Of a stretch of DNA of 64,000 nt, positions 1-64,000 are shown in pieces. The DNA is from a virus. Its lineage: Duplodnaviria; Caudoviricetes. The notes under the pieces were generated by a model that was given only the letters and a program-made list of their open reading frames with translations, was not told the origin of the DNA and searched no databases. The position numbers and the translations under genes were made by a program. How positions within the stretch are numbered: the stretch's first letter is position 1; every line of letters starts with the position of its first letter. The stretch is taken from IMG/VR virus record IMGVR_UViG_3300005611_000002, positions 64,001 to 128,000 of that record. One strand, written 5' to 3'.

Positions 1-1
1 T

Positions 2-148
2 TGGGCTTGCGATCCTGCTCGAGCACTGTTTGACTATAACAGTGTGATTGAGGACGCTAAAAAACGCTATGCTGCTGGCGAACCTGCTGACTTTGAACTT
101 AAACCAGAACCTGTATATGAAAATGATGACGAGGAGATTCCTTTCTAA
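2..148 (+). CDS. 3' end of a gene truncated by the window edge; ends in acidic DDEEIPF (SSB C-terminal tail-like)
   Basis: Own translation: open frame 2-148 WACDPARALF...ENDDEEIPF*; TAA overlaps ATG of next gene. Confidence 0.7.
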   Translation, partial: WACDPARALFDYNSVIEDAKKRYAAGEPADFELKPEPVYENDDEEIPF

Positions 149-606
149 TGAAACTATGGATTGATTGTGAATTTAACGAATTTGGGGGTGACCTCATTTC
201 AATGGCTCTTGTCGCAGAAGACGGGCAAGAGTTTTACGAAGTGTTGAATCTTGAGAATGATGAGAAATATGGTTCTTGGGTATACTTCAATGTTGTTCCG
301 TGGTTGAACAAAGACCCGATCACCAAGCAAGAGTTTCAGCAAAAACTCTGGATGTTCATTAATCAATGGGAAGAAGTCCATATTGTTGCTGACTGGCCTG
401 ACGACATTCGGTATTTCTGTGCAGCTCTCATTACAGGTCCTGGTCAAGCACTTAACACTCCGCTGAAACTGACTATGCAGATCGATCGCGAACTGAATAC
501 GCTCGACAGCAAAATTCTACACAATGCTCTTGAAGATGCTCGGAGTATCAAGCGTAGTTGGGAGCGGCGCGAAAAAGAAATGATTGGATATGGAGTAAAA
601 GAATGA
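148..606 (+). CDS. DEDDh 3'-5' exonuclease (Rv2179c/RNase AS-like)
   Basis: IDCEF, DW..D and HNALEDA motifs. Confidence 0.75.
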   Translation: MKLWIDCEFNEFGGDLISMALVAEDGQEFYEVLNLENDEKYGSWVYFNVVPWLNKDPITKQEFQQKLWMFINQWEEVHIVADWPDDIRYFCAALITGPGQALNTPLKLTMQIDRELNTLDSKILHNALEDARSIKRSWERREKEMIGYGVKE

Positions 607-722
607 AACACAACGGAAAAGATTTTTACTGTCCCAAAAGCGGAATGTGTATGTGTGCTGTTGCGGGTAAGAAGAAGCCAAGTAAAGAGTGCGTTGGAAT
701 TGCTAAAGGGAAAAAGAAATGA
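603..722 (+). CDS. 39-aa Cys/Lys-rich peptide, absent from ORF track
   Basis: MKHNGKDFYCPKSGMCMCAVAGKKKPSKECVGIAKGKKK*; ATGA overlaps at both ends and fills the gap exactly. Confidence 0.6.
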   Translation: MKHNGKDFYCPKSGMCMCAVAGKKKPSKECVGIAKGKKK

Positions 723-940
723 AACTGACTGTAACTGAAATTGCTGTTCATAAAGAAGGCGAGAGCCCGATCTTTGGTGACATTGTAACACACGTGAAAC
801 TTGACGACGAGGGTGGTGGCCCTTTCATTAAAATTGTTCAACACAATGACACAAAGATGGATGAAATCCGTCTTGACTTCAATGAAATTGAATATATTCT
901 CAAAGCAATCGAGATGCTGAAAGCAGGTGAACATGTTTGA
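719..940 (+). CDS. hypothetical protein
   Basis: ORF in tightly packed + strand operon. Confidence 0.65.
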   Translation: MKLTVTEIAVHKEGESPIFGDIVTHVKLDDEGGGPFIKIVQHNDTKMDEIRLDFNEIEYILKAIEMLKAGEHV

Positions 941-1310
941 TCCTGAAAATCTAAAAGTAGGTGATGTGTTCTACTCTGTAAAGGAACGCAATCAAGCATT
1001 TAACCGCAAAAAAATTCAAATGGAACTGGATGGAGTGGATTGGTTTCGATATGATCGCCCTCTTCGCACTTATGAAATTGTGACTCACAAAGTTCTTGGC
1101 ATTCTTCGTAAACAGCTTGAAGGTGATTGGACTTTTGGAGAGTCAGTAGAACTTGAAACTGGCTTTGTGGTTTGCAGTCAAGATGAAACTCACGTTCGAA
1201 CATCGGAGTTTTATTTTGATGAAAATAAAAAGTATTTTGTTGACATTGACGAAGCAATGGTATATAAAGAAACTATGGAACAAGAAGCAAAAGAACTGGA
1301 TAAAAAATGA
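933..1310 (+). CDS. hypothetical protein
   Basis: ORF; ATG at 933 preferred over track start 927. Confidence 0.65.
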   Translation: MFDPENLKVGDVFYSVKERNQAFNRKKIQMELDGVDWFRYDRPLRTYEIVTHKVLGILRKQLEGDWTFGESVELETGFVVCSQDETHVRTSEFYFDENKKYFVDIDEAMVYKETMEQEAKELDKK

Positions 1311-1648
1311 ATCCACAAGAACCAGCAGAAGGTATTCTAAAACAAGGTGACTTTGGGCCCGCAAAGTTTTACTATGTTCAATGTGATTGTGGTGATGATG
1401 ATTGTTCTCATACAATCGAAGTCGAAGCAGACGATTCGCACGTGCAAGTTCATCTCTACTCGAATCATCACACGAAGTGGTGGAATAGAAGTCGTTGGAA
1501 ACAGATCTGGCAGATCCTCACAAAAGGTTATGCCGAGATGCAGACCACGATAGTGCTGAATGAACAAACTGCTCTCAACTACTCGAACGCGCTTCAAACT
1601 GCTATGACTGACGTAAAAAAGTTCCGAGATGAAAGGACTAAGAAATGA
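1307..1648 (+). CDS. hypothetical protein (CDC..C.H motif)
   Basis: ORF with ATGA overlaps. Confidence 0.65.
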   Translation: MNPQEPAEGILKQGDFGPAKFYYVQCDCGDDDCSHTIEVEADDSHVQVHLYSNHHTKWWNRSRWKQIWQILTKGYAEMQTTIVLNEQTALNYSNALQTAMTDVKKFRDERTKK

Positions 1649-1875
1649 CTGACGAAATCAAACAAGACCTCGAAAAGATTCTGAAGAAACTAGACAAGAT
1701 CGAAAACATTATCAATCGACCATATGAACCGTATGAATATCCTGGTGACGACACACCTCAACCATACTACTATTCAAAAATGACCACCTGTTCTAAATGC
1801 GGTATGACTTTTGAAGGTATGACGAGTTACTACTGCCCACAAAACGACTGTTCAACTTTTATGAAAGCAACCTAA
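1645..1875 (+). CDS. small protein with C-terminal Zn-ribbon-like Cys pairs
   Basis: CSKC...CPQNDC. Confidence 0.6.
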   Translation: MTDEIKQDLEKILKKLDKIENIINRPYEPYEYPGDDTPQPYYYSKMTTCSKCGMTFEGMTSYYCPQNDCSTFMKAT

Positions 1876-2556
1876 ATGCGCGTTTACATCGGACCCTACA
1901 TCTCTCGCTGGACAAGCTACTTAGATGAAAAGTGGCTAGAATTGCGATATAAAGACAACCACTGGAACATTGATGAAGATCAATATGATCGTTGGGATCG
2001 TCTTGCGGTAAAGCTGAGTGATTCCGTGCAGTGGATCTATAATCATACAATCAATCTTTATCTTGATGAAAAAGTACGTAAGATTGATGTTCGAATTGAT
2101 CGGCATGACATGTTTAGTGCTGATGATACACTAGCACACATCATTCTTCCCATACTGAAGAAGTTGAAAGAAAACAAGAACGGTTCTCCGTTTGTAGATG
2201 ATGAAGACGTCCCAGAAGAACTTCGTAGCACAAGTGCTGCCAAGCTTACGGATGAACAGATCAACACCGGTCACGTAGATGAGTTTCACCACGATCGCTG
2301 GCAGTGGGTACTTGATGAAATGATCTGGGCTTTTGAACAAAAAGTTCGTAATTGGTGGGAAGAAGACTACATTATCGAACATCCAGAAATTGACTTTGAA
2401 AACAAAGAAAAAGTTGAGCACGAAGGTGAAACATTCTATGAACTCAAGTGGAGAAAGAAGGGTGTCTATGATGATGAAGGTCGTAAAGCTCATCAAAAAC
2501 GTATGTCGAATGGATTCCGACTCTTTGGAAAGTACTACGAAAGTCTTTGGACCTAA
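1876..2556 (+). CDS. hypothetical protein
   Basis: 226-aa ORF, Trp-rich, ends LFGKYYESLWT. Confidence 0.75.
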   Translation: MRVYIGPYISRWTSYLDEKWLELRYKDNHWNIDEDQYDRWDRLAVKLSDSVQWIYNHTINLYLDEKVRKIDVRIDRHDMFSADDTLAHIILPILKKLKENKNGSPFVDDEDVPEELRSTSAAKLTDEQINTGHVDEFHHDRWQWVLDEMIWAFEQKVRNWWEEDYIIEHPEIDFENKEKVEHEGETFYELKWRKKGVYDDEGRKAHQKRMSNGFRLFGKYYESLWT

Positions 2557-2559
2557 TAG

Positions 2560-2612
2560 TTGACAAATTCCAAGAATCGGTATACTATCATAATAGGTAA
2601 ACCGAAAGGAAC
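2560..2612 (+). promoter_or_regulatory. early sigma70-type promoter cassette with GAATC in spacer
   Basis: TTGACA(2560)-N17-TACTAT; GAATC 2574-2578; followed by CATAATAGGTAAACCGAAAGGAAC. Confidence 0.85.
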
Positions 2613-2616
2613 GCTT

Positions 2617-2790
2617 ATGGATATTTTGATTGACATTGACGGTCTCACTGTTCGTGAACTCCGCAAATTTCTCGACTCGTACAATGAAGATGATGTTCTC
2701 GAAGTACGTCAAGAAACTTATCGTTCTTTTGGTACTGGATCTAGTTATGAGCAAACGGAACTTTATATTCATGAAAAGAAAGAAAAGTAA
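2617..2790 (+). CDS. hypothetical protein
   Basis: ATG 2617 after GAAAGGA SD; track start lies inside the promoter. Confidence 0.7.
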   Translation: MDILIDIDGLTVRELRKFLDSYNEDDVLEVRQETYRSFGTGSSYEQTELYIHEKKEK

Positions 2791-3359
2791 TGTCTGAACC
2801 TATCTGTACTGTAATGGTTGGCTTGCCTGGACTGGGCAAGTCTACTCTGTTGAACTTTGTTGATAATCCAGAGTTCGGTGATACTGTGTTTGTTTACAGC
2901 ACTGATAACTATATTGAGCAACAGGCAAAGGCGCTCGGTAAAACCTATGATGAAGTGTTCAAAGACTATATCGACAAGGCTACTTTTCGGATGAATGCTA
3001 TTCTTGACATTGCTATCAAAGATGGGGTTGACGTGTACTGGGACCAGACTAACTTGGGCGTGAAAAAGCGGGCCAAGATCATCAATCGTATGCGGCAAGC
3101 TGGTTATGCTGTTCATTGTATCTGTATTGTTCCTCCTGAAGCAGGTTGGATTGATGCTCATACAGAGTGGAAACATCGTTTGGCTAATCGCCCAGGTAAG
3201 ACTATTCCCGACAATATCATGAAGAGCATGATTGATAATTATGTTGAACCTGAACTAGAAGAAGGGTTTGATACTGTAACATACTATAACATGTATGGGG
3301 TGATGATTACTATAGATACGGAGAAAAAGAACGAAACCTTATATACACGCAAAAAATAG
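2790..3359 (+). CDS. P-loop kinase (AAA_33 / polynucleotide kinase-like)
   Basis: MVGLPGLGKST, STD, WDQTN, R...R motifs. Confidence 0.8.
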   Translation: MSEPICTVMVGLPGLGKSTLLNFVDNPEFGDTVFVYSTDNYIEQQAKALGKTYDEVFKDYIDKATFRMNAILDIAIKDGVDVYWDQTNLGVKKRAKIINRMRQAGYAVHCICIVPPEAGWIDAHTEWKHRLANRPGKTIPDNIMKSMIDNYVEPELEEGFDTVTYYNMYGVMITIDTEKKNETLYTRKK

Positions 3360-3550
3360 TGTGAAACGGTATGGAGGTATTATCGAAGATTATCTACCTA
3401 TCCACGACTGGTTTGACTCAACCAAAGCTGTCTCTTGACCCTGTTCAAAATCGTGCACTGATTGAGTATCAAGAAAACGATGAAGAGGTTGTAATTGAAA
3501 CGTCGCCGCCTCGAACAGAGGAACTTCAAGGTTTTGAGTCTCTGAAATAA
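3331..3550 (+). pseudogene. deletion scar: 5' fragment of a DUF6915-like gene (start ACG) fused out of frame to the 3' end of another gene
   Basis: 3331-3438 (T)KPYIHAKNSVKRYGGIIEDYLPIHDWFDSTKAVS* after a GGAG SD; second frame LDPVQNRALIEYQE...FESLK* ends 3550. Confidence 0.55.
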
Positions 3551-3574
3551 AAGTGAGCTTCGGCTCACTTTTTT
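3549..3574 (+). terminator. Rho-independent terminator (UUCG loop)
   Basis: AAAAGTGAGC-TTCG-GCTCACTTTTTT. Confidence 0.9.
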
Positions 3575-3575
3575 G

Positions 3576-3630
3576 TTTACATTTGTTCCGAATCAGTATA
3601 ATATCATAATAGGTAAAACGAAAGGAACCT
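3576..3630 (+). promoter_or_regulatory. early promoter cassette with GAATC in spacer
   Basis: TTTACA-N17-TAATAT; GAATC 3590-3594; CATAATAGGTAAAACGAAAGGAACC. Confidence 0.85.
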
Positions 3631-3633
3631 CTT

Positions 3634-3909
3634 ATGCTGACTGTAGATCAAACTGTTCGTTCTTACTCTGGCCGTCCTGGCTGCATGTGCGGATGCAAGG
3701 GCACCTACAATGAAGGTGAACGTGCTCGCAAGATGGCCGTTACAGCTCTGCTGAAAAATCCTGAAGTTCGGCTGCAGACTTGGAACCAAGGCCGCGGCGA
3801 TGATGCAGGCTGTCTGTTTGTTGACACCTCTACTCGTACTCGAGTTCTGTATCTGACTGCAGAAGGTGTTGAAGCTGCTCGTGCAATGGGCGTAGAAGAA
3901 ACAAAATGA
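3634..3909 (+). CDS. hypothetical protein (GCMCGC motif)
   Basis: ORF directly after promoter/SD cassette. Confidence 0.75.
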   Translation: MLTVDQTVRSYSGRPGCMCGCKGTYNEGERARKMAVTALLKNPEVRLQTWNQGRGDDAGCLFVDTSTRTRVLYLTAEGVEAARAMGVEETK

Positions 3910-4427
3910 CTGTTCTGCAAAACCTTCGTTCTCGTTACTTCGATATGAATCTTCATACTGCTTGGGTAGATGAGGACGAAGGTGTTGCGACTTTTCCTCT
4001 GTGGAACCTCTCTGGTCAACTTGTTGGATACCAGCAGTATAGACCATCGGCTACTAAGAAGAAGGACAACAATCCAAAGATGAGCCGATACTTTACGTAT
4101 CGTAAGAACAAAGTGGTCGGTGTTTGGGGTCTTGAATCTTGGAACCTGTCGAATACACTATTTGTAACTGAAGGAACGTTCGATGCTTGCAGACTTACTT
4201 ATCTTGGGTATAGTGCTGTCGCTACCCTTTCTAACGATGTTGATGATAGCCTTAAGCGTTGGTTATGGACTGTTAGGAAGAGTCGTTTGGTTATCAGTGT
4301 TTGCGATAACGATGCTGCTGGGAAGCGCCTTGCTAAACATGGCCATCTTTCGCATGTAGTTGAGAGTGGCGACCTTGGTGATGCTACCGACGAATATGTG
4401 GCTAAACTTGTGAAAGAATACAGTTGA
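3906..4427 (+). CDS. small stand-alone Toprim / primase-like protein
   Basis: FVTEGTFDA and CDNDAAG Toprim motifs; no Zn-binding domain. Confidence 0.75.
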   Translation: MTVLQNLRSRYFDMNLHTAWVDEDEGVATFPLWNLSGQLVGYQQYRPSATKKKDNNPKMSRYFTYRKNKVVGVWGLESWNLSNTLFVTEGTFDACRLTYLGYSAVATLSNDVDDSLKRWLWTVRKSRLVISVCDNDAAGKRLAKHGHLSHVVESGDLGDATDEYVAKLVKEYS

Positions 4428-4457
4428 CATTTGTTATGAAATGGTTTATACTGATTC
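4424..4457 (+). promoter_or_regulatory. early promoter (second spacer class), GATTC just after -10
   Basis: TTGACA-tttgttatgaaatggtt-TATACT-GATTC. Confidence 0.8.
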
Positions 4458-4480
4458 TATAAGGAATGAAAGGATCTACA

Positions 4481-4666
4481 ATGACTGTTTTTGAACTCGT
4501 TGGAACTTCTGCTTGTATTGATTGGGCATCGCGCGCGGAACCTAATCGTATTGGTCTCTATTCCAATCGCGAAAAAGCTGAAGCAAAAATCAAAGAGATC
4601 AAAAAAGATAAACACTGGAAGATGGATTGGTCAAGTTTTAACATTTATGAGGTAGAAGTGAAATGA
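4481..4666 (+). CDS. hypothetical protein
   Basis: ATG 4481 after GAAAGGA. Confidence 0.65.
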   Translation: MTVFELVGTSACIDWASRAEPNRIGLYSNREKAEAKIKEIKKDKHWKMDWSSFNIYEVEVK

Positions 4667-5253
4667 ACTACACTTTCCCTGAAATCCGCACTATTGAAGA
4701 TGTGCTTCCGCATATCGAAGGTCGTGAAGAATTCATCGTAGCAGAGCGTGAAGGATATACCGTCGTAAATTACGTTGTGGCGATGGCTGACACCTTTGAT
4801 ATGACTGGCCCTGATGATCTTGGCGGTGCTATTCGCCGTGAGTGCAGAGGTTTGATCTTCGACCGTGACGGAAACATCATGAGTCGTCCGTTTCATAAGT
4901 TCTTCAATGTGAACGAGCGTGATGAAACTCAGTCTCATGTGATCGATATGTTGCAGCCGCATGTAATCATGGAAAAGATGGATGGATCTATGATTCGCCC
5001 TATCTTGGTTGACGGTTACTTGCGGCTTGCTACGAAAATGGGTGTGACTAACGTTGCTATGGATGCAGAGGCTTTTATGGCAAAGAATACCAAGTATAAG
5101 GATTTCTGCATATGGTGTTTGGATGAGGGGTTAACACCTATTTTTGAATGGACTAGTCCATTCAATCAAATCGTTCTTCCATATGAGAACGATATGTTAA
5201 CCCTTCTTGCTGTTAGGGAAAATATAACTGGTCGCTATCTCAGCATCAAATAA
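4663..5253 (+). CDS. rnlA: RNA ligase 1, N-terminal half (motifs I, Ia, III, IIIa)
   Basis: RECRGLIF, RPFHKFFN, EKMDGS, LATK, IFEW, LLAVR; ends before motifs IV/V. Confidence 0.85.
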   Translation: MNYTFPEIRTIEDVLPHIEGREEFIVAEREGYTVVNYVVAMADTFDMTGPDDLGGAIRRECRGLIFDRDGNIMSRPFHKFFNVNERDETQSHVIDMLQPHVIMEKMDGSMIRPILVDGYLRLATKMGVTNVAMDAEAFMAKNTKYKDFCIWCLDEGLTPIFEWTSPFNQIVLPYENDMLTLLAVRENITGRYLSIK

Positions 5254-5911
5254 TATCATATTTTTCTAGGACAGACTTCTCAAAGGTCTGTCCATTTTTC
5301 ATTTGGTTTATTATTCTAGTTCTAGTTCTTTTATATACCACATCAGGTGACTTCAAATAAGACACATCAGTATTATAGTTTCCATTTGCTTTTCTAGTTT
5401 CAACTCGTTTTTTGATAGATTCTTTAGTGTTTGCTGCGGACATATCGTTGTTGTATGTGCCCAATTTTTTACGAGTTTCTACTCTCTTTTGTATTTCTTC
5501 CTCTGTCCACCCACCTTTAGCTTTTCTAACATTCCAACTCTGTTTACCATTTTCTGTACATTTATCAATGTTATTGTTTAGATATGTTGAAATCTTGTTT
5601 TTCGTTTCTTCTGTGTGTGGTATACCTTCTCTACTTGGTGGAGCATTTCCGCCTAGTGTTAAATTATAACATCTCGGATCATTTACAAGATCATTTGTAA
5701 CAATCTCTGCTTCTTTTTCAAGTGCAGATTCTCTAGTATCAAAAAACTCTAGTATTTCTTTTGTAAACGTTTCTTTGCCATACTTTTTTATGGACTCTGT
5801 AATCGCTATGCCAGAACCCATATATCCATCAGACAAATCTGATGTGCTGTGAACACCTATATAAAATTTCAAATTGCTGTTGTTAGTGACTTTGTATAAA
5901 TAGTGATACAT
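5246..5911 (-). CDS. free-standing GIY-YIG (Seg-like) homing endonuclease with NUMOD-type repeats
   Basis: YLYKVTN..N.KFYIGVH, YMGSG, CYNL..GG, HTEETKNKIS; AT-rich; antisense to flanking genes. Confidence 0.85.
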   Translation of the reverse strand: MYHYLYKVTNNSNLKFYIGVHSTSDLSDGYMGSGIAITESIKKYGKETFTKEILEFFDTRESALEKEAEIVTNDLVNDPRCYNLTLGGNAPPSREGIPHTEETKNKISTYLNNNIDKCTENGKQSWNVRKAKGGWTEEEIQKRVETRKKLGTYNNDMSAANTKESIKKRVETRKANGNYNTDVSYLKSPDVVYKRTRTRIINQMKNGQTFEKSVLEKYDII

Positions 5912-5990
5912 GCTGGAACTTCCTTTCTTGTTCTAGAGTAGTTGGGGAGACTCTCACATATCCCGCGAACTACATTACTATTTATACAAG
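5891..5990. ncRNA. conserved structured endonuclease-leader element, copy 1
   Basis: TATAAATA(5895)...GCTGGAAC..GTTCTAGAGTAGTTGGGGA..TCCCGCGAACTACATT..TATTTATA(5979); covaries with copies 2 and 3. Confidence 0.75.
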
Positions 5991-5997
5991 ATAGTAG

Positions 5998-6026
5998 TTG
6001 ACATTCCACAAAAACCAATATAATAT
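5998..6026 (+). promoter_or_regulatory. sigma70-type promoter for the RNA ligase C-terminal half
   Basis: TTGACA-N17-TAATAT, then AAGGAG SD and ATG 6053. Confidence 0.8.
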
Positions 6027-6052
6027 GAACTTAGATGATAAGGAGTGATTCT

Positions 6053-6613
6053 ATGCTACTGAAAAAGATTTGTGAGTTTGATATCCCTACCGTGGATACC
6101 ATATTGCCATTTACTAAGATTGAATCTCTTTTAGAATTTACACGTGACCTTGAAAACGTTGAAGGCTTCGTCGTTGCTTTCGAAGATGGTCACAGAATAA
6201 AAATCAAAGCAGATCAATATGTTCGTATTCACAAGACTATTGACCGTATCACGTTTGATCGTAACATCGTTGACCTAATCATCAACGAAGAAGTTGACGA
6301 TATTATTCCGATGCTGCCGACTGTTCAAGTAGACCGCATTCGTGACTTCGAAACTCGTTTCTGGGAAGCGTTTGTAGCAACTGAGGACCGTCTTGCTGTA
6401 TATCAAACCGGTTGCGCACTGGTCTACAAGAATGACCGCAAGCGTGTTGCTTTGGAATTCATTCCGACTCTGGAGCACAAAGCAGATGCTTCGTTCATCT
6501 TTCGTATGTTGGACGGTCACGAAGTTCGTGATTTGATGATAGATCACATTCGTAAAAACATTAGTTCCAATACTCGTTGGGATGCTTGTGCAAAGTGGAT
6601 GGGAATGTGTTGA
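6053..6613 (+). CDS. rnlA: RNA ligase 1, C-terminal half (motifs IV, V and helical domain)
   Basis: EGFVV..F.DG.RIKIK...Y..IH, then IINEEVDD; own promoter and SD. Confidence 0.8.
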   Translation: MLLKKICEFDIPTVDTILPFTKIESLLEFTRDLENVEGFVVAFEDGHRIKIKADQYVRIHKTIDRITFDRNIVDLIINEEVDDIIPMLPTVQVDRIRDFETRFWEAFVATEDRLAVYQTGCALVYKNDRKRVALEFIPTLEHKADASFIFRMLDGHEVRDLMIDHIRKNISSNTRWDACAKWMGMC

Positions 6614-6638
6614 CATTCTCTCCCACCTAGTATATAAT
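6610..6638 (+). promoter_or_regulatory. sigma70-type promoter
   Basis: TTGACA-N17-TATAAT. Confidence 0.8.
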
Positions 6639-6661
6639 GATCCTATAAAGGAGAATCAGAT

Positions 6662-7084
6662 ATGAATATACATCACAGACCACTCTTTGATACTAAAAGA
6701 GTGGAAGAATTCTACTCTGAAAAAGACGGAGTTCCTGTAACTTACGTTTGTACTAGTGCTCTTGGTTCAGAAGCTCAAGCGATGGATATCTTCTATCGTG
6801 AGACACCACACTCGGAGTTTGGTAATCGCTACTTCGGTTTATATAATACAAATGATTATGGCGTCATGATTACAAATGCAGATAAGATCGAAGAACTTGA
6901 GTTTGGTATGAAAGAGTATAATGGAGAATGGCACTACAGTCAACATCGTCATGACTTCTATACCATCGGTGATACATCACTGGACGGTGGTCGTGCTTAT
7001 TTCCGTTGTGTTGGTAATGTAAATTCGCCAACTAAGTTTTTGAAAATAAAAGATGGAGAGTTTATGGAGTGCGAAAATGAGTGA
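6662..7084 (+). CDS. hypothetical protein
   Basis: ORF with AAGGAG SD; YSQHRHDF...LDGGR.Y. Confidence 0.75.
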   Translation: MNIHHRPLFDTKRVEEFYSEKDGVPVTYVCTSALGSEAQAMDIFYRETPHSEFGNRYFGLYNTNDYGVMITNADKIEELEFGMKEYNGEWHYSQHRHDFYTIGDTSLDGGRAYFRCVGNVNSPTKFLKIKDGEFMECENE

Positions 7085-7247
7085 CGATTGTGTGCAGCAT
7101 TATGAACTAGAATGGGTTCAAGAACAGATTTGGGATTTAGAAGAAAAGATCCGGCAACTCCAAGATGGCAATACTCTCTTGAGAAAGGATATAAATGCCA
7201 TTAAGAACGAAGTAAAAGATGGAGAATTTGTAGATGCCCCTACCTGA
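7077..7247 (+). CDS. small coiled-coil hypothetical protein
   Basis: overlapping ORF, ATG 7077. Confidence 0.55.
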   Translation: MSDDCVQHYELEWVQEQIWDLEEKIRQLQDGNTLLRKDINAIKNEVKDGEFVDAPT

Positions 7248-7434
7248 AGGAAGAAAACCACTGGGTAAAGAGTGGTTTGTAGAGAATTCTCAAAACTTTT
7301 CTTGTGTAAAGCGCGTCGAAGTGATTGATAACGATGGTCGTATCTACACAAAGTACGACGTAAAATCTGTGCGGTATCAGCTACAAGATGATGGGCGAAC
7401 GCTCAAACTATTTGTGGAGTATGAAAATGAGTAA
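7234..7434 (+). CDS. hypothetical protein
   Basis: ORF; RVEVID..GR.Y...LQDDGRTLK.F. Confidence 0.65.
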   Translation: MPLPEGRKPLGKEWFVENSQNFSCVKRVEVIDNDGRIYTKYDVKSVRYQLQDDGRTLKLFVEYENE

Positions 7435-7603
7435 AGCATTTTGGGAAGGATTTTGGTATGGTTGGAGAATAACGATTCCTTACGCCTTAGCATTCTTTTT
7501 AGGCGGAGTTTTTGTCTATCTTATACATCCTTATGAGCTATGTGATCGTAAGTATGAAGACCCAAGCGATATCATGGAATGCGTCTGGATTCTCGAAAAC
7601 TGA
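7427..7603 (+). CDS. small membrane protein
   Basis: hydrophobic segment IPYALAFFLGGVFVYLI. Confidence 0.6.
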   Translation: MSKAFWEGFWYGWRITIPYALAFFLGGVFVYLIHPYELCDRKYEDPSDIMECVWILEN

Positions 7604-7612
7604 AAATAGTTG

Positions 7613-7641
7613 TTTACAAACACTCCGAATCAGTATATACT
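7613..7641 (+). promoter_or_regulatory. early promoter with GAATC in spacer
   Basis: TTTACA-N17-TATACT; GAATC 7627-7631. Confidence 0.85.
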
Positions 7642-7663
7642 AATAATATAAAGGAGGAACAAC

Positions 7664-7855
7664 ATGGCAAAAATTCATCACTTCAACCACCCAGTAGACC
7701 TTTCGAAAGAATCGATTGGCAACTATTACATGAACCTCTACGATGCTAAGACTGGAGAGTTCGTTGAAGGTCGCCACTACGAGATGTATAGTGGAAATGC
7801 AATGATGGACGAAGCTAAAGAACTTCGCCAACTTGGATATAAAACGGAGTGGTAA
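7664..7855 (+). CDS. hypothetical protein
   Basis: AAGGAGG SD. Confidence 0.7.
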   Translation: MAKIHHFNHPVDLSKESIGNYYMNLYDAKTGEFVEGRHYEMYSGNAMMDEAKELRQLGYKTEW

Positions 7856-7856
7856 G

Positions 7857-8312
7857 ATGCTGGTAGTATTCGACATCGATGGCACACTGGCCAACATCGA
7901 GCATCGTCTTGATTATGTTCGTTCCAAGCCCAAGAACTGGAAAGCCTTTGATGCTGGCATTCCGAATGATAAAGTGAACGAGCCTGTTGCCGAAGTTCTT
8001 GTTTGCTTGAAAACAGCATTTGCAGGAAACATCATTCTTTTTGCTAGTGGTCGTAGTGAAAGGTCACGACAAGCTACTGAACAGTGGCTTGAAACAAACG
8101 GACTGCTCAAGTATTCACACGGATTATATATGCGTAAGGCAGACGACTACCGTGCAGATGATATCGTGAAAGATGAGATCATTGACGAGATTGTAGCAGA
8201 CTATGGCAAACTTCCGGATATGTGGTTTGATGACCGTCCGCGAGTTGTGCGAGCTGTTCGTAAACGTGGTATCTTCGTGTTTGATGTCTATCAAGGTGAG
8301 GAGGACTTCTAA
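7857..8312 (+). CDS. HAD phosphatase resembling the 3'-phosphatase domain of T4 PseT
   Basis: FDIDGTL, ASGR, LYMR..D.R.D..VK, FDDR..VV. Confidence 0.8.
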   Translation: MLVVFDIDGTLANIEHRLDYVRSKPKNWKAFDAGIPNDKVNEPVAEVLVCLKTAFAGNIILFASGRSERSRQATEQWLETNGLLKYSHGLYMRKADDYRADDIVKDEIIDEIVADYGKLPDMWFDDRPRVVRAVRKRGIFVFDVYQGEEDF

Positions 8313-8656
8313 TGAGCGAAGAGTTATATCAATTCCTAGCATGTGACTACTATGCTACAGGAGAGGGGCGAACAGTCTCTCTTCTTATTACTCGAGCATA
8401 TCCTCGCACTGATGATTATGAAGATCCGGTGACAGGAAATCTCAAACCCGGGCACACAGCAAAAGTCAGAGCAGCTCGTGAATTTAGCGAGAAATTCGGC
8501 GGTTGGTATCTGCAAGGTGCTGAAAACTTACCACGAAAAGAGTTTCTTCAAAGGTTCGGTAATCACCTTCCAGAATACTTGCATAAAATACTGAACGACC
8601 CAGAACAACCGGGCAATCTCAATTTTTCAACACAAATTCATATGAACTTTTCATGA
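8312..8656 (+). CDS. hypothetical protein
   Basis: ORF in operon. Confidence 0.65.
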   Translation: MSEELYQFLACDYYATGEGRTVSLLITRAYPRTDDYEDPVTGNLKPGHTAKVRAAREFSEKFGGWYLQGAENLPRKEFLQRFGNHLPEYLHKILNDPEQPGNLNFSTQIHMNFS

Positions 8657-8862
8657 GGTATAGCATGTTCAAAAACTTTTTCAAAAAAGAACCAGAGCCC
8701 ACGGGCGAAAAAACTCTTGATGTTATCATTCGAGAAGGACGAGAACAGTGGAATCTCGAATCTACAATTCCACCAACCGAAAAAGAACCAACTATGAAAG
8801 AAATGTTTGATGAGGTTCTTGAAAGGCTAGATCGGATTGAAGCAAAAATCAAAGAGTTGTAA
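8653..8862 (+). CDS. hypothetical protein
   Basis: ORF in operon. Confidence 0.6.
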   Translation: MRYSMFKNFFKKEPEPTGEKTLDVIIREGREQWNLESTIPPTEKEPTMKEMFDEVLERLDRIEAKIKEL

Positions 8863-8864
8863 TC

Positions 8865-9107
8865 GTGTACACAGTTGAAATGGATCATGACGAAACTACG
8901 GTTACCATCCTAGATGATGAAGGTAACTATGAAGACATAGTATTCAATATCTTTGATGATATTGTATACGTGAGACAATGGGATGATTTCCTGGACACTT
9001 TCAGCGCAATTGCAATGTCACCAGAAATGTTTGATGAATTCATAGCTGCTCTTCAAAGCCCTGTAGGTGCTTATAAAATTGAACGGTTGACAAATGATCA
9101 AAAGTAG
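8865..9107 (+). CDS. acidic hypothetical protein
   Basis: ORF in operon. Confidence 0.65.
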   Translation: MYTVEMDHDETTVTILDDEGNYEDIVFNIFDDIVYVRQWDDFLDTFSAIAMSPEMFDEFIAALQSPVGAYKIERLTNDQK

Positions 9108-9143
9108 TATATAGTTTAACTATACAAAACTGAAAGGTACCAA

Positions 9144-10268
9144 ATGAAAGTGATTCATAAAACCCCCGAGCTCTACAAGCGCGACACCAAAGGCAAGGTA
9201 CGTATTTGGTGGGCTGAAGCTGGAACTGACGGCGAAACTTGGGCATGGCGCGCAAACTCTGGTGTCAAAGAAGGAAAGATCGTAGAGTCTGGTTGGAAAC
9301 TCGTTCGACAGAAAAATGTTGGTCGTTCGAACGAGACTTCGCTTGAAGAACAAGCAATCGCAGAAATGACTGCTGAGTTTGACAAAAAATCAGAACGCGA
9401 ATACTTTCCTGAAATTGTCAATGTAGATTCATACGAAAAGTTCAAGCCGATGCTTGCTGCGGGTTACGAACATCACACCTTTGACTTTGAAAGCAACACT
9501 TACTTTTCTCAGCCTAAGCTTGACGGCATTCGTTGCATTGCAAAAGCTGACGGTCTTTGGACTCGTGCTGGAAAAGAAATCGTGAGTTGCCCTCATATCT
9601 TCGAGTATCTTCAGCCATTTTTTTCGAAGTATCCTCATGCGGTACTTGACGGTGAGCTCTACAATCACGATCTAAAAAATGACTTCAATAAGATCACTTC
9701 TTTGGTGCGCAAAACCAAACCGAAACCCGAAGACATCGAAGAATGCGCGCAACTTGTTGAGTATCACGTGTATGATTTTTGTAACAAAGACCTGGATTTT
9801 ACATTCGAGGATCGTTACAACTTTATTTACGATCAAGGTTTTTCTGCACCGCTGGTTGTAGTTGAAACTCGTACAGTTCATAACAATGAAGAAATCGATG
9901 CACTGTATGGGCAATACCTCGAGTATGGTTACGAGGGTCAGATGATCCGTCTCAACACTCCGTATGAAAATAAGCGTTCGAAATATCTGCTCAAGCGTAA
10001 AGAGTTTTTGACTGACGAGTTTGTAGTTTCTTCTGTTGAAGAAGGAAAAGGCAACTGGGCTGGTTATATCAAGCGATTTGTACTTGAACTACCTGACGGT
10101 CGTACATTTGGTGCTGGTGTACGTGGTACTCAAGAAGTCATGAAACAACTTTTTGAAGCAGAAGAAAAACCCACGTGGGCTACGCTTCGATATTTCACCC
10201 CAACTCCAGATGGAGTTCCGCGGTTTCCAGTCGTAGTCGACTGGGGTACTGGTCAACGCGAAGACTAA
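9144..10268 (+). CDS. ATP-dependent DNA ligase
   Basis: QPKLDGIRC, LDGELY, YHVYD, EGQMIR, LLKRK, PRFP; upstream TTGACA at 9087. Confidence 0.92.
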   Translation: MKVIHKTPELYKRDTKGKVRIWWAEAGTDGETWAWRANSGVKEGKIVESGWKLVRQKNVGRSNETSLEEQAIAEMTAEFDKKSEREYFPEIVNVDSYEKFKPMLAAGYEHHTFDFESNTYFSQPKLDGIRCIAKADGLWTRAGKEIVSCPHIFEYLQPFFSKYPHAVLDGELYNHDLKNDFNKITSLVRKTKPKPEDIEECAQLVEYHVYDFCNKDLDFTFEDRYNFIYDQGFSAPLVVVETRTVHNNEEIDALYGQYLEYGYEGQMIRLNTPYENKRSKYLLKRKEFLTDEFVVSSVEEGKGNWAGYIKRFVLELPDGRTFGAGVRGTQEVMKQLFEAEEKPTWATLRYFTPTPDGVPRFPVVVDWGTGQRED

Positions 10269-10278
10269 GGAGAAACAA

Positions 10279-10416
10279 ATGATCTTTTCGCTTTTTGACA
10301 ACGAGTTCGATCTTCCACTCAATGTCTTGATCTGGCTCTTTCTTTCCACATTCTATCCTTCAATCTTCTTTGCACTCTATGCTCCGGGTTATATAAAAGG
10401 ACCTCAAAATGACTGA
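10279..10416 (+). CDS. 45-aa membrane peptide, absent from ORF track
   Basis: AAGGAG SD; MIFSLFDNEFDLPLNVLIWLFLSTFYPSIFFALYAPGYIKGPQND*. Confidence 0.6.
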   Translation: MIFSLFDNEFDLPLNVLIWLFLSTFYPSIFFALYAPGYIKGPQND

Positions 10417-10720
10417 AGAAAAATATGTAATCGTCACGGCAATCAGTAGTTATCGTATCCGCTACTGTATTCCGGTAAGCGATCTTCAAAAGATGAATCC
10501 TGGTGCTGCTGTCGATCCTGAAGAATGGGCAATGGACTCCGTTGCAATGAATGAAGTAGATGAGTTTTCGCAAGAGTGGCTTGGTGAACAAATTCTAGAT
10601 GCTCGAGAAGTAACAGAAAAAGAAATGCTGGCTCTGTTTGACAAGGAAAATAAATACCTAGAGAGTTGGTTAACGGAGAAAAAACTTGAGCATGTCAAAA
10701 ACTGGAAAGCACCTAGCTAA
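10409..10720 (+). CDS. hypothetical protein
   Basis: ORF with AAGGA SD. Confidence 0.7.
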   Translation: MTEEKYVIVTAISSYRIRYCIPVSDLQKMNPGAAVDPEEWAMDSVAMNEVDEFSQEWLGEQILDAREVTEKEMLALFDKENKYLESWLTEKKLEHVKNWKAPS

Positions 10721-10976
10721 GTATATTGAACGGCTTGGTATCGCACTGTCGGTACTGCTCAATGTCTTACTCGGAGGATCAAGTAATCAAACATTTTCCG
10801 CAAGAAACTGGGGTTGGAAGATACAAGGGTATCCCAACCTCGTTTGGTTTATAGACTGGTGCGCAAGCTGGTACGAAGATAATCACTGTAAGAGAAGCTG
10901 GGACTTTTGGTTCAACATAATCAAGAAATACGGAGAAACTAGATATGAGCATGATCAGAATTTACGGGAAAAATAA
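10686..10976 (+). CDS. hypothetical protein (LLNVLLGG...TFSAR...HC)
   Basis: overlapping ORF. Confidence 0.6.
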   Translation: MSMSKTGKHLAKYIERLGIALSVLLNVLLGGSSNQTFSARNWGWKIQGYPNLVWFIDWCASWYEDNHCKRSWDFWFNIIKKYGETRYEHDQNLREK

Positions 10977-11202
10977 CTGCCATTGGTGTAATCAGGCTAA
11001 GGACCTAGTTTCGCGCTACGGTTTTCGACATGAATACTTTGACATCGGTCAAAAAAAATATTATGACGAGCTAAAAGAAGCGGTTCCAGACGTCAAGAGT
11101 GTACCCCAGATTTTCTGGCACGATCGTTATATCGGTGGATACAATGAACTTGTAAGTGAGATTGAAAACACGATTGGAGGCTTCGGAGACCAACTTTTCT
11201 AG
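10945..11202 (+). CDS. nrdC: glutaredoxin
   Basis: CHWC, SVPQIF, YIGGY. Confidence 0.9.
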   Translation: MSMIRIYGKNNCHWCNQAKDLVSRYGFRHEYFDIGQKKYYDELKEAVPDVKSVPQIFWHDRYIGGYNELVSEIENTIGGFGDQLF

Positions 11203-11257
11203 TTGACATCGCCGATCTAATATGATATGATCATATCAACACCAACTGGAGAATGAC

Positions 11258-11533
11258 ATGAATCAAGAATCTTTCGAAAAAACTATTGTAGGTATGATGG
11301 CAGAGTACGACATCACCATGTTTGATGCTCTTCTGTGGGACTTTGAAACATTCCTCCTTGACGACGCTGAAAAATTATATACCAAGTCTGGTGCAGCAAT
11401 GCTAGAAAACAGGTTTCGAAAATACCTAACTGATAGTGGTGTATCTTTTGAACGGAAAGATTTTTATGCTGACATCTTTATGGGTCGTTCTGCTAATATG
11501 GGGTTGAGTATCAATGCCAAGACAAAAAATTAG
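11258..11533 (+). CDS. hypothetical protein
   Basis: TTGACA at 11203, GGAG SD. Confidence 0.65.
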   Translation: MNQESFEKTIVGMMAEYDITMFDALLWDFETFLLDDAEKLYTKSGAAMLENRFRKYLTDSGVSFERKDFYADIFMGRSANMGLSINAKTKN

Positions 11534-11852
11534 TAAAGTCCAAAAGTTACAAGCCGCAAAAGAAGAACATGAAAAATGGCTTGCATCTATGGGTTACAAG
11601 GGCGGTAAGTCTCTTCGCGGTAAATATGGTCGTCGGCAGGGCGTGCATGATCTACCTAACTTGAGAGAAGGTCTACGAGCCATGCCACCGACAAGCGATC
11701 GAGTTGCTGGTAATGGAAACAAGAAAGAATCACAAAAGTATACTGGGAATGAAATTGCTGGTATTGTCACGACGCACAAGTCAAATCTAATGCCAGTGCG
11801 CAAGGATAATAAGAAGGCGTTGGTTGATGCCGCGCAAATGCGGAGAAACTGA
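11514..11852 (+). CDS. basic hypothetical protein
   Basis: YTG..I.GI.T.HKSNL.PV motif typical of T4-like phages. Confidence 0.7.
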   Translation: MPRQKISKVQKLQAAKEEHEKWLASMGYKGGKSLRGKYGRRQGVHDLPNLREGLRAMPPTSDRVAGNGNKKESQKYTGNEIAGIVTTHKSNLMPVRKDNKKALVDAAQMRRN

Positions 11853-11875
11853 ATAAATACTTCCAAAAGGGAGTA

Positions 11876-12316
11876 TTGTTCGTGTGGATTTATAATGGCG
11901 AAGAATTTACAAGTGAGATGATCGGTGACTATACGGGCTTTGTTTATATCATTACGAACAAGTCCAACGATAAAAAGTACATCGGTAAAAAGATCTTCAA
12001 GTCAAAACGAAAGTTACCTCCGCTGAAAGGTAAAACGCGCCGAAGAACAAAGATAGTCGAGTCAGACTGGCAGGATTACTTTGGATCTTCAGAAGAGGTT
12101 AAGAATCTTGTAGAGGAAACCGGACGTGACAATTTTTACCGCGAGATACTTCACTTGTGCAAAACAAAAGGAGAGATGTCTTACTTAGAATTGAAGGAAC
12201 AGATCGACCGTCACGCACTACTTGATGATAACTATTACAACGGAATTGTACAGGCAAAAATTCATCGTAGCCACGTACAAAGCCTAAAAGAACGGTTGAC
12301 AAATCAAACCAATTGA
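11876..12316 (+). CDS. single-domain GIY-YIG endonuclease (resident, EndoII/Seg-like)
   Basis: GFVYIITN...KYIGKK, SDW..YFGSS, YYN; AATAAATA at 11852. Confidence 0.8.
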   Translation: MFVWIYNGEEFTSEMIGDYTGFVYIITNKSNDKKYIGKKIFKSKRKLPPLKGKTRRRTKIVESDWQDYFGSSEEVKNLVEETGRDNFYREILHLCKTKGEMSYLELKEQIDRHALLDDNYYNGIVQAKIHRSHVQSLKERLTNQTN

Positions 12317-12353
12317 TATAGTATAAACTATATGAACATAATGGAGACAAGAC

Positions 12354-12599
12354 ATGCTGATCAAACGTAAAAGCGTAATCACTGGTATCGAACGCACTCG
12401 TGATATTCCCGTCAATCCTGACGATATGATTGCCTGGGAAACTGGGTCTTGCAATATTCAAGACGTCATGCCTTACCTGAATGATAACGACCGCGAGTTC
12501 ATTCTTTCTGGTATTACTGCCGAAGAATGGGACAGCGCTTTTTCCGAGGAGATTGAAGATATTATTTCGGATGAAATGGATGACGAGGTTGCGTTTTGA
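12354..12599 (+). CDS. hypothetical protein
   Basis: TTGACA at 12296, GGAG SD. Confidence 0.7.
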   Translation: MLIKRKSVITGIERTRDIPVNPDDMIAWETGSCNIQDVMPYLNDNDREFILSGITAEEWDSAFSEEIEDIISDEMDDEVAF

Positions 12600-13243
12600 T
12601 CATTATCTTCAACGGTCCTCCGGGTACTGGTAAGGACGAAGCCGCAAATTTTTTTGAAGCTCGCGGCTTCACACACCTCAGTTTCAAAAAAGTACTTTTT
12701 AGAGAAACCATTGAACACTTCGGCGTATCTGAACAATGGTTTATGAAAGACTACCACAATCGAGAAGTAAAAGAAAGTCCAGAAAAATCTTTGCAGGGTT
12801 TGTCAAGACGTGAAGCACTTATTCATGTATCTGAAGAAATTATCAAACCCATCGAAGGTCCTGATTTCTTTGGTAGATGTGTTGCAGCAGAGATGCAAAG
12901 TGGATGTGATTATGCAGTCTCAGATGGTGGCTTTATCGAGGAATTGACTCCAATTATAAATACAATTGGAGCTGATAATATTGTTTTGGTTCAGCTCACT
13001 CGAGATGGTTGTGACTACTCTTCTGACTCTCGTCGTTATTTTGATGGCAATGTCATAGAAGAATATGTTTTAGATCACAAGACGCCAATCAACGAAAAAC
13101 ACGTTCTTTCACATAAGTTTTTCATTCGAACATATCGTATTCATAACAACAGCACTCTCGAAGACTTTCACGGCGTCCTTCAAAAAATTTATCAAAAAGA
13201 AAAGGCACTGGATGGAACAGAAAAGAAAGGAAAAGCTGCATAG
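12596..13243 (+). CDS. deoxynucleoside monophosphate kinase (T4 gp1-like)
   Basis: NGPPGTGKD, SFK, RREALI, SDGGF..E. Confidence 0.75.
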   Translation: MIIIFNGPPGTGKDEAANFFEARGFTHLSFKKVLFRETIEHFGVSEQWFMKDYHNREVKESPEKSLQGLSRREALIHVSEEIIKPIEGPDFFGRCVAAEMQSGCDYAVSDGGFIEELTPIINTIGADNIVLVQLTRDGCDYSSDSRRYFDGNVIEEYVLDHKTPINEKHVLSHKFFIRTYRIHNNSTLEDFHGVLQKIYQKEKALDGTEKKGKAA

Positions 13244-13424
13244 CCGAATACTTCTCGAAAACCCATATGACATCGAAACCGTGTTGGAGTCTCTTACAAT
13301 AGCATCACGATCTGGTAAAGAGATTCATTTCATGGATAAGTTTGTAAATCAAATACGAAAAGAACCCCAAAGTGACACAACAGAAGTAAGTTACAAGATA
13401 CTTCAAGACCTCAATCTACTCTAA
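13212..13424 (+). CDS. hypothetical protein
   Basis: overlapping ORF. Confidence 0.5.
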   Translation: MEQKRKEKLHSRILLENPYDIETVLESLTIASRSGKEIHFMDKFVNQIRKEPQSDTTEVSYKILQDLNLL

Positions 13425-13438
13425 AGGAGAACTATATT

Positions 13439-13717
13439 ATGGCAAAAGGTAAAGTCGGTAAAAGCAAAGGCTTTATTTCTCAGGGTACGCATCGCAATGT
13501 AAGCAAATCGACTCTTCGTGCTGTACGAGCTTCAAAGTCCGAAGCAGAAAAAATGCTTGATAAGCAAAAAGCTTGGCTGAAGGGACAAAACCCTTGGGTA
13601 ACAATTGATAATCCGAACAAGGAAGAAACCAATAAGCGCCGCATTCGTGTCCGTATGAATGACCTGATGAAAGGTTCCGCTAAGGAACGTGAAAAACATA
13701 TGTTCAAAATGAAGTGA
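13439..13717 (+). CDS. basic hypothetical protein
   Basis: AAGGAG SD; AW.KG.NPWVTI.NPN..ETNK. Confidence 0.7.
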   Translation: MAKGKVGKSKGFISQGTHRNVSKSTLRAVRASKSEAEKMLDKQKAWLKGQNPWVTIDNPNKEETNKRRIRVRMNDLMKGSAKEREKHMFKMK

Positions 13718-13725
13718 GAAATATC

Positions 13726-14001
13726 ATGGAAAAAGTAGTACTCAGCAAAAAAGATGTTGATAGCATCAAGAAGCAACTCCACGAAAAGGTCTGTAAAGTA
13801 GTTTTCACGAAGGTGAATGGAGAGACTCGCGTTATGCACTGTACTCTCAATCCCGATATGCTACCGCAAGAAGAAAACGAATCAACTAGAACGAAAAAAG
13901 AAAACGATAACGTACAAGCAGTGTACGATGTAGAAGCAAAGGGTTGGCGGTCTTTTCGATGGGACTCATTGACTAGCTTTTCTACGGAGTTCAACGCATG
14001 A
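13726..14001 (+). CDS. WYL_2 / DUF2693 SH3-like protein
   Basis: V.FTKVNGE.R.M.CTL...VYDVEAKGWRSFR. Confidence 0.75.
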   Translation: MEKVVLSKKDVDSIKKQLHEKVCKVVFTKVNGETRVMHCTLNPDMLPQEENESTRTKKENDNVQAVYDVEAKGWRSFRWDSLTSFSTEFNA

Positions 14002-14948
14002 GTTGCATCTATAAAGGTAAAGTTGTAAATAGTGAATTGTCAAAGAATGCTCGCGGTGGCACAGAAATGATGCGACAGCGAGCACTTGATAACGTGGATA
14101 AGCAATCACTTGAAAAAGTAGCAATTCATCTATCGAGGCCTCGTGAACTATACGACGACGTAAAGAACATCTTGTGGTGCCATGACCTTGCAGGCGATCC
14201 AGAAAACAAAATTCTGCGTGATGAAGGTTGGGCTAAGTTTGATCACTTTGTATTCGTGAGCCAGTGGCAACGAGATACATACGTAATGGCTTATGGTATT
14301 CCATATTCGAAGTGTACTGTGATTCCCAACGCTATCGAACACGAATATGCTCCGAAGCAAAAAGATATGGAGACAATTAGATTCATTTATCATACAACTC
14401 CTCATCGTGGTCTTGAACTTGTTTATCCAATCTTTGATGTACTCTCGAAGGAATTTGATAACATTCATCTTGACGTGTATTCGTCCTTTGAGATTTACGG
14501 TTGGAAGCAAAGAGATAAACCGTACGAGAAACTATTTGAAAACATCAAATCGCATCCTTCTATGACTTATCACGGGAGCGTATCAAACGAAAAAGTGCTG
14601 AAAGCTCTCGAAAAGAGTCACATCTTTATGTATCCTTGCATCTGGCAAGAAACGTCCTGTATTGCTCTCATTGAAGCAATTCGTAACGGTCTAATCTGTA
14701 TCCATCCAAACTACGGTGCTCTCTTAGAAACATCAGATGGAGCTACACTCGTATATGACTATACTGAAAACGCACAAGAGCACGCAAATATCTGCTACAC
14801 ACTTACAAAAAATGTTTTGAATGTGATAACTCAGGATCCAAACTTTTTTGCGAATTACACTCAGTCTGATAGATATGCGCTTCCTCGTAGCGGTATAAAT
14901 AACTTTACACAAAGTTGGAATGGCGTATTGAGAAAACTAAATGACTGA
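13998..14948 (+). CDS. GT-B glycosyltransferase (GT4-like)
   Basis: GGTE, W.HD, FVS.WQ, RGL, YP....ETSCIALIEA. Confidence 0.85.
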   Translation: MSCIYKGKVVNSELSKNARGGTEMMRQRALDNVDKQSLEKVAIHLSRPRELYDDVKNILWCHDLAGDPENKILRDEGWAKFDHFVFVSQWQRDTYVMAYGIPYSKCTVIPNAIEHEYAPKQKDMETIRFIYHTTPHRGLELVYPIFDVLSKEFDNIHLDVYSSFEIYGWKQRDKPYEKLFENIKSHPSMTYHGSVSNEKVLKALEKSHIFMYPCIWQETSCIALIEAIRNGLICIHPNYGALLETSDGATLVYDYTENAQEHANICYTLTKNVLNVITQDPNFFANYTQSDRYALPRSGINNFTQSWNGVLRKLND

Positions 14949-15279
14949 GAATAATGTAATTACATTTCCCAAAATGAAGCTTGATTCTCCTCCGCAGTCT
15001 CCGGAAGAATTAGCTCAAAAGCTTGCAGAGTATAAGACTAGTTTTGCTGATGATATTTCAGAGTTCTTGTGGAATCATGTATTGACTGAGATGGTCCGAG
15101 CCGGTTGTCGATTTGATGCGGAAGCAGAAGAATACTACCCTTCGATCATTCTTCTTTTAGAAGCGATTCGTTCTCTTTATCTTCATGCTCAAGGTATAGA
15201 GCATCCATTACAGGAATTCGCAGCGGAATTTATTGACCTCGATGATGAAGAATCGGTTGACAAATCAGAAGAAGAATGA
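14941..15279 (+). CDS. hypothetical protein (NVITFP N-terminus)
   Basis: ORF; TATAAATA at 14894. Confidence 0.7.
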   Translation: MTENNVITFPKMKLDSPPQSPEELAQKLAEYKTSFADDISEFLWNHVLTEMVRAGCRFDAEAEEYYPSIILLLEAIRSLYLHAQGIEHPLQEFAAEFIDLDDEESVDKSEEE

Positions 15280-15315
15280 TACTATATCTATATAAAATAA
15301 TTATGGAAACCTGAA

Positions 15316-16173
15316 ATGCTACTCATAGACTATAACCAAGTCATGCTCGCTTCTCTGTTTGCTAGCATTGGCAACCACCACAACATTGACGTAGATGAAA
15401 ATCTGATTCGTCACATGTTTCTCAACTCTCTTCGTTCAAATCGAAAAAAGTTCACTGAACAGTTTGGCGAAGTCGTAATCTGCGCTGATGGTATCAACAG
15501 CTGGCGCAAAGAAGTTTATCCCTATTACAAAGCAAACCGTAAAAAGTCTCGTGACGAGTCTGAACTCGATTGGAATGAACTTTTCCGAATTATCAACACA
15601 ATTCGCGATGAACTGAAAGAATTCTTTCCTTACAAAGTTATTCACCTCGATCGCTGTGAAGCAGATGATGTCATTGGTACTATTGTTCACGTGTTTGGAA
15701 CAGAACTCAATATTGGCGCCGAACAGATGTTGATCTTGTCTGGTGACAAAGACTACATCCAACTTCACAAATACGCAAATGTTCAACAGTTCGATCCGGT
15801 TCGTAAGAAGTGGGTCAAGAATGCAAATCCAGAAAAGTACCTCGTCGAACACGTACTTCGAGGTGATGTTGGTGACGGTGTACCAAATATTCTTTCACCC
15901 GACAACTGCCTTGCGGTAGGCCAGCGTCAAAAGCCAATGACGAGCAAGCGCCTTGAAATGTACTCGAAGGGTACGAATGAAATGGATGAAGAAACACTTC
16001 GTCGCTATCATCGTAATCGCACAGTCATTGATCTAGGTGAAATCCCCGAAAAATACAAGACACAAATTCTCGAAGAGTTCAACAAAGAAAAGGAAGTTGG
16101 TCGTGGTCAACTGATGAACTTCTTTATGAAAAAGAAACTCAAAAACCTCCTTACAGATATACAGGACTTCTAA
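15316..16173 (+). CDS. rnh: RNase H / 5'-3' flap exonuclease
   Basis: LIDYNQ, WRK..YP.YKANR, EADD.I, SGDKD..QL, GD.GDGVPN; TTGACA-N17-TACTAT at 15257. Confidence 0.92.
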   Translation: MLLIDYNQVMLASLFASIGNHHNIDVDENLIRHMFLNSLRSNRKKFTEQFGEVVICADGINSWRKEVYPYYKANRKKSRDESELDWNELFRIINTIRDELKEFFPYKVIHLDRCEADDVIGTIVHVFGTELNIGAEQMLILSGDKDYIQLHKYANVQQFDPVRKKWVKNANPEKYLVEHVLRGDVGDGVPNILSPDNCLAVGQRQKPMTSKRLEMYSKGTNEMDEETLRRYHRNRTVIDLGEIPEKYKTQILEEFNKEKEVGRGQLMNFFMKKKLKNLLTDIQDF

Positions 16174-16592
16174 TGAAACTTTCACTGTCAGAAATTATCA
16201 ATAAAGCCACTGAACTGAAGAATAAGAAAGAAAAGGTAGATTGGCTACGTTCCAATGCATCCATTCCTTTACAGACTATTCTAAAGTACACATACGATAA
16301 GGATAACGTCAAGTTCTTGATACCACAAATACCACCGCCTTGGAAAAAGAACGGTTATGTAGGTGTTGAAGGTATGTTATACAAAGAAACAAGACGACTT
16401 CGCATCTTTATTGAAGGTGGTGGTTATGATAATTTGAATCAAGTCAAGCGTGAAAATCTATTCATCAGCTTGTTGGAAGATGTTGATGATAATGATGCAG
16501 AGTTGCTCGTTCAGATGATTCAACAGAAGCCACTCAAGGGTCTACCCAAGAGTGTAGTAGAAGAAGCATTTCCTGGTTTGGTTGGTAAGTAA
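16173..16592 (+). CDS. conserved T4-like hypothetical protein
   Basis: KRE.LFI.LLE...AFPGL; typical rnh neighbour. Confidence 0.7.
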   Translation: MKLSLSEIINKATELKNKKEKVDWLRSNASIPLQTILKYTYDKDNVKFLIPQIPPPWKKNGYVGVEGMLYKETRRLRIFIEGGGYDNLNQVKRENLFISLLEDVDDNDAELLVQMIQQKPLKGLPKSVVEEAFPGLVGK

Positions 16593-16601
16593 GAGGAAAA
16601 A

Positions 16602-16772
16602 ATGGCCAAGTCGTTCAAAAAGTTCCGCGAAGAGTGGGAAGATGATGAATGGAGTGATGACGATGATCACCGCCGAAAAGAAAAGCGAATGGAAAAGCGC
16701 CGCGCGAAGCGTCGAACTAAGGTTCAAGAAAAAAATTCAGCATTTTATAATGCTGACGAACAAGACAGTTGA
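16602..16772 (+). CDS. 56-aa highly charged protein (replaces track ORF 16582-16794)
   Basis: GAGG SD; MAKSFKKFREEWEDDEWSDDDDHRRKEKRMEKRRAKRR...EQDS*. Confidence 0.65.
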   Translation: MAKSFKKFREEWEDDEWSDDDDHRRKEKRMEKRRAKRRTKVQEKNSAFYNADEQDS

Positions 16773-16822
16773 CAAATGTAAAGAATCGGTATAGTATCAT
16801 AATAGGTAATACGAAAGGAACC
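16769..16822 (+). promoter_or_regulatory. early promoter cassette with GAATC in spacer
   Basis: TTGACA-N17-TAGTAT; GAATC 16783-16787; CATAATAGGTAATACGAAAGGAACC. Confidence 0.85.
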
Positions 16823-16826
16823 TATC

Positions 16827-17024
16827 ATGAACCGTGAATTTACCATCACCGCCCCGAAAACCTACAAAACCGCAGCTAATGCACGCCGTGCAGTTGAAAA
16901 AGCAGGCTGTGCAGGCTTTCGGCATTTTATGATGACTAATGAAGAAGGTCGTTTCTTCCCAGTGTTCGTTGGCCAAGAAGCTGTTCAGAATGGCGTTCAC
17001 TTTCACTTCAATGTAGTTGGATAA
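16827..17024 (+). CDS. hypothetical early protein
   Basis: follows promoter/SD cassette. Confidence 0.75.
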   Translation: MNREFTITAPKTYKTAANARRAVEKAGCAGFRHFMMTNEEGRFFPVFVGQEAVQNGVHFHFNVVG

Positions 17025-17035
17025 GGAGATACAAT

Positions 17036-17617
17036 ATGAAACTGAGTGACAAACTAATTCTGGTAGACTGTGACGGTGTTCTGCTTGACTGGAAATACGG
17101 CTTCTTTCGCTGGATGCGCGAACGTGGGTTTGAACCAGTACAAACTGGTGAATACGATATTGCAACAACATTTGATATTCCAAAGGATCGAGCAAAAGAA
17201 CTCGTTCGGCATTTCAATGAGTCTGCTGCCATCGGCTGGCTACCTCAATTTCGCGATGCTGTAAAGTATGTTCGAAAGCTGCACGAAGATCACGGTTTCA
17301 TCTTTCACTGCATTACTTCATTGAGTACTGACACCTATGCTGGAAAACTTCGTGTCAAGAACCTTGAAGCTCTCTTTGGTAAGACTGTATTCGAAAAGGT
17401 CGAGTGTCTTGAGTGTGGAGCTGATAAAGATGAAGCACTTCTTCCCTACGCAGATAGCGGATGCGTTTGGGTGGAAGATAAGCCAGACAATGCGCTCGCA
17501 GGCCAAAAGATTGGTCTCAATTCTCTGCTCATTGCACACGACTTCAATGAAGATTTTGATCACCCTTCGATCACAAAAGTGCAAAATTGGCGCGAAATTC
17601 ACGACATGCTTGTATAA
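17036..17617 (+). CDS. HAD-family hydrolase (T4 30.2-like)
   Basis: LVDCDGVLLDW, ITS, WVEDK..NA. Confidence 0.8.
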   Translation: MKLSDKLILVDCDGVLLDWKYGFFRWMRERGFEPVQTGEYDIATTFDIPKDRAKELVRHFNESAAIGWLPQFRDAVKYVRKLHEDHGFIFHCITSLSTDTYAGKLRVKNLEALFGKTVFEKVECLECGADKDEALLPYADSGCVWVEDKPDNALAGQKIGLNSLLIAHDFNEDFDHPSITKVQNWREIHDMLV

Positions 17618-17620
17618 ATA
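17613..17620 (+). promoter_or_regulatory. T4-type late promoter
   Basis: TATAAATA. Confidence 0.65.
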
Positions 17621-17650
17621 AAAACAAGCAGATCTATATGATGTATTGAT

Positions 17651-17677
17651 GGCGGTCTGCTCTGCAGCCGCCTTTTT
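17651..17677 (+). terminator. Rho-independent terminator
   Basis: GGCGG(T)CTGC-TCT-GCAGCCGCC-TTTTT. Confidence 0.7.
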
Positions 17678-17691
17678 GTAAAGGAGAATCA

Positions 17692-17925
17692 ATGCCTACG
17701 TATTCGTTTCGAGACGAAAACACGAAAGAAGAATTTGAAAAGTCGATGAGTAACTCTGACCGAGAGTTATTCCTCGAAGAAAATCCTCATATCAAGCAAA
17801 TTTTCAAGAGGTTTCCGGGAACCGTTGACCCGGTTCGTGTTGGTGTCAAAAGACCCGACGACAGTTTTCGTGATGTTCTCAAAAAAGCAACCGTGCATAA
17901 GCACAATACAATCAATACATGGTGA
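17692..17925 (+). CDS. FmdB-like small protein (Cys-less)
   Basis: MPTYSF.D..T.E.FE..MS...FL.ENPHI.Q; precedes phoH. Confidence 0.65.
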   Translation: MPTYSFRDENTKEEFEKSMSNSDRELFLEENPHIKQIFKRFPGTVDPVRVGVKRPDDSFRDVLKKATVHKHNTINTW

Positions 17926-18004
17926 TTCAATGTTGTGCTTTCACAAATAACCAATAAACGGCTTCTTAACAATTTCGACTGAGGTCGTTTTAGAAGGAGG
18001 TTTC

Positions 18005-18754
18005 ATGGCTAAACAACGCAGACTATCCCGCAAGGAAAGACGTAGACAGGAAAGAGATACGGATCATATGGTCAATATTCTAAACACAAAGTTTGGAATG
18101 AGACAGATCAAACCACTTACTCCAACTCAATCCGAATTGTTCAACTCTTATCGACAAGGATATAATCTAGCGGCCATCGGAACAGCAGGTACAGGAAAAA
18201 CAATGTGCGCTACATACCTAGCGTTACAGGACGTACTAGAGAAAGGAGAGTATGAGAGAATCGTCATCATTCGATCTGCAGTTCAGACGCGCGAACAGGG
18301 TTTCGTCCCAGGCACTTTACCACAAAAGGAAGCAATTTTCGAAGCACCTTACGTAGATATTGTAAACGATCTATTTGGAAGAGGCGATGCCTATCAAATA
18401 CTCAAGCAAAAAGGTATGATACATTTTACGACTTCATCGAATATTCGAGGTCTCACCTTTGATAACTCAGTAATCATTGTAGACGAATGTCAGTCTATGA
18501 CGTATCATGAACTCGACACTATCATTACTCGAGTAGGAGAATCTTCTAAGATTGTATTCTGTGGAGACACTCGCCAGGATGATCTAAAACAATCAAGGAA
18601 TAAAGCAGACATCTCAGGCCTTTCTAATTTCCTGAAAGTACTCAGTTCAATACCGTCTTTTGAAGTAGTTGAGTTTGGAATTGATGACATCGTTCGCTCA
18701 GGACTCGTGAAAGAATATATAATAGCAAAAGAGCAATTATTAGAAGTAGCATAA
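18005..18754 (+). CDS. phoH: PhoH-family ATPase
   Basis: GTAGTGKT, GFVPG, IRGLTF, IVDECQ, FCGD..Q.D, DIVRSGLV. Confidence 0.95.
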   Translation: MAKQRRLSRKERRRQERDTDHMVNILNTKFGMRQIKPLTPTQSELFNSYRQGYNLAAIGTAGTGKTMCATYLALQDVLEKGEYERIVIIRSAVQTREQGFVPGTLPQKEAIFEAPYVDIVNDLFGRGDAYQILKQKGMIHFTTSSNIRGLTFDNSVIIVDECQSMTYHELDTIITRVGESSKIVFCGDTRQDDLKQSRNKADISGLSNFLKVLSSIPSFEVVEFGIDDIVRSGLVKEYIIAKEQLLEVA

Positions 18755-19285
18755 ATGGCGTATGTCGTAAGTTATGAAATAGAAAATTCTAATACTATAT
18801 TCGAGTCTCCGGCAAATGAGCCGGAGACTCAGTTTCCTAGTATCAGATCAACCAGTGATTATACATTCAACGTAACTTTCAACGTATTTGATGATGTAGC
18901 AAATGCAGACGTTGTGGTATTGAGTTCAAATGTTTCAGTTGCTAATACCACAGCAAATGTAAGTATTACATCCACTTCAAACAATTCAGTTCAAATCACG
19001 GTAGAACAGATTGGACCAATTGAACCAGAAATTGATTTGTACAGATTTATAAGCTTTGCAGAAGATTTTGGAAGCTTTGATATAGAACTTAAGACGGCAA
19101 ATAATGCTACGGAAGAAGACTCTGTCATAGAATGGGCAATTACAAGCGAAGTAATTGAATACAAAGTTTCATTAGCAACAGAAGCAAATAGCGTAGTGTC
19201 GACATACGAACAAGACTATCTTTTCCCAAATCTTACGTTAGACACCACTATTCTTTTAGATCTAGTTTCAAGGAGTAAATACTAA
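18755..19285 (+). CDS. acidic beta-rich hypothetical protein, possibly virion-associated
   Basis: ORF coupled to the PAAR gene; ANT/ANN motifs like the structural genes. Confidence 0.6.
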   Translation: MAYVVSYEIENSNTIFESPANEPETQFPSIRSTSDYTFNVTFNVFDDVANADVVVLSSNVSVANTTANVSITSTSNNSVQITVEQIGPIEPEIDLYRFISFAEDFGSFDIELKTANNATEEDSVIEWAITSEVIEYKVSLATEANSVVSTYEQDYLFPNLTLDTTILLDLVSRSKY

Positions 19286-19593
19286 TGCCAGCGGTAGCAG
19301 TATGCACAGTAGACAAAATATCAACCGGTCATCCATGCACAGTGGTTGCTGGCATAAAAGGAGCTTTGCAGGATAAAGTAACGATAGGCGGAAAACCGGT
19401 TGCAATCGTAGGAGACGTTATAGCACCGCATACGATCCTTGTTCCTATTCCTGCATGCATACCTCACTCTGCTGTAGTAAATGCTGGTTCAAGTAAAGTT
19501 TCCATTGGAGGAATTCCAGTTGCTAGAATAGGAGACTCGGCTGATATGGGCGCAATTATTTCAGGATCATCAAAAATATTTGCTGGCGGCTAA
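19285..19593 (+). CDS. PAAR spike-tip protein (gp5.4-like)
   Basis: MPAVA...GH.C, V.IGG.PVA.VGD...PH, GSSKV.IGG.PVARIGD. Confidence 0.9.
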   Translation: MPAVAVCTVDKISTGHPCTVVAGIKGALQDKVTIGGKPVAIVGDVIAPHTILVPIPACIPHSAVVNAGSSKVSIGGIPVARIGDSADMGAIISGSSKIFAGG

Positions 19594-19607
19594 CTAAGGA
19601 TTATATT

Positions 19608-20279
19608 ATGTTTCATCATGTAGACCATGGAATTGTTTTACCGAAGATCACTCGTAAGAATACTGAAGTAGGAAGAAAATACTTCACGCCAGAAGGTAAC
19701 GCATATCCTTCTATCACAACTGTGTTGTCTATTCTCGGAAAGGACGCGATCCAAGAATGGCGCAATCGAGTAGGAGAGGAAGAAGCAAATCGTGTTTCTG
19801 CATTTGCTTCGAAGCGAGGAACTGCAGTTCATAAGATTGCAGAAGACTATCTTAACAACGAACCAGATTACAAGAAAGGACACATGCCAACAAGCGTGGT
19901 GTCCTTCAATGGTATAAAGTCGATACTTGATGAGAGACTAAACAACATCTGGATGCAAGAGACTTTCCTGTATAGTGATAAGCTCAAGTGCGCAGGTCAA
20001 GTTGATTGTATTGCAGAATTTGATGGTGAACTCTCGATTATCGATTTCAAAACGTCTCGTAAGGAAAAGAAGAGATCTTGGATTAGAGGTTATGAAATGC
20101 AAACTTGCTTTTACGCCGCGGCGTTTTTAGAACGTACAGGCATTGCCATAAAAAATTATGCAATAATTATAACAGTAGATGAAGGAAATTCTCAAGTTTT
20201 CACTGGAAATACTTATGAGCCCTTTCATGATTTCTTATCATGTCGTCAAAAGTACGAAGAATATGTAAGATCTCTTTGA
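19608..20279 (+). CDS. PD-(D/E)XK exonuclease; last ~63 codons are a replacement copy
   Basis: YPSITTVL, RGTAVH, AGQVD, IIDFKTS, Q..FY. Confidence 0.85.
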   Translation: MFHHVDHGIVLPKITRKNTEVGRKYFTPEGNAYPSITTVLSILGKDAIQEWRNRVGEEEANRVSAFASKRGTAVHKIAEDYLNNEPDYKKGHMPTSVVSFNGIKSILDERLNNIWMQETFLYSDKLKCAGQVDCIAEFDGELSIIDFKTSRKEKKRSWIRGYEMQTCFYAAAFLERTGIAIKNYAIIITVDEGNSQVFTGNTYEPFHDFLSCRQKYEEYVRSL

Positions 20280-21153
20280 GCCATTTTGTATTTTTTTGAT
20301 ACCAACTCCGACCTAATGTGATACGATATTTTGCTAAATAAATTTTAATCTCCATCACTTCTTTTCTTTTTGATTTTAATTTTCTCGTTTGAATATAACA
20401 CCCAGTCGTTATTTCCGGTGCTTCCTTTGTGTATTTCACTTTACTAATATCTGTTTTAAGTTGATCAATAAGATTTCTTTTTTCTATTATCTCTATACTA
20501 ATTTCTTTACAATTATCAAAATGGTGTCTAGACATTGCAGATGCGGATCTTGCCTTTGCTTTTTTCCCGCAGTGTGGGCATATTATATCTGGTTTTGAAT
20601 CTATAGTTTGCTTTCTTTTTTCTATTTGTTTTTTTCTAGTATTTTCTGAAATTTTAGATTGTCCGTTTCTAAATTTTTCACATCTTTTTTCATATTCTTC
20701 TTTAGTATAAGATTTCCAAATTTTTTTGTGTGTTTTTCGTGACTTTTCTTTAGATTTTTCTGATATAACTCTTCCAGGATATGATCTAGATTTACTAGAT
20801 TTACTTATTAGTTCGCTTCTTCTTCTTTGTACGTCTTCAGGTAACTCACTTAGTAATGGAAACCCTCTATTGTGAGTTATGTTCAACCATTTATCTGATT
20901 TTGATACTTTTAATCTTCGAAGTACACATTCTTCCCAAATTAAAGCATCTTTATGATTATTAAATTTTTTGCGAATTTGTATTACGTCTGGTTCGCCATT
21001 GATTTCTCTAAATTCCTTTACGTGTTTTGATGAAGTAAAGTATTTGACCCACAGATCAGACGGATGACAATTTTTTGCATAGCGAACACCATAATACCAT
21101 TTATCATATTTTGTCCAACCGATAAGATACGTGTAGGGAGTATAAATAGACAT
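20200..21153 (-). CDS. free-standing GIY-YIG-like homing endonuclease with CPHC Zn module
   Basis: YTYLIGW...WYYGVR, YFTSS, WE..VL, WLN, CPHC..HHFDNCK. Confidence 0.8.
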   Translation of the reverse strand: MSIYTPYTYLIGWTKYDKWYYGVRYAKNCHPSDLWVKYFTSSKHVKEFREINGEPDVIQIRKKFNNHKDALIWEECVLRRLKVSKSDKWLNITHNRGFPLLSELPEDVQRRRSELISKSSKSRSYPGRVISEKSKEKSRKTHKKIWKSYTKEEYEKRCEKFRNGQSKISENTRKKQIEKRKQTIDSKPDIICPHCGKKAKARSASAMSRHHFDNCKEISIEIIEKRNLIDQLKTDISKVKYTKEAPEITTGCYIQTRKLKSKRKEVMEIKIYLAKYRITLGRSWYQKNTKWLKEILHILRTFDDMIRNHERAHKYFQ

Positions 21154-21237
21154 GAGCTGCGTTCCTTATTTTTAAATGCGTTAACGTAGAGTAGTTGGGA
21201 CTGGTACTCCGCGAACTACATTAATATTTATAATTTT
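21136..21237. ncRNA. conserved structured endonuclease-leader element, copy 2
   Basis: TATAAATA(21141)..GCTGCGTT..AACGTAGAGTAGTTGGGACTGGTACTCCGCGAACTACATTAA TATTTATA(21225). Confidence 0.75.
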
Positions 21238-21429
21238 GGTTACTTCGTCCAAGCAAGCTTCTACGCCGCCGCATTTCTTGAAAGGACTGGAATTGCTATC
21301 AAGCAAGGTGTAATCTTGATCACTGTCGATGATGGTGAACCTCAAGTCTTCAAGATCAATACCTATGACTACCTCGAGCACTTTCTTGAAGTGCGAAAAA
21401 AGTTCAAACAAATGTACGAAGGGGGTTGA
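21238..21429 (+). pseudogene. orphaned second copy of the exonuclease 3' end
   Basis: GYFVQASFYAAAFLERTGIAIKQGVILITVDDGEPQVF...YEGG* aligns with GYEMQTCFYAAAFLERTGIAIKNYAIIITVDEGNSQVF at 20088-20279; no in-frame ATG/GTG/TTG upstream. Confidence 0.85.
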
Positions 21430-21455
21430 CATTTGTTTTGAAATGGTTTAGAATC
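21426..21455 (+). promoter_or_regulatory. early promoter (second spacer class), GAATC overlapping -10
   Basis: TTGACA-tttgttttgaaatggtt-TAGAAT-C. Confidence 0.8.
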
Positions 21456-21482
21456 ATATTATAAGTTAGGAAAGGAAAACTT

Positions 21483-21728
21483 ATGACGATGATTCGGATT
21501 ACCAAGCGCTTCTATGATGATCACATCGAGCGCGATCTCGAAGCCCCTGCAATTGTTCGCGAGTCAAAGCGTTACTATTGGATCGACACCTCAGATGAAA
21601 ATTTCGATGAGCTTCACGCGGATGCAATCTTCTACCGCGGTATGTGGCTCGATGGCGCTTATGACGCTTACCTCAAGCCGATCTGTATGTCGGCTCACCA
21701 GTTGATTACTGCGTACGAAAGGGGTTGA
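21483..21728 (+). CDS. hypothetical early protein
   Basis: promoter and SD; flanked by 18-nt direct repeats. Confidence 0.75.
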   Translation: MTMIRITKRFYDDHIERDLEAPAIVRESKRYYWIDTSDENFDELHADAIFYRGMWLDGAYDAYLKPICMSAHQLITAYERG

Positions 21729-21753
21729 CAAACACCCCGAATCAGTATAGTAT
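21725..21753 (+). promoter_or_regulatory. early promoter with GAATC in spacer
   Basis: TTGACA-N17-TAGTAT; GAATC 21739-21743. Confidence 0.85.
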
Positions 21754-21787
21754 CATAATATCAAATCAAACCGAAAGGAACTACACT

Positions 21788-22174
21788 ATGGGTACTCATG
21801 CGATGATCGGCATCTGGAATTCCGAAGACGGCTCGGTTGAAGCCACTTATGTTCACTACGACGGCTACGTGGATGGCGTTGGAAATGCGCTGATCCACTT
21901 TTTCAATACTCAAGAAAGCGCATCGGCTGTTGCCAATGTTGGCTATCTTTCTTCTCTGAGTGCTGATCTTGAAACCTCCATCGAGGAATCAGTTCACCAG
22001 GAACCTACGGTTCCCTATGAGTCTGTCGAGCAGTTCATGAAGAACGGCTACGATTACGCAGGTGCGGAATATCTTTATCTTTGGGACGGTGAAGCGTGGT
22101 TTGTAGCTTCTCGGTATGGAGAACAGCGCTTCACTGATGTTATTACTGTTTTGAGTGAAAAAGATGCAGCTTAA
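21788..22174 (+). CDS. hypothetical early protein
   Basis: ATG 21788 after SD; MGT...IG...Y.HYDGY..GVG..L, EY.YL.DG..W. Confidence 0.75.
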   Translation: MGTHAMIGIWNSEDGSVEATYVHYDGYVDGVGNALIHFFNTQESASAVANVGYLSSLSADLETSIEESVHQEPTVPYESVEQFMKNGYDYAGAEYLYLWDGEAWFVASRYGEQRFTDVITVLSEKDAA

Positions 22175-22388
22175 CACGAACCGGATACTCACCAAATTCA
22201 TTCGAACCGAGAGCCATCATTTTGTAGGCACAGTCTGGCCCTTTCGAGGCTGTCAAGTCGAAATGCACGATGATGGCTTTTCGTGTACTTGTAAAAAGCG
22301 CATGACGTATAAATGCAATCATATCAAATCCGTAGAACTTGGTATTCTTGGCGTAGGACTAAAACAATATGAACTTATTCGTACTTGA
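22164..22388 (+). CDS. SWIM-type zinc-finger protein
   Basis: FSCTC......CNHI. Confidence 0.65.
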   Translation: MQLNTNRILTKFIRTESHHFVGTVWPFRGCQVEMHDDGFSCTCKKRMTYKCNHIKSVELGILGVGLKQYELIRT

Positions 22389-22944
22389 TAAACACCCAGT
22401 CAAAGCAGCACAACTTCAGTGCAATCGCCATATTGTGAAGATGGTGGTGGAAAGCGCGCAAATGCTTTCCACTGCTCATCGTATGCTCGACGGCACCGAA
22501 GAGCGCCGATCTTCTAAATCTGGTAAAACCCTGTCGCGGTACTGGGCACTGCCAGATGATCGAGAAGATGTTCTTTACAAAGCTGTTCACATGCATCATC
22601 CGTGCACGGTTTGGACAATGCAATCAAATAACAACTACACGTGGCACTGGGTTCACTTTGCAGCTCTCTGTGATGAATACCAATATCGTTACGGTAAGGT
22701 ACACAAAACAGACACTTTGCTACGAGATCGACTGAAAGAACTTCCGCGAAACATTCCCGTTGGGCCTTTCACACCACAGCCTCTTGCAATGAAATCAAAC
22801 CCTGAGTGCATGTTTCCAAATGATGTAGTCAAGTCGTATCGAGCTTTCTATCAGACTAAGCAACACCGCTTCAAGATGGTGTGGTCAAAAAGATCTGTAC
22901 CAGAATGGTTTGAAATGGTTGACAAATGTGAAGAATCAGTATAG
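22369..22944 (+). CDS. pyrimidine-dimer DNA glycosylase family (DenV-like)
   Basis: MN.F.LD..P..AA...C..H.VKM..ESAQMLSTAH, HPCT.W, EY..RYGK.H. Confidence 0.8.
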   Translation: MNLFVLDKHPVKAAQLQCNRHIVKMVVESAQMLSTAHRMLDGTEERRSSKSGKTLSRYWALPDDREDVLYKAVHMHHPCTVWTMQSNNNYTWHWVHFAALCDEYQYRYGKVHKTDTLLRDRLKELPRNIPVGPFTPQPLAMKSNPECMFPNDVVKSYRAFYQTKQHRFKMVWSKRSVPEWFEMVDKCEESV

Positions 22945-22973
22945 TATCATAATAGGTAAAACGAAAGGAACCT
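22919..22973 (+). promoter_or_regulatory. early promoter cassette with GAATC in spacer
   Basis: TTGACA-N17-TAGTAT; GAATC 22933-22937; CATAATAGGTAAAACGAAAGGAACC. Confidence 0.85.
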
Positions 22974-22976
22974 ACA

Positions 22977-23156
22977 ATGTTTACACCTCAGTTCGTAATC
23001 TTTGTCGAAACTACTACTGGCCAGATTATTCGCGCTTTTACGTGGTGTCGCGATGAAGCTTCTGGTATCGCGCGCGCCCGGCGTGATGCAGTTGAATTTG
23101 GACACACTCCAGCGCGTATCTGGACTGAACGCGTCATTGTAGCAAACCAAAACTAA
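22977..23156 (+). CDS. 59-aa early protein, absent from ORF track
   Basis: ATG right after cassette SD; MFTPQFVIFVETTTGQIIRAFTWCRDEASGIARARRDA...NQN*. Confidence 0.75.
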   Translation: MFTPQFVIFVETTTGQIIRAFTWCRDEASGIARARRDAVEFGHTPARIWTERVIVANQN

Positions 23157-23166
23157 GGAGACTCAA

Positions 23167-23373
23167 ATGATGGAACATTATGAATTCGCAAAGCAGCTTC
23201 GGAATCTTCTTCGTCGTGCAGATCGTTTTGGCTATGATCTTCAAACACTGAAAGAAGAAGTCCTCTACGTTGCTGAGCTTCAGGAAAAGCAAGCTGAGCG
23301 CATTGAGCTAAAGATGATTGCCGATGCTCAAAATGACCCTAGCAATCCTCGGTATGATTACGGCTTGGCGTGA
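23167..23373 (+). CDS. hypothetical protein
   Basis: AAGGAG SD. Confidence 0.7.
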   Translation: MMEHYEFAKQLRNLLRRADRFGYDLQTLKEEVLYVAELQEKQAERIELKMIADAQNDPSNPRYDYGLA

Positions 23374-23672
23374 GTAGATATTTAGTGATTGATAAAGAGA
23401 TGGGTGTCTTTCTAGGTACCTATCTCAAGTTTGCTCTCTTTGCAGCAAATGATGGCTTTGATGTAGTCAAAGCTTTCAGCTTCGAGAGTGAAGATTCTGC
23501 TCACAAATTTGTGGCAATGAATACAAGTCTCGAAGAAGATGACTACTTTGTAGCTCCAATCAAGACGAAAGATAAGTATGTGAGTATTATTGACGTGATT
23601 AAAGCTGGTTACGGAGAGCATACACATAACATGATGAATAATTTGCAAATGATTTCATATTCTGAACATTAG
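23370..23672 (+). CDS. hypothetical protein
   Basis: GTGA overlap. Confidence 0.65.
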   Translation: MSRYLVIDKEMGVFLGTYLKFALFAANDGFDVVKAFSFESEDSAHKFVAMNTSLEEDDYFVAPIKTKDKYVSIIDVIKAGYGEHTHNMMNNLQMISYSEH

Positions 23673-23675
23673 CAG

Positions 23676-23704
23676 TTGACAAACGAGTAGAATCAGTATA
23701 GTAT
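23676..23704 (+). promoter_or_regulatory. early promoter with GAATC in spacer
   Basis: TTGACA-N17-TAGTAT; GAATC 23690-23694. Confidence 0.85.
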
Positions 23705-23732
23705 CAAAATATACGGTATGAAAGGAAACATC

Positions 23733-24140
23733 ATGACTTACACCTTCGACGAGAACATTGTTTCTGATCTTCACAAAGATGCTCGTGGCTTCCGTCCTAG
23801 TGAATACTTCTGGGAAGAATGGACTCAGTGTGGTGACGATACCCGTCAGGCAATGTGGGACTCTCTGATCGAGGAACTCAATGAAACAATGGATCGTGAG
23901 CGTCGAGCCGAAGCTCGTGCTGCTCTTGCTCTGACTGAGCGTCTCGAAAAAATGTACGAACTCGGTGCCACTTCTGAAGTTCAAGCTCTTCAGTGGATCA
24001 TGGAAGCAGAAGAGTTCGAAGACTATGATCTTCGTTACGGCGCAGACTACTTCTGCTACCACTTCGGTCTCAGCTACAGTCTAAAAAATGAGTTTCCCAT
24101 CCAGGAAGCTATCAACGAAATGCTCTCGGAGGTTGTATAA
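23733..24140 (+). CDS. hypothetical early protein
   Basis: ATG 23733 after SD; SDLHKDARGFRP motif. Confidence 0.75.
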   Translation: MTYTFDENIVSDLHKDARGFRPSEYFWEEWTQCGDDTRQAMWDSLIEELNETMDRERRAEARAALALTERLEKMYELGATSEVQALQWIMEAEEFEDYDLRYGADYFCYHFGLSYSLKNEFPIQEAINEMLSEVV

Positions 24141-24367
24141 TGAACGCAAATGGAATTATTCCCGTGGAAAGTAGCGAATGGCCTACTCATGGAAGCCCTC
24201 AAGATCGTGGTTCTGCTGATGCTTACTATGGTCGACGCTTTGATCCTCACTGGTGGCCCGAAGGTACTGGTAAAGGAACTCGTGTAGAAAAAGAAGACAT
24301 GTCTGCTAATCAGATCAAGCAGTATGAATATGGCTACATGAATGAAGAAGATCGGAAAGAATGGTAA
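24140..24367 (+). CDS. hypothetical protein
   Basis: HGSP.DRGSADAYYGR...PH. Confidence 0.7.
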   Translation: MNANGIIPVESSEWPTHGSPQDRGSADAYYGRRFDPHWWPEGTGKGTRVEKEDMSANQIKQYEYGYMNEEDRKEW

Positions 24368-24374
24368 AAACCTG

Positions 24375-24403
24375 TTGACAAATAGACAGAATCATTATAT
24401 TAT
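24375..24403 (+). promoter_or_regulatory. early promoter with GAATC in spacer
   Basis: TTGACA-N17-TATTAT; GAATC 24389-24393. Confidence 0.8.
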
Positions 24404-24439
24404 CTAAATACCGAAACAAAACTGAAAAGGAACTACATC

Positions 24440-25390
24440 ATGGCACACGAACTTGAAATCATCAACGGTGAAGCTCAAATGGCGTATCGCGCTTCGCAGG
24501 GCAAGCCGTGGCACGGTCTTGGTACTCCGGTATCGGACGACATGACTCCGCTTCAAATGATGGAAGCTGCAGGTCTTAACTGGAAAGTCGAAAAAGTCGA
24601 TACATTCTTCGAAGCAGGAGGCCAAAAATTTCCGACTGGTCGGCAAGCACTTATTCGCTCTTCGGATCATAAAATCTTGTCTGAAGTGGGCAAGGGTTGG
24701 AACCCAGTCCAAAATCGCGAAGCTTTTGAATTCTTTACAGACTTCGTTGCTAACGGCGACATGATGATGGATACCGCTGGTTCTCTCAAAGACGGTCGGA
24801 TTGTTTGGGCTTTGGCTGATGTCAAGGATGGCTTTACACTCTTTGGCGGTGACGAAGTTCGCGGTTATCTTTTGTTTTCAAATCCTCATATCTACGGTAA
24901 CTCGATCGACGTCAAGTTTGTTCTCGAACGCGTTGTTTGTAACAACACACTGACGATGGCTCTCAACGAAAAGGGTCAGCCTTCGGTTCGAGTCAACCAC
25001 CGCGCTGAATTTGATGCGGAACGCGTAAAGGAAATCCTTGGTCTGTCTCACCGTCGCGTGGAAAACTTCAAGGAAGCTGCAGAGTTTCTTGGTTCTCGTA
25101 ACTACCAGGAGCAGGATCTGACTCAGTACTTCGGTCAAGTCTTTGGTACTTCAAATAAGGAAGACAAGGATCTGTCTCGTACTGCTGAGCGCGCGGTGGA
25201 ACTCGTTGAGACCTCTCCAGGTGCGAACTTCAAGCCTGGTTCCTGGTGGAACATCTATAATGCGGTGACTTATCTTACTGACCACGAGCTCGGTCGTTCT
25301 GACGACAACCGCATGACTTCGGCTTGGTTTGGCGGTAACGCAAAGCGCAAGACTGAAGCACTGAACCTTGCACTTGACATGGCGGCCTAA
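24440..25390 (+). CDS. DUF932 phage/plasmid protein
   Basis: PWHGLG, AGL.W.V, VQN.EAF.F, TAGSL..GR.VW, RVVCNNTL, W..YNAVT...DH. Confidence 0.88.
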   Translation: MAHELEIINGEAQMAYRASQGKPWHGLGTPVSDDMTPLQMMEAAGLNWKVEKVDTFFEAGGQKFPTGRQALIRSSDHKILSEVGKGWNPVQNREAFEFFTDFVANGDMMMDTAGSLKDGRIVWALADVKDGFTLFGGDEVRGYLLFSNPHIYGNSIDVKFVLERVVCNNTLTMALNEKGQPSVRVNHRAEFDAERVKEILGLSHRRVENFKEAAEFLGSRNYQEQDLTQYFGQVFGTSNKEDKDLSRTAERAVELVETSPGANFKPGSWWNIYNAVTYLTDHELGRSDDNRMTSAWFGGNAKRKTEALNLALDMAA

Positions 25391-25412
25391 GGGCCGTTAT
25401 TCTGGAGAAATC

Positions 25413-25763
25413 ATGACCTCAGTAGGATATACAACGGTAGCGCTAATACACCTAGGTGGTGTATTAGCTTTTCAACAAACCGGCATTGCTTGGATTTTAC
25501 TTATACCTGTAGCTCATGCCGCGTTTGCAACTTTTATTTTTGTATTTGCAGTTTCTGCGCTTTTAGGAACTTCGCACGAAAAAATAAAGTTCGAGCCAGA
25601 AAAAGATCATATCGGAATTCGTTTCTTATCGCAGTTTGCATCTTTATTGACCGCATATCAAGTTTATTTGCTTGGATATGGATTACTGGCAGGTATCATG
25701 ATTATGACTGCAATTTGCTTGATTCTTACTTTGGTATACATTGCAGCAGAAAAGGAAGCATGA
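25413..25763 (+). CDS. multi-pass membrane protein
   Basis: about four hydrophobic segments; GGAG SD; AT-rich. Confidence 0.65.
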   Translation: MTSVGYTTVALIHLGGVLAFQQTGIAWILLIPVAHAAFATFIFVFAVSALLGTSHEKIKFEPEKDHIGIRFLSQFASLLTAYQVYLLGYGLLAGIMIMTAICLILTLVYIAAEKEA

Positions 25764-25764
25764 T

Positions 25765-26190
25765 TTGAAAATACTCATTATGGGCTTGCCTGGTTCTGGT
25801 AAGACTTGGTTGGCAGAACGTCTTCAGAAACGACTTGAATGTGCTTGGTATAACGCTGATGAAATTCGTCGTATGGCTAACGATTGGGAATTTGGTGAAG
25901 AAGCTCGAATTCGTCAAGCACGGCGCATGCGAAATCTTGCGAACTACGAAAAGGGCGAGGGTCGCACTGTAATTTGTGATTTTGTCTGTCCGACGGAGCT
26001 CACTCGATATATCTTCGAGGCTGACTATACAGTTTGGATGGATACTATCAAAGAAGGTCGCTTCGAAGACACAAACAAAATATTTGAAGCTCCTTTACAC
26101 TACAATTATCATATTTCTAAGTGGTTTGATAATACTGATGAGACTCTAGTAAACGCAATTGAAAGACACATAAGGATAAAAGATGTTTGA
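25765..26190 (+). CDS. adenylyl-sulfate (APS) kinase-like protein
   Basis: GLPGSGKT.LA, NAD.IR...DW.F..E.R.RQA, DFVCP, FE.P. Confidence 0.75.
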   Translation: MKILIMGLPGSGKTWLAERLQKRLECAWYNADEIRRMANDWEFGEEARIRQARRMRNLANYEKGEGRTVICDFVCPTELTRYIFEADYTVWMDTIKEGRFEDTNKIFEAPLHYNYHISKWFDNTDETLVNAIERHIRIKDV

Positions 26191-26593
26191 TTGGAAAAAA
26201 CCCACGGTGCAAATGCTAGGACGATGGCAGCCATGGCATGACGGACACACAGCTCTTTTCAAAAAAGCGCTTGAAACTACAGGTCAAGTTTGTATCATGA
26301 TTCGAGATGTCTATAACTTTGATGGCGACGCCGGCGCAGGACGAACCGCAAAGCAAGATGATAATCCCTTTGGTGAGATTGATGTAATCAAGAATATCGA
26401 AGAAGCACTTCGAAAAGAAGGCTACGAAAACGGACATCAGTATCTAATTCTGTGTGTACCTAATATTGTTGACATCAGTTATGGACGAGGAGTTGGTTAC
26501 ACATTTACGGAACACGATCTCGGTGAAGATATACATCAGATTAGTGCAACAAAAATTCGCGCAAAAATGAGAGAAGAAGGAAAACTTTCATGA
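26183..26593 (+). CDS. HxGH nucleotidylyltransferase
   Basis: GRWQPWHDGH, YGRGVGY, ISATKIR. Confidence 0.75.
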   Translation: MFDWKKPTVQMLGRWQPWHDGHTALFKKALETTGQVCIMIRDVYNFDGDAGAGRTAKQDDNPFGEIDVIKNIEEALRKEGYENGHQYLILCVPNIVDISYGRGVGYTFTEHDLGEDIHQISATKIRAKMREEGKLS

Positions 26594-26634
26594 ACTCGAT
26601 GGGTGACTTGAAATTTACAACAGCAGGAGACTAT

Positions 26635-26883
26635 ATGATGAATGATGAATCTTACGCAGTAACAGCAGAAGAACTTCGACAGTTTATCGAGCGATATGAA
26701 CGTCTAGAAACAGAAAAGAAGGACATCGCGGATCAGCAGAAGGAAGTGATGTCTGAAGCCAAAGGCCGCGGATATGACACAAAGGCTATCCGTAAGATTA
26801 TTGCGATGCGCAAACGTGATCGTGATGATATTGCTAACGAGGAAGCTGTAGTCGAAATGTATAAAGAAGCACTAGGTATGTAA
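26635..26883 (+). CDS. gapR: GapR / DUF2312 nucleoid-associated protein
   Basis: ELRQFIER.ERLE.EKKDIADQQKEVM.EAKGRGYDTK..RK.IA.RKRD...EE...EMYKEALGM. Confidence 0.92.
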   Translation: MMNDESYAVTAEELRQFIERYERLETEKKDIADQQKEVMSEAKGRGYDTKAIRKIIAMRKRDRDDIANEEAVVEMYKEALGM

Positions 26884-26884
26884 A

Positions 26885-27157
26885 ATGAAACAAAAAGATC
26901 TACAGATTGTATGCGAAAATATTATTGCAAGATATCCACCGCACCGAAATTTCACGTCTGCAGATGTCGCGTATGACGCAGGATACGTTTTTCCAGATTA
27001 TCAATACGCTGATGTTATATCTGGCGTCGTGAGTAAAATCAAGCAAAAGCAAACACTCGCAAAACACGGTAAAAAAATTATACTTGTTGGATATAGCCCA
27101 AAATATGGAAGGAATCAAAAGCGACCAACGAATTTGTTAAGAGTGATAGACTGTTGA
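26885..27157 (+). CDS. hypothetical protein (possible winged helix)
   Basis: last ORF of + strand block. Confidence 0.55.
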   Translation: MKQKDLQIVCENIIARYPPHRNFTSADVAYDAGYVFPDYQYADVISGVVSKIKQKQTLAKHGKKIILVGYSPKYGRNQKRPTNLLRVIDC

Positions 27158-27232
27158 TCCAGAATTGACATTCTAATCTATTGGTAGGTTACCTTATAAA
27201 GAAGTACAACGTCAACTGGTTGACTCTCAGAA

Positions 27233-27261
27233 TAAAAAAAGGCGGGCATAAAGCCCGCCTT
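27233..27261 (-). terminator. Rho-independent terminator (near-duplicate of gp23 terminator)
   Basis: minus strand AGGCGGGCTTTATGCCCGCCTTTTTTT. Confidence 0.88.
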
Positions 27262-27270
27262 AGCACTCTT

Positions 27271-28095
27271 CTAGCACTCTTCTTTCTTGTGTTTACAGTT
27301 ATCGAAATGATATCTTTGACCACCTTTCCCTTGAAACCTACAATGCGGGCACGTAAATGGCTTGCGGATTTTTGCAGACTTTTTCATATTTTCTTTATGT
27401 TCACCAGATTTGGGCACACCTTTTAGAGTTTTAGAAATGTTATTCTTAGTTTCATCTGAATGTACCCTACCTTTCATAGAAGTAGATATTTTTTCAGGAT
27501 CAGGTTTTTTCCTGTGTTTCATTTTTTCTTTATAACCAGGTCTTTGCCATATCTCCTTTCCAATCTCAGATCTTTTCTGTCTTTGTTCTTCGGTCAAATT
27601 CATTGGAACATCCTTCTTTGCTTTCGAGATAGATGCGCATTTTTTACCCTTATTCCAAGGAATATTACCTTTCTTACAAGGATTATTTTCAGACATTTCT
27701 TTACTCATTATCTTCTTTCGCTCAGCGCCCATGTCACTATCCCAAAACTGTTTCTTCAAAACAGATGCTGCTTTACCCGACAAACCAATAGCACGTTTTT
27801 TCACATTATAATATCTAATAGTTTCGTTACGTTTATTTTCTCCCAAACACAACTCTTCATCTTTGATCATGTCAAGATACTTTTGTTCTAGTGCAAATAA
27901 CTCTTTGGGATCATTACCGTAATAAAACTCAAGTATTTTCCTTCTGAAATCATGAGGTCTTTTCTTGATTGCGCTATCCATGAAACCAGTTGATGAAGTA
28001 TATCCATCATCCAATGAACCCATATGGGATCCAATACAAAACCACTTTCTTTTGCGGTCATACCAAATATATACGAAACCTGAATAAATATCCAT
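27271..28095 (-). CDS. free-standing GIY-YIG (Seg-like) homing endonuclease, NUMOD3 and CPHC
   Basis: GFVYIW...FCIGSH.G..DDGY.SS, RYYN, PWNKGK, HSDETKNNIS, CPHC..YHFDNCK. Confidence 0.85.
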   Translation of the reverse strand: MDIYSGFVYIWYDRKRKWFCIGSHMGSLDDGYTSSTGFMDSAIKKRPHDFRRKILEFYYGNDPKELFALEQKYLDMIKDEELCLGENKRNETIRYYNVKKRAIGLSGKAASVLKKQFWDSDMGAERKKIMSKEMSENNPCKKGNIPWNKGKKCASISKAKKDVPMNLTEEQRQKRSEIGKEIWQRPGYKEKMKHRKKPDPEKISTSMKGRVHSDETKNNISKTLKGVPKSGEHKENMKKSAKIRKPFTCPHCRFQGKGGQRYHFDNCKHKKEEC

Positions 28096-28175
28096 TGCTG
28101 GAACTCCTTTCTGTAAATGTTTAGTTCTAGAGTAGGTGGGACTGGTACTCCGCGACCTACATTTTTATTTATTAG
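28080..28175. ncRNA. conserved structured endonuclease-leader element, copy 3
   Basis: AATAAATA(28083)..GCTGGAACT..AGTTCTAGAGTAGGTGGGACTGGTACTCCGCGACCTACATTTT TATTTATT(28166). Confidence 0.75.
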
Positions 28176-28233
28176 AATAAGTTTGGTACACAGACAAAAA
28201 TGTAATCTTTTTGATAATATTTTGCCGGGGCAA

Positions 28234-28262
28234 TAAAAAAGGCGGGTCCGAAGACCCGCCTT
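28234..28262 (-). terminator. gp23 terminator (UUCG loop)
   Basis: minus strand AGGCGGGTC-TTCG-GACCCGCC-TTTTTT. Confidence 0.92.
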
Positions 28263-28300
28263 AGTTTGATCTGGTTGATTCCAGATTCTTTTATTCTAAA

Positions 28301-29638
28301 TCAAAACAGATTTGCAACTTTTACTCTTCTGTAGTACACGTTGGTGTTTGTTTCCAGACGACCCAGAGCAGTTGCAACACCAGTGATGCCGCCTTCTGCG
28401 AATGGGTTAGCAACCATGCCATAACGAGTCTTGAACCCGATTTTAGGCTGGAAGCTGTTTTCACCAACTGCACGGTACATCTGTAGCGGTACATATGGGC
28501 AGTAGAAGAGGCCTGCGTCGAATGCGCTGGAACCCTTGTAACCAACTACGAGATAGTTGCTACCTGCATATGGATCGATGTAAACTCTGTAGCGACCGTT
28601 GAGAACACCAGCGAAGGTATTACCTGTATCGTCTACGTTCAGTGCGTTGCTGTTCAGTGCTGGAGTATAATCCAGGACACCTGCCATCTGAAGAGCGGAT
28701 GCAACATCGGAAGAACAGATAACGATGTTACCCTTACCTCTACGAGTCGCTTTTGCGATCGCGTTGGCTTCTTGCTCGATCTGGAACATCAGACCCTTGA
28801 ACTTCTCAACCGACCAACGACCATTTGCGTCAACATCTAGGTCGAAAGTACCAGCTGCAGCAGTATTAGCAGCACCAGTTACAGCAGTTGAGTAGATGGT
28901 ACGAACAAGCTCGCGGTTGATTTCTACAAGAATTTCAGACTGTAGAATGTTTGCAAGCTCAGTTTCAGCATCTAGACCATGAACAGCACGTAGGTCTTGT
29001 GCAAGTTCAGTGGTGTATTCTGCTTTCAGTGCGCGGCTCTTTGCAGATACAGTTACTTTCTCGATTGAGAATGCCATTTCTGCGAAAGTGTTTGCGCCAT
29101 CAGCACCAAGAGATTCTGCAACACCAGTTGTCATACCTGTACCAGTGCTAAACTGTGAAGTATTAGCAATATCGGTTGGCATCATTGAACCGGTATGTGT
29201 ACCTGTACCAGAGAAGTCGGTATCAGCTTCATTGTAGAATGCTTCAGTACCAGTTTGTGATTCGTAACGTGAACGCATTGCAAAAATCAGACCGGTTGGA
29301 CCAGTCATTGGCTGAACACCTGCAATGTCATATGCCATCAGGTTTGGCATCGCGCGACGTACGAGGCTGATCAGAACTGGATCGTAACCAGCAACTGGAC
29401 CACCAGCAGCTGCAGAAGTACTGAAACCACCGGTTCCTGCTGCGTTAGTTGGTGTCTCCATGAGAAGTGAGCTCATTGAGATTGACTGATCGCCAGACTC
29501 CATGAGTGCTTTCTCGGTGTTTTCAAGAATCGTAGCAGTAACTGCTCGTCTATGCTGATCCTTGATTGGCTCGAAAGTAGAGTGCTCAAGTACTGGACCC
29601 CACTTTTCCACCAGAGCTTGATAGTTTGACTGTGTCAT
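28301..29638 (-). CDS. 23: major capsid protein
   Basis: DPVLISLVRR, GVQPMTGPTGLIFAMRSRY, AKSRALKAEY, FYCPYVPL, FQPKIGFKTRYG; TATAAATA at 29676-29683. Confidence 0.98.
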   Translation of the reverse strand: MTQSNYQALVEKWGPVLEHSTFEPIKDQHRRAVTATILENTEKALMESGDQSISMSSLLMETPTNAAGTGGFSTSAAAGGPVAGYDPVLISLVRRAMPNLMAYDIAGVQPMTGPTGLIFAMRSRYESQTGTEAFYNEADTDFSGTGTHTGSMMPTDIANTSQFSTGTGMTTGVAESLGADGANTFAEMAFSIEKVTVSAKSRALKAEYTTELAQDLRAVHGLDAETELANILQSEILVEINRELVRTIYSTAVTGAANTAAAGTFDLDVDANGRWSVEKFKGLMFQIEQEANAIAKATRRGKGNIVICSSDVASALQMAGVLDYTPALNSNALNVDDTGNTFAGVLNGRYRVYIDPYAGSNYLVVGYKGSSAFDAGLFYCPYVPLQMYRAVGENSFQPKIGFKTRYGMVANPFAEGGITGVATALGRLETNTNVYYRRVKVANLF

Positions 29639-29699
29639 AATTTCTATCTCCTTATGGTTATTGTTATTCTGGATATATTTATAAAACTATATTTTTCAC

Positions 29700-30653
29700 T
29701 TACTTGGAGTTGCGTGCGTTGAGCGCTTCAACTAAAGCATTGACGGTGGAGTACTGGGAAACTGGTTTCTTTTCTTCCTCTTCAGTGATGATTTCATCTT
29801 CATCATCAGATACATTCTCTGTTAGGGCCTTACCTTTTTTGAAGAATGATTCCTTGAGAGTCTCAAGATTTGAAGAATAAGCTTCAAGGTCACTTACGTC
29901 AAGGTTCTCAGAAAGTGTTCTCAGTCTTTCGCGTTGAGAAACTGTAAGACCTTCGGTCATTTCTTCAAATACTTTTTCTGCTTCGAGACTAAGAACTACT
30001 TGTGAAAGCTCAATGTTCTCGTTAATCGTTTTGTTGACTTGAGCTTGCAGTTCTTCGATCTGCTCTTCAAGACCTGCAACGACGTCGATTGTTTCTTCGT
30101 CTACGTCGATGTTATGCTCAGTGAAGAGTTCTTTGAGACCTTCCATGAGAGACTCAGCCATTTCAACCTTGATACCGGTTTCTACAGCAAGTTCATTTTC
30201 TTCCATCCATTCGCCAACAACGTAGTCAAGATATGAATCAAGATTTTCTACGATCTCGTCCATTGTTTCTTCAATGGATTCTTCAAGCTGTTTTTCGAAC
30301 TCTTCTTCAAGTTCAGCAGCGATTGCCTCGGCTTTTGCAGTTGCTGCTTCATTGACTGCAGCTTCGAAAACCATAGTAACCTTTGACTTGAAGTCTTCGG
30401 AAAGATCCATACCTTCAAACATAGAAGCGATAGACTCATCAATGGAAATAACTTCCTCTTCAACAACTTCTACTTCTTCTGTTTTGGTTTGACCTGGTAC
30501 TTCGCTAGCTGAAACTTCATCAGCCTTAGGATCAGCTTTTTTATTCAGATCTGCTCTTTTCTTTTTGTGTTCTCCGCCCGCTGGTGTCACAGAGTCAGGC
30601 ACTGTAGAAACACCGTCGTCAGCAACGAACTTTTCTTCTAGATCATTTGCCAT
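29700..30653 (-). CDS. 22: prohead core scaffold protein
   Basis: acidic; FEAAV, LDSYLDYVV.EWM.EN; position; TATAAATA at 30692-30699. Confidence 0.92.
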   Translation of the reverse strand: MANDLEEKFVADDGVSTVPDSVTPAGGEHKKKRADLNKKADPKADEVSASEVPGQTKTEEVEVVEEEVISIDESIASMFEGMDLSEDFKSKVTMVFEAAVNEAATAKAEAIAAELEEEFEKQLEESIEETMDEIVENLDSYLDYVVGEWMEENELAVETGIKVEMAESLMEGLKELFTEHNIDVDEETIDVVAGLEEQIEELQAQVNKTINENIELSQVVLSLEAEKVFEEMTEGLTVSQRERLRTLSENLDVSDLEAYSSNLETLKESFFKKGKALTENVSDDEDEIITEEEEKKPVSQYSTVNALVEALNARNSK

Positions 30654-30703
30654 GTGTTCTTCTCCTTTATTGTGGATTTCATATTATGGTTTATTTATAA
30701 AAA

Positions 30704-31381
30704 TCATTTCCTGAGTGACTCGATGAAGATCTCGAACATTCTTGCCGCAGTGCTTTCATCAATCTTACGAACTGTTCGCTTATATTCTCTTTTCACTTCT
30801 TGAACTGCTTCTTCGATAAACTCTTGCGCTCTCCAAGTACCAGACGTGATGTCATAATAGTACTCGGTATTTTCCATGATGCCATTGACAAAGCAGTTTG
30901 GACCGCTTGGATCTGTTACTACGTCAACAGTCGCTAGATGAAAGTCATCTTGAACTTCCATGATACCTTCTTTGGTCTGTTTGACCGAGCCGAGACCACG
31001 AGTAGAAACACCAACTTTTACACCTTCATCGATGAATGTCTTGACGATCTCACCCATTGGTGTACCAAGGATTTTTGCTTTACCGATGAAATTAGAACCA
31101 TCACGCTTCATTTCAGTAATTAGGTGAGAAACACGATCACCATTGATCTGAGGACCATCAGGATGTCCAAGTTCACCCAGGGCACGCTTCGTCTGAATAA
31201 AGTCTTTGTTATAGCGATTCATTTCTTTTTCAAGAACTGCGGAAGGATAGATACGACCATTACGGTTCTTGAGATCTCCTTGCATAAAGATCCCATGAAT
31301 AAAATAATTTTTCTTACCATTTTCACTTGCTTCAGTAAGAACTTCACAATCTTCTTCAAAAACTTCAGTTATTAATTTCAT
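30704..31381 (-). CDS. 21: prohead protease (start 31381, MKLITE)
   Basis: KNRNGRIYP, ALGELGHP, GVSTRGLGS, D.V.DPS. Confidence 0.95.
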   Translation of the reverse strand: MKLITEVFEEDCEVLTEASENGKKNYFIHGIFMQGDLKNRNGRIYPSAVLEKEMNRYNKDFIQTKRALGELGHPDGPQINGDRVSHLITEMKRDGSNFIGKAKILGTPMGEIVKTFIDEGVKVGVSTRGLGSVKQTKEGIMEVQDDFHLATVDVVTDPSGPNCFVNGIMENTEYYYDITSGTWRAQEFIEEAVQEVKREYKRTVRKIDESTAARMFEIFIESLRK

Positions 31382-32189
31382 TTTTATGACCTTTCCTTTT
31401 TGTGAGCATACCCTTTTTCCATCCATTATTAATATACTCATCCAGGAGATGCATTTTTATTTTTGTATTTTTTCCGTCCTTATTTACAAAAACGGTGCCT
31501 CTACTAGCTGCTCCCAATTTAGACTTTTCTTCTTCGCTTTTAATTCTTCCTTTTTGTACTTTCGAAATTTTTTCAGCAAAGCCGCCAGGTTTTTTCTTAC
31601 CTTTATTTGCGACAGATATTTTATTGGAAATTTCTTTTTTCTTTTCTTCGCTTAAATTTTCTCTGTACAAAATATTAGATTTTCTATTCTTTTCTATAGA
31701 ATTAACTGAATGTTTTCTTCCTGCATTAATTTCGCCTTGTTTTTTACTTTTCATTCTTTTTAATCTAATAGCAGTTTTTTCTCCATAAATTTCTTCGTAT
31801 GTTTTACCTTTTCTTTTGAAAGATAATGCTTTTGCAAAAGCTCGTCTACATTCATCATACTCTCTTGAAGATAGAAATCTTTTTTTACTTCGAACCATAG
31901 CGCCGAAAGCAGAAATCATTTTATAATATGCATTGGTATTTTCATCGACTATTTTTATAAGCAGTTTATGGGCTATAAAGTGTTCTCTGGCTGTCAATTT
32001 TGCGGCATTCCATTCGCTCACGCTTAAATTTTTATATTGCGGAAAAATGCATTTTGGTAAAATGTGATGCACTTCGCAATAACCGGATAAATCCTTTCTG
32101 TTTATAGAGCGCTCAATCAAAGATATATAAATTTTGGTATATTTATTATCTTTAAATAACGGATCATTTTTTAGTATATTTTTATACAT
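31365..32189 (-). CDS. free-standing HNH (Mob-like) homing endonuclease
   Basis: E.HHILP.C, LTAREHFIAH.LL, GKTYEEIYG, NUMOD3-like repeats, GW.KG. Confidence 0.85.
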   Translation of the reverse strand: MYKNILKNDPLFKDNKYTKIYISLIERSINRKDLSGYCEVHHILPKCIFPQYKNLSVSEWNAAKLTAREHFIAHKLLIKIVDENTNAYYKMISAFGAMVRSKKRFLSSREYDECRRAFAKALSFKRKGKTYEEIYGEKTAIRLKRMKSKKQGEINAGRKHSVNSIEKNRKSNILYRENLSEEKKKEISNKISVANKGKKKPGGFAEKISKVQKGRIKSEEEKSKLGAASRGTVFVNKDGKNTKIKMHLLDEYINNGWKKGMLTKRKGHKNEINN

Positions 32190-32201
32190 GGATTTATAAA
32201 C

Positions 32202-32279
32202 TCAGTTTTTCTTGCCGTTTTCACTGGCTTCGGTAAGAACTTCGCAGTCCTCGTTGAATACTTCTGTAATCAGTTTCAT
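32202..32279 (-). pseudogene. orphan 25-codon duplicate of the gp21 5' end
   Basis: MKLITEVFNEDCEVLTEASENGKKN* with AAGGA SD vs gp21 MKLITEVFEEDCEVLTEASENGKKNYF. Confidence 0.9.
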
Positions 32280-32313
32280 TTGGTAGTTTCCTTTTTGTTT
32301 CTATTTATCATTT

Positions 32314-32559
32314 TTATGATTTGTATGAAACTGGAGTGCATAGGATATTATTATCGCCAGAAATAGAGTGCGTCTTGATCTTTTCTACAATCTCAACTGT
32401 ATTTTCTGGCATCGTAAATGTTCCGATAACAGTATTTGCACCCACGTCTTCGACGGTCACTACAGTATTCGCAGAAGCATATACTCGAACTAGCGCAGAA
32501 TCATATACAGTGTTCGCAGTTGAAACTGTAATCTCGGTATTGATTGGTTTAATAATCAT
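32314..32559 (-). CDS. small head-region protein
   Basis: ORF in late operon. Confidence 0.7.
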   Translation of the reverse strand: MIIKPINTEITVSTANTVYDSALVRVYASANTVVTVEDVGANTVIGTFTMPENTVEIVEKIKTHSISGDNNILCTPVSYKS

Positions 32560-34106
32560 AGTGCCTCCCTTGCAAAACCTACGATCTCTTCATAGCCTGC
32601 TTTATCAGCCATCATTGTATCTTGCATTTTCTTACGGTTTGTTTTATTGAGATCATTAAACATCTGATTTAGAAGTTCGGCATCCTTTTTTGATACAGTG
32701 ATAGAAGAACCATCATCAAGCTTCATACGACCTGGTTTTACCGCTTCTTGTAGTGATTCACTCATTTTTTCTTGACCGTATTCGTCACGCTGTACAGGTC
32801 TAGTTGTTGTCATGCGTGTACGAGTTACTCCACGTGCATCTGTATACTTGACTGGACGCTTTATTGCAGAACGTGTGACTTCATCAAGTTCAACTTCTTC
32901 ACCTAAGACGTCAATCTGGTGAGCTTTTCTAGCAATCGCTCCGGCTGCTCTTTCTGCATTCTTTTTACTTAGACCCTTTTTCATAAGAATTTTACGATGA
33001 TCATACTCCGACGCGCCGCGAGCTTCTGAATCTGTAAATCCTGATTTTTTGTCCTTCTTGTACTTCTGTATAGCTTTGCGCATAAGATTTTTATCTTTTA
33101 ATACGTTTTCATCGAGCTCAGCTTCTTCGCCATACATACTCATATTCATACGGCGATCGCCTTCAACATATCCGTGAAGGGTCATCATCTGTCCGTGTAC
33201 GTGAGCAAGTTTGTTCTGGAACCACTCTTCTGGATCTACACACATATCATCACAGTCATTGAGATAAGACATGATTTCCTGCGCAGCATACATAATAAAC
33301 TGCAGTTGACGGCTCATCATTGGAATTTCTTCCCATGCGTCTTCTGCCATATTTGCTTTATCGGCAAGACGACCTGAAGCAGAAGTAATACCAGCAAGTC
33401 TTTTATTCGCTTTCTTTCTGTTCTTGTCTCCATCAGCGTAGTTACCACGCTTATCGTCGTAACCGGACATTCTAGATCTCTTTGCTAGATCCTTACCTGC
33501 GCCTTTGATATAGGAGTGCAGAGTGTTTGGTGAAAGCTCGTCAAGTTGTTCAACTTCTTCTTTACGAAACTTACGAGCTACACTCCTATCAGCCATCTTC
33601 AAACCTTTTGCGCGCTTGTCCATAGTCTTTGTTTCTTTTGAGATGTCTGCAGACTGAGGACCATTCTTACTACGTAGCATTTTATCAATTGCTGAATTTG
33701 ATGCGCGTTCTTTACTACGGTTAGCTTTTGCTTTATAGCTTTTCATTGCCCGTGGTGTATCAAGAACTTCGTCAAGCTCGGCTTCCTCTTTCACCTTCTT
33801 TTTCATTGCTTTACTAATTGCTTTGCGACGTGCATGTAGATACTTATCTGAAGAATCTACATCACCATCATTATCAATGTCGTCGTCCTCTTTACCTACA
33901 GGATCCATTGCTTCATATACGTCTTCGTCATTGCCTTTTTCATAATCAGCACGACGCTTCGGCATTTTCTTTGTGGATCCTTTGAATGTTTCATCGCCTG
34001 CATGACTATGTGGAAACTTTTCAATCTCGTGTTTTGCCTTGAAATGAATCTCATCTCCGGCCTTTGGTTGTGCAACCTCGGAAAGAAGTTTACTGAAGGT
34101 CTTCAT
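32556..34106 (-). CDS. prohead core / internal protein with repeated EE.ELDE linkers
   Basis: MKTFSK..SE start, position after portal, DPVGKEDDDIDNDGDVD.SD.YL..RRKAI motif. Confidence 0.75.
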   Translation of the reverse strand: MKTFSKLLSEVAQPKAGDEIHFKAKHEIEKFPHSHAGDETFKGSTKKMPKRRADYEKGNDEDVYEAMDPVGKEDDDIDNDGDVDSSDKYLHARRKAISKAMKKKVKEEAELDEVLDTPRAMKSYKAKANRSKERASNSAIDKMLRSKNGPQSADISKETKTMDKRAKGLKMADRSVARKFRKEEVEQLDELSPNTLHSYIKGAGKDLAKRSRMSGYDDKRGNYADGDKNRKKANKRLAGITSASGRLADKANMAEDAWEEIPMMSRQLQFIMYAAQEIMSYLNDCDDMCVDPEEWFQNKLAHVHGQMMTLHGYVEGDRRMNMSMYGEEAELDENVLKDKNLMRKAIQKYKKDKKSGFTDSEARGASEYDHRKILMKKGLSKKNAERAAGAIARKAHQIDVLGEEVELDEVTRSAIKRPVKYTDARGVTRTRMTTTRPVQRDEYGQEKMSESLQEAVKPGRMKLDDGSSITVSKKDAELLNQMFNDLNKTNRKKMQDTMMADKAGYEEIVGFAREAL

Positions 34107-35730
34107 CTTGAGTTCTCCCAGTTTGATTATTTGAATTCTTTTTTCTATTTATAAGTAGCGATTCCTCAGCTTCCTGTCCTGGTTCTTCAGGCGGCGGTTG
34201 GTCACCTTCGAAGTCACTCATTTCTTGCTCTTCGTCTTCGCGTTCTTTCTTCATCTGTTTTTCCATTTCTTTCCAATCATTATCAGACATGTAAAGAACG
34301 TTTTTGACTACCCATTCCTTCGAGAAGTACTTACCGATTTGTTCTTCGACTTCACGTAGAGTTGACATCTTTTCACGAAGAATTTCAGCTTGCTTCAACT
34401 CTTCGAAGTAGTTGTCTTTCATGAAGTCATAACGAATCTGATTTTGTATTTCTTTCCACTCTTCAGGATCCATAATACCTTTCAGTATCAGTTGCTTTTC
34501 GAGTAGAACATCAAACAACTGCGAGAACCGCGCACGAAGTCGACGAATAAACTTACTGAACTTCAATTCATCACGACTAATCTCAGATGCACGACCAAAT
34601 GTATACATGGTCTCTGGTTCTAGTCTTGAGATTGGAACTCGAAGTGACTTATAAAGTTGCCTCTGGAAGTACTGTAGATTTTCATCTGTGCCGAGAGCTT
34701 GAGAATTACCGCCAGCAAGAAGATCAACTTCGGTAGATCTTTCACCACCGCGACGTGGGAACCAGAAGTCTTCAGTCATGGTCATGAACCGGCGCGAGTC
34801 ACTAATGTCGCCAGACGTAGAGTCATAGCGAAGTTTATTCTTGTGACGAACCATCATATCATGTAGGTACTGTTCAGCCTTTGCCTTTGGAAGGTTACCG
34901 ACATCGATGTAGAAAATACGTCGTTCAGGTGCTCTTGTCAGTGTATAGATCACAACGGCGTCTTCGAGCATTCGAAGCTGATTGAGTGGCTTGATTGCAG
35001 GATGCAGGTGACCTAGAACCATTGCGTTGTTTTCGCTCAACAGACCAGATGTGATGCGTGCGATCGAGTCCTTTGCAATACGATAACCTTGAGTAGTTCC
35101 GTCTTGTTGAGTACCTTTAGTACTACCAAAGCCAGCTTCGGAATAAAGATAATACTCAGACTTTACTCGTTTGATCGGTATACCGGAATGTGGATCTTTT
35201 TCACGACGATCCATTTCCTTGACAAGTCTTAACTTACGAGGATCAATATACCGAAGTTCGTAGATACCTTCTTTCAAATTTTCCGGATCAATCATTACGT
35301 GATAATTGAGTCTTCCGTCAACATAGAATCTAGAAAAAATATCATACGCGTTATTTGAAAAGTCAAGAAGAGAAAGTACATTATCAAACTCTTCTGTGAT
35401 TTTTTCTTTGACTTTATCTGGAAGATCGGTATCATCAAGAACTACTTCAACGACTTTTTCATGTGAGTCAACGCTGATCGCTTCATTCACAATTTCGTCT
35501 ACAGCCTGAGTAATTTCAGTCTGCATCGCCATGCTACGATACTTAGTCACGAGCTCAGACTCAGTCTTTGCAGCTCCTTCCATATCCAGCATCATACCGT
35601 AGAAACCGCCGAGAGCGTTTCCTACAGTGATAGCACCGTCATCGTTCGTTGGCTCGACGAAGGACATCGGCTGTTTGCTGATGTCCTGCTCGTCTTCGGG
35701 CCTCTTGATTTCAAATCCAAAGATGCGCAT
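34090..35730 (-). CDS. 20: portal protein
   Basis: YIDPRK, NQLRMLEDA.VIY...RAPERRIFYIDVGNLP, EDFW.PRR. Confidence 0.97.
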   Translation of the reverse strand: MRIFGFEIKRPEDEQDISKQPMSFVEPTNDDGAITVGNALGGFYGMMLDMEGAAKTESELVTKYRSMAMQTEITQAVDEIVNEAISVDSHEKVVEVVLDDTDLPDKVKEKITEEFDNVLSLLDFSNNAYDIFSRFYVDGRLNYHVMIDPENLKEGIYELRYIDPRKLRLVKEMDRREKDPHSGIPIKRVKSEYYLYSEAGFGSTKGTQQDGTTQGYRIAKDSIARITSGLLSENNAMVLGHLHPAIKPLNQLRMLEDAVVIYTLTRAPERRIFYIDVGNLPKAKAEQYLHDMMVRHKNKLRYDSTSGDISDSRRFMTMTEDFWFPRRGGERSTEVDLLAGGNSQALGTDENLQYFQRQLYKSLRVPISRLEPETMYTFGRASEISRDELKFSKFIRRLRARFSQLFDVLLEKQLILKGIMDPEEWKEIQNQIRYDFMKDNYFEELKQAEILREKMSTLREVEEQIGKYFSKEWVVKNVLYMSDNDWKEMEKQMKKEREDEEQEMSDFEGDQPPPEEPGQEAEESLLINRKKNSNNQTGRTQDEDLQ

Positions 35731-35748
35731 TATTTAGTTTATCCTCAC

Positions 35749-36282
35749 TTAGGTTGTAGAAATTCCAGTTGTGCCTTCAACTCTCCATAGATCATACTGG
35801 AATGTTACAGAAAATTCTTCGATGGTATCTGTAGCTTCCCAAGCCATTGGAATTGCATCGATAGCGATTGGATACATTCCTTCAAAGATATAAGTACGAA
35901 GCGGGCTACCGTTCTTACCATATTGTGTAATTAGACCATTTGACTTATAGCTTTGAGGAAGAGCTCTTGTATTACTATCATGACTGTTGATCGCATTTGA
36001 CCAAGCTTCCATTGCGTTGCGCACCAGGAAGTCTTCGTCGTTGATAACAGTAATCGGCCAATCTTCAAAAACTCGATCACCTGCATATTTTACTTGTCGA
36101 CCGAAATATGGTACGATAGTAGAACCGAGAGTCGATCCAGGAAGTGCCGCAGTTTTAGCCATAAATGGTAGCTTCAAGTCTGCAGCGGGTTCAATTGGAT
36201 TTGTAATTTGTACTTGGAATAGCGTGGGGCGAGCACCGCCGCCCACAAGCTCTGACTTAAACTGGTTAATATTGAAAGCCAT
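35749..36282 (-). CDS. 19: tail tube protein
   Basis: GGARP.LF, GDR.F..W.ITV.NDEDF, IEEF.VTF.Y. Confidence 0.95.
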   Translation of the reverse strand: MAFNINQFKSELVGGGARPTLFQVQITNPIEPAADLKLPFMAKTAALPGSTLGSTIVPYFGRQVKYAGDRVFEDWPITVINDEDFLVRNAMEAWSNAINSHDSNTRALPQSYKSNGLITQYGKNGSPLRTYIFEGMYPIAIDAIPMAWEATDTIEEFSVTFQYDLWRVEGTTGISTT

Positions 36283-36306
36283 CGTTATCTCCTTTACTTT
36301 TATTTA

Positions 36307-38184
36307 TCAAGCAATTTGACCAACAATCTCATCAAACTCAACACCAGTTCTTGTAGCAACGAATGTAAGTTCGATAATATTGATTGATCTTGCCGGTTTG
36401 ATAAAGATGTTTGCTCTAAATTTGTTTTGATCAATTACATCAGGAGTATTTACCGTTTCGTCAGATATTACTCTGAAGTCGATAATACCGCGACGACCTT
36501 GAATGTCCCGTAGGAGAGGTTCCACTAGGTTTTTGAACTGTGTTCTTGTAAATTCGTCATTGAATTCAAATAGGAACTGTTCAGCTGCAGTAGCAATAGC
36601 TTTTTCAACCGTAATGAAGAGACGACGTACATTGATGCGATCGAACGCGCTTGCAAAGCCTTGACCAGTCTTATCACCAAATAGAAGAATACCTTGACCA
36701 GTAATCGAGATCACGGAGTTGATGTCAGATCCATAAAGCAGATCTCTCTGCGCTTTATTTGGATTGAATGCAAGCTTGACTACGTTCTTGATCACGCCGC
36801 GTTTATATCCAGCTGGAGACTCCCAAGATTCAGTTCTTGACGCAAGACCTGCGATATCACCGTTCAGTGGTACCCAACGGTATACATCATTGTACTTGTC
36901 GTAACGATATTTGTATCCACTATCCATAAACCAATATGAAGACGACTGAACTTGATTACGATAAGCAATCGCACGGTTCATCTTTTCATTTGGAGCAGAG
37001 GGTGAGACAACTGCTTCAAGTGGAGGCGAAAGGAATGCAACGCAATCTTTACGATTATCTACAATATTTGAAATGATGTAGTTCGCAAGATTTGCATGAG
37101 CTGGAAGATTATTCCCGTCAAGTGTTGTAGTACCTTTACCCTGAAGAACGAATGCAATGTCAAGTTCTTTTGGATCTGCGAATAAGTCGTAACCTTCCGC
37201 AAGAGCTCCAAGACCAATGGATGCTTCACCAGATCCGTCACCACCACCCTCAAGTGATTCGTAAGCAGTAGCTGCTACTGAAGCATTAATTACAGAAGCG
37301 CCAGCTTCAACCCAAGCAGATCTATTCTCTAGAACTGTTGGATAATAATTGGTTGTACCATCTGATAATTTTGCACCTTCCGTAGCTGAAACATTACTGT
37401 ATGTTTCAAGAATTGTTCCTGCCGTGCCGGTAATTTCTCCGTCTTCGTCTTTGACGATAATGTGAAGAGAACCAGAACTCGGTGCTGAACCAAATAGATT
37501 TGAATATCTCCACTTTCTTTCTACTTTCAGAAGAGAAAGATCAGTTTGTGAAAGCGTATACTTGTTTGAAAATGATACTTCGATGGTTTGAATTGCAGTA
37601 TTTGAGTCATCAACATCTGCGGTCACTGCTCCAACATTAGTTACAAATAATTCTTGATAACCAACAGTGTCATTACCAATTCTTAGCACATCGTTGTCTT
37701 CGAAAGCATTAGAAATCGTGTTTGCAGCATCAGACGCTGGTGTTGCGGTAAATGTAATCGTATTAGCGTTGAATGTAATAGTACCTGAAACGCCACCAAT
37801 ACTTACAACATCTTCTTCGTAATCGCCTGATGTTACATAAGAAACTTCAAGCGAGTTACCAAGTTCACCAGGATATTTTGCAACAAAGTTTGCTGAGTTT
37901 GCAGTCGCAGCGTTTTCTTCAGCTCGAACCACATAAAGTGCGTTTGAATATGCAAGAAAATCTGCTGCAGTAAAGAATGTTTCATAGTTTTGCCATATAG
38001 TATTCGCGTATGGTTTGCCAAAGCGAGCTACAAGCTGATCTTCTGATGTTACAAGAATTGCTTCATTTACCGGACCCCAACGAAACACACCAGCCATAGC
38101 TGCCGGTGGAGTCGCAATTGCGGGAATCACGGCTGTTGCATCAACTTCTCGAACAATCACGGAAGGGCTTACTGAGAATGCCAT
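36307..38184 (-). CDS. 18: tail sheath protein
   Basis: SP.V.VREVD, F.WGP, YDKYND..RWVP.NGD.AGL, FDRINVRRLF, IKPARSIN. Confidence 0.97.
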   Translation of the reverse strand: MAFSVSPSVIVREVDATAVIPAIATPPAAMAGVFRWGPVNEAILVTSEDQLVARFGKPYANTIWQNYETFFTAADFLAYSNALYVVRAEENAATANSANFVAKYPGELGNSLEVSYVTSGDYEEDVVSIGGVSGTITFNANTITFTATPASDAANTISNAFEDNDVLRIGNDTVGYQELFVTNVGAVTADVDDSNTAIQTIEVSFSNKYTLSQTDLSLLKVERKWRYSNLFGSAPSSGSLHIIVKDEDGEITGTAGTILETYSNVSATEGAKLSDGTTNYYPTVLENRSAWVEAGASVINASVAATAYESLEGGGDGSGEASIGLGALAEGYDLFADPKELDIAFVLQGKGTTTLDGNNLPAHANLANYIISNIVDNRKDCVAFLSPPLEAVVSPSAPNEKMNRAIAYRNQVQSSSYWFMDSGYKYRYDKYNDVYRWVPLNGDIAGLASRTESWESPAGYKRGVIKNVVKLAFNPNKAQRDLLYGSDINSVISITGQGILLFGDKTGQGFASAFDRINVRRLFITVEKAIATAAEQFLFEFNDEFTRTQFKNLVEPLLRDIQGRRGIIDFRVISDETVNTPDVIDQNKFRANIFIKPARSINIIELTFVATRTGVEFDEIVGQIA

Positions 38185-38253
38185 ATTTGTCTCCTTCTAA
38201 TATTTGATGATTGCTTCAATTATATTCTCAGTCTATTTATAAAATCACTAAAC

Positions 38254-39888
38254 TTAGAAGTCCGACCAGTCAGCCATGAAATTGTTTTTAGCTACTGGCT
38301 GAAAACCGGGTTTTAACTCTTCTTGTTCTGTAACATCACCATCCATTATAAATCCAAATGGAAGCAAATCATCCTCGATTTCTTTTTCTGTCTTTTCACG
38401 AAGTTTTGATAGTGTATTTATATCGGTCATGTCCTTGAAGAAAGTCTGATCGGATAACCAAGCAAAGATTACGAGGTTCATGACTAGGTCATCGTGCCAT
38501 CCAGATTCTGCTTCATACGAAGAACCCTTCCTTGAAAAACGAGACAATTCTTGTATTGTATGATAGTCTTGAATGATCAACTGATTCTGTTCTATCAACA
38601 TTTTCAGCATTGAACATCCAACAGACTTTACGGATTTTGTAGTGCGAATACCGTTATCTACTCTCTTACCAAAACCACTTGAAATACGCTTGCCGCTTCG
38701 ACCTGCGTTTTCTGTGAATAACAAGTTTTCATAACCATAATCCATAGTCAATGTATCAGACACTTGTTCGCCGATGTCATTGATTTCAATAAGAATAGCA
38801 GCTTCATTGTAAAGTTTGCCCATCCTAAAGATAATTGAAGCAAAATCCACTGGTCCTACAAAGTTATCTCGATAAGTACAGACCTGTTTATAAGGCATCT
38901 TCGTACAATCGATGATGTTGAATGTAGAATAGTCTAATCCTTTGCCTCGAGATACATCAACCGTCATAAAGTATACTCGATCTTTTTCAGGTTTCTCATA
39001 TTGATAGATACCATCTTTTTCTGTAATTGGTTGTGAAAAGTCAAGTTCTTTGAGTTTAGCACCTGATATGAGAGTATTTGTGCTACCAACAAAACTACAA
39101 TTAAATTCTTGTTCAAATTTTTCCGCGTCGTTGTCTATTGCAGATAAAGTATCTATTTTCCAAGCTTCGTCACGACCTGGCACTTTATCCCATGGTATTT
39201 CAATATATACATATCCATTTCTACCTTCTTGAGCACCCTTACACGTTTTCCAAAAATGGTTGAGAGAATTTGGCGTAGATGTAAGAAGTATTTTTGTAGT
39301 TTTACCAGAAGAAATTGTAGGATAAACTGATGCGAAAAATTCATCCCAATTTTCAAGGAAAGCTGTCTCATCAATATATAAGAACGAGATACTTTTTCCT
39401 CGAATTGCTGAAGACGAAGAAGCTGAGGCTATAACTTTACAACCATTTTCTAATTCTATAGAACCTTTATTCCACTCGACTACACCTTGTTGTAACCATT
39501 TAGGAAGAGCCTCGTATGCGATTTGTACTCTGTTTAATATTTCTCTTGCAGAATCACCTTTATTTGCTAAGAGTGCTACAGTTTTATATTCATTGAATAA
39601 AACATAGTGAAGGATAATTGCAACCGCGGTGGTAGTTTTACCTGCCTGTCTACTCGAATTTACTACAACTCTTCTACCAGTAGTAATTGCGCTTATAATT
39701 TCTTTTTGAAAATCATATAATTTTATCGGAATGAGACCTTGATCAACGTGAACAATATGAATATATTTTTCCGCGAAATAGATAGGATCTTCGGCACATT
39801 TCATATATTCTTTGATAAGTTCAGGAGTCCATTCTATTTCCTGTTGACTTTTTTTGAGTTGAGAGTTTCCTAAATAACCTTCAGACAT
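38254..39888 (-). CDS. 17: terminase large subunit (start 39888)
   Basis: DPIYFAE.Y, RQAGKTT, YIDE.AF, DVSRG.GLDYS, HDDLVM. Confidence 0.97.
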   Translation of the reverse strand: MSEGYLGNSQLKKSQQEIEWTPELIKEYMKCAEDPIYFAEKYIHIVHVDQGLIPIKLYDFQKEIISAITTGRRVVVNSSRQAGKTTTAVAIILHYVLFNEYKTVALLANKGDSAREILNRVQIAYEALPKWLQQGVVEWNKGSIELENGCKVIASASSSSAIRGKSISFLYIDETAFLENWDEFFASVYPTISSGKTTKILLTSTPNSLNHFWKTCKGAQEGRNGYVYIEIPWDKVPGRDEAWKIDTLSAIDNDAEKFEQEFNCSFVGSTNTLISGAKLKELDFSQPITEKDGIYQYEKPEKDRVYFMTVDVSRGKGLDYSTFNIIDCTKMPYKQVCTYRDNFVGPVDFASIIFRMGKLYNEAAILIEINDIGEQVSDTLTMDYGYENLLFTENAGRSGKRISSGFGKRVDNGIRTTKSVKSVGCSMLKMLIEQNQLIIQDYHTIQELSRFSRKGSSYEAESGWHDDLVMNLVIFAWLSDQTFFKDMTDINTLSKLREKTEKEIEDDLLPFGFIMDGDVTEQEELKPGFQPVAKNNFMADWSDF

Positions 39889-40594
39889 ATTCGAAACCAA
39901 ACCCCAATTCTTTATATGTTTTTCCAACTATTGATTTGTCATAATTATTTTTCAAAAATCCATTTTTTGAATGGGAGAGATTTGTTATTTTCTTTTCATT
40001 TGAATTTATACAATAATCGTATAAAGAACTAGTTCCCATACCAAGTTTTTCACAAGCTTCTTTATAACTTTCAAATTTGCCAAGTGGAGTAATAAAATAT
40101 CCTCTAAATTTTGGATAATCTTTACCTTTAAGTTTTTTCATTTTTTCGGAATGATCGGGTCTGCTTTTTCCATAAAAATGGTTTTTTTCACCAGACTTCA
40201 TTTCGCTTAATTTTTTTCTTGTTTCTTCCGAATGTTTTTTGTCATAAAATGGGTTGTTCGATCCTTTCATTTTTTCGGAATGATCGGGTCTTTTTATGCC
40301 TTTCATGTTTGGAGGCATACCACCGCCTTCGGCTATATTCCATCCTATTTCTTTTTTGGGTCTATATTCAATTTCTTTTTTTACTGCTTCATCTAAAGAT
40401 AAATTTTCATATAGTATTTCATATACTATATCGTCATATTTTTTTATAGCATTAGAAACAGCAGAGTGTTTACTATTATTTTTTCTATGTTCAGAAAATC
40501 TTCTTTTTGTATTATTAGAAATACCAATATAACCTTCTGAAAAAATATCAGAATGACATGTTCTTCTGATCCAATAAACAGAATAATTATTCAT
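39881..40594 (-). CDS. free-standing GIY-YIG homing endonuclease with NUMOD3 repeats
   Basis: VYWI...GYIGIS....RF..H, GWN...GG, NPFY.KKHSEETRKK; overlaps gp16 stop and gp17 start. Confidence 0.85.
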   Translation of the reverse strand: MNNYSVYWIRRTCHSDIFSEGYIGISNNTKRRFSEHRKNNSKHSAVSNAIKKYDDIVYEILYENLSLDEAVKKEIEYRPKKEIGWNIAEGGGMPPNMKGIKRPDHSEKMKGSNNPFYDKKHSEETRKKLSEMKSGEKNHFYGKSRPDHSEKMKKLKGKDYPKFRGYFITPLGKFESYKEACEKLGMGTSSLYDYCINSNEKKITNLSHSKNGFLKNNYDKSIVGKTYKELGFGFEYV

Positions 40595-41024
40595 TGTCTT
40601 TGTCACCTTTGATCATCTTGAGTAGATCCGCTGTCGACACAATCAAATTGTTGTTCGTCACATTAGTCTGCGCAGCTTCTTTTGGTCCGTTCTTTTCTTC
40701 GATAGCATACTTTTTCTTTGTCGACATCTCCACGAAGTCTTTGTTTGCATCAAGAAGAGTTTTCATCAGATTTGCCGCAACTTCAAACGCTCGAGGAGAC
40801 TCGTATTGTTTGGCAAGGTCGATCATTTCTTTTAGTGAATCATCACCCTGTTCTATGATGTTCTGAATATTTCGTCGAGCCTTTTCGATGTCTTGAATAT
40901 TTTCATCATCTTCAGTATTTGGCGCTGCCGGCAGCTGCTCTTCAACTACCGTTGGAAGATCTTCTTGTTTCGCTTCTTCGAGCGGTCTCAGACCAAGTGC
41001 ACTAGCAATAATATCGTCATTCAT
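40587..41024 (-). CDS. 16: terminase small subunit
   Basis: ESPRAFEV...L.K, NNN..VST.DL; position. Confidence 0.88.
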   Translation of the reverse strand: MNDDIIASALGLRPLEEAKQEDLPTVVEEQLPAAPNTEDDENIQDIEKARRNIQNIIEQGDDSLKEMIDLAKQYESPRAFEVAANLMKTLLDANKDFVEMSTKKKYAIEEKNGPKEAAQTNVTNNNLIVSTADLLKMIKGDKDNE

Positions 41025-41833
41025 TAGATATCCTCTTCAATTACTCGAATCACTCCCCAATCGTCATCAAATTCGATGTCTGTATATGGTATTGTGTTAT
41101 TTGCGCTTGTTGTTGGTTGACCATTTGCAGTAAGTCCAGGATATACTTGAATGCGCTCTTGTGGATCAGCATTCTCGTCTAGAGTATCATACATATCGAC
41201 TTCAATAAATTTGATAACTTTTTTCTGTCTTTCAGGTCCGAAATACCAGCACTTCATAGTAAAGTTAAGCGTCCATAATACGGACCTTCTTTCTTCAAAA
41301 GAGCCTTCATACAATTCTTCATTTGTAACACCATTGAGCACCAACGGTATATCAATTGGATCTAAATCGTCGATTAGCTTGACAGTTGTTGTCCACTCTG
41401 GCTTGAAAAACGGTAAGATCTGTTCCAATACCTTTACACCATCTTCAGAATACTTAGTCATAATATAGAGTGAAAAATCAAGATTGTATGGAGTAGCTGA
41501 CCACATGAAACTGCGAGAATCGTTCGATTCGGCTTTTAGTTCTTTTCTTAACTTTTGTGTAGAATTAACCTTTCTTGTACCATCATATACCATATTATCT
41601 AATTCGAATGACATGCGAGGAAGAGTAATTGCTGATTTTTTATTTAGTTCTGGATCCTGAGTAATTCTAGCAAGAAACTTTTGAAATGGCCCATATGCGA
41701 TCGGCACTATCATTTTTTGTATTTCGGTATCAGTATTGTCATCTCGTGTGATTGATATCTTATTGAAAAGAGTACCAAAGAGAGCAATATACTTTCGAGT
41801 GGTTGCATTATAGAAATGATTTACGAATGCCAT
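41024..41833 (-). CDS. 15: tail sheath stabilizer / terminator
   Basis: FGTLFN.I, VPIAYGP..KFL, LPRMSFE, EQILPFF.P. Confidence 0.93.
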   Translation of the reverse strand: MAFVNHFYNATTRKYIALFGTLFNKISITRDDNTDTEIQKMIVPIAYGPFQKFLARITQDPELNKKSAITLPRMSFELDNMVYDGTRKVNSTQKLRKELKAESNDSRSFMWSATPYNLDFSLYIMTKYSEDGVKVLEQILPFFKPEWTTTVKLIDDLDPIDIPLVLNGVTNEELYEGSFEERRSVLWTLNFTMKCWYFGPERQKKVIKFIEVDMYDTLDENADPQERIQVYPGLTANGQPTTSANNTIPYTDIEFDDDWGVIRVIEEDI

Positions 41834-41836
41834 GTG

Positions 41837-42520
41837 TCATGCCGTGTTTGCTGTTGGAAATGTAATTGTTTCAGAAAATGGATCGATCTCTGTAAAATCT
41901 ATTATATCATCTCCTTCGTCTTCAAAATCAAAATTCTTGGCAATAGGATCTTTTTCTGCTAGACCTTCAAGTGTACTTATCTGATCTGTTTTTTCTGTAT
42001 CAAAATATGTATCTATATAATCAAATCCAGTACTAAATCTTTCGTTCGAATATTCAAAGAGTTCGCATTTCAGATCAAAAACCTGAAGTGCGCCAGACTG
42101 ATAAAATACACTCTCGTGCTCAACATGAGTAATTTTGAAGAACTTTTGATTCAGTGAAAGATAGATCAAATCACCTTCATTCGGTCTTGTAAGAGTAGTT
42201 TGTACCCTAGTAGCAAATCGTTCAAATGTTCTTCTAGCTACAGTAAATGTAGCAGTATCACGAATCTGTAGTCCAAAGCGAGATAAGAAGTCACCTTCGC
42301 CTTCAAACCCATCAACGCTTTTGACATACATTTCCATTTCATATGCATTGTCAAAGATTGAAAGATCATCTTCATTCAAAATATCATCAACTGCTTGTAA
42401 ACTGCGCGTCAAATAAATCATATCCAGACCATAAATCTGAATACTTTCTATGACTAGATCATCAATCAGTTCTTGCTCATTGAAGTAATCATAATTTTGA
42501 AAGAAGACGTTCGTTGCCAT
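41837..42520 (-). CDS. 14: neck protein
   Basis: EQ.L..DLV.ESI..YG, RP.EGDLIY, FYQ.G. Confidence 0.93.
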   Translation of the reverse strand: MATNVFFQNYDYFNEQELIDDLVIESIQIYGLDMIYLTRSLQAVDDILNEDDLSIFDNAYEMEMYVKSVDGFEGEGDFLSRFGLQIRDTATFTVARRTFERFATRVQTTLTRPNEGDLIYLSLNQKFFKITHVEHESVFYQSGALQVFDLKCELFEYSNERFSTGFDYIDTYFDTEKTDQISTLEGLAEKDPIAKNFDFEDEGDDIIDFTEIDPFSETITFPTANTA

Positions 42521-42523
42521 GCT

Positions 42524-43267
42524 TTATCCAATGAAGTTGTAGGTCAGTGGTTGTAGCTTTTGAACGGCTTCTTCTTCCATTTCTTTACGATCAGCTTTCG
42601 CTTCGGATAAGATTTGTTCGCCGTTGAATTGAACTCCACCCACGAGTTGCATATTTGTGAACTTAGTCAAGTTCAAGCCCCATTGCTCACGAATCAAAGC
42701 AGAAGCATAATTTTGTAACCAGCGATCATTCCACACATCAGAATATGCATCAGGATCTATAATATCATATGCTTCCACGATAATGTATTCACCAGGTACC
42801 ATTAGATCTTTTTTGATGTCGATATAAACACGGTTGATGTGTCGATTATAGCGGATCAAAGGTTTACCAACAAGTATCTCTTGAATGAACTCGAGATACT
42901 GCATTGACTGCCAATAGTGTTGAATATTGTAACCAGTGATGTCTTCGAGATTATTCAGCACAAACTGATATTGAACGTTGAAGAAACCGGCGCCAGTAGA
43001 AATAGAAGAACTCAGATCAAAAATACGAGAAATACCAAGAAGTCGTTCTGGCACTTCGATGTAACCGTTATCAATGTCAGTTTGTGTAAGTTGGTGTTTC
43101 AAATAAATGAGCTGAGAACCGCTGTAGTGATAGTCTCTCCAAAAAGAAATTGCTTCATCTACGCGATCATCAACTTGCTCGTCAGATACATTGATCTGAA
43201 TTACAGGTGCACCGATCTTTCGAAGTACATAATCTTTGAATTCTGCTCTTGTCGTTGGCGCTGCCAT
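42524..43267 (-). CDS. 13: neck protein
   Basis: Y.LR..GAPVI.INV..EQ..D, W...YA.AL...QWG.NL.KF; TATAAATA at 43292-43299. Confidence 0.93.
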   Translation of the reverse strand: MAAPTTRAEFKDYVLRKIGAPVIQINVSDEQVDDRVDEAISFWRDYHYSGSQLIYLKHQLTQTDIDNGYIEVPERLLGISRIFDLSSSISTGAGFFNVQYQFVLNNLEDITGYNIQHYWQSMQYLEFIQEILVGKPLIRYNRHINRVYIDIKKDLMVPGEYIIVEAYDIIDPDAYSDVWNDRWLQNYASALIREQWGLNLTKFTNMQLVGGVQFNGEQILSEAKADRKEMEEEAVQKLQPLTYNFIG

Positions 43268-43323
43268 ACGTGCATCTCCCAGTTTTATTTCTATTTATAT
43301 CGGAAAGAGTTTGCACTTTTTTG

Positions 43324-43351
43324 TTGACAAATTCTGATGATATGTTATAAT
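43324..43351 (+). promoter_or_regulatory. sigma70 promoter antisense to late/accessory genes
   Basis: TTGACA-N16-TATAAT with TG extension; no + strand gene downstream. Confidence 0.65.
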
Positions 43352-43381
43352 AGTACTAACTAAAACAAACTGATAATAGAT

Positions 43382-44140
43382 TCAGTTCCTAATTATATCT
43401 TCTTCTATACAGTTACTACCGTATTGAATCTCTACAATACGTAGTTCATCAGTAGAGTCATTGATCAGTTGATGCCATTGACCAGTACGAATTACTACTG
43501 AATCATGTTTTTGAAGATCTATTTCTTGTAAGTGAGTCTCACGATCACCAACAAGTAACTTACCAACACCATATGATACTATCCAGTATTCGTTTCTCTT
43601 ACTATGCTTCTGAAGACTCAATGCTTTACTCGGTTCTACCACAAGTTCTTTGACCTTAGTTGAAGGACCATCAGCGTGAAGTACTCGATAATATCCCCAC
43701 TTTCTTTCTGTTCTTGGAGTCTTCCACTCAGTCAGTATCTTACTACTCGAATTCATCTTGTGAGTACCGCCAACTCCAAACGCAAACTCAAGTCTTGGGC
43801 TGTTTATCTCATTCTCGGGAATGTTTCCAGGAACACGATCACCACCATTTGCAAAGATGATATGAGAGTTTGGATAGGTATTGAGACTGTGCCGAATTGC
43901 TTCCTTCGAGGATCCATCACTATCATCAAATACAATCACGGAGTCGACCATTGAAAGATTTTTTACTATGTTGACTCTTTCATTGATGTCCATGAATGGC
44001 TGTCCCTTCTTACGAGTCAACCATTCGTTACTATTGATTCCTACAACGAGCATATCACCCAGCTTCTTTGCTTCTTTGAAGTACGCTATATGACCGCTGT
44101 GAAGCGGATCAAATCCACCTGTACATATAACAACTTTCAT
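43382..44140 (-). CDS. cytidylyltransferase-like + cupin (mannose-6-P isomerase-like) fusion
   Basis: TGGFDPLHSGH, RKKG, FANGGDR, SSS; WG.Y..L, LSLQ.H..R.EYW, WH.L.N, EIQYG....EEDI. Confidence 0.85.
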   Translation of the reverse strand: MKVVICTGGFDPLHSGHIAYFKEAKKLGDMLVVGINSNEWLTRKKGQPFMDINERVNIVKNLSMVDSVIVFDDSDGSSKEAIRHSLNTYPNSHIIFANGGDRVPGNIPENEINSPRLEFAFGVGGTHKMNSSSKILTEWKTPRTERKWGYYRVLHADGPSTKVKELVVEPSKALSLQKHSKRNEYWIVSYGVGKLLVGDRETHLQEIDLQKHDSVVIRTGQWHQLINDSTDELRIVEIQYGSNCIEEDIIRN

Positions 44141-44391
44141 TTATAAATTCTCCCTTTAACATAATTATCAGGTTTATCGCATGGGAAGCATAAAATAGTG
44201 TGTCCAGTTTCATGATTGCAATACCACGATTTTCCTCTTTTACCATTTCCTGCTTTATATCTTTGCTCAGGATCTTGAAATTGCTTTAAAGCTTTTTGTC
44301 TTTGAACTTCTCTATTTTTTGGATCATTAAATTATTCTATAGCTTTTTGTTTTAATACTTCGCGAGTTTCTTTAGTATGATTTCTGGTAAA
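44137..44391 (-). pseudogene. C-terminal remnant of a homing endonuclease with internal stop
   Basis: FTRNHTKETREVLKQKAIE*FNDPKNRE...GKSWYCN...PDNYVKGRIYK*; NUMOD3-like; no catalytic domain. Confidence 0.7.
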
Positions 44392-44464
44392 TCTGAATTA
44401 CTGGAGCGCCTATCTTACGAAGTACATAATCTTTAAATTCTGATCTTGTCGTTGGTTGTGCCAT
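44372..44464 (-). pseudogene. orphan duplicate of the gp13 5' end
   Basis: MAQPTTRSEFKDYVLRKIGAPVIQI(YQKSY*) vs gp13 MAAPTTRAEFKDYVLRKIGAPVIQIN. Confidence 0.9.
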
Positions 44465-44476
44465 TTTAGGCTCTTA

Positions 44477-44806
44477 TTATATCCAATACTTTTCGTTGGT
44501 ATAGTCTTGTGGAATTGGGTTCATAATCTCAATCTCGTCAGACTTAGCGCGGATAAACTTGATGGTATCCCAGATCAATTCCATTGCCAGAACTTCGTCT
44601 CGTTGCTCTTGGGTCCAGTTGGTTTCACCAATGCGCAGTAATTCTGCTGACCGTGCCAACATATTTCTTTGTTTGTATTCTGGTGCAATAGCAAGAATAC
44701 GACGAGATGCTTCTTGTTTGACCATATCTGCGGCGAGTGGAGGTGGGGGAGGAAAGTCACTGTCTGGGACTTCTATGATCTGACCGTTTTTTAATACTTT
44801 TGCCAT
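44477..44806 (-). CDS. fibre-associated / assembly chaperone-like protein
   Basis: follows fibre gene; VK.EA.RRI...P..KQ.N, C-terminal P.DY..EKYW. Confidence 0.6.
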   Translation of the reverse strand: MAKVLKNGQIIEVPDSDFPPPPPLAADMVKQEASRRILAIAPEYKQRNMLARSAELLRIGETNWTQEQRDEVLAMELIWDTIKFIRAKSDEIEIMNPIPQDYTNEKYWI

Positions 44807-45921
44807 TAGAGGGCCTCCTTGTAGCCGTAGAGGTAAATGGTTCCGGAGGTATAAGTCGCACTACCGCTGTAGAATGTTGCCCTCAACGAATTTACAAGGC
44901 TTGTTGTCGTAAGTTGACCGCGAGAGGTTATTCTATAAAAATCGGAAAAAGCGGAACCAGTTCCCGAACCCATGGTCGATACGTTTGTGGCGGAAATTAT
45001 TAAATCGACCAAAACGGATATGTCCGCATTCAAACCAACTGAAAAGCCTATGCCGCTGTCAGCATCACTATTTGAGACGGCGGTTGATGATCCGCCAATA
45101 TCTGTAGCTGAGCAGTAATTATTATGTGTTGACGTAGATATAAAGGAAGAGCCGCCGTCAGTTGAAAAACGCAATATAGGATAACCGTTATTAGTGCCAA
45201 CATCGTTGAAGACTAACCGAAAATTTTTATAGCCAGAAGGCAAATCAAAATCCACAGCATTGACTGAGGCTGTGATTGTCTCCACTGCCAACAACTCAAG
45301 ACCGCCTCCACCGCCACCGCTACTAGAATCAATCCAATCATAATCAACTCCAGTCCACGACAGCACTTGATTATTTGCTGCGGTAGATGTATTCAAATGA
45401 TTATCTACGTCATTGTCTGTATATGAAGATGTAGTTCCTTGAATACCCTGAGTACCTTGAAGACCTTGGATACCCTGTTCGCCTGTAGTACCTTGAATGC
45501 CTTGAGTACCTTGAATGCCCTGTTCGCCTGTAGTACCTTGAATGCCAAGATCACCCTGAGTACCTTGTGTGCCTTGAACACCTTGAATGCCAAGATCACC
45601 TTGAATGCCTTGTGCACCCTGAAGACCTTGTACACCTTGTACACCTTGTGTGCCTTGAACACCCTGAATACCCTGAAGACCTTGTGTACCTTGAACACCT
45701 TGTACACCTTGCGTACCCTGAAGACCTTGTGTACCTTGAACACCTTGTACACCTTGCGTACCCTGAACACCTTGAATGCCTTGAATGCCTTGAATGCCTT
45801 GAATGCCTTGAAGACCTTGTGTGCCTTGTGCACCCTGAACACCTTGAATGCCTCTTTCTGTGCTCTTATTCCCAAAAGAAATCACAGATGGTTCTTGAAC
45901 GGTTACTTTAATATTCGCCAT
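44806..45921 (-). CDS. collagen-like fibre (whisker position next to gp13)
   Basis: long G-X-Q tract, VLSW.G..Y.W, poly-G linker, beta-rich head. Confidence 0.8.
   Translation of the reverse strand: MANIKVTVQEPSVISFGNKSTERGIQGVQGAQGTQGLQGIQGIQGIQGIQGVQGTQGVQGVQGTQGLQGTQGVQGVQGTQGLQGIQGVQGTQGVQGVQGLQGAQGIQGDLGIQGVQGTQGTQGDLGIQGTTGEQGIQGTQGIQGTTGEQGIQGLQGTQGIQGTTSSYTDNDVDNHLNTSTAANNQVLSWTGVDYDWIDSSSGGGGGGLELLAVETITASVNAVDFDLPSGYKNFRLVFNDVGTNNGYPILRFSTDGGSSFISTSTHNNYCSATDIGGSSTAVSNSDADSGIGFSVGLNADISVLVDLIISATNVSTMGSGTGSAFSDFYRITSRGQLTTTSLVNSLRATFYSGSATYTSGTIYLYGYKEAL
45436..45852 (-). repeat. 9-bp-period collagen (G-X-Q) repeat
   Basis: ACCTTGAAT/ACCTTGTAC/ACCCTGAAC units on + strand. Confidence 0.9.
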
Positions 45922-46265
45922 TATGTCGGCACCCTAGTAATAGTTTCTACTATAAACAATAATCCCTCTAATATCTTTTCAACACTGTTATTGTCATCTA
46001 TCATGATAACGTCGTATTGATACTTTCCTGGATTCAAGTCTTTAGTTTGTTCTCCAGTAATCGTTATTGATATATCATTAGCTGGATCGCCAGCAATTAT
46101 AGAAACGTTTGCATCAAAGAGTTTAGATGTAGAATAAAGTTTTTTTACACTACAATAAAAACTAAACTCATCAGTTATGTTGTAGGTACTATTAGCTGAC
46201 TCCAACTGTAATGTCGTATAAAAGTCTGTACCTTGGTCGATATATAAATTTACTCTTGCGGCCAT
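45921..46265 (-). CDS. small Ig-like virion structural protein
   Basis: NL.IDQGTDF, L.PGKY.YDV, .ILEG; TATAAATA at 46291-46298. Confidence 0.7.
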   Translation of the reverse strand: MAARVNLYIDQGTDFYTTLQLESANSTYNITDEFSFYCSVKKLYSTSKLFDANVSIIAGDPANDISITITGEQTKDLNPGKYQYDVIMIDDNNSVEKILEGLLFIVETITRVPT

Positions 46266-46316
46266 GTTTCCCACACTTCTTGTTTTATTCTATTTATATC
46301 TTTTTTACTTTTTTGG

Positions 46317-46345
46317 TTGACATACTTCGTAGAGTGGCGTATAAT
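46317..46345 (+). promoter_or_regulatory. perfect-consensus sigma70 promoter antisense to the modification cluster
   Basis: TTGACA-N17-TATAAT; no + strand gene downstream. Confidence 0.7.
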
Positions 46346-46394
46346 AGAATTAAGGTTCTGAAAGATAACCGTATTAATTCAGTATAGTGTCCAA

Positions 46395-47582
46395 TTATGA
46401 ATAGAATAGATAAGGAATGATATAGTTCTTATCGTTGTTCATATACATCAATCGTTGATGAACAGTGGGTTCACAGCATGTCCACCAATCTTCATAACTG
46501 TCATTTGGATTGAATGCTATATCGTTGGCAACAAGTTTGTATCCAGCATCCTTTAAGATCTTTCTTGACTCTTCTTTAATTTCGTTTCCTAATCGATAAG
46601 TATCATGTTCAAAGTGTATCACTGAAAACTTATAATGATCAAATGGAATTTGCTTTAATATATCAAGTGAAGCTTCATCGCAGTCTATTTGTAAATAATC
46701 TATTTGGTGAGGAGCACAAGATTCGTCTAAAAGTGAACGATAATCAATTTCTGTTGCGTCAGCGCATATAATTGAATTTCTTCTTTTTTCCGAAAATAAA
46801 TAACACGATTCTCGATTTGAGTCAATCGATATTCCTTTCCAATTAAATTGAGTCTCAAGAAGAGCAGTATTATTCGTGTCAAATGGATGACCACTTCCAA
46901 TTTCAAGATAAAATCCTTCTGTCTTCCCATTTAGAAAAGACAGTATAAACATGTCCTGCATGTGTTTCGAATAGTTTTTCTCGACAATTTCAATACCAGG
47001 AAATGGATAGCGATAACGATTTAAATCGCGATCTTTCTTATACATAATTGTGTCTGGGTAACCGAAGCGAGAAAGAAACTCTTTTGGTGCACTTTCAAGA
47101 GGAAATGAACGAGATAATTCTAAAATAATCTCTTTTGACTTATCTATAAGACCTATGTTCCAGCTGCTTTCTGCTATTAAAAGTTGAAAGTGAAGATATT
47201 CTTTTGTTGTATTGTCAACTAATGAACATCCTTGAGTAGCATAAAGAAGACACTCTCTCCATTTCTTTTGCTTAAGATAAAAATTCGCTATCTTTTCATA
47301 TGCAGTCGACTTATTTCCGTCAATTGTAATCGCATATTGCAAAAGTCCTTCGACAGTATAAAACCGTGATCCCTGTTGTGAAAAACAATCTGCACTGTTA
47401 ATAAGAGAAACGTATTTCATGTTTTCGTCGTCTGTCAATTCTGCGGCTCTAATGTAAAAAGACACTGCAGACGCATATTGCTTCATTTCGTGATATGTTT
47501 CCGCTATATTAAAATTTCTAGATGCGTCTGTGGGTTTCATTGCGTAGTTATAAATTGCGTGATTTAAAGAATCCAACGTCAT
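46395..47582 (-). CDS. TPR + FkbM-like methyltransferase
   Basis: helical TPR-like N-terminus; YS...QD.F, YLEIG.....NNT..LE....W.G.SID, IDYL.ID. Confidence 0.75.
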   Translation of the reverse strand: MTLDSLNHAIYNYAMKPTDASRNFNIAETYHEMKQYASAVSFYIRAAELTDDENMKYVSLINSADCFSQQGSRFYTVEGLLQYAITIDGNKSTAYEKIANFYLKQKKWRECLLYATQGCSLVDNTTKEYLHFQLLIAESSWNIGLIDKSKEIILELSRSFPLESAPKEFLSRFGYPDTIMYKKDRDLNRYRYPFPGIEIVEKNYSKHMQDMFILSFLNGKTEGFYLEIGSGHPFDTNNTALLETQFNWKGISIDSNRESCYLFSEKRRNSIICADATEIDYRSLLDESCAPHQIDYLQIDCDEASLDILKQIPFDHYKFSVIHFEHDTYRLGNEIKEESRKILKDAGYKLVANDIAFNPNDSYEDWWTCCEPTVHQRLMYMNNDKNYIIPYLFYS

Positions 47583-48586
47583 CAGTTTTTCTCCAATAAT
47601 TTTTCAAAACATGTAAATGGAATTGAGAGTAAGTAAGCAGCATTATCTTGAAATCCAAATGATATAAGAACTCTATCTTTTTGTATTGAAAGACCAGTTG
47701 CAAACTCAATTTCACCTTTCAAGAATGTAAATACATCTGTAGAACGAACTATATTCCAATTCTTATCCCACATTATGATTCTATGCATATACTTGCCATT
47801 CTTTCTTCCATGAAAATCGCCGTAAAGGTCTACCTCATGAGTAATAGCTATTTTGTAATCCTTTTTCCAAGTGACTACTTGTGAGCCACCTCTTAGATCT
47901 CGCGAAAATTTATATCTCTTGTTTTCATCCAATAATGTTGTTGTTGTTGTTTTTTCATCCATATCAAAGTAAACTACTTCTGTTGGATTACACCATTTTA
48001 CCCAATGAAATGGCTCGTCAAGTACTGGCATCCAATTCTTTTCGCAATAACTTGTATTTGGAGCTGGTGCTGGTATTGAATCTCTTGAGAGCTCATGGTA
48101 TTCGCCATCAGCAAAAATTATTCTCGAAAGATCCATTCTTCCAGTTCCTTTATCGTCAATATGATCGCGTCGAACGCCACACAAATACAATTTATCATCC
48201 CATTTAAATAGTCTAGCATCTTCTAAACCAATAAAATTCCACTTTGGTTGAGTATCGTACTTCATTGATACTGGGTATACGCCGACAGTATTTAATTCAG
48301 AATCTAAATGCGCTATGAAATTATTTGTTCTAAGTTTTAGATCATCTTCAGGATGTATGTATTGAAGAGGACCCCATTGGTGAGGAAATCCATTTCCTTC
48401 ACTATGATATAATGTATAATTGACATGTCTTATATTGACAAGGATTGAATCACCATCAATGAAAACAGATGGATTCATCAGCCCCGTTCCACCGCTATTT
48501 TTAGAATCTACAACCAAAGGAACAATAGAACCTCCGTTTTCAATAGCATAGTGGCACAATCCATATAATGATATCTCACGATTCAT
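47582..48586 (-). CDS. five-bladed propeller glycosidase/phosphorylase-like (GH43/GH130-like)
   Basis: NPSV, GLEDARL, EKNW.P, LRGGS, EF..GL, SFG..D. Confidence 0.7.
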   Translation of the reverse strand: MNREISLYGLCHYAIENGGSIVPLVVDSKNSGGTGLMNPSVFIDGDSILVNIRHVNYTLYHSEGNGFPHQWGPLQYIHPEDDLKLRTNNFIAHLDSELNTVGVYPVSMKYDTQPKWNFIGLEDARLFKWDDKLYLCGVRRDHIDDKGTGRMDLSRIIFADGEYHELSRDSIPAPAPNTSYCEKNWMPVLDEPFHWVKWCNPTEVVYFDMDEKTTTTTLLDENKRYKFSRDLRGGSQVVTWKKDYKIAITHEVDLYGDFHGRKNGKYMHRIIMWDKNWNIVRSTDVFTFLKGEIEFATGLSIQKDRVLISFGFQDNAAYLLSIPFTCFEKLLEKN

Positions 48587-49370
48587 AATCTTCTCCTAAT
48601 ACATTCTTTACCTTATTCATATCTGCACATGTATACGCCTGATATTGACTTTTCAATTTCTCTGGAAATGGAATTGTTTTTATTACAGCATCGTGTTTTT
48701 TCGCTACTTCCTCTGCAATTGAAAGAAAACTTCTAGGTTGGCCCGTCCCAATGTTAAATATTCCAGATATATTCTTGTTCATAAATTTTCTGTGATAGTA
48801 ATAAACAAGCTCTATTGGAACGAAATCACGGCAAAAATGCTCGGATCCTTCAAATACTCTTATTCTTCCATTGTTGATTGCTTGCTTTTGAAATGTGTAA
48901 AAAGGACTTGCTTGTTCGTCTTTACAAGACTCGCCTTCACCATAAACATTGAAATATCTAAATCCCTGCTTTATAATACTCACTTCTCTTTTTTGTATAT
49001 ATCTTTCTAGTAAATCTTTTGATCTAGCATAAAAGCTCATCGGAAACGTTTCAGATTCTTCTGAAAAATTGTCTCTGTAAAGAGATGCAGACGAACTCCA
49101 TTGAAAGTTAACATCGTGTTTTACACATAATTCAAATAGTTCTATCGGCCATGAAACGTTAAGATCCATGATCTTTTCTATGTTGTCTTCTGTTGTAGAG
49201 CTCACAGCTCCTGCGTGTACTACCCAGTTGTATTTTTCTATATTCAATAAATTTGGTCTGATATAACCATCTTTTATATCATAACGGTTTACTTTATGAC
49301 CTTCTTTTTCCAAACAGTTAGCAATTTGACTTCCTATAAAACCTTTAGTTCCTGTAACGAGTATTTTCAA
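48576..49370 (-). CDS. hldD: ADP-L-glycero-D-manno-heptose 6-epimerase-like
   Basis: TG..GFIG, H.GA.SSTTE, SSSAS.Y, Y..SK, RYFNVYG..E..K, YQ.YT.AD. Confidence 0.85.
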   Translation of the reverse strand: MKILVTGTKGFIGSQIANCLEKEGHKVNRYDIKDGYIRPNLLNIEKYNWVVHAGAVSSTTEDNIEKIMDLNVSWPIELFELCVKHDVNFQWSSSASLYRDNFSEESETFPMSFYARSKDLLERYIQKREVSIIKQGFRYFNVYGEGESCKDEQASPFYTFQKQAINNGRIRVFEGSEHFCRDFVPIELVYYYHRKFMNKNISGIFNIGTGQPRSFLSIAEEVAKKHDAVIKTIPFPEKLKSQYQAYTCADMNKVKNVLGEDYES

Positions 49371-49723
49371 TTTTGACTATCTCCGGGTCTAATACGATAA
49401 TTATCTTTTATTGAGTCAGCTGTAGACACTTCTATAATGGTTCCTTCCTCTACGCATTCAAGTTGATGAGGAACGAGAGGATGATTTCGCCAAACATCAC
49501 CCTTTTTTAGTATTACTTCATGTTCTTTAGAATTTATCGTTTCGATATATCGCAGCTTAAAGAGACCTTCTAGAACATACCATGTTTCGTCCTTTTCAAC
49601 ATGAAAATGCATTGAAAACTTCTTATCTTTCTTAAAGTGCAGAAACTTGCCGCAATATTTGTCGTTTGTAGTCCAAATAAATTCGTGGCCCCACCCCTTT
49701 TCAATATGACCATCATTTCTCAT
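49367..49723 (-). CDS. cupin sugar isomerase-like protein
   Basis: KGWG.E, YCGK.L, SMHFH..KDETWY, HQL, EVST. Confidence 0.75.
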   Translation of the reverse strand: MRNDGHIEKGWGHEFIWTTNDKYCGKFLHFKKDKKFSMHFHVEKDETWYVLEGLFKLRYIETINSKEHEVILKKGDVWRNHPLVPHQLECVEEGTIIEVSTADSIKDNYRIRPGDSQN

Positions 49724-50562
49724 TTTAATATCTCCTTTAAATCCGGTGCATAGCAACCTCTGTGTTGTATTGTAATCCTCGCAGCCATATTAGCAAACGC
49801 AATAGCTTTATCTATGTCTTGTGTTATATGATACATGAACGAAACTGCCGCAAGAAATGTATCTCCAGCACCGATTACATCTATAAAAACTATAGGCATG
49901 ACTGGAAACCAACGTTTGGTTTCTGGTTGAGGATAAAAAACCACACCGTCCTGCGCACAAGTAACAATAGTGTTAGGACAATCACTTGTCCTTGCGTTGT
50001 ATTCAGACTCATTGATCTTTATAAATGCGCCATCAAAACGAGCAAGGTCTTTTTTCTTCGTATCTATGAATACTGTCGCATTTCTTTCTTTTGCGAGGAA
50101 TATGAGAGTTTCAATTTCTTCGTATGAGAGCGTACCTTTGTCATAATCAGAGATGATCACTAAATTGGCGCCCAATTCCGTGATAGCACTTTTAGCTTTT
50201 TCAAATACTTTTTCTTTGTGTTTTGCGCTTAAAGATTCATCTACTCTAAAAAGCTGCTGCTTAAACTTTCGGTCTACATAACGGTTCTTCTTCTCTGTAA
50301 AGTGAGCAGTGAAGATATGGTTTTCATTTAGATCATCGCATAGCTTAAGTATATTGTCATTGACATTTGCACACATACCATTTTTTATGTGCGTTTGAAC
50401 ATGTTTAAAGACTGGAACTGGAGCTTCTGGACTTATTCTTGTAACGTCACCGTAATGATAATAATCCCAACAGGCGTCACCTGTTACTAATACTTTCAAT
50501 GATTTGAGTTGAGGAGAATTTTGTATCTCGTTCAAAGAAAATAACTGATTTAGCATATTCAC
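49720..50562 (-). CDS. PfkB kinase, HldE domain I (heptose-7-P kinase); true start probably near 50499
   Basis: GD...D.Y..G.V.RISPEAPVPV, ISDY.KG, K.N..E, DV.GAGDTF. Confidence 0.85.
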   Translation of the reverse strand: MNMLNQLFSLNEIQNSPQLKSLKVLVTGDACWDYYHYGDVTRISPEAPVPVFKHVQTHIKNGMCANVNDNILKLCDDLNENHIFTAHFTEKKNRYVDRKFKQQLFRVDESLSAKHKEKVFEKAKSAITELGANLVIISDYDKGTLSYEEIETLIFLAKERNATVFIDTKKKDLARFDGAFIKINESEYNARTSDCPNTIVTCAQDGVVFYPQPETKRWFPVMPIVFIDVIGAGDTFLAAVSFMYHITQDIDKAIAFANMAARITIQHRGCYAPDLKEILK

Positions 50563-50875
50563 TTCCTATCACTTTTTCATTTCTATAATCAGACCCGACT
50601 ATCATTACATCGGGATTGTAAACCTTGACTATATTTATTAATTCTTCATCAGAGTCGAATACACAAACTTCATCAACGCCCTTGACGTGGCGCATCATTG
50701 TAGATCTAAATTCTTGATTATTTATTGGCCTATTAATTCCTTTACGCTCACGAATTCTTCTGTCAGAATCAATGGCGACTAGTAGATAGTCGCCAGTATT
50801 AGATGCAAAAGTGAGTAGTTGCATATGTCCAGGGTGGAGCAGATCAAATGTTCCATTAACAAAAATTTTCACCAT
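50477..50875 (-). CDS. HldE domain II (heptose-1-P adenylyltransferase)
   Basis: NGTFDLLH.GH, KG..RPI, G.DY, SST.II. Confidence 0.85.
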   Translation of the reverse strand: MVKIFVNGTFDLLHPGHMQLLTFASNTGDYLLVAIDSDRRIRERKGINRPINNQEFRSTMMRHVKGVDEVCVFDSDEELINIVKVYNPDVMIVGSDYRNEKVIGSEYAKSVIFFERDTKFSSTQIIESISNR

Positions 50876-51564
50876 TCGTTCGTCCAATGATTAACTCCAT
50901 TTTCGTTATAAAATTTTCTCTTTTCTATTTCGTGATCGAATGGCGGAACACCACTAAACATCACAGTGTTATAAGGAGGTTCTTCTTTTATTGTAACACA
51001 AAAATTAAATTTTTTGAGCTCATCTCGTAACATACTTATCGTGAAAGATTCATTAATGTGTCCAGTGATTGCAATCATAATGCCATGTAAATATGTTTGC
51101 GGACCTAAGAAATAAATGCTATTTGCACCGCGAGCTCTTCTATTCAAGTTTAGTTTGAGAGTTTCTGCAAAGATAGGATTCTGTGGTGCACTGCACATAA
51201 AATCATGTGAAAAATCATGATCTAAACATGTAGGAAGTACAAGACGTGTTTTATCATTAACTATATCTTCGAGAGAACGATTACATAATCTATCTATATC
51301 TGTATATAAACCGCCTTCATTATAGATTTTAATAAGTCTCCAAACATCTATCTTTTCAACGATATGTTTATGTTCAAGATTTTTCCAATCATTTTTAGAA
51401 AGATTTAATTTTAAATAAGCATTTACATCTTCATCGTCGCTTATTTCGATAAACCAGTCTGGCATTAGATGCATCATTTTATGAACAGTCATATCTAGAA
51501 ATTTGCTATTCATCGAAAGTATATTCTTGTTTTTCCAAGTTAGATGTATTTTCTTGGGTATCAC
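50869..51564 (-). CDS. GT32 / OCH1-like DxD glycosyltransferase
   Basis: IPK.IH.TW, D.WR...IY.EGG.Y.DID, GP. Confidence 0.8.
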   Translation of the reverse strand: MIPKKIHLTWKNKNILSMNSKFLDMTVHKMMHLMPDWFIEISDDEDVNAYLKLNLSKNDWKNLEHKHIVEKIDVWRLIKIYNEGGLYTDIDRLCNRSLEDIVNDKTRLVLPTCLDHDFSHDFMCSAPQNPIFAETLKLNLNRRARGANSIYFLGPQTYLHGIMIAITGHINESFTISMLRDELKKFNFCVTIKEEPPYNTVMFSGVPPFDHEIEKRKFYNENGVNHWTNEW

Positions 51565-52088
51565 TGTTCGCCTATCAATGTATAGCAAAGTAGTAGTTTT
51601 TCTTCAAAGCTGTGAAAAACCCACGGACGATAAAAGACTGCATCATTTTGTCTTACATTCATTACTGTTTCAATTATCCAATCATCTAGATTATGATAGT
51701 CGAATTCGTAGGCGTCAAGAGCAGTTGTTGCTCCAGATACATGGCTATACGTCGTGAAAGTAGTGTCTTCTAGTGCTATAGCAAGACGCCACTCGTTTAG
51801 ATCGTCAAACTCTTCAAAATGTATGAGATTATGATATGGTCTGCGAAAAGTTCCAGATTTTTCTTCATCTAGCTTTACAAAATCCCCGATCATACCACCA
51901 AATACCATGTCCATTTCAGGAAATATCAAATTTAAATCCGCATTTTGATATCCATATGCCATTGGATAATAGTGAATTAAATCTTTAACCGCGTTCTTGC
52001 AGCTTTCAGCTTCGCCTTCGGGAAGAAAGTTTCTGGCGTGTATATAGTTGAGAAAACTTCTGTTAACTTGAAAATTTTTGTTGCTCAT
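51561..52088 (-). CDS. degenerate 2OG-Fe(II) oxygenase-like (DUF6445-like) protein
   Basis: IH, W.....V....N.AVFY.P..FHS; weak similarity to 53060-53665. Confidence 0.5.
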   Translation of the reverse strand: MSNKNFQVNRSFLNYIHARNFLPEGEAESCKNAVKDLIHYYPMAYGYQNADLNLIFPEMDMVFGGMIGDFVKLDEEKSGTFRRPYHNLIHFEEFDDLNEWRLAIALEDTTFTTYSHVSGATTALDAYEFDYHNLDDWIIETVMNVRQNDAVFYRPWVFHSFEEKLLLCYTLIGEQ

Positions 52089-52990
52089 TTTACTAAACTT
52101 AATATCCTTTGAAGATCATTTTCGTAGAATTCCATTGTTTTTTCATTTAGATTATCTGCAAATTCACAATCAATTTGTGATAAACGAATTGGTGAATAAG
52201 TTGGTGCAACTCCGTTTGTGTATATTTTAAAATGGTTTGGATATGATATATTTTCCGCTAATGTTGAGCCAAGTATAACAGTTCCCGGCTTATTGAAAGC
52301 TCTTGCTATATGTTGTCCTACACTATCAACACCGATGAAGTAATCACAATTTGCAATAAGACTCATGTACATACGAAGATCAGCTCCTTTATCGAAAAAG
52401 TTTACTGAATAATCGTCTCCGGGATGATAAAAATCTTTTTCGCCAAAGAATATGACAGTATTATCTCTACTCAGCTGATAAATGAGTTGCAGAGTAAAAT
52501 CTACATCAAGACTTCGATTTGTATTATCATAAGGACGATTGTCAACTAGCTGCATTCCACTTCCATAAGGTTGCAATACGATTGTTCTGCTCTTTCCAGT
52601 TTTAGCTATTGCTTCACTTAAAAGTGTTTTAGAAGCAATCATCTCTTGCTTCGTGATATACATGTTCGGCTTGTCTAGATCACTCGCAGAACCATTAATA
52701 CTTATATCAAAACATTCTGTGAGATGCTTTTTTTCATCATAATATTGATACATCTGGTAAGGCTCAGGATGAACTATACGTCGCCCCTTCATATGAAGAT
52801 CAAAAGTGCCTTTTTGATTTATGTTAAATGTTCTATTTTGAAGTACAGGATGAGCCCAATATAGACTTTCCCACGCCGCAGTTAAAATCCTAAAATCGTC
52901 CTCAGGATTTTCTATCGCATATCTTTCTAGTGCTGGAATTGCTGTAACGAGTCTACCTGCGCCGCCGTCAATAATAAAAGTTGTATTCAT
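52085..52990 (-). CDS. GT9 heptosyltransferase-like glycosyltransferase
   Basis: GG.G....IPAL, I..CD.FIG.DS..QH.A.A..KP..V..G.T. Confidence 0.8.
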   Translation of the reverse strand: MNTTFIIDGGAGRLVTAIPALERYAIENPEDDFRILTAAWESLYWAHPVLQNRTFNINQKGTFDLHMKGRRIVHPEPYQMYQYYDEKKHLTECFDISINGSASDLDKPNMYITKQEMIASKTLLSEAIAKTGKSRTIVLQPYGSGMQLVDNRPYDNTNRSLDVDFTLQLIYQLSRDNTVIFFGEKDFYHPGDDYSVNFFDKGADLRMYMSLIANCDYFIGVDSVGQHIARAFNKPGTVILGSTLAENISYPNHFKIYTNGVAPTYSPIRLSQIDCEFADNLNEKTMEFYENDLQRILSLVK

Positions 52991-53059
52991 TGTCTAGAAT
53001 CTACTCCATGATGTTTAGGTAGACGAAATGTCTATCTATCGTTAATATTTTATTCTTAT

Positions 53060-53665
53060 TCATCTTTCAAACTTCAAAAAGAAAACCTGTGTAAGTCTAC
53101 CATCTTGAATTGATGATCCGAAGTAATCATTAGATTTATGAAACTCATCGCCTTTGTACATGATTAGACGGTTGTATACATTTCCAAACACGTCGATTGG
53201 AGTAAAAATCTTTTCATAATTTGTTCTATCTTCAAATCTGTTAAGTTTTTTCATTTCGTCTATATCAAGAGAATGCCATGCATTGTGATCATTGCAACGA
53301 TAGATAGTAGTGCCAGAAGAAACGGGAGCATTTGGTGTGAGATATAAAACCGCAGCTACGTCAACGTCGTTATCTTGATGTACCCACGAATCGCCATCGC
53401 TTGAAGTACAAACTTGAAAATAACTTTTTATAGATACTTGCGCGTTCATGAAGTTTTTTGTAGCTAAATTGGAAACTTCGGTCAAGACAACATTTGCATA
53501 ATCAATATCTAAATCCATTATGTGATCAGTTCGAACACCTGGCCAACTTGTATGTTGGCCTATTCTTTCTGAAAATTCTTTTGCATTATAAAACTTGTTT
53601 GTTAAAGCCCAGGATCTAATTACGTTTGGATATGGGAAAAAGTTATCAACTACTAAACTTTGCAT
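53060..53665 (-). CDS. 2OG-Fe(II) oxygenase (DUF6445-like)
   Basis: VVDNF, PG.R, WVH.D, AAVLYL.P....SGT, YNRL..Y....FH, RLTQVFF. Confidence 0.8.
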   Translation of the reverse strand: MQSLVVDNFFPYPNVIRSWALTNKFYNAKEFSERIGQHTSWPGVRTDHIMDLDIDYANVVLTEVSNLATKNFMNAQVSIKSYFQVCTSSDGDSWVHQDNDVDVAAVLYLTPNAPVSSGTTIYRCNDHNAWHSLDIDEMKKLNRFEDRTNYEKIFTPIDVFGNVYNRLIMYKGDEFHKSNDYFGSSIQDGRLTQVFFLKFER

Positions 53666-54980
53666 CTATTATTTCCTTTAATTTCATTAATGGCTCATTC
53701 CATACTCTTGGTTTTTCTTGTCTTAAAATTGTAAGATTATCACCATACCAAGGAGATTTTTCAATACTATGACACCACGTATAGTAAGCAGAAATTGGTG
53801 TAATGACGATTGTTTCTTTTCCCATAGCTGCAGCCGCATGTCCTATTGATGTACAACTTGTTATTATGAGATCAAGATCATTTATTATGCACAATGTATC
53901 TTCATATGAATTCATTACGTGATCTAATCTTGTTAACTTTTCTTCGTATCCTTCAAGTTCATCAAGCCCATTATCTCTCTGTAGACTATATATATCCGCA
54001 TCCAAATTCGAAACCGTGTTGAACATGTCAGAAAACGGTATTGAGCGATGAAGATCTTGGTCATATGATGGATTCCCCTGCCATCTTAAACCAATTTTGA
54101 TCTTGTCGTTTTTTCTTATATGTTCTGAATTACCTTTAGCCGAAAGATATGGTCCGTACCAAAGATCTTTATATTCTAGATTAAGATATACTGGAAGATC
54201 CATACTGTGAACCCAGGTTGGATTTACTTTAGTATCGATCTCAGAAAATGAACTTATTGCTTCAAAGCCACAGCGGCGAAAAACTGAAACATTGTCTTTT
54301 CTTTCAGTAAACCAAATCGGTTTCATACCAATATCTTTGAGATGCTTCATAAATCGAATATTGATGAATTCATCACCTATACCTGCTTCTGCTCTAACAT
54401 AGATTGTTCTACCTTCTTGAGGCTCACCTTCCCATCTTTCAAAGGGAAATTCTGGTTTCTTCCAATAATTTAGTTTTCTTCCTTCAAATAAAAATTTGCG
54501 GAGCCCAGATTGAAACTCATCTCGAAGAAGCTCGTAAGTACCAAGATTAAACCGAATTTTTGTTTTTGTTTTCTCATCAAGTCTTGGATTTTCTAGTTGG
54601 GATCGAAGTATTTTTTCCGCGTTGTTCTTTTGATTTAAAAGAAAGAATGAAAAAGCTTTTTCCATTTGAACATCGGTATCATTTGGATTAATGATCTCTA
54701 ATTGCTTAATCAGAGTCATTGCACGTTCTGGATAGTTTGCATGATTGGCAGTATTTAGAGTGTTGTATTTAACTGAATATGTATCAGTACCAGTGTAAAG
54801 TGAAAGCGCTTTTTCTGCATTGCGATATGCCTTTTCGTACTCTTTGATTTTGAAATAACTCTTTGCTATTTCGTCAAATTGATCAAAAACATTGCTGTTT
54901 CTCGAAAGCGCGTCGAGTAATGTAACTGCGGCGGGTTTTTCTCCCATTTGATCTAACGATATTACAAGATGTTCTATCAT
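53646..54980 (-). CDS. TPR + GT9-like glycosyltransferase
   Basis: W.GE...G..I...E.G.GD.....RF, IG..W.G, LDL.IT..TS..H.A.A.G, SPWY....LRQ. Confidence 0.8.
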   Translation of the reverse strand: MIEHLVISLDQMGEKPAAVTLLDALSRNSNVFDQFDEIAKSYFKIKEYEKAYRNAEKALSLYTGTDTYSVKYNTLNTANHANYPERAMTLIKQLEIINPNDTDVQMEKAFSFFLLNQKNNAEKILRSQLENPRLDEKTKTKIRFNLGTYELLRDEFQSGLRKFLFEGRKLNYWKKPEFPFERWEGEPQEGRTIYVRAEAGIGDEFINIRFMKHLKDIGMKPIWFTERKDNVSVFRRCGFEAISSFSEIDTKVNPTWVHSMDLPVYLNLEYKDLWYGPYLSAKGNSEHIRKNDKIKIGLRWQGNPSYDQDLHRSIPFSDMFNTVSNLDADIYSLQRDNGLDELEGYEEKLTRLDHVMNSYEDTLCIINDLDLIITSCTSIGHAAAAMGKETIVITPISAYYTWCHSIEKSPWYGDNLTILRQEKPRVWNEPLMKLKEIIDAKFSS

Positions 54981-55525
54981 TATTTTATCACCATTAGCTT
55001 CATATGTATTTCTGTAATTGCGTTATTCATAGCTCTTGCCATCCAATCTATCTGTGAAGGATCATCAATATTAGATATGATCTGTTTAAACGTGTCATCT
55101 AGTTCATAATTATAACTGACAATTTCAAAATCAACATTAAGCTGATGAGCAAGACCGCTCCAGCTGCTTGTGATATATGATTGAGTCTCGCACCATTTCT
55201 TTGAAAGAGGCTTCATATTCTCAACGGTGATTGGCCGAACATGAGTAAGATCACCTAGAAAAAAGTCATGTCTGGGATGCGGAACATGAACATCGATAAT
55301 TGCTTCATGTTGACACACACGGTAAAGATCTTTTAGAAAATCAAAGAAACCATCACCGATGTGTTCAAAAACGTGATGCGCGATAACTTCGTCGACAGTA
55401 TTGTCCTCAAAAGGAAAAATGTCTTTACCGAGCTGCATCACATAATCTGGACTACAATTAGGATCACTATCAATATTGACAAATCCTGGAAACCTCTTGA
55501 TTCCACTACCTATATTGAGTTTCAT
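54980..55525 (-). CDS. class I SAM methyltransferase (type 11-like)
   Basis: LN.G.G....G..N.D, PF.DN.VD...A.HV.EH, YRV, D.TH. Confidence 0.8.
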   Translation of the reverse strand: MKLNIGSGIKRFPGFVNIDSDPNCSPDYVMQLGKDIFPFEDNTVDEVIAHHVFEHIGDGFFDFLKDLYRVCQHEAIIDVHVPHPRHDFFLGDLTHVRPITVENMKPLSKKWCETQSYITSSWSGLAHQLNVDFEIVSYNYELDDTFKQIISNIDDPSQIDWMARAMNNAITEIHMKLMVIK

Positions 55526-55534
55526 TTCTGTCTT

Positions 55535-56239
55535 TCATGTAAATGTCGAAAATATTTCTCTTGCGTACTGATGCCAGTCGCGATCTCTACCAGTAATCGT
55601 AGTTTCATCAGGCGCGTCAAACGCATAGAAACCAGTTTGAACTAATGGAAAGATATCAGCCCGTATCAACATATCTGCAGGAGCTGATAGTCCAAATCTG
55701 ATCACGTGTGAAACAAGTTGACGTGCAATCGCTGGATCTATCGCGTATGCATGAGCACGACAAATAAACTTGTAATTCTTTGTTGCAGCAGAATGTGGAG
55801 GAAAGCTCGGCCAACCAGTTTCTAATTGACTATAGTTTCCAAGATAGTTAATCTGATTCCAACCGTCATGCCAAGCATACTTATTGACCATGATTGCGTC
55901 GTGTTCTAAAATAACAATGGGCATATCAATTTTGACGCAACGTGCCCAGAGTGAATAATGACTAAGTATGGTAGCGACTTCTGTGATTGTCAACTTATCG
56001 TTCATCTGTTTAAGAAAACGATAATGATCCTGATCTTTTGCGTGATCTGGATAGATTATAGATCCAGATGTGCCATCAAACGCGTCCCATACATGAAATG
56101 GTTGTTCTACTTTTACACAGCTCTGCTGACATCTATGGGATAACTTTTCAGAAGTTGTGTGATTCTTAAGAGTGATGATATATGCTTCTACATCATCAAA
56201 ATGCATTTTATAATCGAGGGTCTCTACTGTTGGATTCAT
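55535..56239 (-). CDS. GT25-family glycosyltransferase
   Basis: Y.I.L, A.DG, SH..LW..C......ILEHDA, AHAY.I. Confidence 0.75.
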   Translation of the reverse strand: MNPTVETLDYKMHFDDVEAYIITLKNHTTSEKLSHRCQQSCVKVEQPFHVWDAFDGTSGSIIYPDHAKDQDHYRFLKQMNDKLTITEVATILSHYSLWARCVKIDMPIVILEHDAIMVNKYAWHDGWNQINYLGNYSQLETGWPSFPPHSAATKNYKFICRAHAYAIDPAIARQLVSHVIRFGLSAPADMLIRADIFPLVQTGFYAFDAPDETTITGRDRDWHQYAREIFSTFT

Positions 56240-56606
56240 ATGGTACCTTCACATAATATGTATCATTTTCTTTACAGAAATTATCAATTTCAGAGTAGAT
56301 TGAGTAGTCGACAATTTCTTGCAATTCAACTACCTTCAAGAATTGTTTATGCTCAACAGTATTTATCTCTATGGATACAAGTACACCACACTGATCTGGT
56401 CTCATCCATTCTGGTAGAACATTCTGTGTCCACGCGCATTGATAATCATGACAAGATTGCGGTCTATCTTTGTAGATTGAACATGCTCGATTAACAAGAA
56501 AAACACACGGCTTATGATATCCAAAAACATTACCATAACTATTTCCAACAATATGCCCGTCGCAACAAGCTGTGCATTCGCCGCACGAACGAAAATTCAT
56601 CGCCAA
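56208..56606 (-). CDS. YkgJ-like CxxCxxCC Fe-S/Zn protein
   Basis: CGECTACC, C.FL...CSIY..RP..C..Y.C.W. Confidence 0.8.
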   Translation of the reverse strand: MAMNFRSCGECTACCDGHIVGNSYGNVFGYHKPCVFLVNRACSIYKDRPQSCHDYQCAWTQNVLPEWMRPDQCGVLVSIEINTVEHKQFLKVVELQEIVDYSIYSEIDNFCKENDTYYVKVPYESNSRDPRL

Positions 56607-57364
56607 ACCTCTAAGTTTGCAAACTGATTTATAATGTCAGGTGGAATGATATAAGACTTTTGTTTGTATTCTATTTTGGAATGCGTAGAATGCAAACCAT
56701 CCATTTTTATGTTTTGGTCATACTCATCATATGAGACGGATACATTATTAAAGTCATGCTCATAATATGGTTCTTCTATAAAATTGTAAATTGCTTTCAT
56801 AGTGCCTTCGGGATTTTTTGTTAAGACATCGTATTCGATTAGCATTAACATATCTGTATGAGGTCCTGTGAACGCAGATTTTAAAGAGTCATATGGAAGC
56901 TTTACAATTCCGCCGTCAGTCATTAACGCGGCAGCTCTTGTGTATACATTAAGATCGACTTCTTTTGGATACACTGTTGAAATTTTGAATGGATTTTGTT
57001 GATGCATTCTTTCGAACGAGTCAAGTATTCTTGTTATGTCACGAACACAGCATATTACTTTTGTGTATGGATAGATCGACCTAAGTTCTGGAAGTAAGTT
57101 TGTCCAGAGTCGATTTGTATTAAAAACTACAGGCTTTTTCGTATCGTAGTAAAAAGCATCTACAGTTGACTTAACTATATTTTTAAGACGAGTCTCGTCA
57201 AACTCGTTTGGAGGGCATGAGTTACCAGTTTCTATCTGAGAGCGAAAGTGACTAAGAAGATTGTCAGATATGCTTGTATGAAATTTGGGATTCTGCCCTA
57301 ATACAGCAGAGAGTAGAGTTGAGCCAGAACGCGGAAGTCCAGATATAAAGTAGTATTTTTTCAA
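56597..57364 (-). CDS. sulfotransferase family protein
   Basis: GLPRSGSTLL PAPS loop, VRD......S, Y..L...P......IY.F; TATAAATA at 57390-57397. Confidence 0.85.
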   Translation of the reverse strand: MKKYYFISGLPRSGSTLLSAVLGQNPKFHTSISDNLLSHFRSQIETGNSCPPNEFDETRLKNIVKSTVDAFYYDTKKPVVFNTNRLWTNLLPELRSIYPYTKVICCVRDITRILDSFERMHQQNPFKISTVYPKEVDLNVYTRAAALMTDGGIVKLPYDSLKSAFTGPHTDMLMLIEYDVLTKNPEGTMKAIYNFIEEPYYEHDFNNVSVSYDEYDQNIKMDGLHSTHSKIEYKQKSYIIPPDIINQFANLEVWR

Positions 57365-57403
57365 GTATCACCTCTTGCATAATAATTTGTATTTATATAT
57401 AAT

Positions 57404-58597
57404 TTACCAGCAGTCTTCACGGATTGCAGCTGAATTAGAGCTCCCTAGATTTATGCTTCGCCAATTATTTCCACCAGAAATTGTTTGAACTGGACTAGAT
57501 TGCGAGGATGCTGAAATGCCAAGTCCAAGTGCACCATCATTATTACTGCCCCACAACCACAAGCTGCCGTCAGTCTTGATCGCAGCTGAGTGACCATTCC
57601 CAAGACTTACACTTCTCCAGTTAGTTCCGCCGGAAACTGTTTGGACTGGACTGGACTGATTCACTGTTGGTCCTAAACCATTGCCAAGTCGAGTATCACC
57701 ATTATTGCCCCACAACCACAAGCTGCCATCGGTCTTAATCGCGGCTGAATGCGCGCATTTTGATAAACTTAGACTTCGCCAGTTAGTTCCACCAGAAACT
57801 GTTTGAACTGGGCTAGAATGATCTGTCAGCGAATTGTCACCAAGTCGACCATAACCATTACATCCCCACAACCAAAGACTGCCGTCAGTCTTGATCGCGG
57901 CTGAGTGATAAGCACCTAAACTTACACTTCGCCAATTAGTTCCACCGGAAACTGTTTGTACTGGGCTAGACTGACTCGTTGTTGAATTATCGCCAAGTCG
58001 ACCTAGTAAATTACTGCCCCACAACCACAAGCTACCATCGGTTTTGATTGCAGCTGAGTGATAAGCACCTAAACTTACACTTCGCCAATTAGTTCCACCG
58101 GAAACTGTTTGTACTGGACTTGATCGACTTGTTGTTGAGTTATCGCCGATAGCACCACAAAAAGATCGACCCCACAACCAAAGACTGCCGTCAGTCTTGA
58201 TCGCGGCTGAGTGAGTGCCACCTAAACTTACACTTCGCCAGTTATTTCCACCAGAAACTGTTTGAACTGGACTTGATCGATCCGTTGTTGAGTTGTTGCC
58301 TAGTTGACCTCTATTTCCACCACCCCATAGCCACAAGCTACCATCGGTCTTGATTGCAGCTGAGTGAAGCGTACCTAAACTTACACTTCGCCAGTTGTTT
58401 CCGCCGGAAACAGTTTGAACTGGGCTGGATTGATTTGCTGTTGAGTTATTGCCAAGTTTGCCTCTATTTCCATCGCCCCACAACCACAAACCACCTTCGA
58501 GAAAACAATCCTTACGAACAAAAACGTCGTCAAAATCAGCAGATGACCATCCAACAGTAGAGTCAGTGATTTTAAAGTTCGTCGGATTCTTACTCAT
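57404..58597 (-). CDS. RCC1-repeat beta-propeller (7 repeats)
   Basis: LWLWG....G.LG.NS....SSPVQTVSGG.NWRSVSLG..HSAAIKTDGS units. Confidence 0.9.
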   Translation of the reverse strand: MSKNPTNFKITDSTVGWSSADFDDVFVRKDCFLEGGLWLWGDGNRGKLGNNSTANQSSPVQTVSGGNNWRSVSLGTLHSAAIKTDGSLWLWGGGNRGQLGNNSTTDRSSPVQTVSGGNNWRSVSLGGTHSAAIKTDGSLWLWGRSFCGAIGDNSTTSRSSPVQTVSGGTNWRSVSLGAYHSAAIKTDGSLWLWGSNLLGRLGDNSTTSQSSPVQTVSGGTNWRSVSLGAYHSAAIKTDGSLWLWGCNGYGRLGDNSLTDHSSPVQTVSGGTNWRSLSLSKCAHSAAIKTDGSLWLWGNNGDTRLGNGLGPTVNQSSPVQTVSGGTNWRSVSLGNGHSAAIKTDGSLWLWGSNNDGALGLGISASSQSSPVQTISGGNNWRSINLGSSNSAAIREDCW

Positions 58598-59796
58598 TAG
58601 TATTCTCCTTCGTCGCGTATTGCGGCGCTGGCTTCATACACACTTACACTTCGCCAGTTGTTTCCGCCAGAAACTGTTTGAACCGGGCTTGATTGACTTG
58701 TTGTTGAGTTGTCGCCAATTTGGCCAGAAAAATTTCTTCCCCATAACCAGAGACTACCATCAGTTTTGATTGCAGCTGAATGCTGATTACCTAAACACAC
58801 ACTTCGCCAGTTAGTTCCACCAGAGACCGTTTGAACCGGAGAACTTTTATTGGTTGTAGTATTATCACCTAATCTACCAAATGAACCATTACCCCACAAC
58901 CACAAGCTACCGTCAGTCTTGATTGCAGCTGAATGTTGATTGCCTAAACTTACACTTCGCCAGTTATTTCCACCAGAAACTGTTTGAACTGGACTCGATT
59001 GACTTGTTACTGAATCTGTACCAAGTAGACCAATATTACCAAGTCCCCACAACCAAAGACTGCCGTCAGTCTTGATCGCGGCTGAGTGATAAGCACCTAT
59101 ACTTACACTTCTCCAATTAGTTCCACCGGAAACTGTTTGAACTGGACTAGATTGATTTGCTGTTGAGTTGTTACCTAGTTGGCCTAAACCTCCACTGCCC
59201 CACAACCAAAGTGTACCATCAATCTTGATTGCAGCTGAATTACATCTCATAAGACTTACACTTTTCCAATTAGTCCCACCTGAAACTGTCTGGACTGGAC
59301 TTGATTGACTTGCCGTTGAATTGTTACCTAAACGGCCGAAATTTCCTCCACCCCACAACCACAAGCTACCGTCAGTCTTGATTGCAGCTGAGTGATCAAA
59401 TCCAAAACTTGCACTTTGCCAGTTAGTTCCACCAGAAACTGTTTGTACTGGACTGGATTGGACATTTGTTGAGTTGTTACCTAGTTCTCCATCTGCGTTA
59501 GATCCCCATAGCCACAAGCTACCATCAGTCTTGATTGCTCCAATATGTTCTCTTCCTGAAAATACAACTTTCCAGTTAGTTCCACTAGAAACCGTTTGTA
59601 CTGGACTTGACTTATTCGTTGTTGAATTATCGCCAAGTCGACCTATGAAATTTCCACCCCACAACCAAAGACCTGGCGCTTTCATCCAGGGCACCAAGTG
59701 CGGATAGTTTTCGATCATATATTCCTTGGTGACTAGATGACATCCAATGTCTATTCCATCATCGTCGCTGAATCTTGTGCAGATTCTATCAGGCAT
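58597..59796 (-). CDS. RCC1-repeat beta-propeller (7 repeats)
   Basis: same ~51-aa unit. Confidence 0.9.
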   Translation of the reverse strand: MPDRICTRFSDDDGIDIGCHLVTKEYMIENYPHLVPWMKAPGLWLWGGNFIGRLGDNSTTNKSSPVQTVSSGTNWKVVFSGREHIGAIKTDGSLWLWGSNADGELGNNSTNVQSSPVQTVSGGTNWQSASFGFDHSAAIKTDGSLWLWGGGNFGRLGNNSTASQSSPVQTVSGGTNWKSVSLMRCNSAAIKIDGTLWLWGSGGLGQLGNNSTANQSSPVQTVSGGTNWRSVSIGAYHSAAIKTDGSLWLWGLGNIGLLGTDSVTSQSSPVQTVSGGNNWRSVSLGNQHSAAIKTDGSLWLWGNGSFGRLGDNTTTNKSSPVQTVSGGTNWRSVCLGNQHSAAIKTDGSLWLWGRNFSGQIGDNSTTSQSSPVQTVSGGNNWRSVSVYEASAAIRDEGEY

Positions 59797-60463
59797 TCTC
59801 TTCCTCGTTCTTATCTTGTATTATAATCGCATCGAGCTCTTCGAGTGTAGTACATGCATCTATCTCTGCGGATTTATCTGCTTCCCAATCAAAACAAGAT
59901 TGAATATATTCTGCGCCTTTTGATACTATGAATCCTAGTTCTGTCTTTGATAGAGTTAACCATATGTTATCAGGAAACTTCCATTTAATCGTTTCATTAT
60001 CTTGCATCATAGAATATTTCTGAAGAAATATATTTCGATTGCCACGACTTGTGTCACAAAAAACATCTGTTTCCTGGATATTTAACACAACACCAAGAGA
60101 TTCTTTTTGCCATCTAACACTAGCAGCTAAACTTTTCAATTCGCCTTTCACTTGTGATATTGGTTTATCTACTCTAATCCAAGAAGCAATTGCTTGAACT
60201 TCGGGATTTTCATCATCGTAGATCCAAAATGGACCTTCGTGCCGATGTATCTTTTCGTTAGTTAAATTTTCATAAGTAATATTGCAACGACGAACTTTTA
60301 CTCCTGGAAGAATTTCATACGGAACGCGTTGTTCGTCTTCAGCTGTTACAGTAACTTCTTCTTGTAACTCGTCGAAGATTATGTCTGATATATATCTAGG
60401 TCTCCAGTCAATAGGACCTAGTATGACAAAATTTCCATTATTGTGATCTGTAATTACATACAT
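59789..60463 (-). CDS. DUF4376-like fibre-associated protein
   Basis: RW.KE..G, WK......L...EL.......YIQ.CF.WE.....I....T.EEL.AI. Confidence 0.7.
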   Translation of the reverse strand: MYVITDHNNGNFVILGPIDWRPRYISDIIFDELQEEVTVTAEDEQRVPYEILPGVKVRRCNITYENLTNEKIHRHEGPFWIYDDENPEVQAIASWIRVDKPISQVKGELKSLAASVRWQKESLGVVLNIQETDVFCDTSRGNRNIFLQKYSMMQDNETIKWKFPDNIWLTLSKTELGFIVSKGAEYIQSCFDWEADKSAEIDACTTLEELDAIIIQDKNEEENA

Positions 60464-60476
60464 GATTGAAATATCC

Positions 60477-61475
60477 CTATAGTTCTATTATCTTTGTTGC
60501 AGCTGAGTGACATTTACCTAGACTTGCGCTTCTCCAGTTAGTTCCGCCGGAAACAGTTTGTACTGGGCTTGATTGTCTTGTTGTCGAGTTATTGCCTAGT
60601 ATACCTGTGGAACCAAATCCCCACAACCAGAGGCTACCATCAGTCTTGATTGCAGCTGAGTGATAATTGCCTAAACTTACACTTCGCCAGTTAGTTCCAC
60701 CGGAAACTGTTTGTACTGGACTTGATTGACTTGCATTTGAGTTGTCACCTAGTTGGCCGGATGTGCCGGTGCCCCACATCCACAAGCTACCATCAGTTTT
60801 GATTGCAGCTGAGTGTCCGCCTAAGCTTACGCTTCGCCAGTTAGTTCCGCCGGAAACTGTTTGAACTGGGCTTGACTGACTTGCTGCTGAGTTGTTACCA
60901 ATTTGACCAGTAGTATTACATCCCCACAACCACAAGCTACCATCAGTCTTGATTGCAGCTGAAAGATTAATTCCTAGACTTACGCTTCTCCAGTTAGTTC
61001 CGCCGGAAACAGTTTGAACTGGACTTGACTGAAAAGTTGCTGTTGAGTTGTTACCAATTTGACCTATATTTCCAACACCCCACAACCAGAGACTGCCATC
61101 AGTCTTGATCGCGGCTGAGTGATTATTGCCTAAACTTACACTTCGCCAGTTAGTTCCGCCGGAAACAGTTTGAACTGGACTAGATCGAGCTGTTGTAGAG
61201 TTGTCGCCAAGTCTTAGTCCAGCGCCCCACGACCAGAGACTGCCATCGGTCTTGATTGCGGCTGAGTGATAATTGCCTAAACTTGCACTTCTCCAGTTAG
61301 TTCCGCCGGAAACAGTTTGAACTGGGCTTGATTGATTCGTTACTGAATTTGTACCGAGTCGGCCGTAGGCGCCACTACCCCACAACCACAGCTGTTTACC
61401 GGTAAATAGCTCGATCATTTCTTCGTCTGTGACGAATATGTCTTTTATACAACCACCCTGTGACAGTAATGGCAT
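60477..61475 (-). CDS. RCC1-repeat beta-propeller (6 repeats)
   Basis: same ~51-aa unit. Confidence 0.9.
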   Translation of the reverse strand: MPLLSQGGCIKDIFVTDEEMIELFTGKQLWLWGSGAYGRLGTNSVTNQSSPVQTVSGGTNWRSASLGNYHSAAIKTDGSLWSWGAGLRLGDNSTTARSSPVQTVSGGTNWRSVSLGNNHSAAIKTDGSLWLWGVGNIGQIGNNSTATFQSSPVQTVSGGTNWRSVSLGINLSAAIKTDGSLWLWGCNTTGQIGNNSAASQSSPVQTVSGGTNWRSVSLGGHSAAIKTDGSLWMWGTGTSGQLGDNSNASQSSPVQTVSGGTNWRSVSLGNYHSAAIKTDGSLWLWGFGSTGILGNNSTTRQSSPVQTVSGGTNWRSASLGKCHSAATKIIEL

Positions 61476-63148
61476 TAATCTTTCACCCTCTTACTTAGAT
61501 CCTTCACTGCTTGAATCAATATCGCAATAAGCGGAGTATAACTAACATAACTTTTATCATCATTCTTTGTTATTAATTCTGGCAAGATCTCTTCAAGCTG
61601 CTGAGCAACAACACCATAGCTTTTAATACCAGTATCTTTCCAATCAAACGAAACTACGTCTATTTCATTGAGTATATTAATTGGATTTTCTATCTCACTA
61701 AAATTTGTTTTTTCCGATATATCCGAAAGCGAGTTAAACTCAGTTGCGGATAGCCTTCCCGTAGAAGGTCTGAAAAATAGTTTAGTTGTACTCGCTTTTG
61801 GTGTTTGTTCACTACCAGCCGCTCCAACAAATACTGGGAAATGATCCGACGCAGTTGAAGTATCGTCTGTAGCTGTAATGCCACCAGAGCCGCCGTCTGC
61901 TCCTTGAATGCCTTGAAAACCTAAATCTCCTTGGATACCCTGAGTACCTTGGATGCCTTGAATACCCTGAGTACCTTGAGATCCTAAAGTTCCATCTATG
62001 CCCTGAATACCCTGGATACCTTGAATACCCTGAATACCCTGAGTACCTTGAGATCCTAAAGTTCCATCTATGCCCTGAATACCCTGGATACCTTGAATAC
62101 CCTGAGTACCTTGAGATCCTAAAGTTCCATCTATGCCCTGAATACCCTGGATACCTTGTGCACCAAGTGTTCCATCGTCGCCTTTGATACCCTGAATACC
62201 CTGAATACCCTGAATACCTTGTGCACCAAGTGTTCCATCGATACCCTGAATACCCAGATCGCCTTGGATACCTTGGATGCCTTGGATACCTTGAGATCCT
62301 AAAGTTCCATCTATGCCCTGAATACCCAGATCGCCCTGAATACCCTGAATACCCTGAATACCTTGTGCACCAAGTGTTCCATCGATACCTTGAATACCCA
62401 GATCGCCTTGGATACCTTGAGCACCTTGGATACCCTGAATACCCAGATCGCCCTGAATACCCAGATCACCTTGGATACCTTGAATACCCTGAATACCTTG
62501 TGCACCAAGTGTTCCATCGATACCCTGAATACCTAGATCGCCCTGGATACCTTGGATACCTTGAGTGCCAGCACCGGTTGCGCCCTGAATACCTAAATCA
62601 CCCTGGATACCTTGTATACCTTGAGTACCTTGAGCTCCTTGTACTCCAGAGAAACCGCGAGGTCCTTGAATGCCCTCTTCGCCTTGTACGCCTTGTGTGC
62701 CTTGAATGCCTTGAATGCCTTGAACACCCTGTGGACCCTTTATTTGTCCGGAATTAATCCAAGTAGTTCCGTCGTATGCCCACGCATCGCCAGTTGCCTC
62801 ATCGATTACTGCATCACCTGCAGTTGCTCCAGGAAATGCAGTATTTAGTGTACTTTGCGGATCGTTAGGCGGGTTTACATTAACATCCGCAACAGATCCT
62901 ATCAAATTAATGCTCGGAGAATAAGCACCTTGAAGTCCCTGAAGTCCCTGAATCCCTTGAGTACCTTGTATACCTTGTGGTCCAGGTGATACAATATTCC
63001 AGCTACTACCATCAGATACTCTAATGGTTGTATCATCAGCATATATAATTGCGCCTTCGTACATGGCTGGATCAAGCTCTATAGGTAGAGCTTGTTTAAA
63101 CGCCGGTCCAATTACTTTAGTTTTGCCTCTTAAGGATTTAATTGACAT
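61475..63148 (-). CDS. collagen-like tail fibre with C-terminal intramolecular chaperone (S74-like)
   Basis: long G-X-Y tract; SDISEK, F.WK, GVVAQ..E..LPEL, V.Y..LI..LI.A.K.L. Confidence 0.85.
   Translation of the reverse strand: MSIKSLRGKTKVIGPAFKQALPIELDPAMYEGAIIYADDTTIRVSDGSSWNIVSPGPQGIQGTQGIQGLQGLQGAYSPSINLIGSVADVNVNPPNDPQSTLNTAFPGATAGDAVIDEATGDAWAYDGTTWINSGQIKGPQGVQGIQGIQGTQGVQGEEGIQGPRGFSGVQGAQGTQGIQGIQGDLGIQGATGAGTQGIQGIQGDLGIQGIDGTLGAQGIQGIQGIQGDLGIQGDLGIQGIQGAQGIQGDLGIQGIDGTLGAQGIQGIQGIQGDLGIQGIDGTLGSQGIQGIQGIQGDLGIQGIDGTLGAQGIQGIQGIQGIKGDDGTLGAQGIQGIQGIDGTLGSQGTQGIQGIQGIQGIDGTLGSQGTQGIQGIQGIQGIQGIDGTLGSQGTQGIQGIQGTQGIQGDLGFQGIQGADGGSGGITATDDTSTASDHFPVFVGAAGSEQTPKASTTKLFFRPSTGRLSATEFNSLSDISEKTNFSEIENPINILNEIDVVSFDWKDTGIKSYGVVAQQLEEILPELITKNDDKSYVSYTPLIAILIQAVKDLSKRVKD
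61895..62740 (-). repeat. collagen repeat with higher-order units (GIQGIQGDLGIQGIDGTLGAQ)
   Basis: ACCCTGAAT/ACCTTGGAT 9-mers and repeated longer blocks. Confidence 0.9.
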
Positions 63149-63153
63149 GGTCT

Positions 63154-63624
63154 TTAATTATCCTGTATAAACTCTTCTGCTTGTCCCAATGTAAACGAAA
63201 TTGTTACGTCAACCGCGTCGTTTGAATCAGCTTTTGCTTCTAGTACATCTCCATTATAAAAGAATTGCCCGTTCATTGGAAAGAATAGAGTATCGTATGC
63301 TGCAATAGGTATATTGGTAGCAAGTGAAAAGGTCGCTGATACACTTGTGGGAGGCTCAGATGAATAATCATAGAGACGATACACTCTTATATCAATATAT
63401 GCAGTGTTTGCTGTCTTGTTTGACATAATGAGCGGTGTAATTACTTCAGCGACACCTGGTGCTTCTACTGTAGATCCACCGAAGACGAGTTCGGGAATTT
63501 CAAAATTCGGAACTTCAATTAGTGTACCGCCTGAAAAGTTTGTGGTTAAGGTTTTGTTTACTCCAACTGGTTTTGCGTCCGGAGACTGTGTAGTTGATAC
63601 AGTAACTATTGTATTTGCTGTCAT
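63154..63624 (-). CDS. hypothetical virion-region protein
   Basis: ORF in late operon. Confidence 0.65.
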   Translation of the reverse strand: MTANTIVTVSTTQSPDAKPVGVNKTLTTNFSGGTLIEVPNFEIPELVFGGSTVEAPGVAEVITPLIMSNKTANTAYIDIRVYRLYDYSSEPPTSVSATFSLATNIPIAAYDTLFFPMNGQFFYNGDVLEAKADSNDAVDVTISFTLGQAEEFIQDN

Positions 63625-63998
63625 AATGCTGCCCTACTGTTTGAAGCTCGACGAGCTAGTTTTCTTACTGAAGATGTGAATGGTCTTCCTTCAAGACGAC
63701 CGGTTCTACCGTTAATTCTGAGACCTTGAGCAAAATATTGGTTATTGAGCTCGTCTGCGCCCGACCATCTTACTCTACCACTTTCTTCTTGTAATACAGA
63801 AGCAGCAGCAGAGATCGGTTGACCGAGTCTTCTGAAGTTAAGTGGAAGTGCGTTTACGTTCACGCCAGCTGAAGCAAGGTTGAATTGGTGTGATAGACTT
63901 TCTACAAGACTTCCAAACGCGAGTGTACTTGGTGCTCTTACACTTGCAATGAGAACGTCATCAATTAGGCCATCTAACATTGCTTCTTCTGACGCAGT
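63621..63998 (-). CDS. 3' end of a gene truncated by the window edge
   Basis: frame stays open upstream of track ATG 63980 to the edge. Confidence 0.65.
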   Translation of the reverse strand, partial: TASEEAMLDGLIDDVLIASVRAPSTLAFGSLVESLSHQFNLASAGVNVNALPLNFRRLGQPISAAASVLQEESGRVRWSGADELNNQYFAQGLRINGRTGRLEGRPFTSSVRKLARRASNSRAAL

Positions 63999-64000
63999 AT

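Follow-up and report, generated by a model that had tools for sequence, protein, structure and literature searches.

A portable cassette of facing late-promoter boxes and a putative antisense RNA at the start of homing endonuclease genes in T4-like phages

Described controls of homing endonucleases and related antisense systems

Among the selfish elements of large phages, homing endonucleases are the principal ones, and they shape the exchange of genes between phages. Their control as described so far relies on late promoters and mRNA hairpins, with autorepression in the case of I-TevI. Translational masks formed by a late promoter placed in a hairpin are known for I-TevI, I-TevII, I-TevIII, segB and mobE of Aeh1 (PMC2988022), and Dassa et al. 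2009 (PMC2677866) reported conserved hairpins with TATAAATA and two conserved motifs upstream of metagenomic endonuclease genes located in fractured genes. The cassette described here shares with the T-even masks the late promoter TATAAATA directly upstream of a homing endonuclease gene as well as RNA structure around the ribosome binding site. In the T-even masks, however, the promoter is located within the hairpin and the fold is formed on the mRNA, whereas in the cassette neither helix contains the promoter, a second box faces the first one from inside the ORF, and it is the opposite strand on which the fold is selected.

In symE/SymR, a type I toxin-antitoxin system of E. coli (PMC3874152), the 5' end of the nuclease-like toxin gene contains a reverse promoter, and the cassette has a promoter-like box in the corresponding place. 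SymR is a short antisense RNA that complements the long leader, covers the Shine-Dalgarno (SD) sequence and lowers translation, and the cassette RNA is predicted to act alike. The cassette differs in that its promoters are phage late promoters (gp55-type TATAAATA) with both RNAs belonging to the same stage, in that its target is a homing endonuclease, and in being a multi-copy portable module on unrelated ORFs. No similarity of sequence or of covariance model was found between symE/SymR and the cassette. The RNA-OUT/RNA-IN pair of IS10/Tn10 (PMC5006887) represents a selfish element restraining its own enzyme by a stem-loop antisense RNA of ~69 nt. The promoter of RNA-OUT faces that of the mRNA, and the RNA binds by base pairing to the region where translation is initiated, the repression rising with copy number; RNA-OUT is a single long hairpin overlapping the first 35 nt of the mRNA, in contrast to the two hairpins of the cassette, which span the whole 5' UTR. 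The EcoRI restriction-modification system (PMC3874152) has convergent promoters in or next to the endonuclease gene, mutual interference between them and short antisense RNAs (88 nt), but the cassette differs from it in gene system, promoters and sequences, and the EcoRI arrangement is not portable.

The PeSL cassettes of T4-like phages (PMC2839356, PMC4122927) are short repeated promoter and stem-loop modules which flank variable genes and mediate their shuffling. They consist of an early promoter and a terminator, with neither a facing promoter nor a tie to endonucleases, and the present cassette differs in each of these respects. The papers searched contain no description of facing late promoters or of antisense RNA at endonuclease starts; a facing-promoter antisense cassette would be new for homing endonucleases.

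The cassette in the window and in other phages

The window, i.e. the whole stretch of 64,000 nucleotides that was analysed, belongs to a phage genome of 194,645 bp with terminal repeats. The phage is T4-like: its gp23-type capsid protein is 65–68% identical to homologues from Sinorhizobium phage phiM12 and cyanophages. The core pattern TAGAGTAGNTGGG..CCGCGANCTAC occurs in the window at 5934, 21187 and 28128 of the + strand only, with 0 matches expected (100 shuffles). At these three sites the original prediction had placed one common architecture, composed of an octamer pair (P1) enclosing two stems, A and B, together with invariant letters, and both the positions and all the letters it gave were verified in the window sequence. 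Copies 1 and 3 have GAAC/GTTC as stem A, and copy 2 has CGTT/AACG; for stem B, copies 1 and 2 share GTAGTT/AACTAC, and copy 3 has GTAGGT/ACCTAC. Copies 1 and 2 also agree in the octamer pair, TATAAATA/TATTTATA, which reads AATAAATA/TATTTATT in copy 3; in copy 1 the pair is part of a 13-nt inverted repeat (5892–5904 / 5977–5989). The features of the three copies are collected in Table 1.

Table 1. Positions of the cassette features (window coordinates, except for the last row; antisense RNAs and start sites are predicted)
Feature	Position	Strand	Remarks
Copy 1 GIY-YIG homing endonuclease gene, 221 aa	5246..5911	-	PF01541, 23.4 bits (cut-off 22.6); phrog_314, 3e-39
Copy 1 reverse late-promoter box TATAAATA	5895..5902	+	from sequence; inside endonuclease ORF codons 3-6
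Copy 1 predicted antisense start	near 5908	+	downstream of reverse box
Copy 1 predicted antisense RNA	5908..5985	+	fold -19.1 kcal/mol, z -2.17; GCUG, hairpin A' (5913-5936), A5937, bulged hairpin B' (5938-5973), tail AUUACUAUUUAU
Copy 1 forward late-promoter box TATAAATA	5979..5986	-	5 nt upstream of G5973, the predicted +1 of the late endonuclease mRNA
Copy 2 endonuclease-like gene, 317 aa	20200..21153	-	phrog_37840 and phrog_655; no Pfam catalytic hit
Copy 2 reverse late-promoter box TATAAATA	21141..21148	+	spacer GACAT; predicted +1 is G21154
Copy 2 predicted antisense RNA	21154..21231	+	covariance model 67 bits; hairpin A' (21157-21189), A21190, hairpin B' (21191-21219), tail AUUAAUAUUUAU
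Copy 2 forward late-promoter box TATAAATA	21225..21232	-	5 nt upstream of G21219
Copy 3 homing-endonuclease gene, 274 aa	27271..28095	-	phrog_314, 1e-9; weak NUMOD3 hit; no Pfam catalytic hit
Copy 3 reverse late-promoter box AATAAATA	28083..28090	+	spacer TCCAT
Copy 3 predicted antisense RNA	28096..28172	+	covariance model 78 bits; hairpin A' (28098-28130), A28131, hairpin B' (28132-28160), tail AUUUUUAUUUAU
Copy 3 forward late-promoter box AATAAATA	28166..28173	-	5 nt upstream of G28160
Five further copies (genome coordinates)	57207, 58714, 149605, 178789, 189264		R1 matches

All three downstream genes had been assigned to the GIY-YIG family. This holds for copy 1, which is above the Pfam cut-off, but copies 2 and 3 stay below it and are tied to copy 1 via PHROG families (phrog_314 or phrog_37840) annotated as homing endonuclease or unknown function. 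The cassette and endonuclease gene of copy 1 split a T4 RnlA-type RNA ligase gene (locus at 4663–5250, 5998–6027 and 6053–6610, all on the + strand). The N-part of the ligase matches positions 1–152 of 227 of PF09511, and the C-part ORF possesses its own sigma-70-like TTGACA-17-TATAAT promoter and SD, which follow the cassette directly. The endonuclease gene of copy 2 is antisense to a PD-(D/E)XK nuclease gene (PF12705, 19608–20276, + strand), which ends in the region antisense to the endonuclease and whose C-terminus has been replaced by it. Since an orphan 63-aa duplicate of this C-terminus sits just beyond the cassette (21238–21426, + strand), the arrangement suggests that the invading cassette brought a replacement 3' end for the nuclease gene. 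The endonuclease gene of copy 3 is downstream of the major capsid gene and of a strong bidirectional intrinsic terminator (28239–28262; 10 bp, 7 G-C), which lies between the capsid gene and the cassette.

A scan of IMG/VR with the strict core pattern retrieved at least 118 stretches, which gave the 115 distinct copies of alignment A2; the covariance model R1 was built from these copies. A second IMG/VR scan, with hairpin B left free, retrieved at least 120 stretches. Model R1 finds 8 copies in the 194,645-bp genome, 3 of them in the window, and 117 matches in the first 100 related loci, about 12 of which are divergent second copies. Among cultured phages one carrier was recognised, Rhizobium phage RHph_I1_18 (copy at MN988519 80280–80390): it gave the single, weak blastn match to copy 1, and the copy was then confirmed by the model. 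Blastn with a consensus-like copy gave no match among cultured phages, and a model search of Sinorhizobium phages phiM12 and phiN3, Stenotrophomonas phage DLP_6 and Methylophilales phage Melnitz-3 found no copy. The element had not been recognised as a named family, in agreement with the Rfam 15 search of the 64-kb window, which returned 0 matches at the gathering score. At E up to 10 in the three loci, only a DdR4 snoRNA match overlaps the element, and its E of 5.4 is noise.

The expectation that the element travels with free-standing endonucleases was confirmed, the downstream genes being of GIY-YIG, several HNH and TnsA-like types. These ORFs represent unrelated nuclease families, i.e. at least four GIY-YIG subfamilies, two HNH types and TnsA-like genes, and many of them contain NUMOD3 repeats; both HNH and HNH_3 genes occur behind the cassette. 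Identical hairpin variants are found on up to four unrelated nuclease families, and thus the cassette and its cargo are shuffled. The cassette is common to hundreds of endonuclease genes in uncultured T4-like phages.

Several arrangements within this family deserve description. In locus L045 the cassette (121–226), devoid of TATTTAT and of an endonuclease ORF, now heads a T4-type large terminase gene (227–1900), presumably as a result of endonuclease loss. Two near-identical pairs of cassette and HNH gene are located 1.5 kb apart on the same strand of the genome (57207–57327 and 58714–58834; L125:17607–17727 and 19114–19234); their HNH products of 277 and 290 aa are identical in the first 16 residues. 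The cassette also occurs in jumbo-sized phage genomes, as carrier contigs of 259–525 kb demonstrate (L044, L073, L078, L109, L164 and L172). About 10 endonuclease-like genes of the present genome have no cassette, at genome positions 2961, 4985, 19029, 21804, 46851, 50804, 75876 and 185699 (+ strand) and 96189 and 104606 (- strand); those at 75876, 96189 and 104606 are in the window at 11876 (+), 32189 (-) and 40606 (-). Several of these genes have a plain TATAAATA 18–32 nt upstream. At 21804 and 50804 TATAAATA is found in the loop of a long hairpin with the SD in its 3' arm, and model R1 finds no cassette there.

Helix covariation, folding strand and promoter boxes

Stems A and B are supported by compensatory changes, as the original prediction had claimed: the 115 copies contain 167 cells changed on both sides of a pair, compared with 45.7 ± 5.2 after shuffling, and 0/500 shuffles attain this number. 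When the helix partners of A and B were slid against each other, pairing dropped from 91% to 32–49%. The outer stem of hairpin B comprises 28 distinct helices in the second sample, in which it was left unconstrained. A conserved structured element with invariant letters outside the stems is therefore borne out as a covarying element. The invariance of GCUG also stands, but not its unpaired state, as it pairs with UAGA as CUG/UAG including a G.U, on the antisense strand only. This pairing lengthens hairpin A' (primes denote the antisense strand) to 7–8 bp and leaves a single A between the hairpins; a compensated change of C-G to U-A within it was found at L087:3171.

The third helix behaves differently from A and B. 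P1 is almost invariant; its one variable heptamer position has 37 non-pairs as against 2 compensated changes, and its flanking position has 19 matches as against 20.1 expected, which is no better than chance. The compensatory changes claimed for P1 thus disappear in the larger alignment, the T/A change of copy 3 is a coincidence, and P1 as a selected helix was ruled out by covariation at the variable position and the flanks. The proposed three-way junction, its third helix unsupported by covariation, is likewise not supported. Nothing speaks in favour of the suggested ribozyme, with no Rfam match and no support for the third helix; a riboswitch or ribozyme class was not found in Rfam, and the former junction letters extend hairpin A' instead. 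The octamers, taken for the two sides of a closing helix, are better read as two facing late-promoter boxes, which had not been recognised as such.

The strand on which A and B are folded can be judged from the wobble pairs. At the well-defined helix positions every wobble is a G.U on the antisense strand (>100 cells, 39 distinct helices) and none is a G.U on the mRNA strand. Hairpin A, scored over five pairs in the 115 copies as it would read in the mRNA, has 67 A.C/C.A cells, 0 G.U and 11 cells with other mismatches. In the second sample, for which hairpin B was not fixed and the filter treats G.U and A.C alike, the counts in antisense orientation are 681 Watson-Crick, 15 G.U and 0 A.C for the outer stem B', 85 G-C, 22 G.U, 7 A-U and 0 A.C for the pair between the B' bulges, and 64 G.U and 0 A.C for stem A'. 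As the copies are related, such cell counts overstate the number of independent events and counts of distinct helices are fairer; these are 30:0 (G.U:A.C) for A' and 9:0 for outer B'. Close to the loop of hairpin B, two positions give a mixed signal from which no strand can be deduced (6 and 48 antisense G.U vs 14 and 20 A.C). Mutation bias was rejected as a source of the asymmetry by reasoning: a single transition is enough to turn a Watson-Crick pair into either G.U or A.C, and mutation without strand bias would thus produce both equally and cannot alone give the observed pattern.

The calculated energies agree in direction with the wobble pairs. In 105/115 copies the antisense core is stabler than the sense core, with a mean difference of 3.3 kcal/mol, and each of the window copies follows this pattern (-14.6 vs -9.1 kcal/mol in copy 2 and -18.0 vs -13.3 kcal/mol in copy 3). 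Taken singly, the antisense folds of copies 1, 2 and 3 have modest z-scores of -2.2, -0.5 and -1.1. On the mRNA strand only the last two SD bases are inside stem A, and one of the two outer pairs of this stem is an A.C mismatch in 58/115 copies; a stable mRNA helix sequestering the SD was not found across the 115 copies. The original view of the mRNA leader as the folded molecule is not supported, because the wobble pairs are confined to the strand antisense to the endonuclease. Selection on the fold thus acts on the antisense strand, and the RNA concerned would be one transcribed from the + strand of the window.

T4 late promoters normally have 5 nt between the box and the start site. The forward box of the cassette is 5 nt from the G opening hairpin B in 77 copies, and the reverse box has the same spacing of 5 nt to the G of GCUG; written as CAGC-N5-TATTTA, this spacing is exactly 5 nt in 79/109 copies. 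TATAAATA corresponds to the T4 late-promoter consensus (PMC2988022). In the present genome 48 ORFs, among them the capsid gene, are preceded by TATAAATA or AATAAATA at a distance of 18–80 nt. CAGC-N5-TATTTAT is kept while the ATG floats: all three reading frames are used, and in three copies the ATG is upstream of CAGC. TATTTAT is therefore a nucleotide-level signal and not a protein motif, and since it occupies codons 2–4 nearly all downstream ORFs start with M-x-I-Y. That TATTTAT merely follows from the GIY motif was rejected, as it is present in all three frames and also in HNH and TnsA-like genes. Of 105 upstream neighbours, 57 are divergent from the endonuclease gene and 48 co-directional. 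With this orientation close to 50:50, expression of a divergent neighbour was rejected as the general role of the reverse promoter.

Hairpin B' has a mean energy of -10.2 kcal/mol and is followed by a tail with a mean of 6.9 U per 12 nt and the consensus ACUUUUAUUUAU; on the antisense strand this sequence complements the forward box together with its spacer. The tails of window copies 1 and 2 are only moderately U-rich. Owing to the bulges in its stem, hairpin B' was not detected by a simple scan for terminators.

Proposed antisense control and alternative explanations

On balance the cassette is probably a portable expression module with an antisense RNA that restrains the homing endonuclease, where transcription and repression are deduced from sequence features. 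The module of ~90–95 bp contains two convergent T4-type late-promoter boxes with ~60–75 bp between them. From the forward box, which has the orientation of the endonuclease gene, transcription of the late mRNA would start at the G opening hairpin B, and the reverse box in ORF codons 2–4, if it fires, would start an RNA of ~55–75 nt on the opposite strand (+ in the window). This RNA is predicted to consist of a 5'-G, hairpin A' (CUG and 5 bp) with a loop complementary to the SD, as in copy 1, linker A, hairpin B' (6+1+3–5 bp with two invariant bulged G) and a U-rich tail; the last two parts resemble an intrinsic terminator, and the RNA would presumably end after hairpin B'. It would be complementary to the whole late 5' UTR including the SD. 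Pairing of the two RNAs would block ribosome binding and create a cleavable duplex, leading to less endonuclease, and interference between the facing promoters could be a second route to the same result. Both the mRNA and the antisense RNA would be late products; this simultaneous production, which is explained by analogy only, counts against the model.

Antisense pairing alone does not explain the invariant bulged G's, linker A and the 5' G. As all eight copies of the genome have kept B', the linker and the bulged G's, the antisense RNAs could bind a protein or act in trans. It is conceivable, if unlikely, that they constitute a new class of phage small RNAs acting family-wide, with a dedicated phage or host binding protein or with cross-regulation in trans of cassette-bearing endonucleases; the latter would be a copy-number-sensing ‘multi-copy inhibition’ of homing endonucleases.

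The same features might be considered as a classical T4 timing device on the mRNA. Here an RNA reading through from early or middle promoters farther upstream would pair the late box with TATTTAT just after the AUG (P1), closing a three-way junction which hides the start region, whereas late transcripts would start inside it and be translated. Such a device is established for I-TevI, segB and Aeh1 mobE (PMC2988022) and has relatives in the same genome, in the late-promoter-in-hairpin arrangement of the endonuclease genes at 21804 and 50804. P1 is part of the minimum-energy fold of the modelled read-through RNA in 40/68 copies (mean pair probability 0.55) and has 13 complementary bases in copy 1. 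It is at variance with this model that P1 has no compensatory change, that TATTTAT is kept despite loss of the forward box in L016, L018 and L083, and that helices A and B, when read on the mRNA strand, lack G.U but include A.C mismatches. Both helices lie entirely downstream of the predicted +1, so that P1 would be the only candidate for a hairpin with an embedded promoter in the cassette; being wholly within the late transcript, helices A and B cannot distinguish early from late RNA. As a full account of the cassette the timing device is thus rather improbable, but it may add a further level of control to that of the antisense RNA. It is less probable still that the + strand structure is an insulator or attenuator and not a free antisense RNA, i.e. 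either a terminator stopping transcription that enters the cassette against the endonuclease gene or the structured 5' leader of late transcripts continuing into a divergent neighbour. Hairpin B' with the U-rich tail on the + strand would suit the former; for the latter, the neighbour runs in the antisense direction in 57/105 loci, including window copies 1 and 2, with its start at a median of 72 nt past B'. In the other 48/105 loci, however, there is no gene to express in this direction, and for a plain terminator hairpin A', the fixed spacing of box and G and the invariant GCUG 5' end would all be superfluous.

Very little probability is given to the cassette being a DNA-level, PeSL-like recombination module, in which a conserved crossover point serves for the swapping of endonuclease ORFs and RNA structure is incidental. 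Identical apical hairpin variants are indeed joined to unrelated nuclease families, the cassette provides the first four codons of all attached families, the L045 copy now heads a terminase gene, and PeSL-mediated shuffling is documented (PMC2839356, PMC4122927). A DNA-level function, however, cannot yield the one-sided wobble asymmetry or the compensatory helix changes, and the shuffling fits better as a consequence of cassette conservation than as a selected function.

Control by a facing antisense RNA can be tested, because one cultured phage carries the cassette. The cassette accounts for the M-x-I-Y starts of so many endonucleases, for 5' ends far more conserved than the proteins, and for the plugging of new nuclease ORFs behind a ready-made control module; its covariance model represents a clean tool for finding free-standing endonuclease genes in metagenomes. 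If the RNAs formed a family-wide class of small RNAs, the phage genome and its selfish nucleases would have a hitherto unknown level at which their conflict is managed. If the antisense reading is true, the portable antisense-RNA cassette would be a new and apparently widespread way for homing endonucleases to limit their own cost.

Follow-up and report, generated by a model that had tools for sequence, protein, structure and literature searches.

Homing endonucleases are the chief mobile genes of large lytic phages and, to our knowledge, the way in which a phage tolerates a dozen of them is understood from only a handful of examples in T4, each of them acting at the level of the mRNA. The locus described here raises the question of whether such genes can also be restrained from the opposite strand: three endonuclease genes are each headed by a short structured leader that is bracketed by two inward-facing late-type promoter octamers. 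The original prediction held that the functional molecule may be an antisense RNA that limits a toxic nuclease or, alternatively, that a helix formed by the two octamers (P1) hides the start codon on read-through mRNA. Two comparative checks were named, namely a count of G.U against A.C pairs by strand and the conservation of the octamer embedded in the coding sequence beyond the needs of its codons.

The DNA analysed (hereafter the window) comprises 64,000 nt taken from a viral record of 194,645 bp that has terminal repeats (bases 64001-128000). Structural genes occupy window positions 28301-45921 on the - strand in T4 order (major head, scaffold, prohead protease, portal, sheath, large terminase, head-tail adaptor and a collagen-like fibre). 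No tRNAs were found within the 64,000-nt window.

Anatomy of the cassette in the three window copies

The endonuclease genes and the parts of the cassette heading each of them are located in the window as follows, stem A' and hairpin B' denoting the elements on the antisense strand.

5246-5911, - strand: copy 1 GIY-YIG homing endonuclease gene, 221 aa, assigned by family match; start codon at 5909-5911
5895-5986, both strands: copy 1 cassette, with the antisense octamer TATAAATA at 5895-5902 (+) and the sense octamer TATAAATA at 5979-5986 (-)
5913-5919 with 5930-5936: copy 1 stem A'
5938-5973: copy 1 hairpin B'
20200-21153, - strand: copy 2 endonuclease gene, 317 aa, PHROG homing endonuclease with a GIY-YIG-like N-terminus
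21141-21148, + strand: copy 2 embedded antisense late-type octamer TATAAATA, within endonuclease codons 2-5
21157-21189, + strand: copy 2 stem A' (CTGCGTT ... AACGTAG), assigned by pairing and compensatory change
21191-21219, + strand: copy 2 hairpin B/B' (GTAGTT ... AACTAC, with a G/GG:CC/C junction and a variable tip), assigned by pairing and covariation
21225-21232, - strand: copy 2 sense late-type promoter octamer TATAAATA for the endonuclease mRNA, assigned by match to the consensus
27271-28095, - strand: copy 3 endonuclease gene, 274 aa, NUMOD3, PHROG homing endonuclease; start codon at 28093-28095
28083-28173, both strands: copy 3 cassette, with the antisense octamer AATAAATA at 28083-28090 (+) and the sense octamer AATAAATA at 28166-28173 (-)
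28098-28104 with 28124-28130: copy 3 stem A'
28132-28160: copy 3 hairpin B'

Read along the gene strand, all three genes display the same order of parts, consisting of an octamer (TATAAATA or AATAAATA), 4 nt, TGTAG, hairpin B, stem A, the ATG and an embedded TATTTAT(A/T), the last of these falling in the first few endonuclease codons and being the reverse complement of the sense octamer. Hairpin B is formed by GTAG(T/G)T ... A(A/C)CTAC around a CGCGG/CCC junction with a variable tip, and stem A by CTA+N4 ... N4+CAG, the Shine-Dalgarno sequence being enclosed by the latter. In copy 2, the arms of stem A' are compensatory to the CTGGAAC/GTTCTAG of copies 1 and 3, the complement of the Shine-Dalgarno sequence sits in the 5' arm and loop of stem A', and the sense octamer, when read on the + strand, is part of a U-rich tail behind hairpin B'. 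The core motif did not occur in any of 100 shuffles.

The - strand octamer had been placed exactly 4 nt ahead of TGTAG, and this spacing holds at 5979-5986, 21225-21232 and 28166-28173. T4 late promoters carry their octamer at -13 to -6; applied here, this rule predicts an mRNA +1 at the G opening hairpin B (5973, 21219 and 28160), as had been proposed. The + strand octamers said to be hidden in the early codons were found at 5895, 21141 and 28083, with all coordinates correct, and they do lie in different reading phases (TAT TTA TA in codons 4-6 of copy 1, T ATT TAT A/T in codons 2-5 of copies 2 and 3). The extension of P1 by G.U pairs that had been described for copy 1 is real there but peculiar to that copy. 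Judged from sequence alone, the cassette is a portable unit of ~85-95 bp that heads homing endonuclease genes of unrelated families in uncultured T4-like phages.

Several further features flank the window copies. Copies 1 and 2 are each directly followed by a sigma-70-type promoter for the next + strand gene (window 5998-6026, TTGACA, ~17 nt, TAATAT, and 21426-21454, TTGACA, 17 nt, TAGAAT; both on the + strand), so that each of these insertions has its own early promoter behind it, and an open stretch at window 21238-21429 (+) separates cassette copy 2 from the next promoter. A GC-rich hairpin with flanking A and T runs (window 28236-28262) separates cassette copy 3 from the 3' end of the major head gene and looks like a two-way terminator at the early/late boundary.

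Distribution of the cassette and the strand that folds

Related copies were collected by an exact-pattern scan of viral contigs, in which at least 118 contigs matched, and 118 distinct copies were parsed from the matched contigs together with the whole genome (among the matches listed). In these first 118 copies, a large part of hairpin B and the outer pairs of stem A are dictated by the scan pattern, and many copies may share descent, so that the counts do not represent independent events. A covariance model (R1), spanning stem A' to hairpin B' on the antisense strand with both octamers omitted, matched 7 copies in this genome and, across 22 further records, between 1 and 13 copies each, with a complete 360-kb phage holding 13. 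The 27 weaker R1 matches that do not fit the original pattern are referred to below as divergent copies.

Five further copies are located in the same genome outside the window (genome coordinates ~57225-57318, 58732-58825, 149614-149705, 178807-178894 and 189282-189374). One of these is on the + strand, both octamers are present in all five, and the arms of hairpin B covary (GTTAGT/ACTAAC, GTCAGT/ACTGAC, GTAGGC/GCCTAC). This genome holds 8 cassette copies in total.

Among the matches listed, the ORFs downstream of the cassette (n=94) comprise 33 with NUMOD3, 5 with GIY-YIG and at most ~20 of HNH type, the last distributed over five Pfam families (8, 7, 2, 2 and 1). Alignment of the downstream ORFs gave a mean column identity of 11%, and the genes behind the cassette are, as far as their sequences can tell, unrelated to each other. 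Ten copies (L035, L042, L049, L073, L079, L006, L060, L086, L104 and L118) head ORFs of <60 aa, from which it is inferred that the endonuclease has decayed and that the cassette outlasts the gene in some phages.

Searches for known relatives were carried out at several levels. In Rfam 15, no match at the gathering score was obtained within the window, copy 2 gave none up to E = 10, and a typical family copy gave chance-level matches only. No cultured carrier was found when the region and two cassette copies were compared with 50,697 phage records using megablast and blastn, the sole match being a chance-level one to a Rhizobium phage. No paper describing the cassette was found in the literature. 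Endonuclease-linked motifs go undiscussed in a 2023 catalogue of phage structured RNAs (PMC10690425), although overlap of the cassette with that catalogue is not excluded.

The strand on which the cassette folds was decided by comparative data only, single-sequence folding of the three window copies having given z-scores that were unremarkable for both strands. The third pair of stem A, noticed in the window copies as A.C on the mRNA and G.U on the + strand, has this composition in 113 of 113 aligned copies (among the matches listed). At stem A positions 4 and 5, the mRNA strand has 59 A.C (or C.A) cells and no G.U, and these same cells are all G.U on the opposite strand. When two alignments of the same 113 copies were compared, 97.0% of cells were paired on the antisense strand versus 89.1% on the sense strand, and for the outer stem A pairs of these copies the values were 99.3% for the antisense and 68.9% for the mRNA strand. 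The mean folding energy of stem A is -2.6 kcal/mol on the mRNA and -5.6 kcal/mol on the antisense strand, a difference of 3.0, and the antisense fold is the more stable one in 109/118 copies (p = 5e-20; among the matches listed). Stem A is represented by 43 distinct arm pairs across the family (among the matches listed), indicating that its pairing is maintained by compensatory change.

Hairpin B is less discriminating in the pattern-derived set: 98% of its cells are paired on either strand in the 113 copies, with 5 covarying pairs, and no strand preference is apparent (63 vs 54). In the 27 divergent copies, the hairpin B arms vary (GAGGGT/ACTCTC, GGGGAT/ATCCTC, GTCAGT/ACTGAC and others), and G.U wobble pairs number 22 on the antisense versus 2 on the mRNA strand. 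The G.U bias in stem A and in the divergent hairpin B indicates that both hairpins are under selection on the strand opposite the gene. The count of G.U against A.C pairs by strand, the first of the two checks, favours the antisense strand in both elements.

The two octamers as putative late promoters

The octamer TATAAATA occurs 15 times in the window versus 3.6 expected, and copies of it stand some tens of bases ahead of the major head, scaffold, tail sheath and head-tail adaptor genes. It behaves like the late promoter of this phage, with promoter activity being inferred from the consensus match. Of 120 related copies, 94 have a sense TAAATA at -10 to -5 relative to TGTAG, and the sense octamers across related copies read GATAAATA, TATAAATA, AATAAATA, CATAAATA or ACTAAATA (both among the matches listed), in agreement with NATAAATA, the late consensus reported for T4-like cyanophages (PMC2984593). 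In this genome, both cassette octamers are TATAAATA in 6 of the 8 copies, whereas elsewhere this octamer makes up 18% of the sense and 16% of the antisense octamers (Fisher p ~0.001 each versus this genome). Such a genome-specific bias fits a resident late machinery reading both octamers, to which shared descent may contribute.

The embedded octamer was examined for conservation beyond that imposed by its codons. TATTTA lies exactly 6 nt past the last base of stem A in 87/118 copies (among the matches listed). As the ATG slides within the spacer (CAGC-ATG-AC, CAGCA-ATG-A, CAGCAA-ATG), TATTTA is read in all three frames, which are used by 66, 13 and 8 of these 87 copies, and the reverse complement of the embedded site reads NATAAATA in 67 of the 87 (again among the matches listed). 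Among cassette-headed ORFs, 109/118 (92%; among the matches listed) have TATTTA at nt 4-15, compared with 24/1369 (1.8%) of control ORFs of the same contigs and 6/256 (2.3%) of AT-rich controls, an enrichment of ~40-fold over control ORFs. The divergent copies, obtained with a model from which both octamers had been omitted, were used as a test set: TAAATA is found 5-7 nt upstream of the R1 start, on the antisense side, in 26/27, and the complement of the sense promoter 2-8 nt past the R1 end in 25/27. By its fixed register, its use of three frames, its enrichment and its presence in the test set, the embedded octamer is kept beyond codon needs, and the second check was satisfied. Octamer and stem are 7-10 nt apart in this genome, and not 6, which renders the predicted antisense start less exact here.

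A predicted antisense RNA and the readings weighed against it

We consider it probable, while far from assured, that the cassette consists of convergent late promoters ~85 bp apart from which an antisense RNA of ~65-80 nt is made over the nuclease 5' UTR, and that the nuclease is thereby restrained; no transcript and no RNA ends have been observed. Anatomy, conservation and the strand of the fold are observed, and both comparative tests support the original prediction of an antisense RNA limiting the nuclease, whereas transcription of this RNA, its 3' end, repression and a lowered nuclease output remain inferred.

In the mechanism proposed, the outer promoter would direct synthesis of the nuclease mRNA from the first G of hairpin B, and the inner promoter, within nuclease codons 2-6, would fire in the opposite direction, with an antisense start predicted 0-5 nt before stem A' (~1 nt in a typical member), placing it at the start codon or immediately upstream. 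The small RNAs predicted on the + strand extend from ~5908 to ~5985 for copy 1, from ~21154 to ~21230 for copy 2 and from ~28096 to ~28172 for copy 3. By this geometry, the predicted RNA spans the Shine-Dalgarno sequence and the whole 5' UTR, starting at or beside the start codon. It would fold into two hairpins, of which A' would present the Shine-Dalgarno complement, and would probably be ended by the U-rich tract behind hairpin B', which is the complement of the outer promoter. The G.U pairs would allow the antisense strand to fold, and the A.C mismatches at the same positions of the mRNA would leave its ribosome site open. By pairing along the entire 5' UTR, the antisense RNA may then block ribosome binding or trigger cleavage, polymerases from the two promoters would collide in between, and pairing and collision together would result in low nuclease output at late times.

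The 3' end is the weakest part of the antisense model. Hairpin B' has a mean energy of ~-9.5 kcal/mol (118 copies, among the matches listed), and the antisense 3' tail typically reads CUUUUAUUUAU and contains on average 6.2 U per 10 nt. This U tract is broken up, most runs being of 2-4 U, and no terminator was called at copy 2 by a simple terminator scan.

A sense-strand mRNA leader of the T4 I-TevI type, in which the P1 helix of the embedded octamer and the promoter octamer would hide the start region on read-through transcripts, was weighed against this reading. It has precedents in T4 I-TevI, I-TevII, I-TevIII, segB and Aeh1 mobE, all of which combine a late promoter with a hairpin at the ribosome site (PMC2988022), and it would draw on the two octamers being exact reverse complements, on the few pairs by which copy 1 lengthens P1 and on the ability of hairpin B to form on either strand. 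However, the next outer pair of P1 is 71% paired versus 64% when shuffled and the following pair falls below the shuffled level, P1 would close a three-way junction (joiners of 5 and 6 nt) with 6-7 A.U pairs, both hairpins lie downstream of the late promoter and neither contains it, and stem A on the mRNA contains A.C mismatches that leave it at the low mean energy given above. Moreover, the window endonuclease genes are antisense to their neighbours, which makes read-through mRNA unlikely. The mRNA leader is for these reasons thought very unlikely; the alternative originally offered, with P1 hiding the start codon on read-through mRNA, drew no support from covariation, and P1 was rejected as the main reading in the absence of extension or covariation beyond TAAATA/TATTTA. 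Little credence is likewise given to the inner octamer being an outward promoter that restores late transcription of the adjoining phage gene, with the hairpins forming the 5' leader of that transcript. Embedded promoters serving adjacent genes are carried by T4 seg and mob genes (PMC2988022), the upstream neighbour is co-directional with the antisense RNA in 59/111 scorable loci (among the matches listed), and the window + strand genes are co-directional with it too. Against this, TATTTA is kept in 37/38 loci in which the neighbour runs along the endonuclease and in 53/59 in which it runs the opposite way (among the matches listed), and a promoter for the neighbouring gene was rejected as the main role on the grounds that octamer conservation is independent of neighbour orientation. 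A hairpin and U-rich tract directly downstream of the inner octamer, and the next gene's own sigma-70-type promoters behind copies 1 and 2, also speak against it.

The remaining readings concern the level at which the cassette acts. That it is a DNA-level element, either a recombination or shuffling module or a single-stranded DNA hairpin signal moving promoters between endonuclease genes, with conservation reflecting spread and not RNA function, would accommodate both the same cassette heading unrelated gene families and the ten copies fronting decayed ORFs of <60 aa, and G.T pairs stabilise DNA hairpins as well; yet the extensive compensatory change, with its 43 stem A arm pairs, reflects purifying selection on pairing rather than recent spread, both sides show a fixed promoter-to-stem geometry, and we regard this reading as barely credible. 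The antisense RNA could also be made and have a main role other than cis repression, acting in trans on other copies or co-infecting phages, or binding a conserved protein. A cis-only antisense RNA leaves the constancy of the hairpin B primary sequence unexplained: hairpin B and the junction are near-invariant in primary sequence, which is unneeded for cis pairing. This genome has eight copies and one record as many as 13, and some copy pairs have exact shared stretches of 12-19 nt, but for many pairs within this genome the shared stretch is no longer than 6-8 nt, a partner protein is not known, and the constancy derives partly from the search pattern, with divergent copies varying more. Only a slim chance is accorded to such a non-cis role. 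The specific proposal that the antisense RNAs constitute a shared trans-acting network across cassette-headed endonuclease genes is doubtful as well; it would follow from hairpin B and the junction being nearly the same in all cassettes, so that each small RNA could recognise other endonuclease leaders, whether these belong to its own genome, with 8-13 copies, or to a co-infecting relative.

For an antisense RNA made from convergent late promoters and restraining the nuclease, the preferred reading, the closest working analogues are, by analogy of arrangement, RNA-OUT/RNA-IN of IS10 and art200 of IS200. RNA-OUT is a 69-nt antisense RNA whose promoter lies inside the transposase gene, which pairs with the initiation region and acts more strongly with copy number (PMC5006887). 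IS10/Tn10 shares with the cassette a selfish nuclease-type gene and, as judged in the cassette from consensus matches, convergent 5' promoters with the antisense one just inside the gene, and RNA-OUT resembles the predicted cassette RNA in being ~70 nt long, in forming a stable stem-loop and in its complementarity to the translation initiation region (PMC5006887). The cassette differs from IS10 in its lytic T4-like phage host, in its late-type NATAAATA promoters, where those of IS10 are sigma-70 promoters, in an overlap that takes in the entire structured 5' UTR (~60 nt, two hairpins), and in serving homing endonucleases in place of transposases; unlike IS10, nothing in it has been experimentally tested. 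In IS200 art200, as is predicted for the cassette, both RNAs are structured, a hairpin with terminator function is found at the end of the element and repression is layered, whereas in IS200 a stable mRNA stem conceals the Shine-Dalgarno sequence (PMC4513863) and the corresponding mRNA stem of the cassette is weakened by A.C, its antisense stem being stable.

In the T4 I-TevI-type scheme, the late promoter lies inside a hairpin that hides the ribosome site, and late transcripts escape the hairpin (PMC2988022). The cassette resembles T4 I-TevI, I-TevII, I-TevIII, segB and Aeh1 mobE in having a late promoter just upstream and RNA structure at the ribosome site; in the T4 type, however, the promoter is within the hairpin and the mRNA folds, whereas in the cassette the promoter precedes both hairpins, the opposite strand folds and a second, convergent putative promoter is present (PMC2988022). 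The cassette fails the defining feature of the I-TevI-type switch while sharing its late promoter. CfrI of cyanophage S-PM2 (Millard et al. 2010) is described as antisense to a homing endonuclease gene (PMC2984593, PMC12197685). Like the predicted cassette RNA, it is there described as lying antisense over a free-standing homing endonuclease gene of a T4-like phage; unlike it, CfrI is ~225 nt long and reaches into psbA (PMC2984593, PMC12197685). No sequence or cassette shared between the two was found, and blastn against cultured phages gave no match.

If the antisense reading is true, a portable cassette common to GIY-YIG and HNH genes would build an antisense RNA from two convergent late promoters, and a transposon-style control known from IS10 and IS200 would have moved into phage late transcription. 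Were the doubtful trans-acting network also to be true, it would entail copy-number-dependent damping of all cassette-headed nucleases, or protection against the nucleases of a competitor, and phage homing endonucleases would have a regulatory layer of their own. The cassette provides a clear example of G.U/A.C asymmetry, by which one strand folds and its complement stays open, and constitutes a compact, testable regulatory part as well as a sequence marker for such genes in metagenomes.
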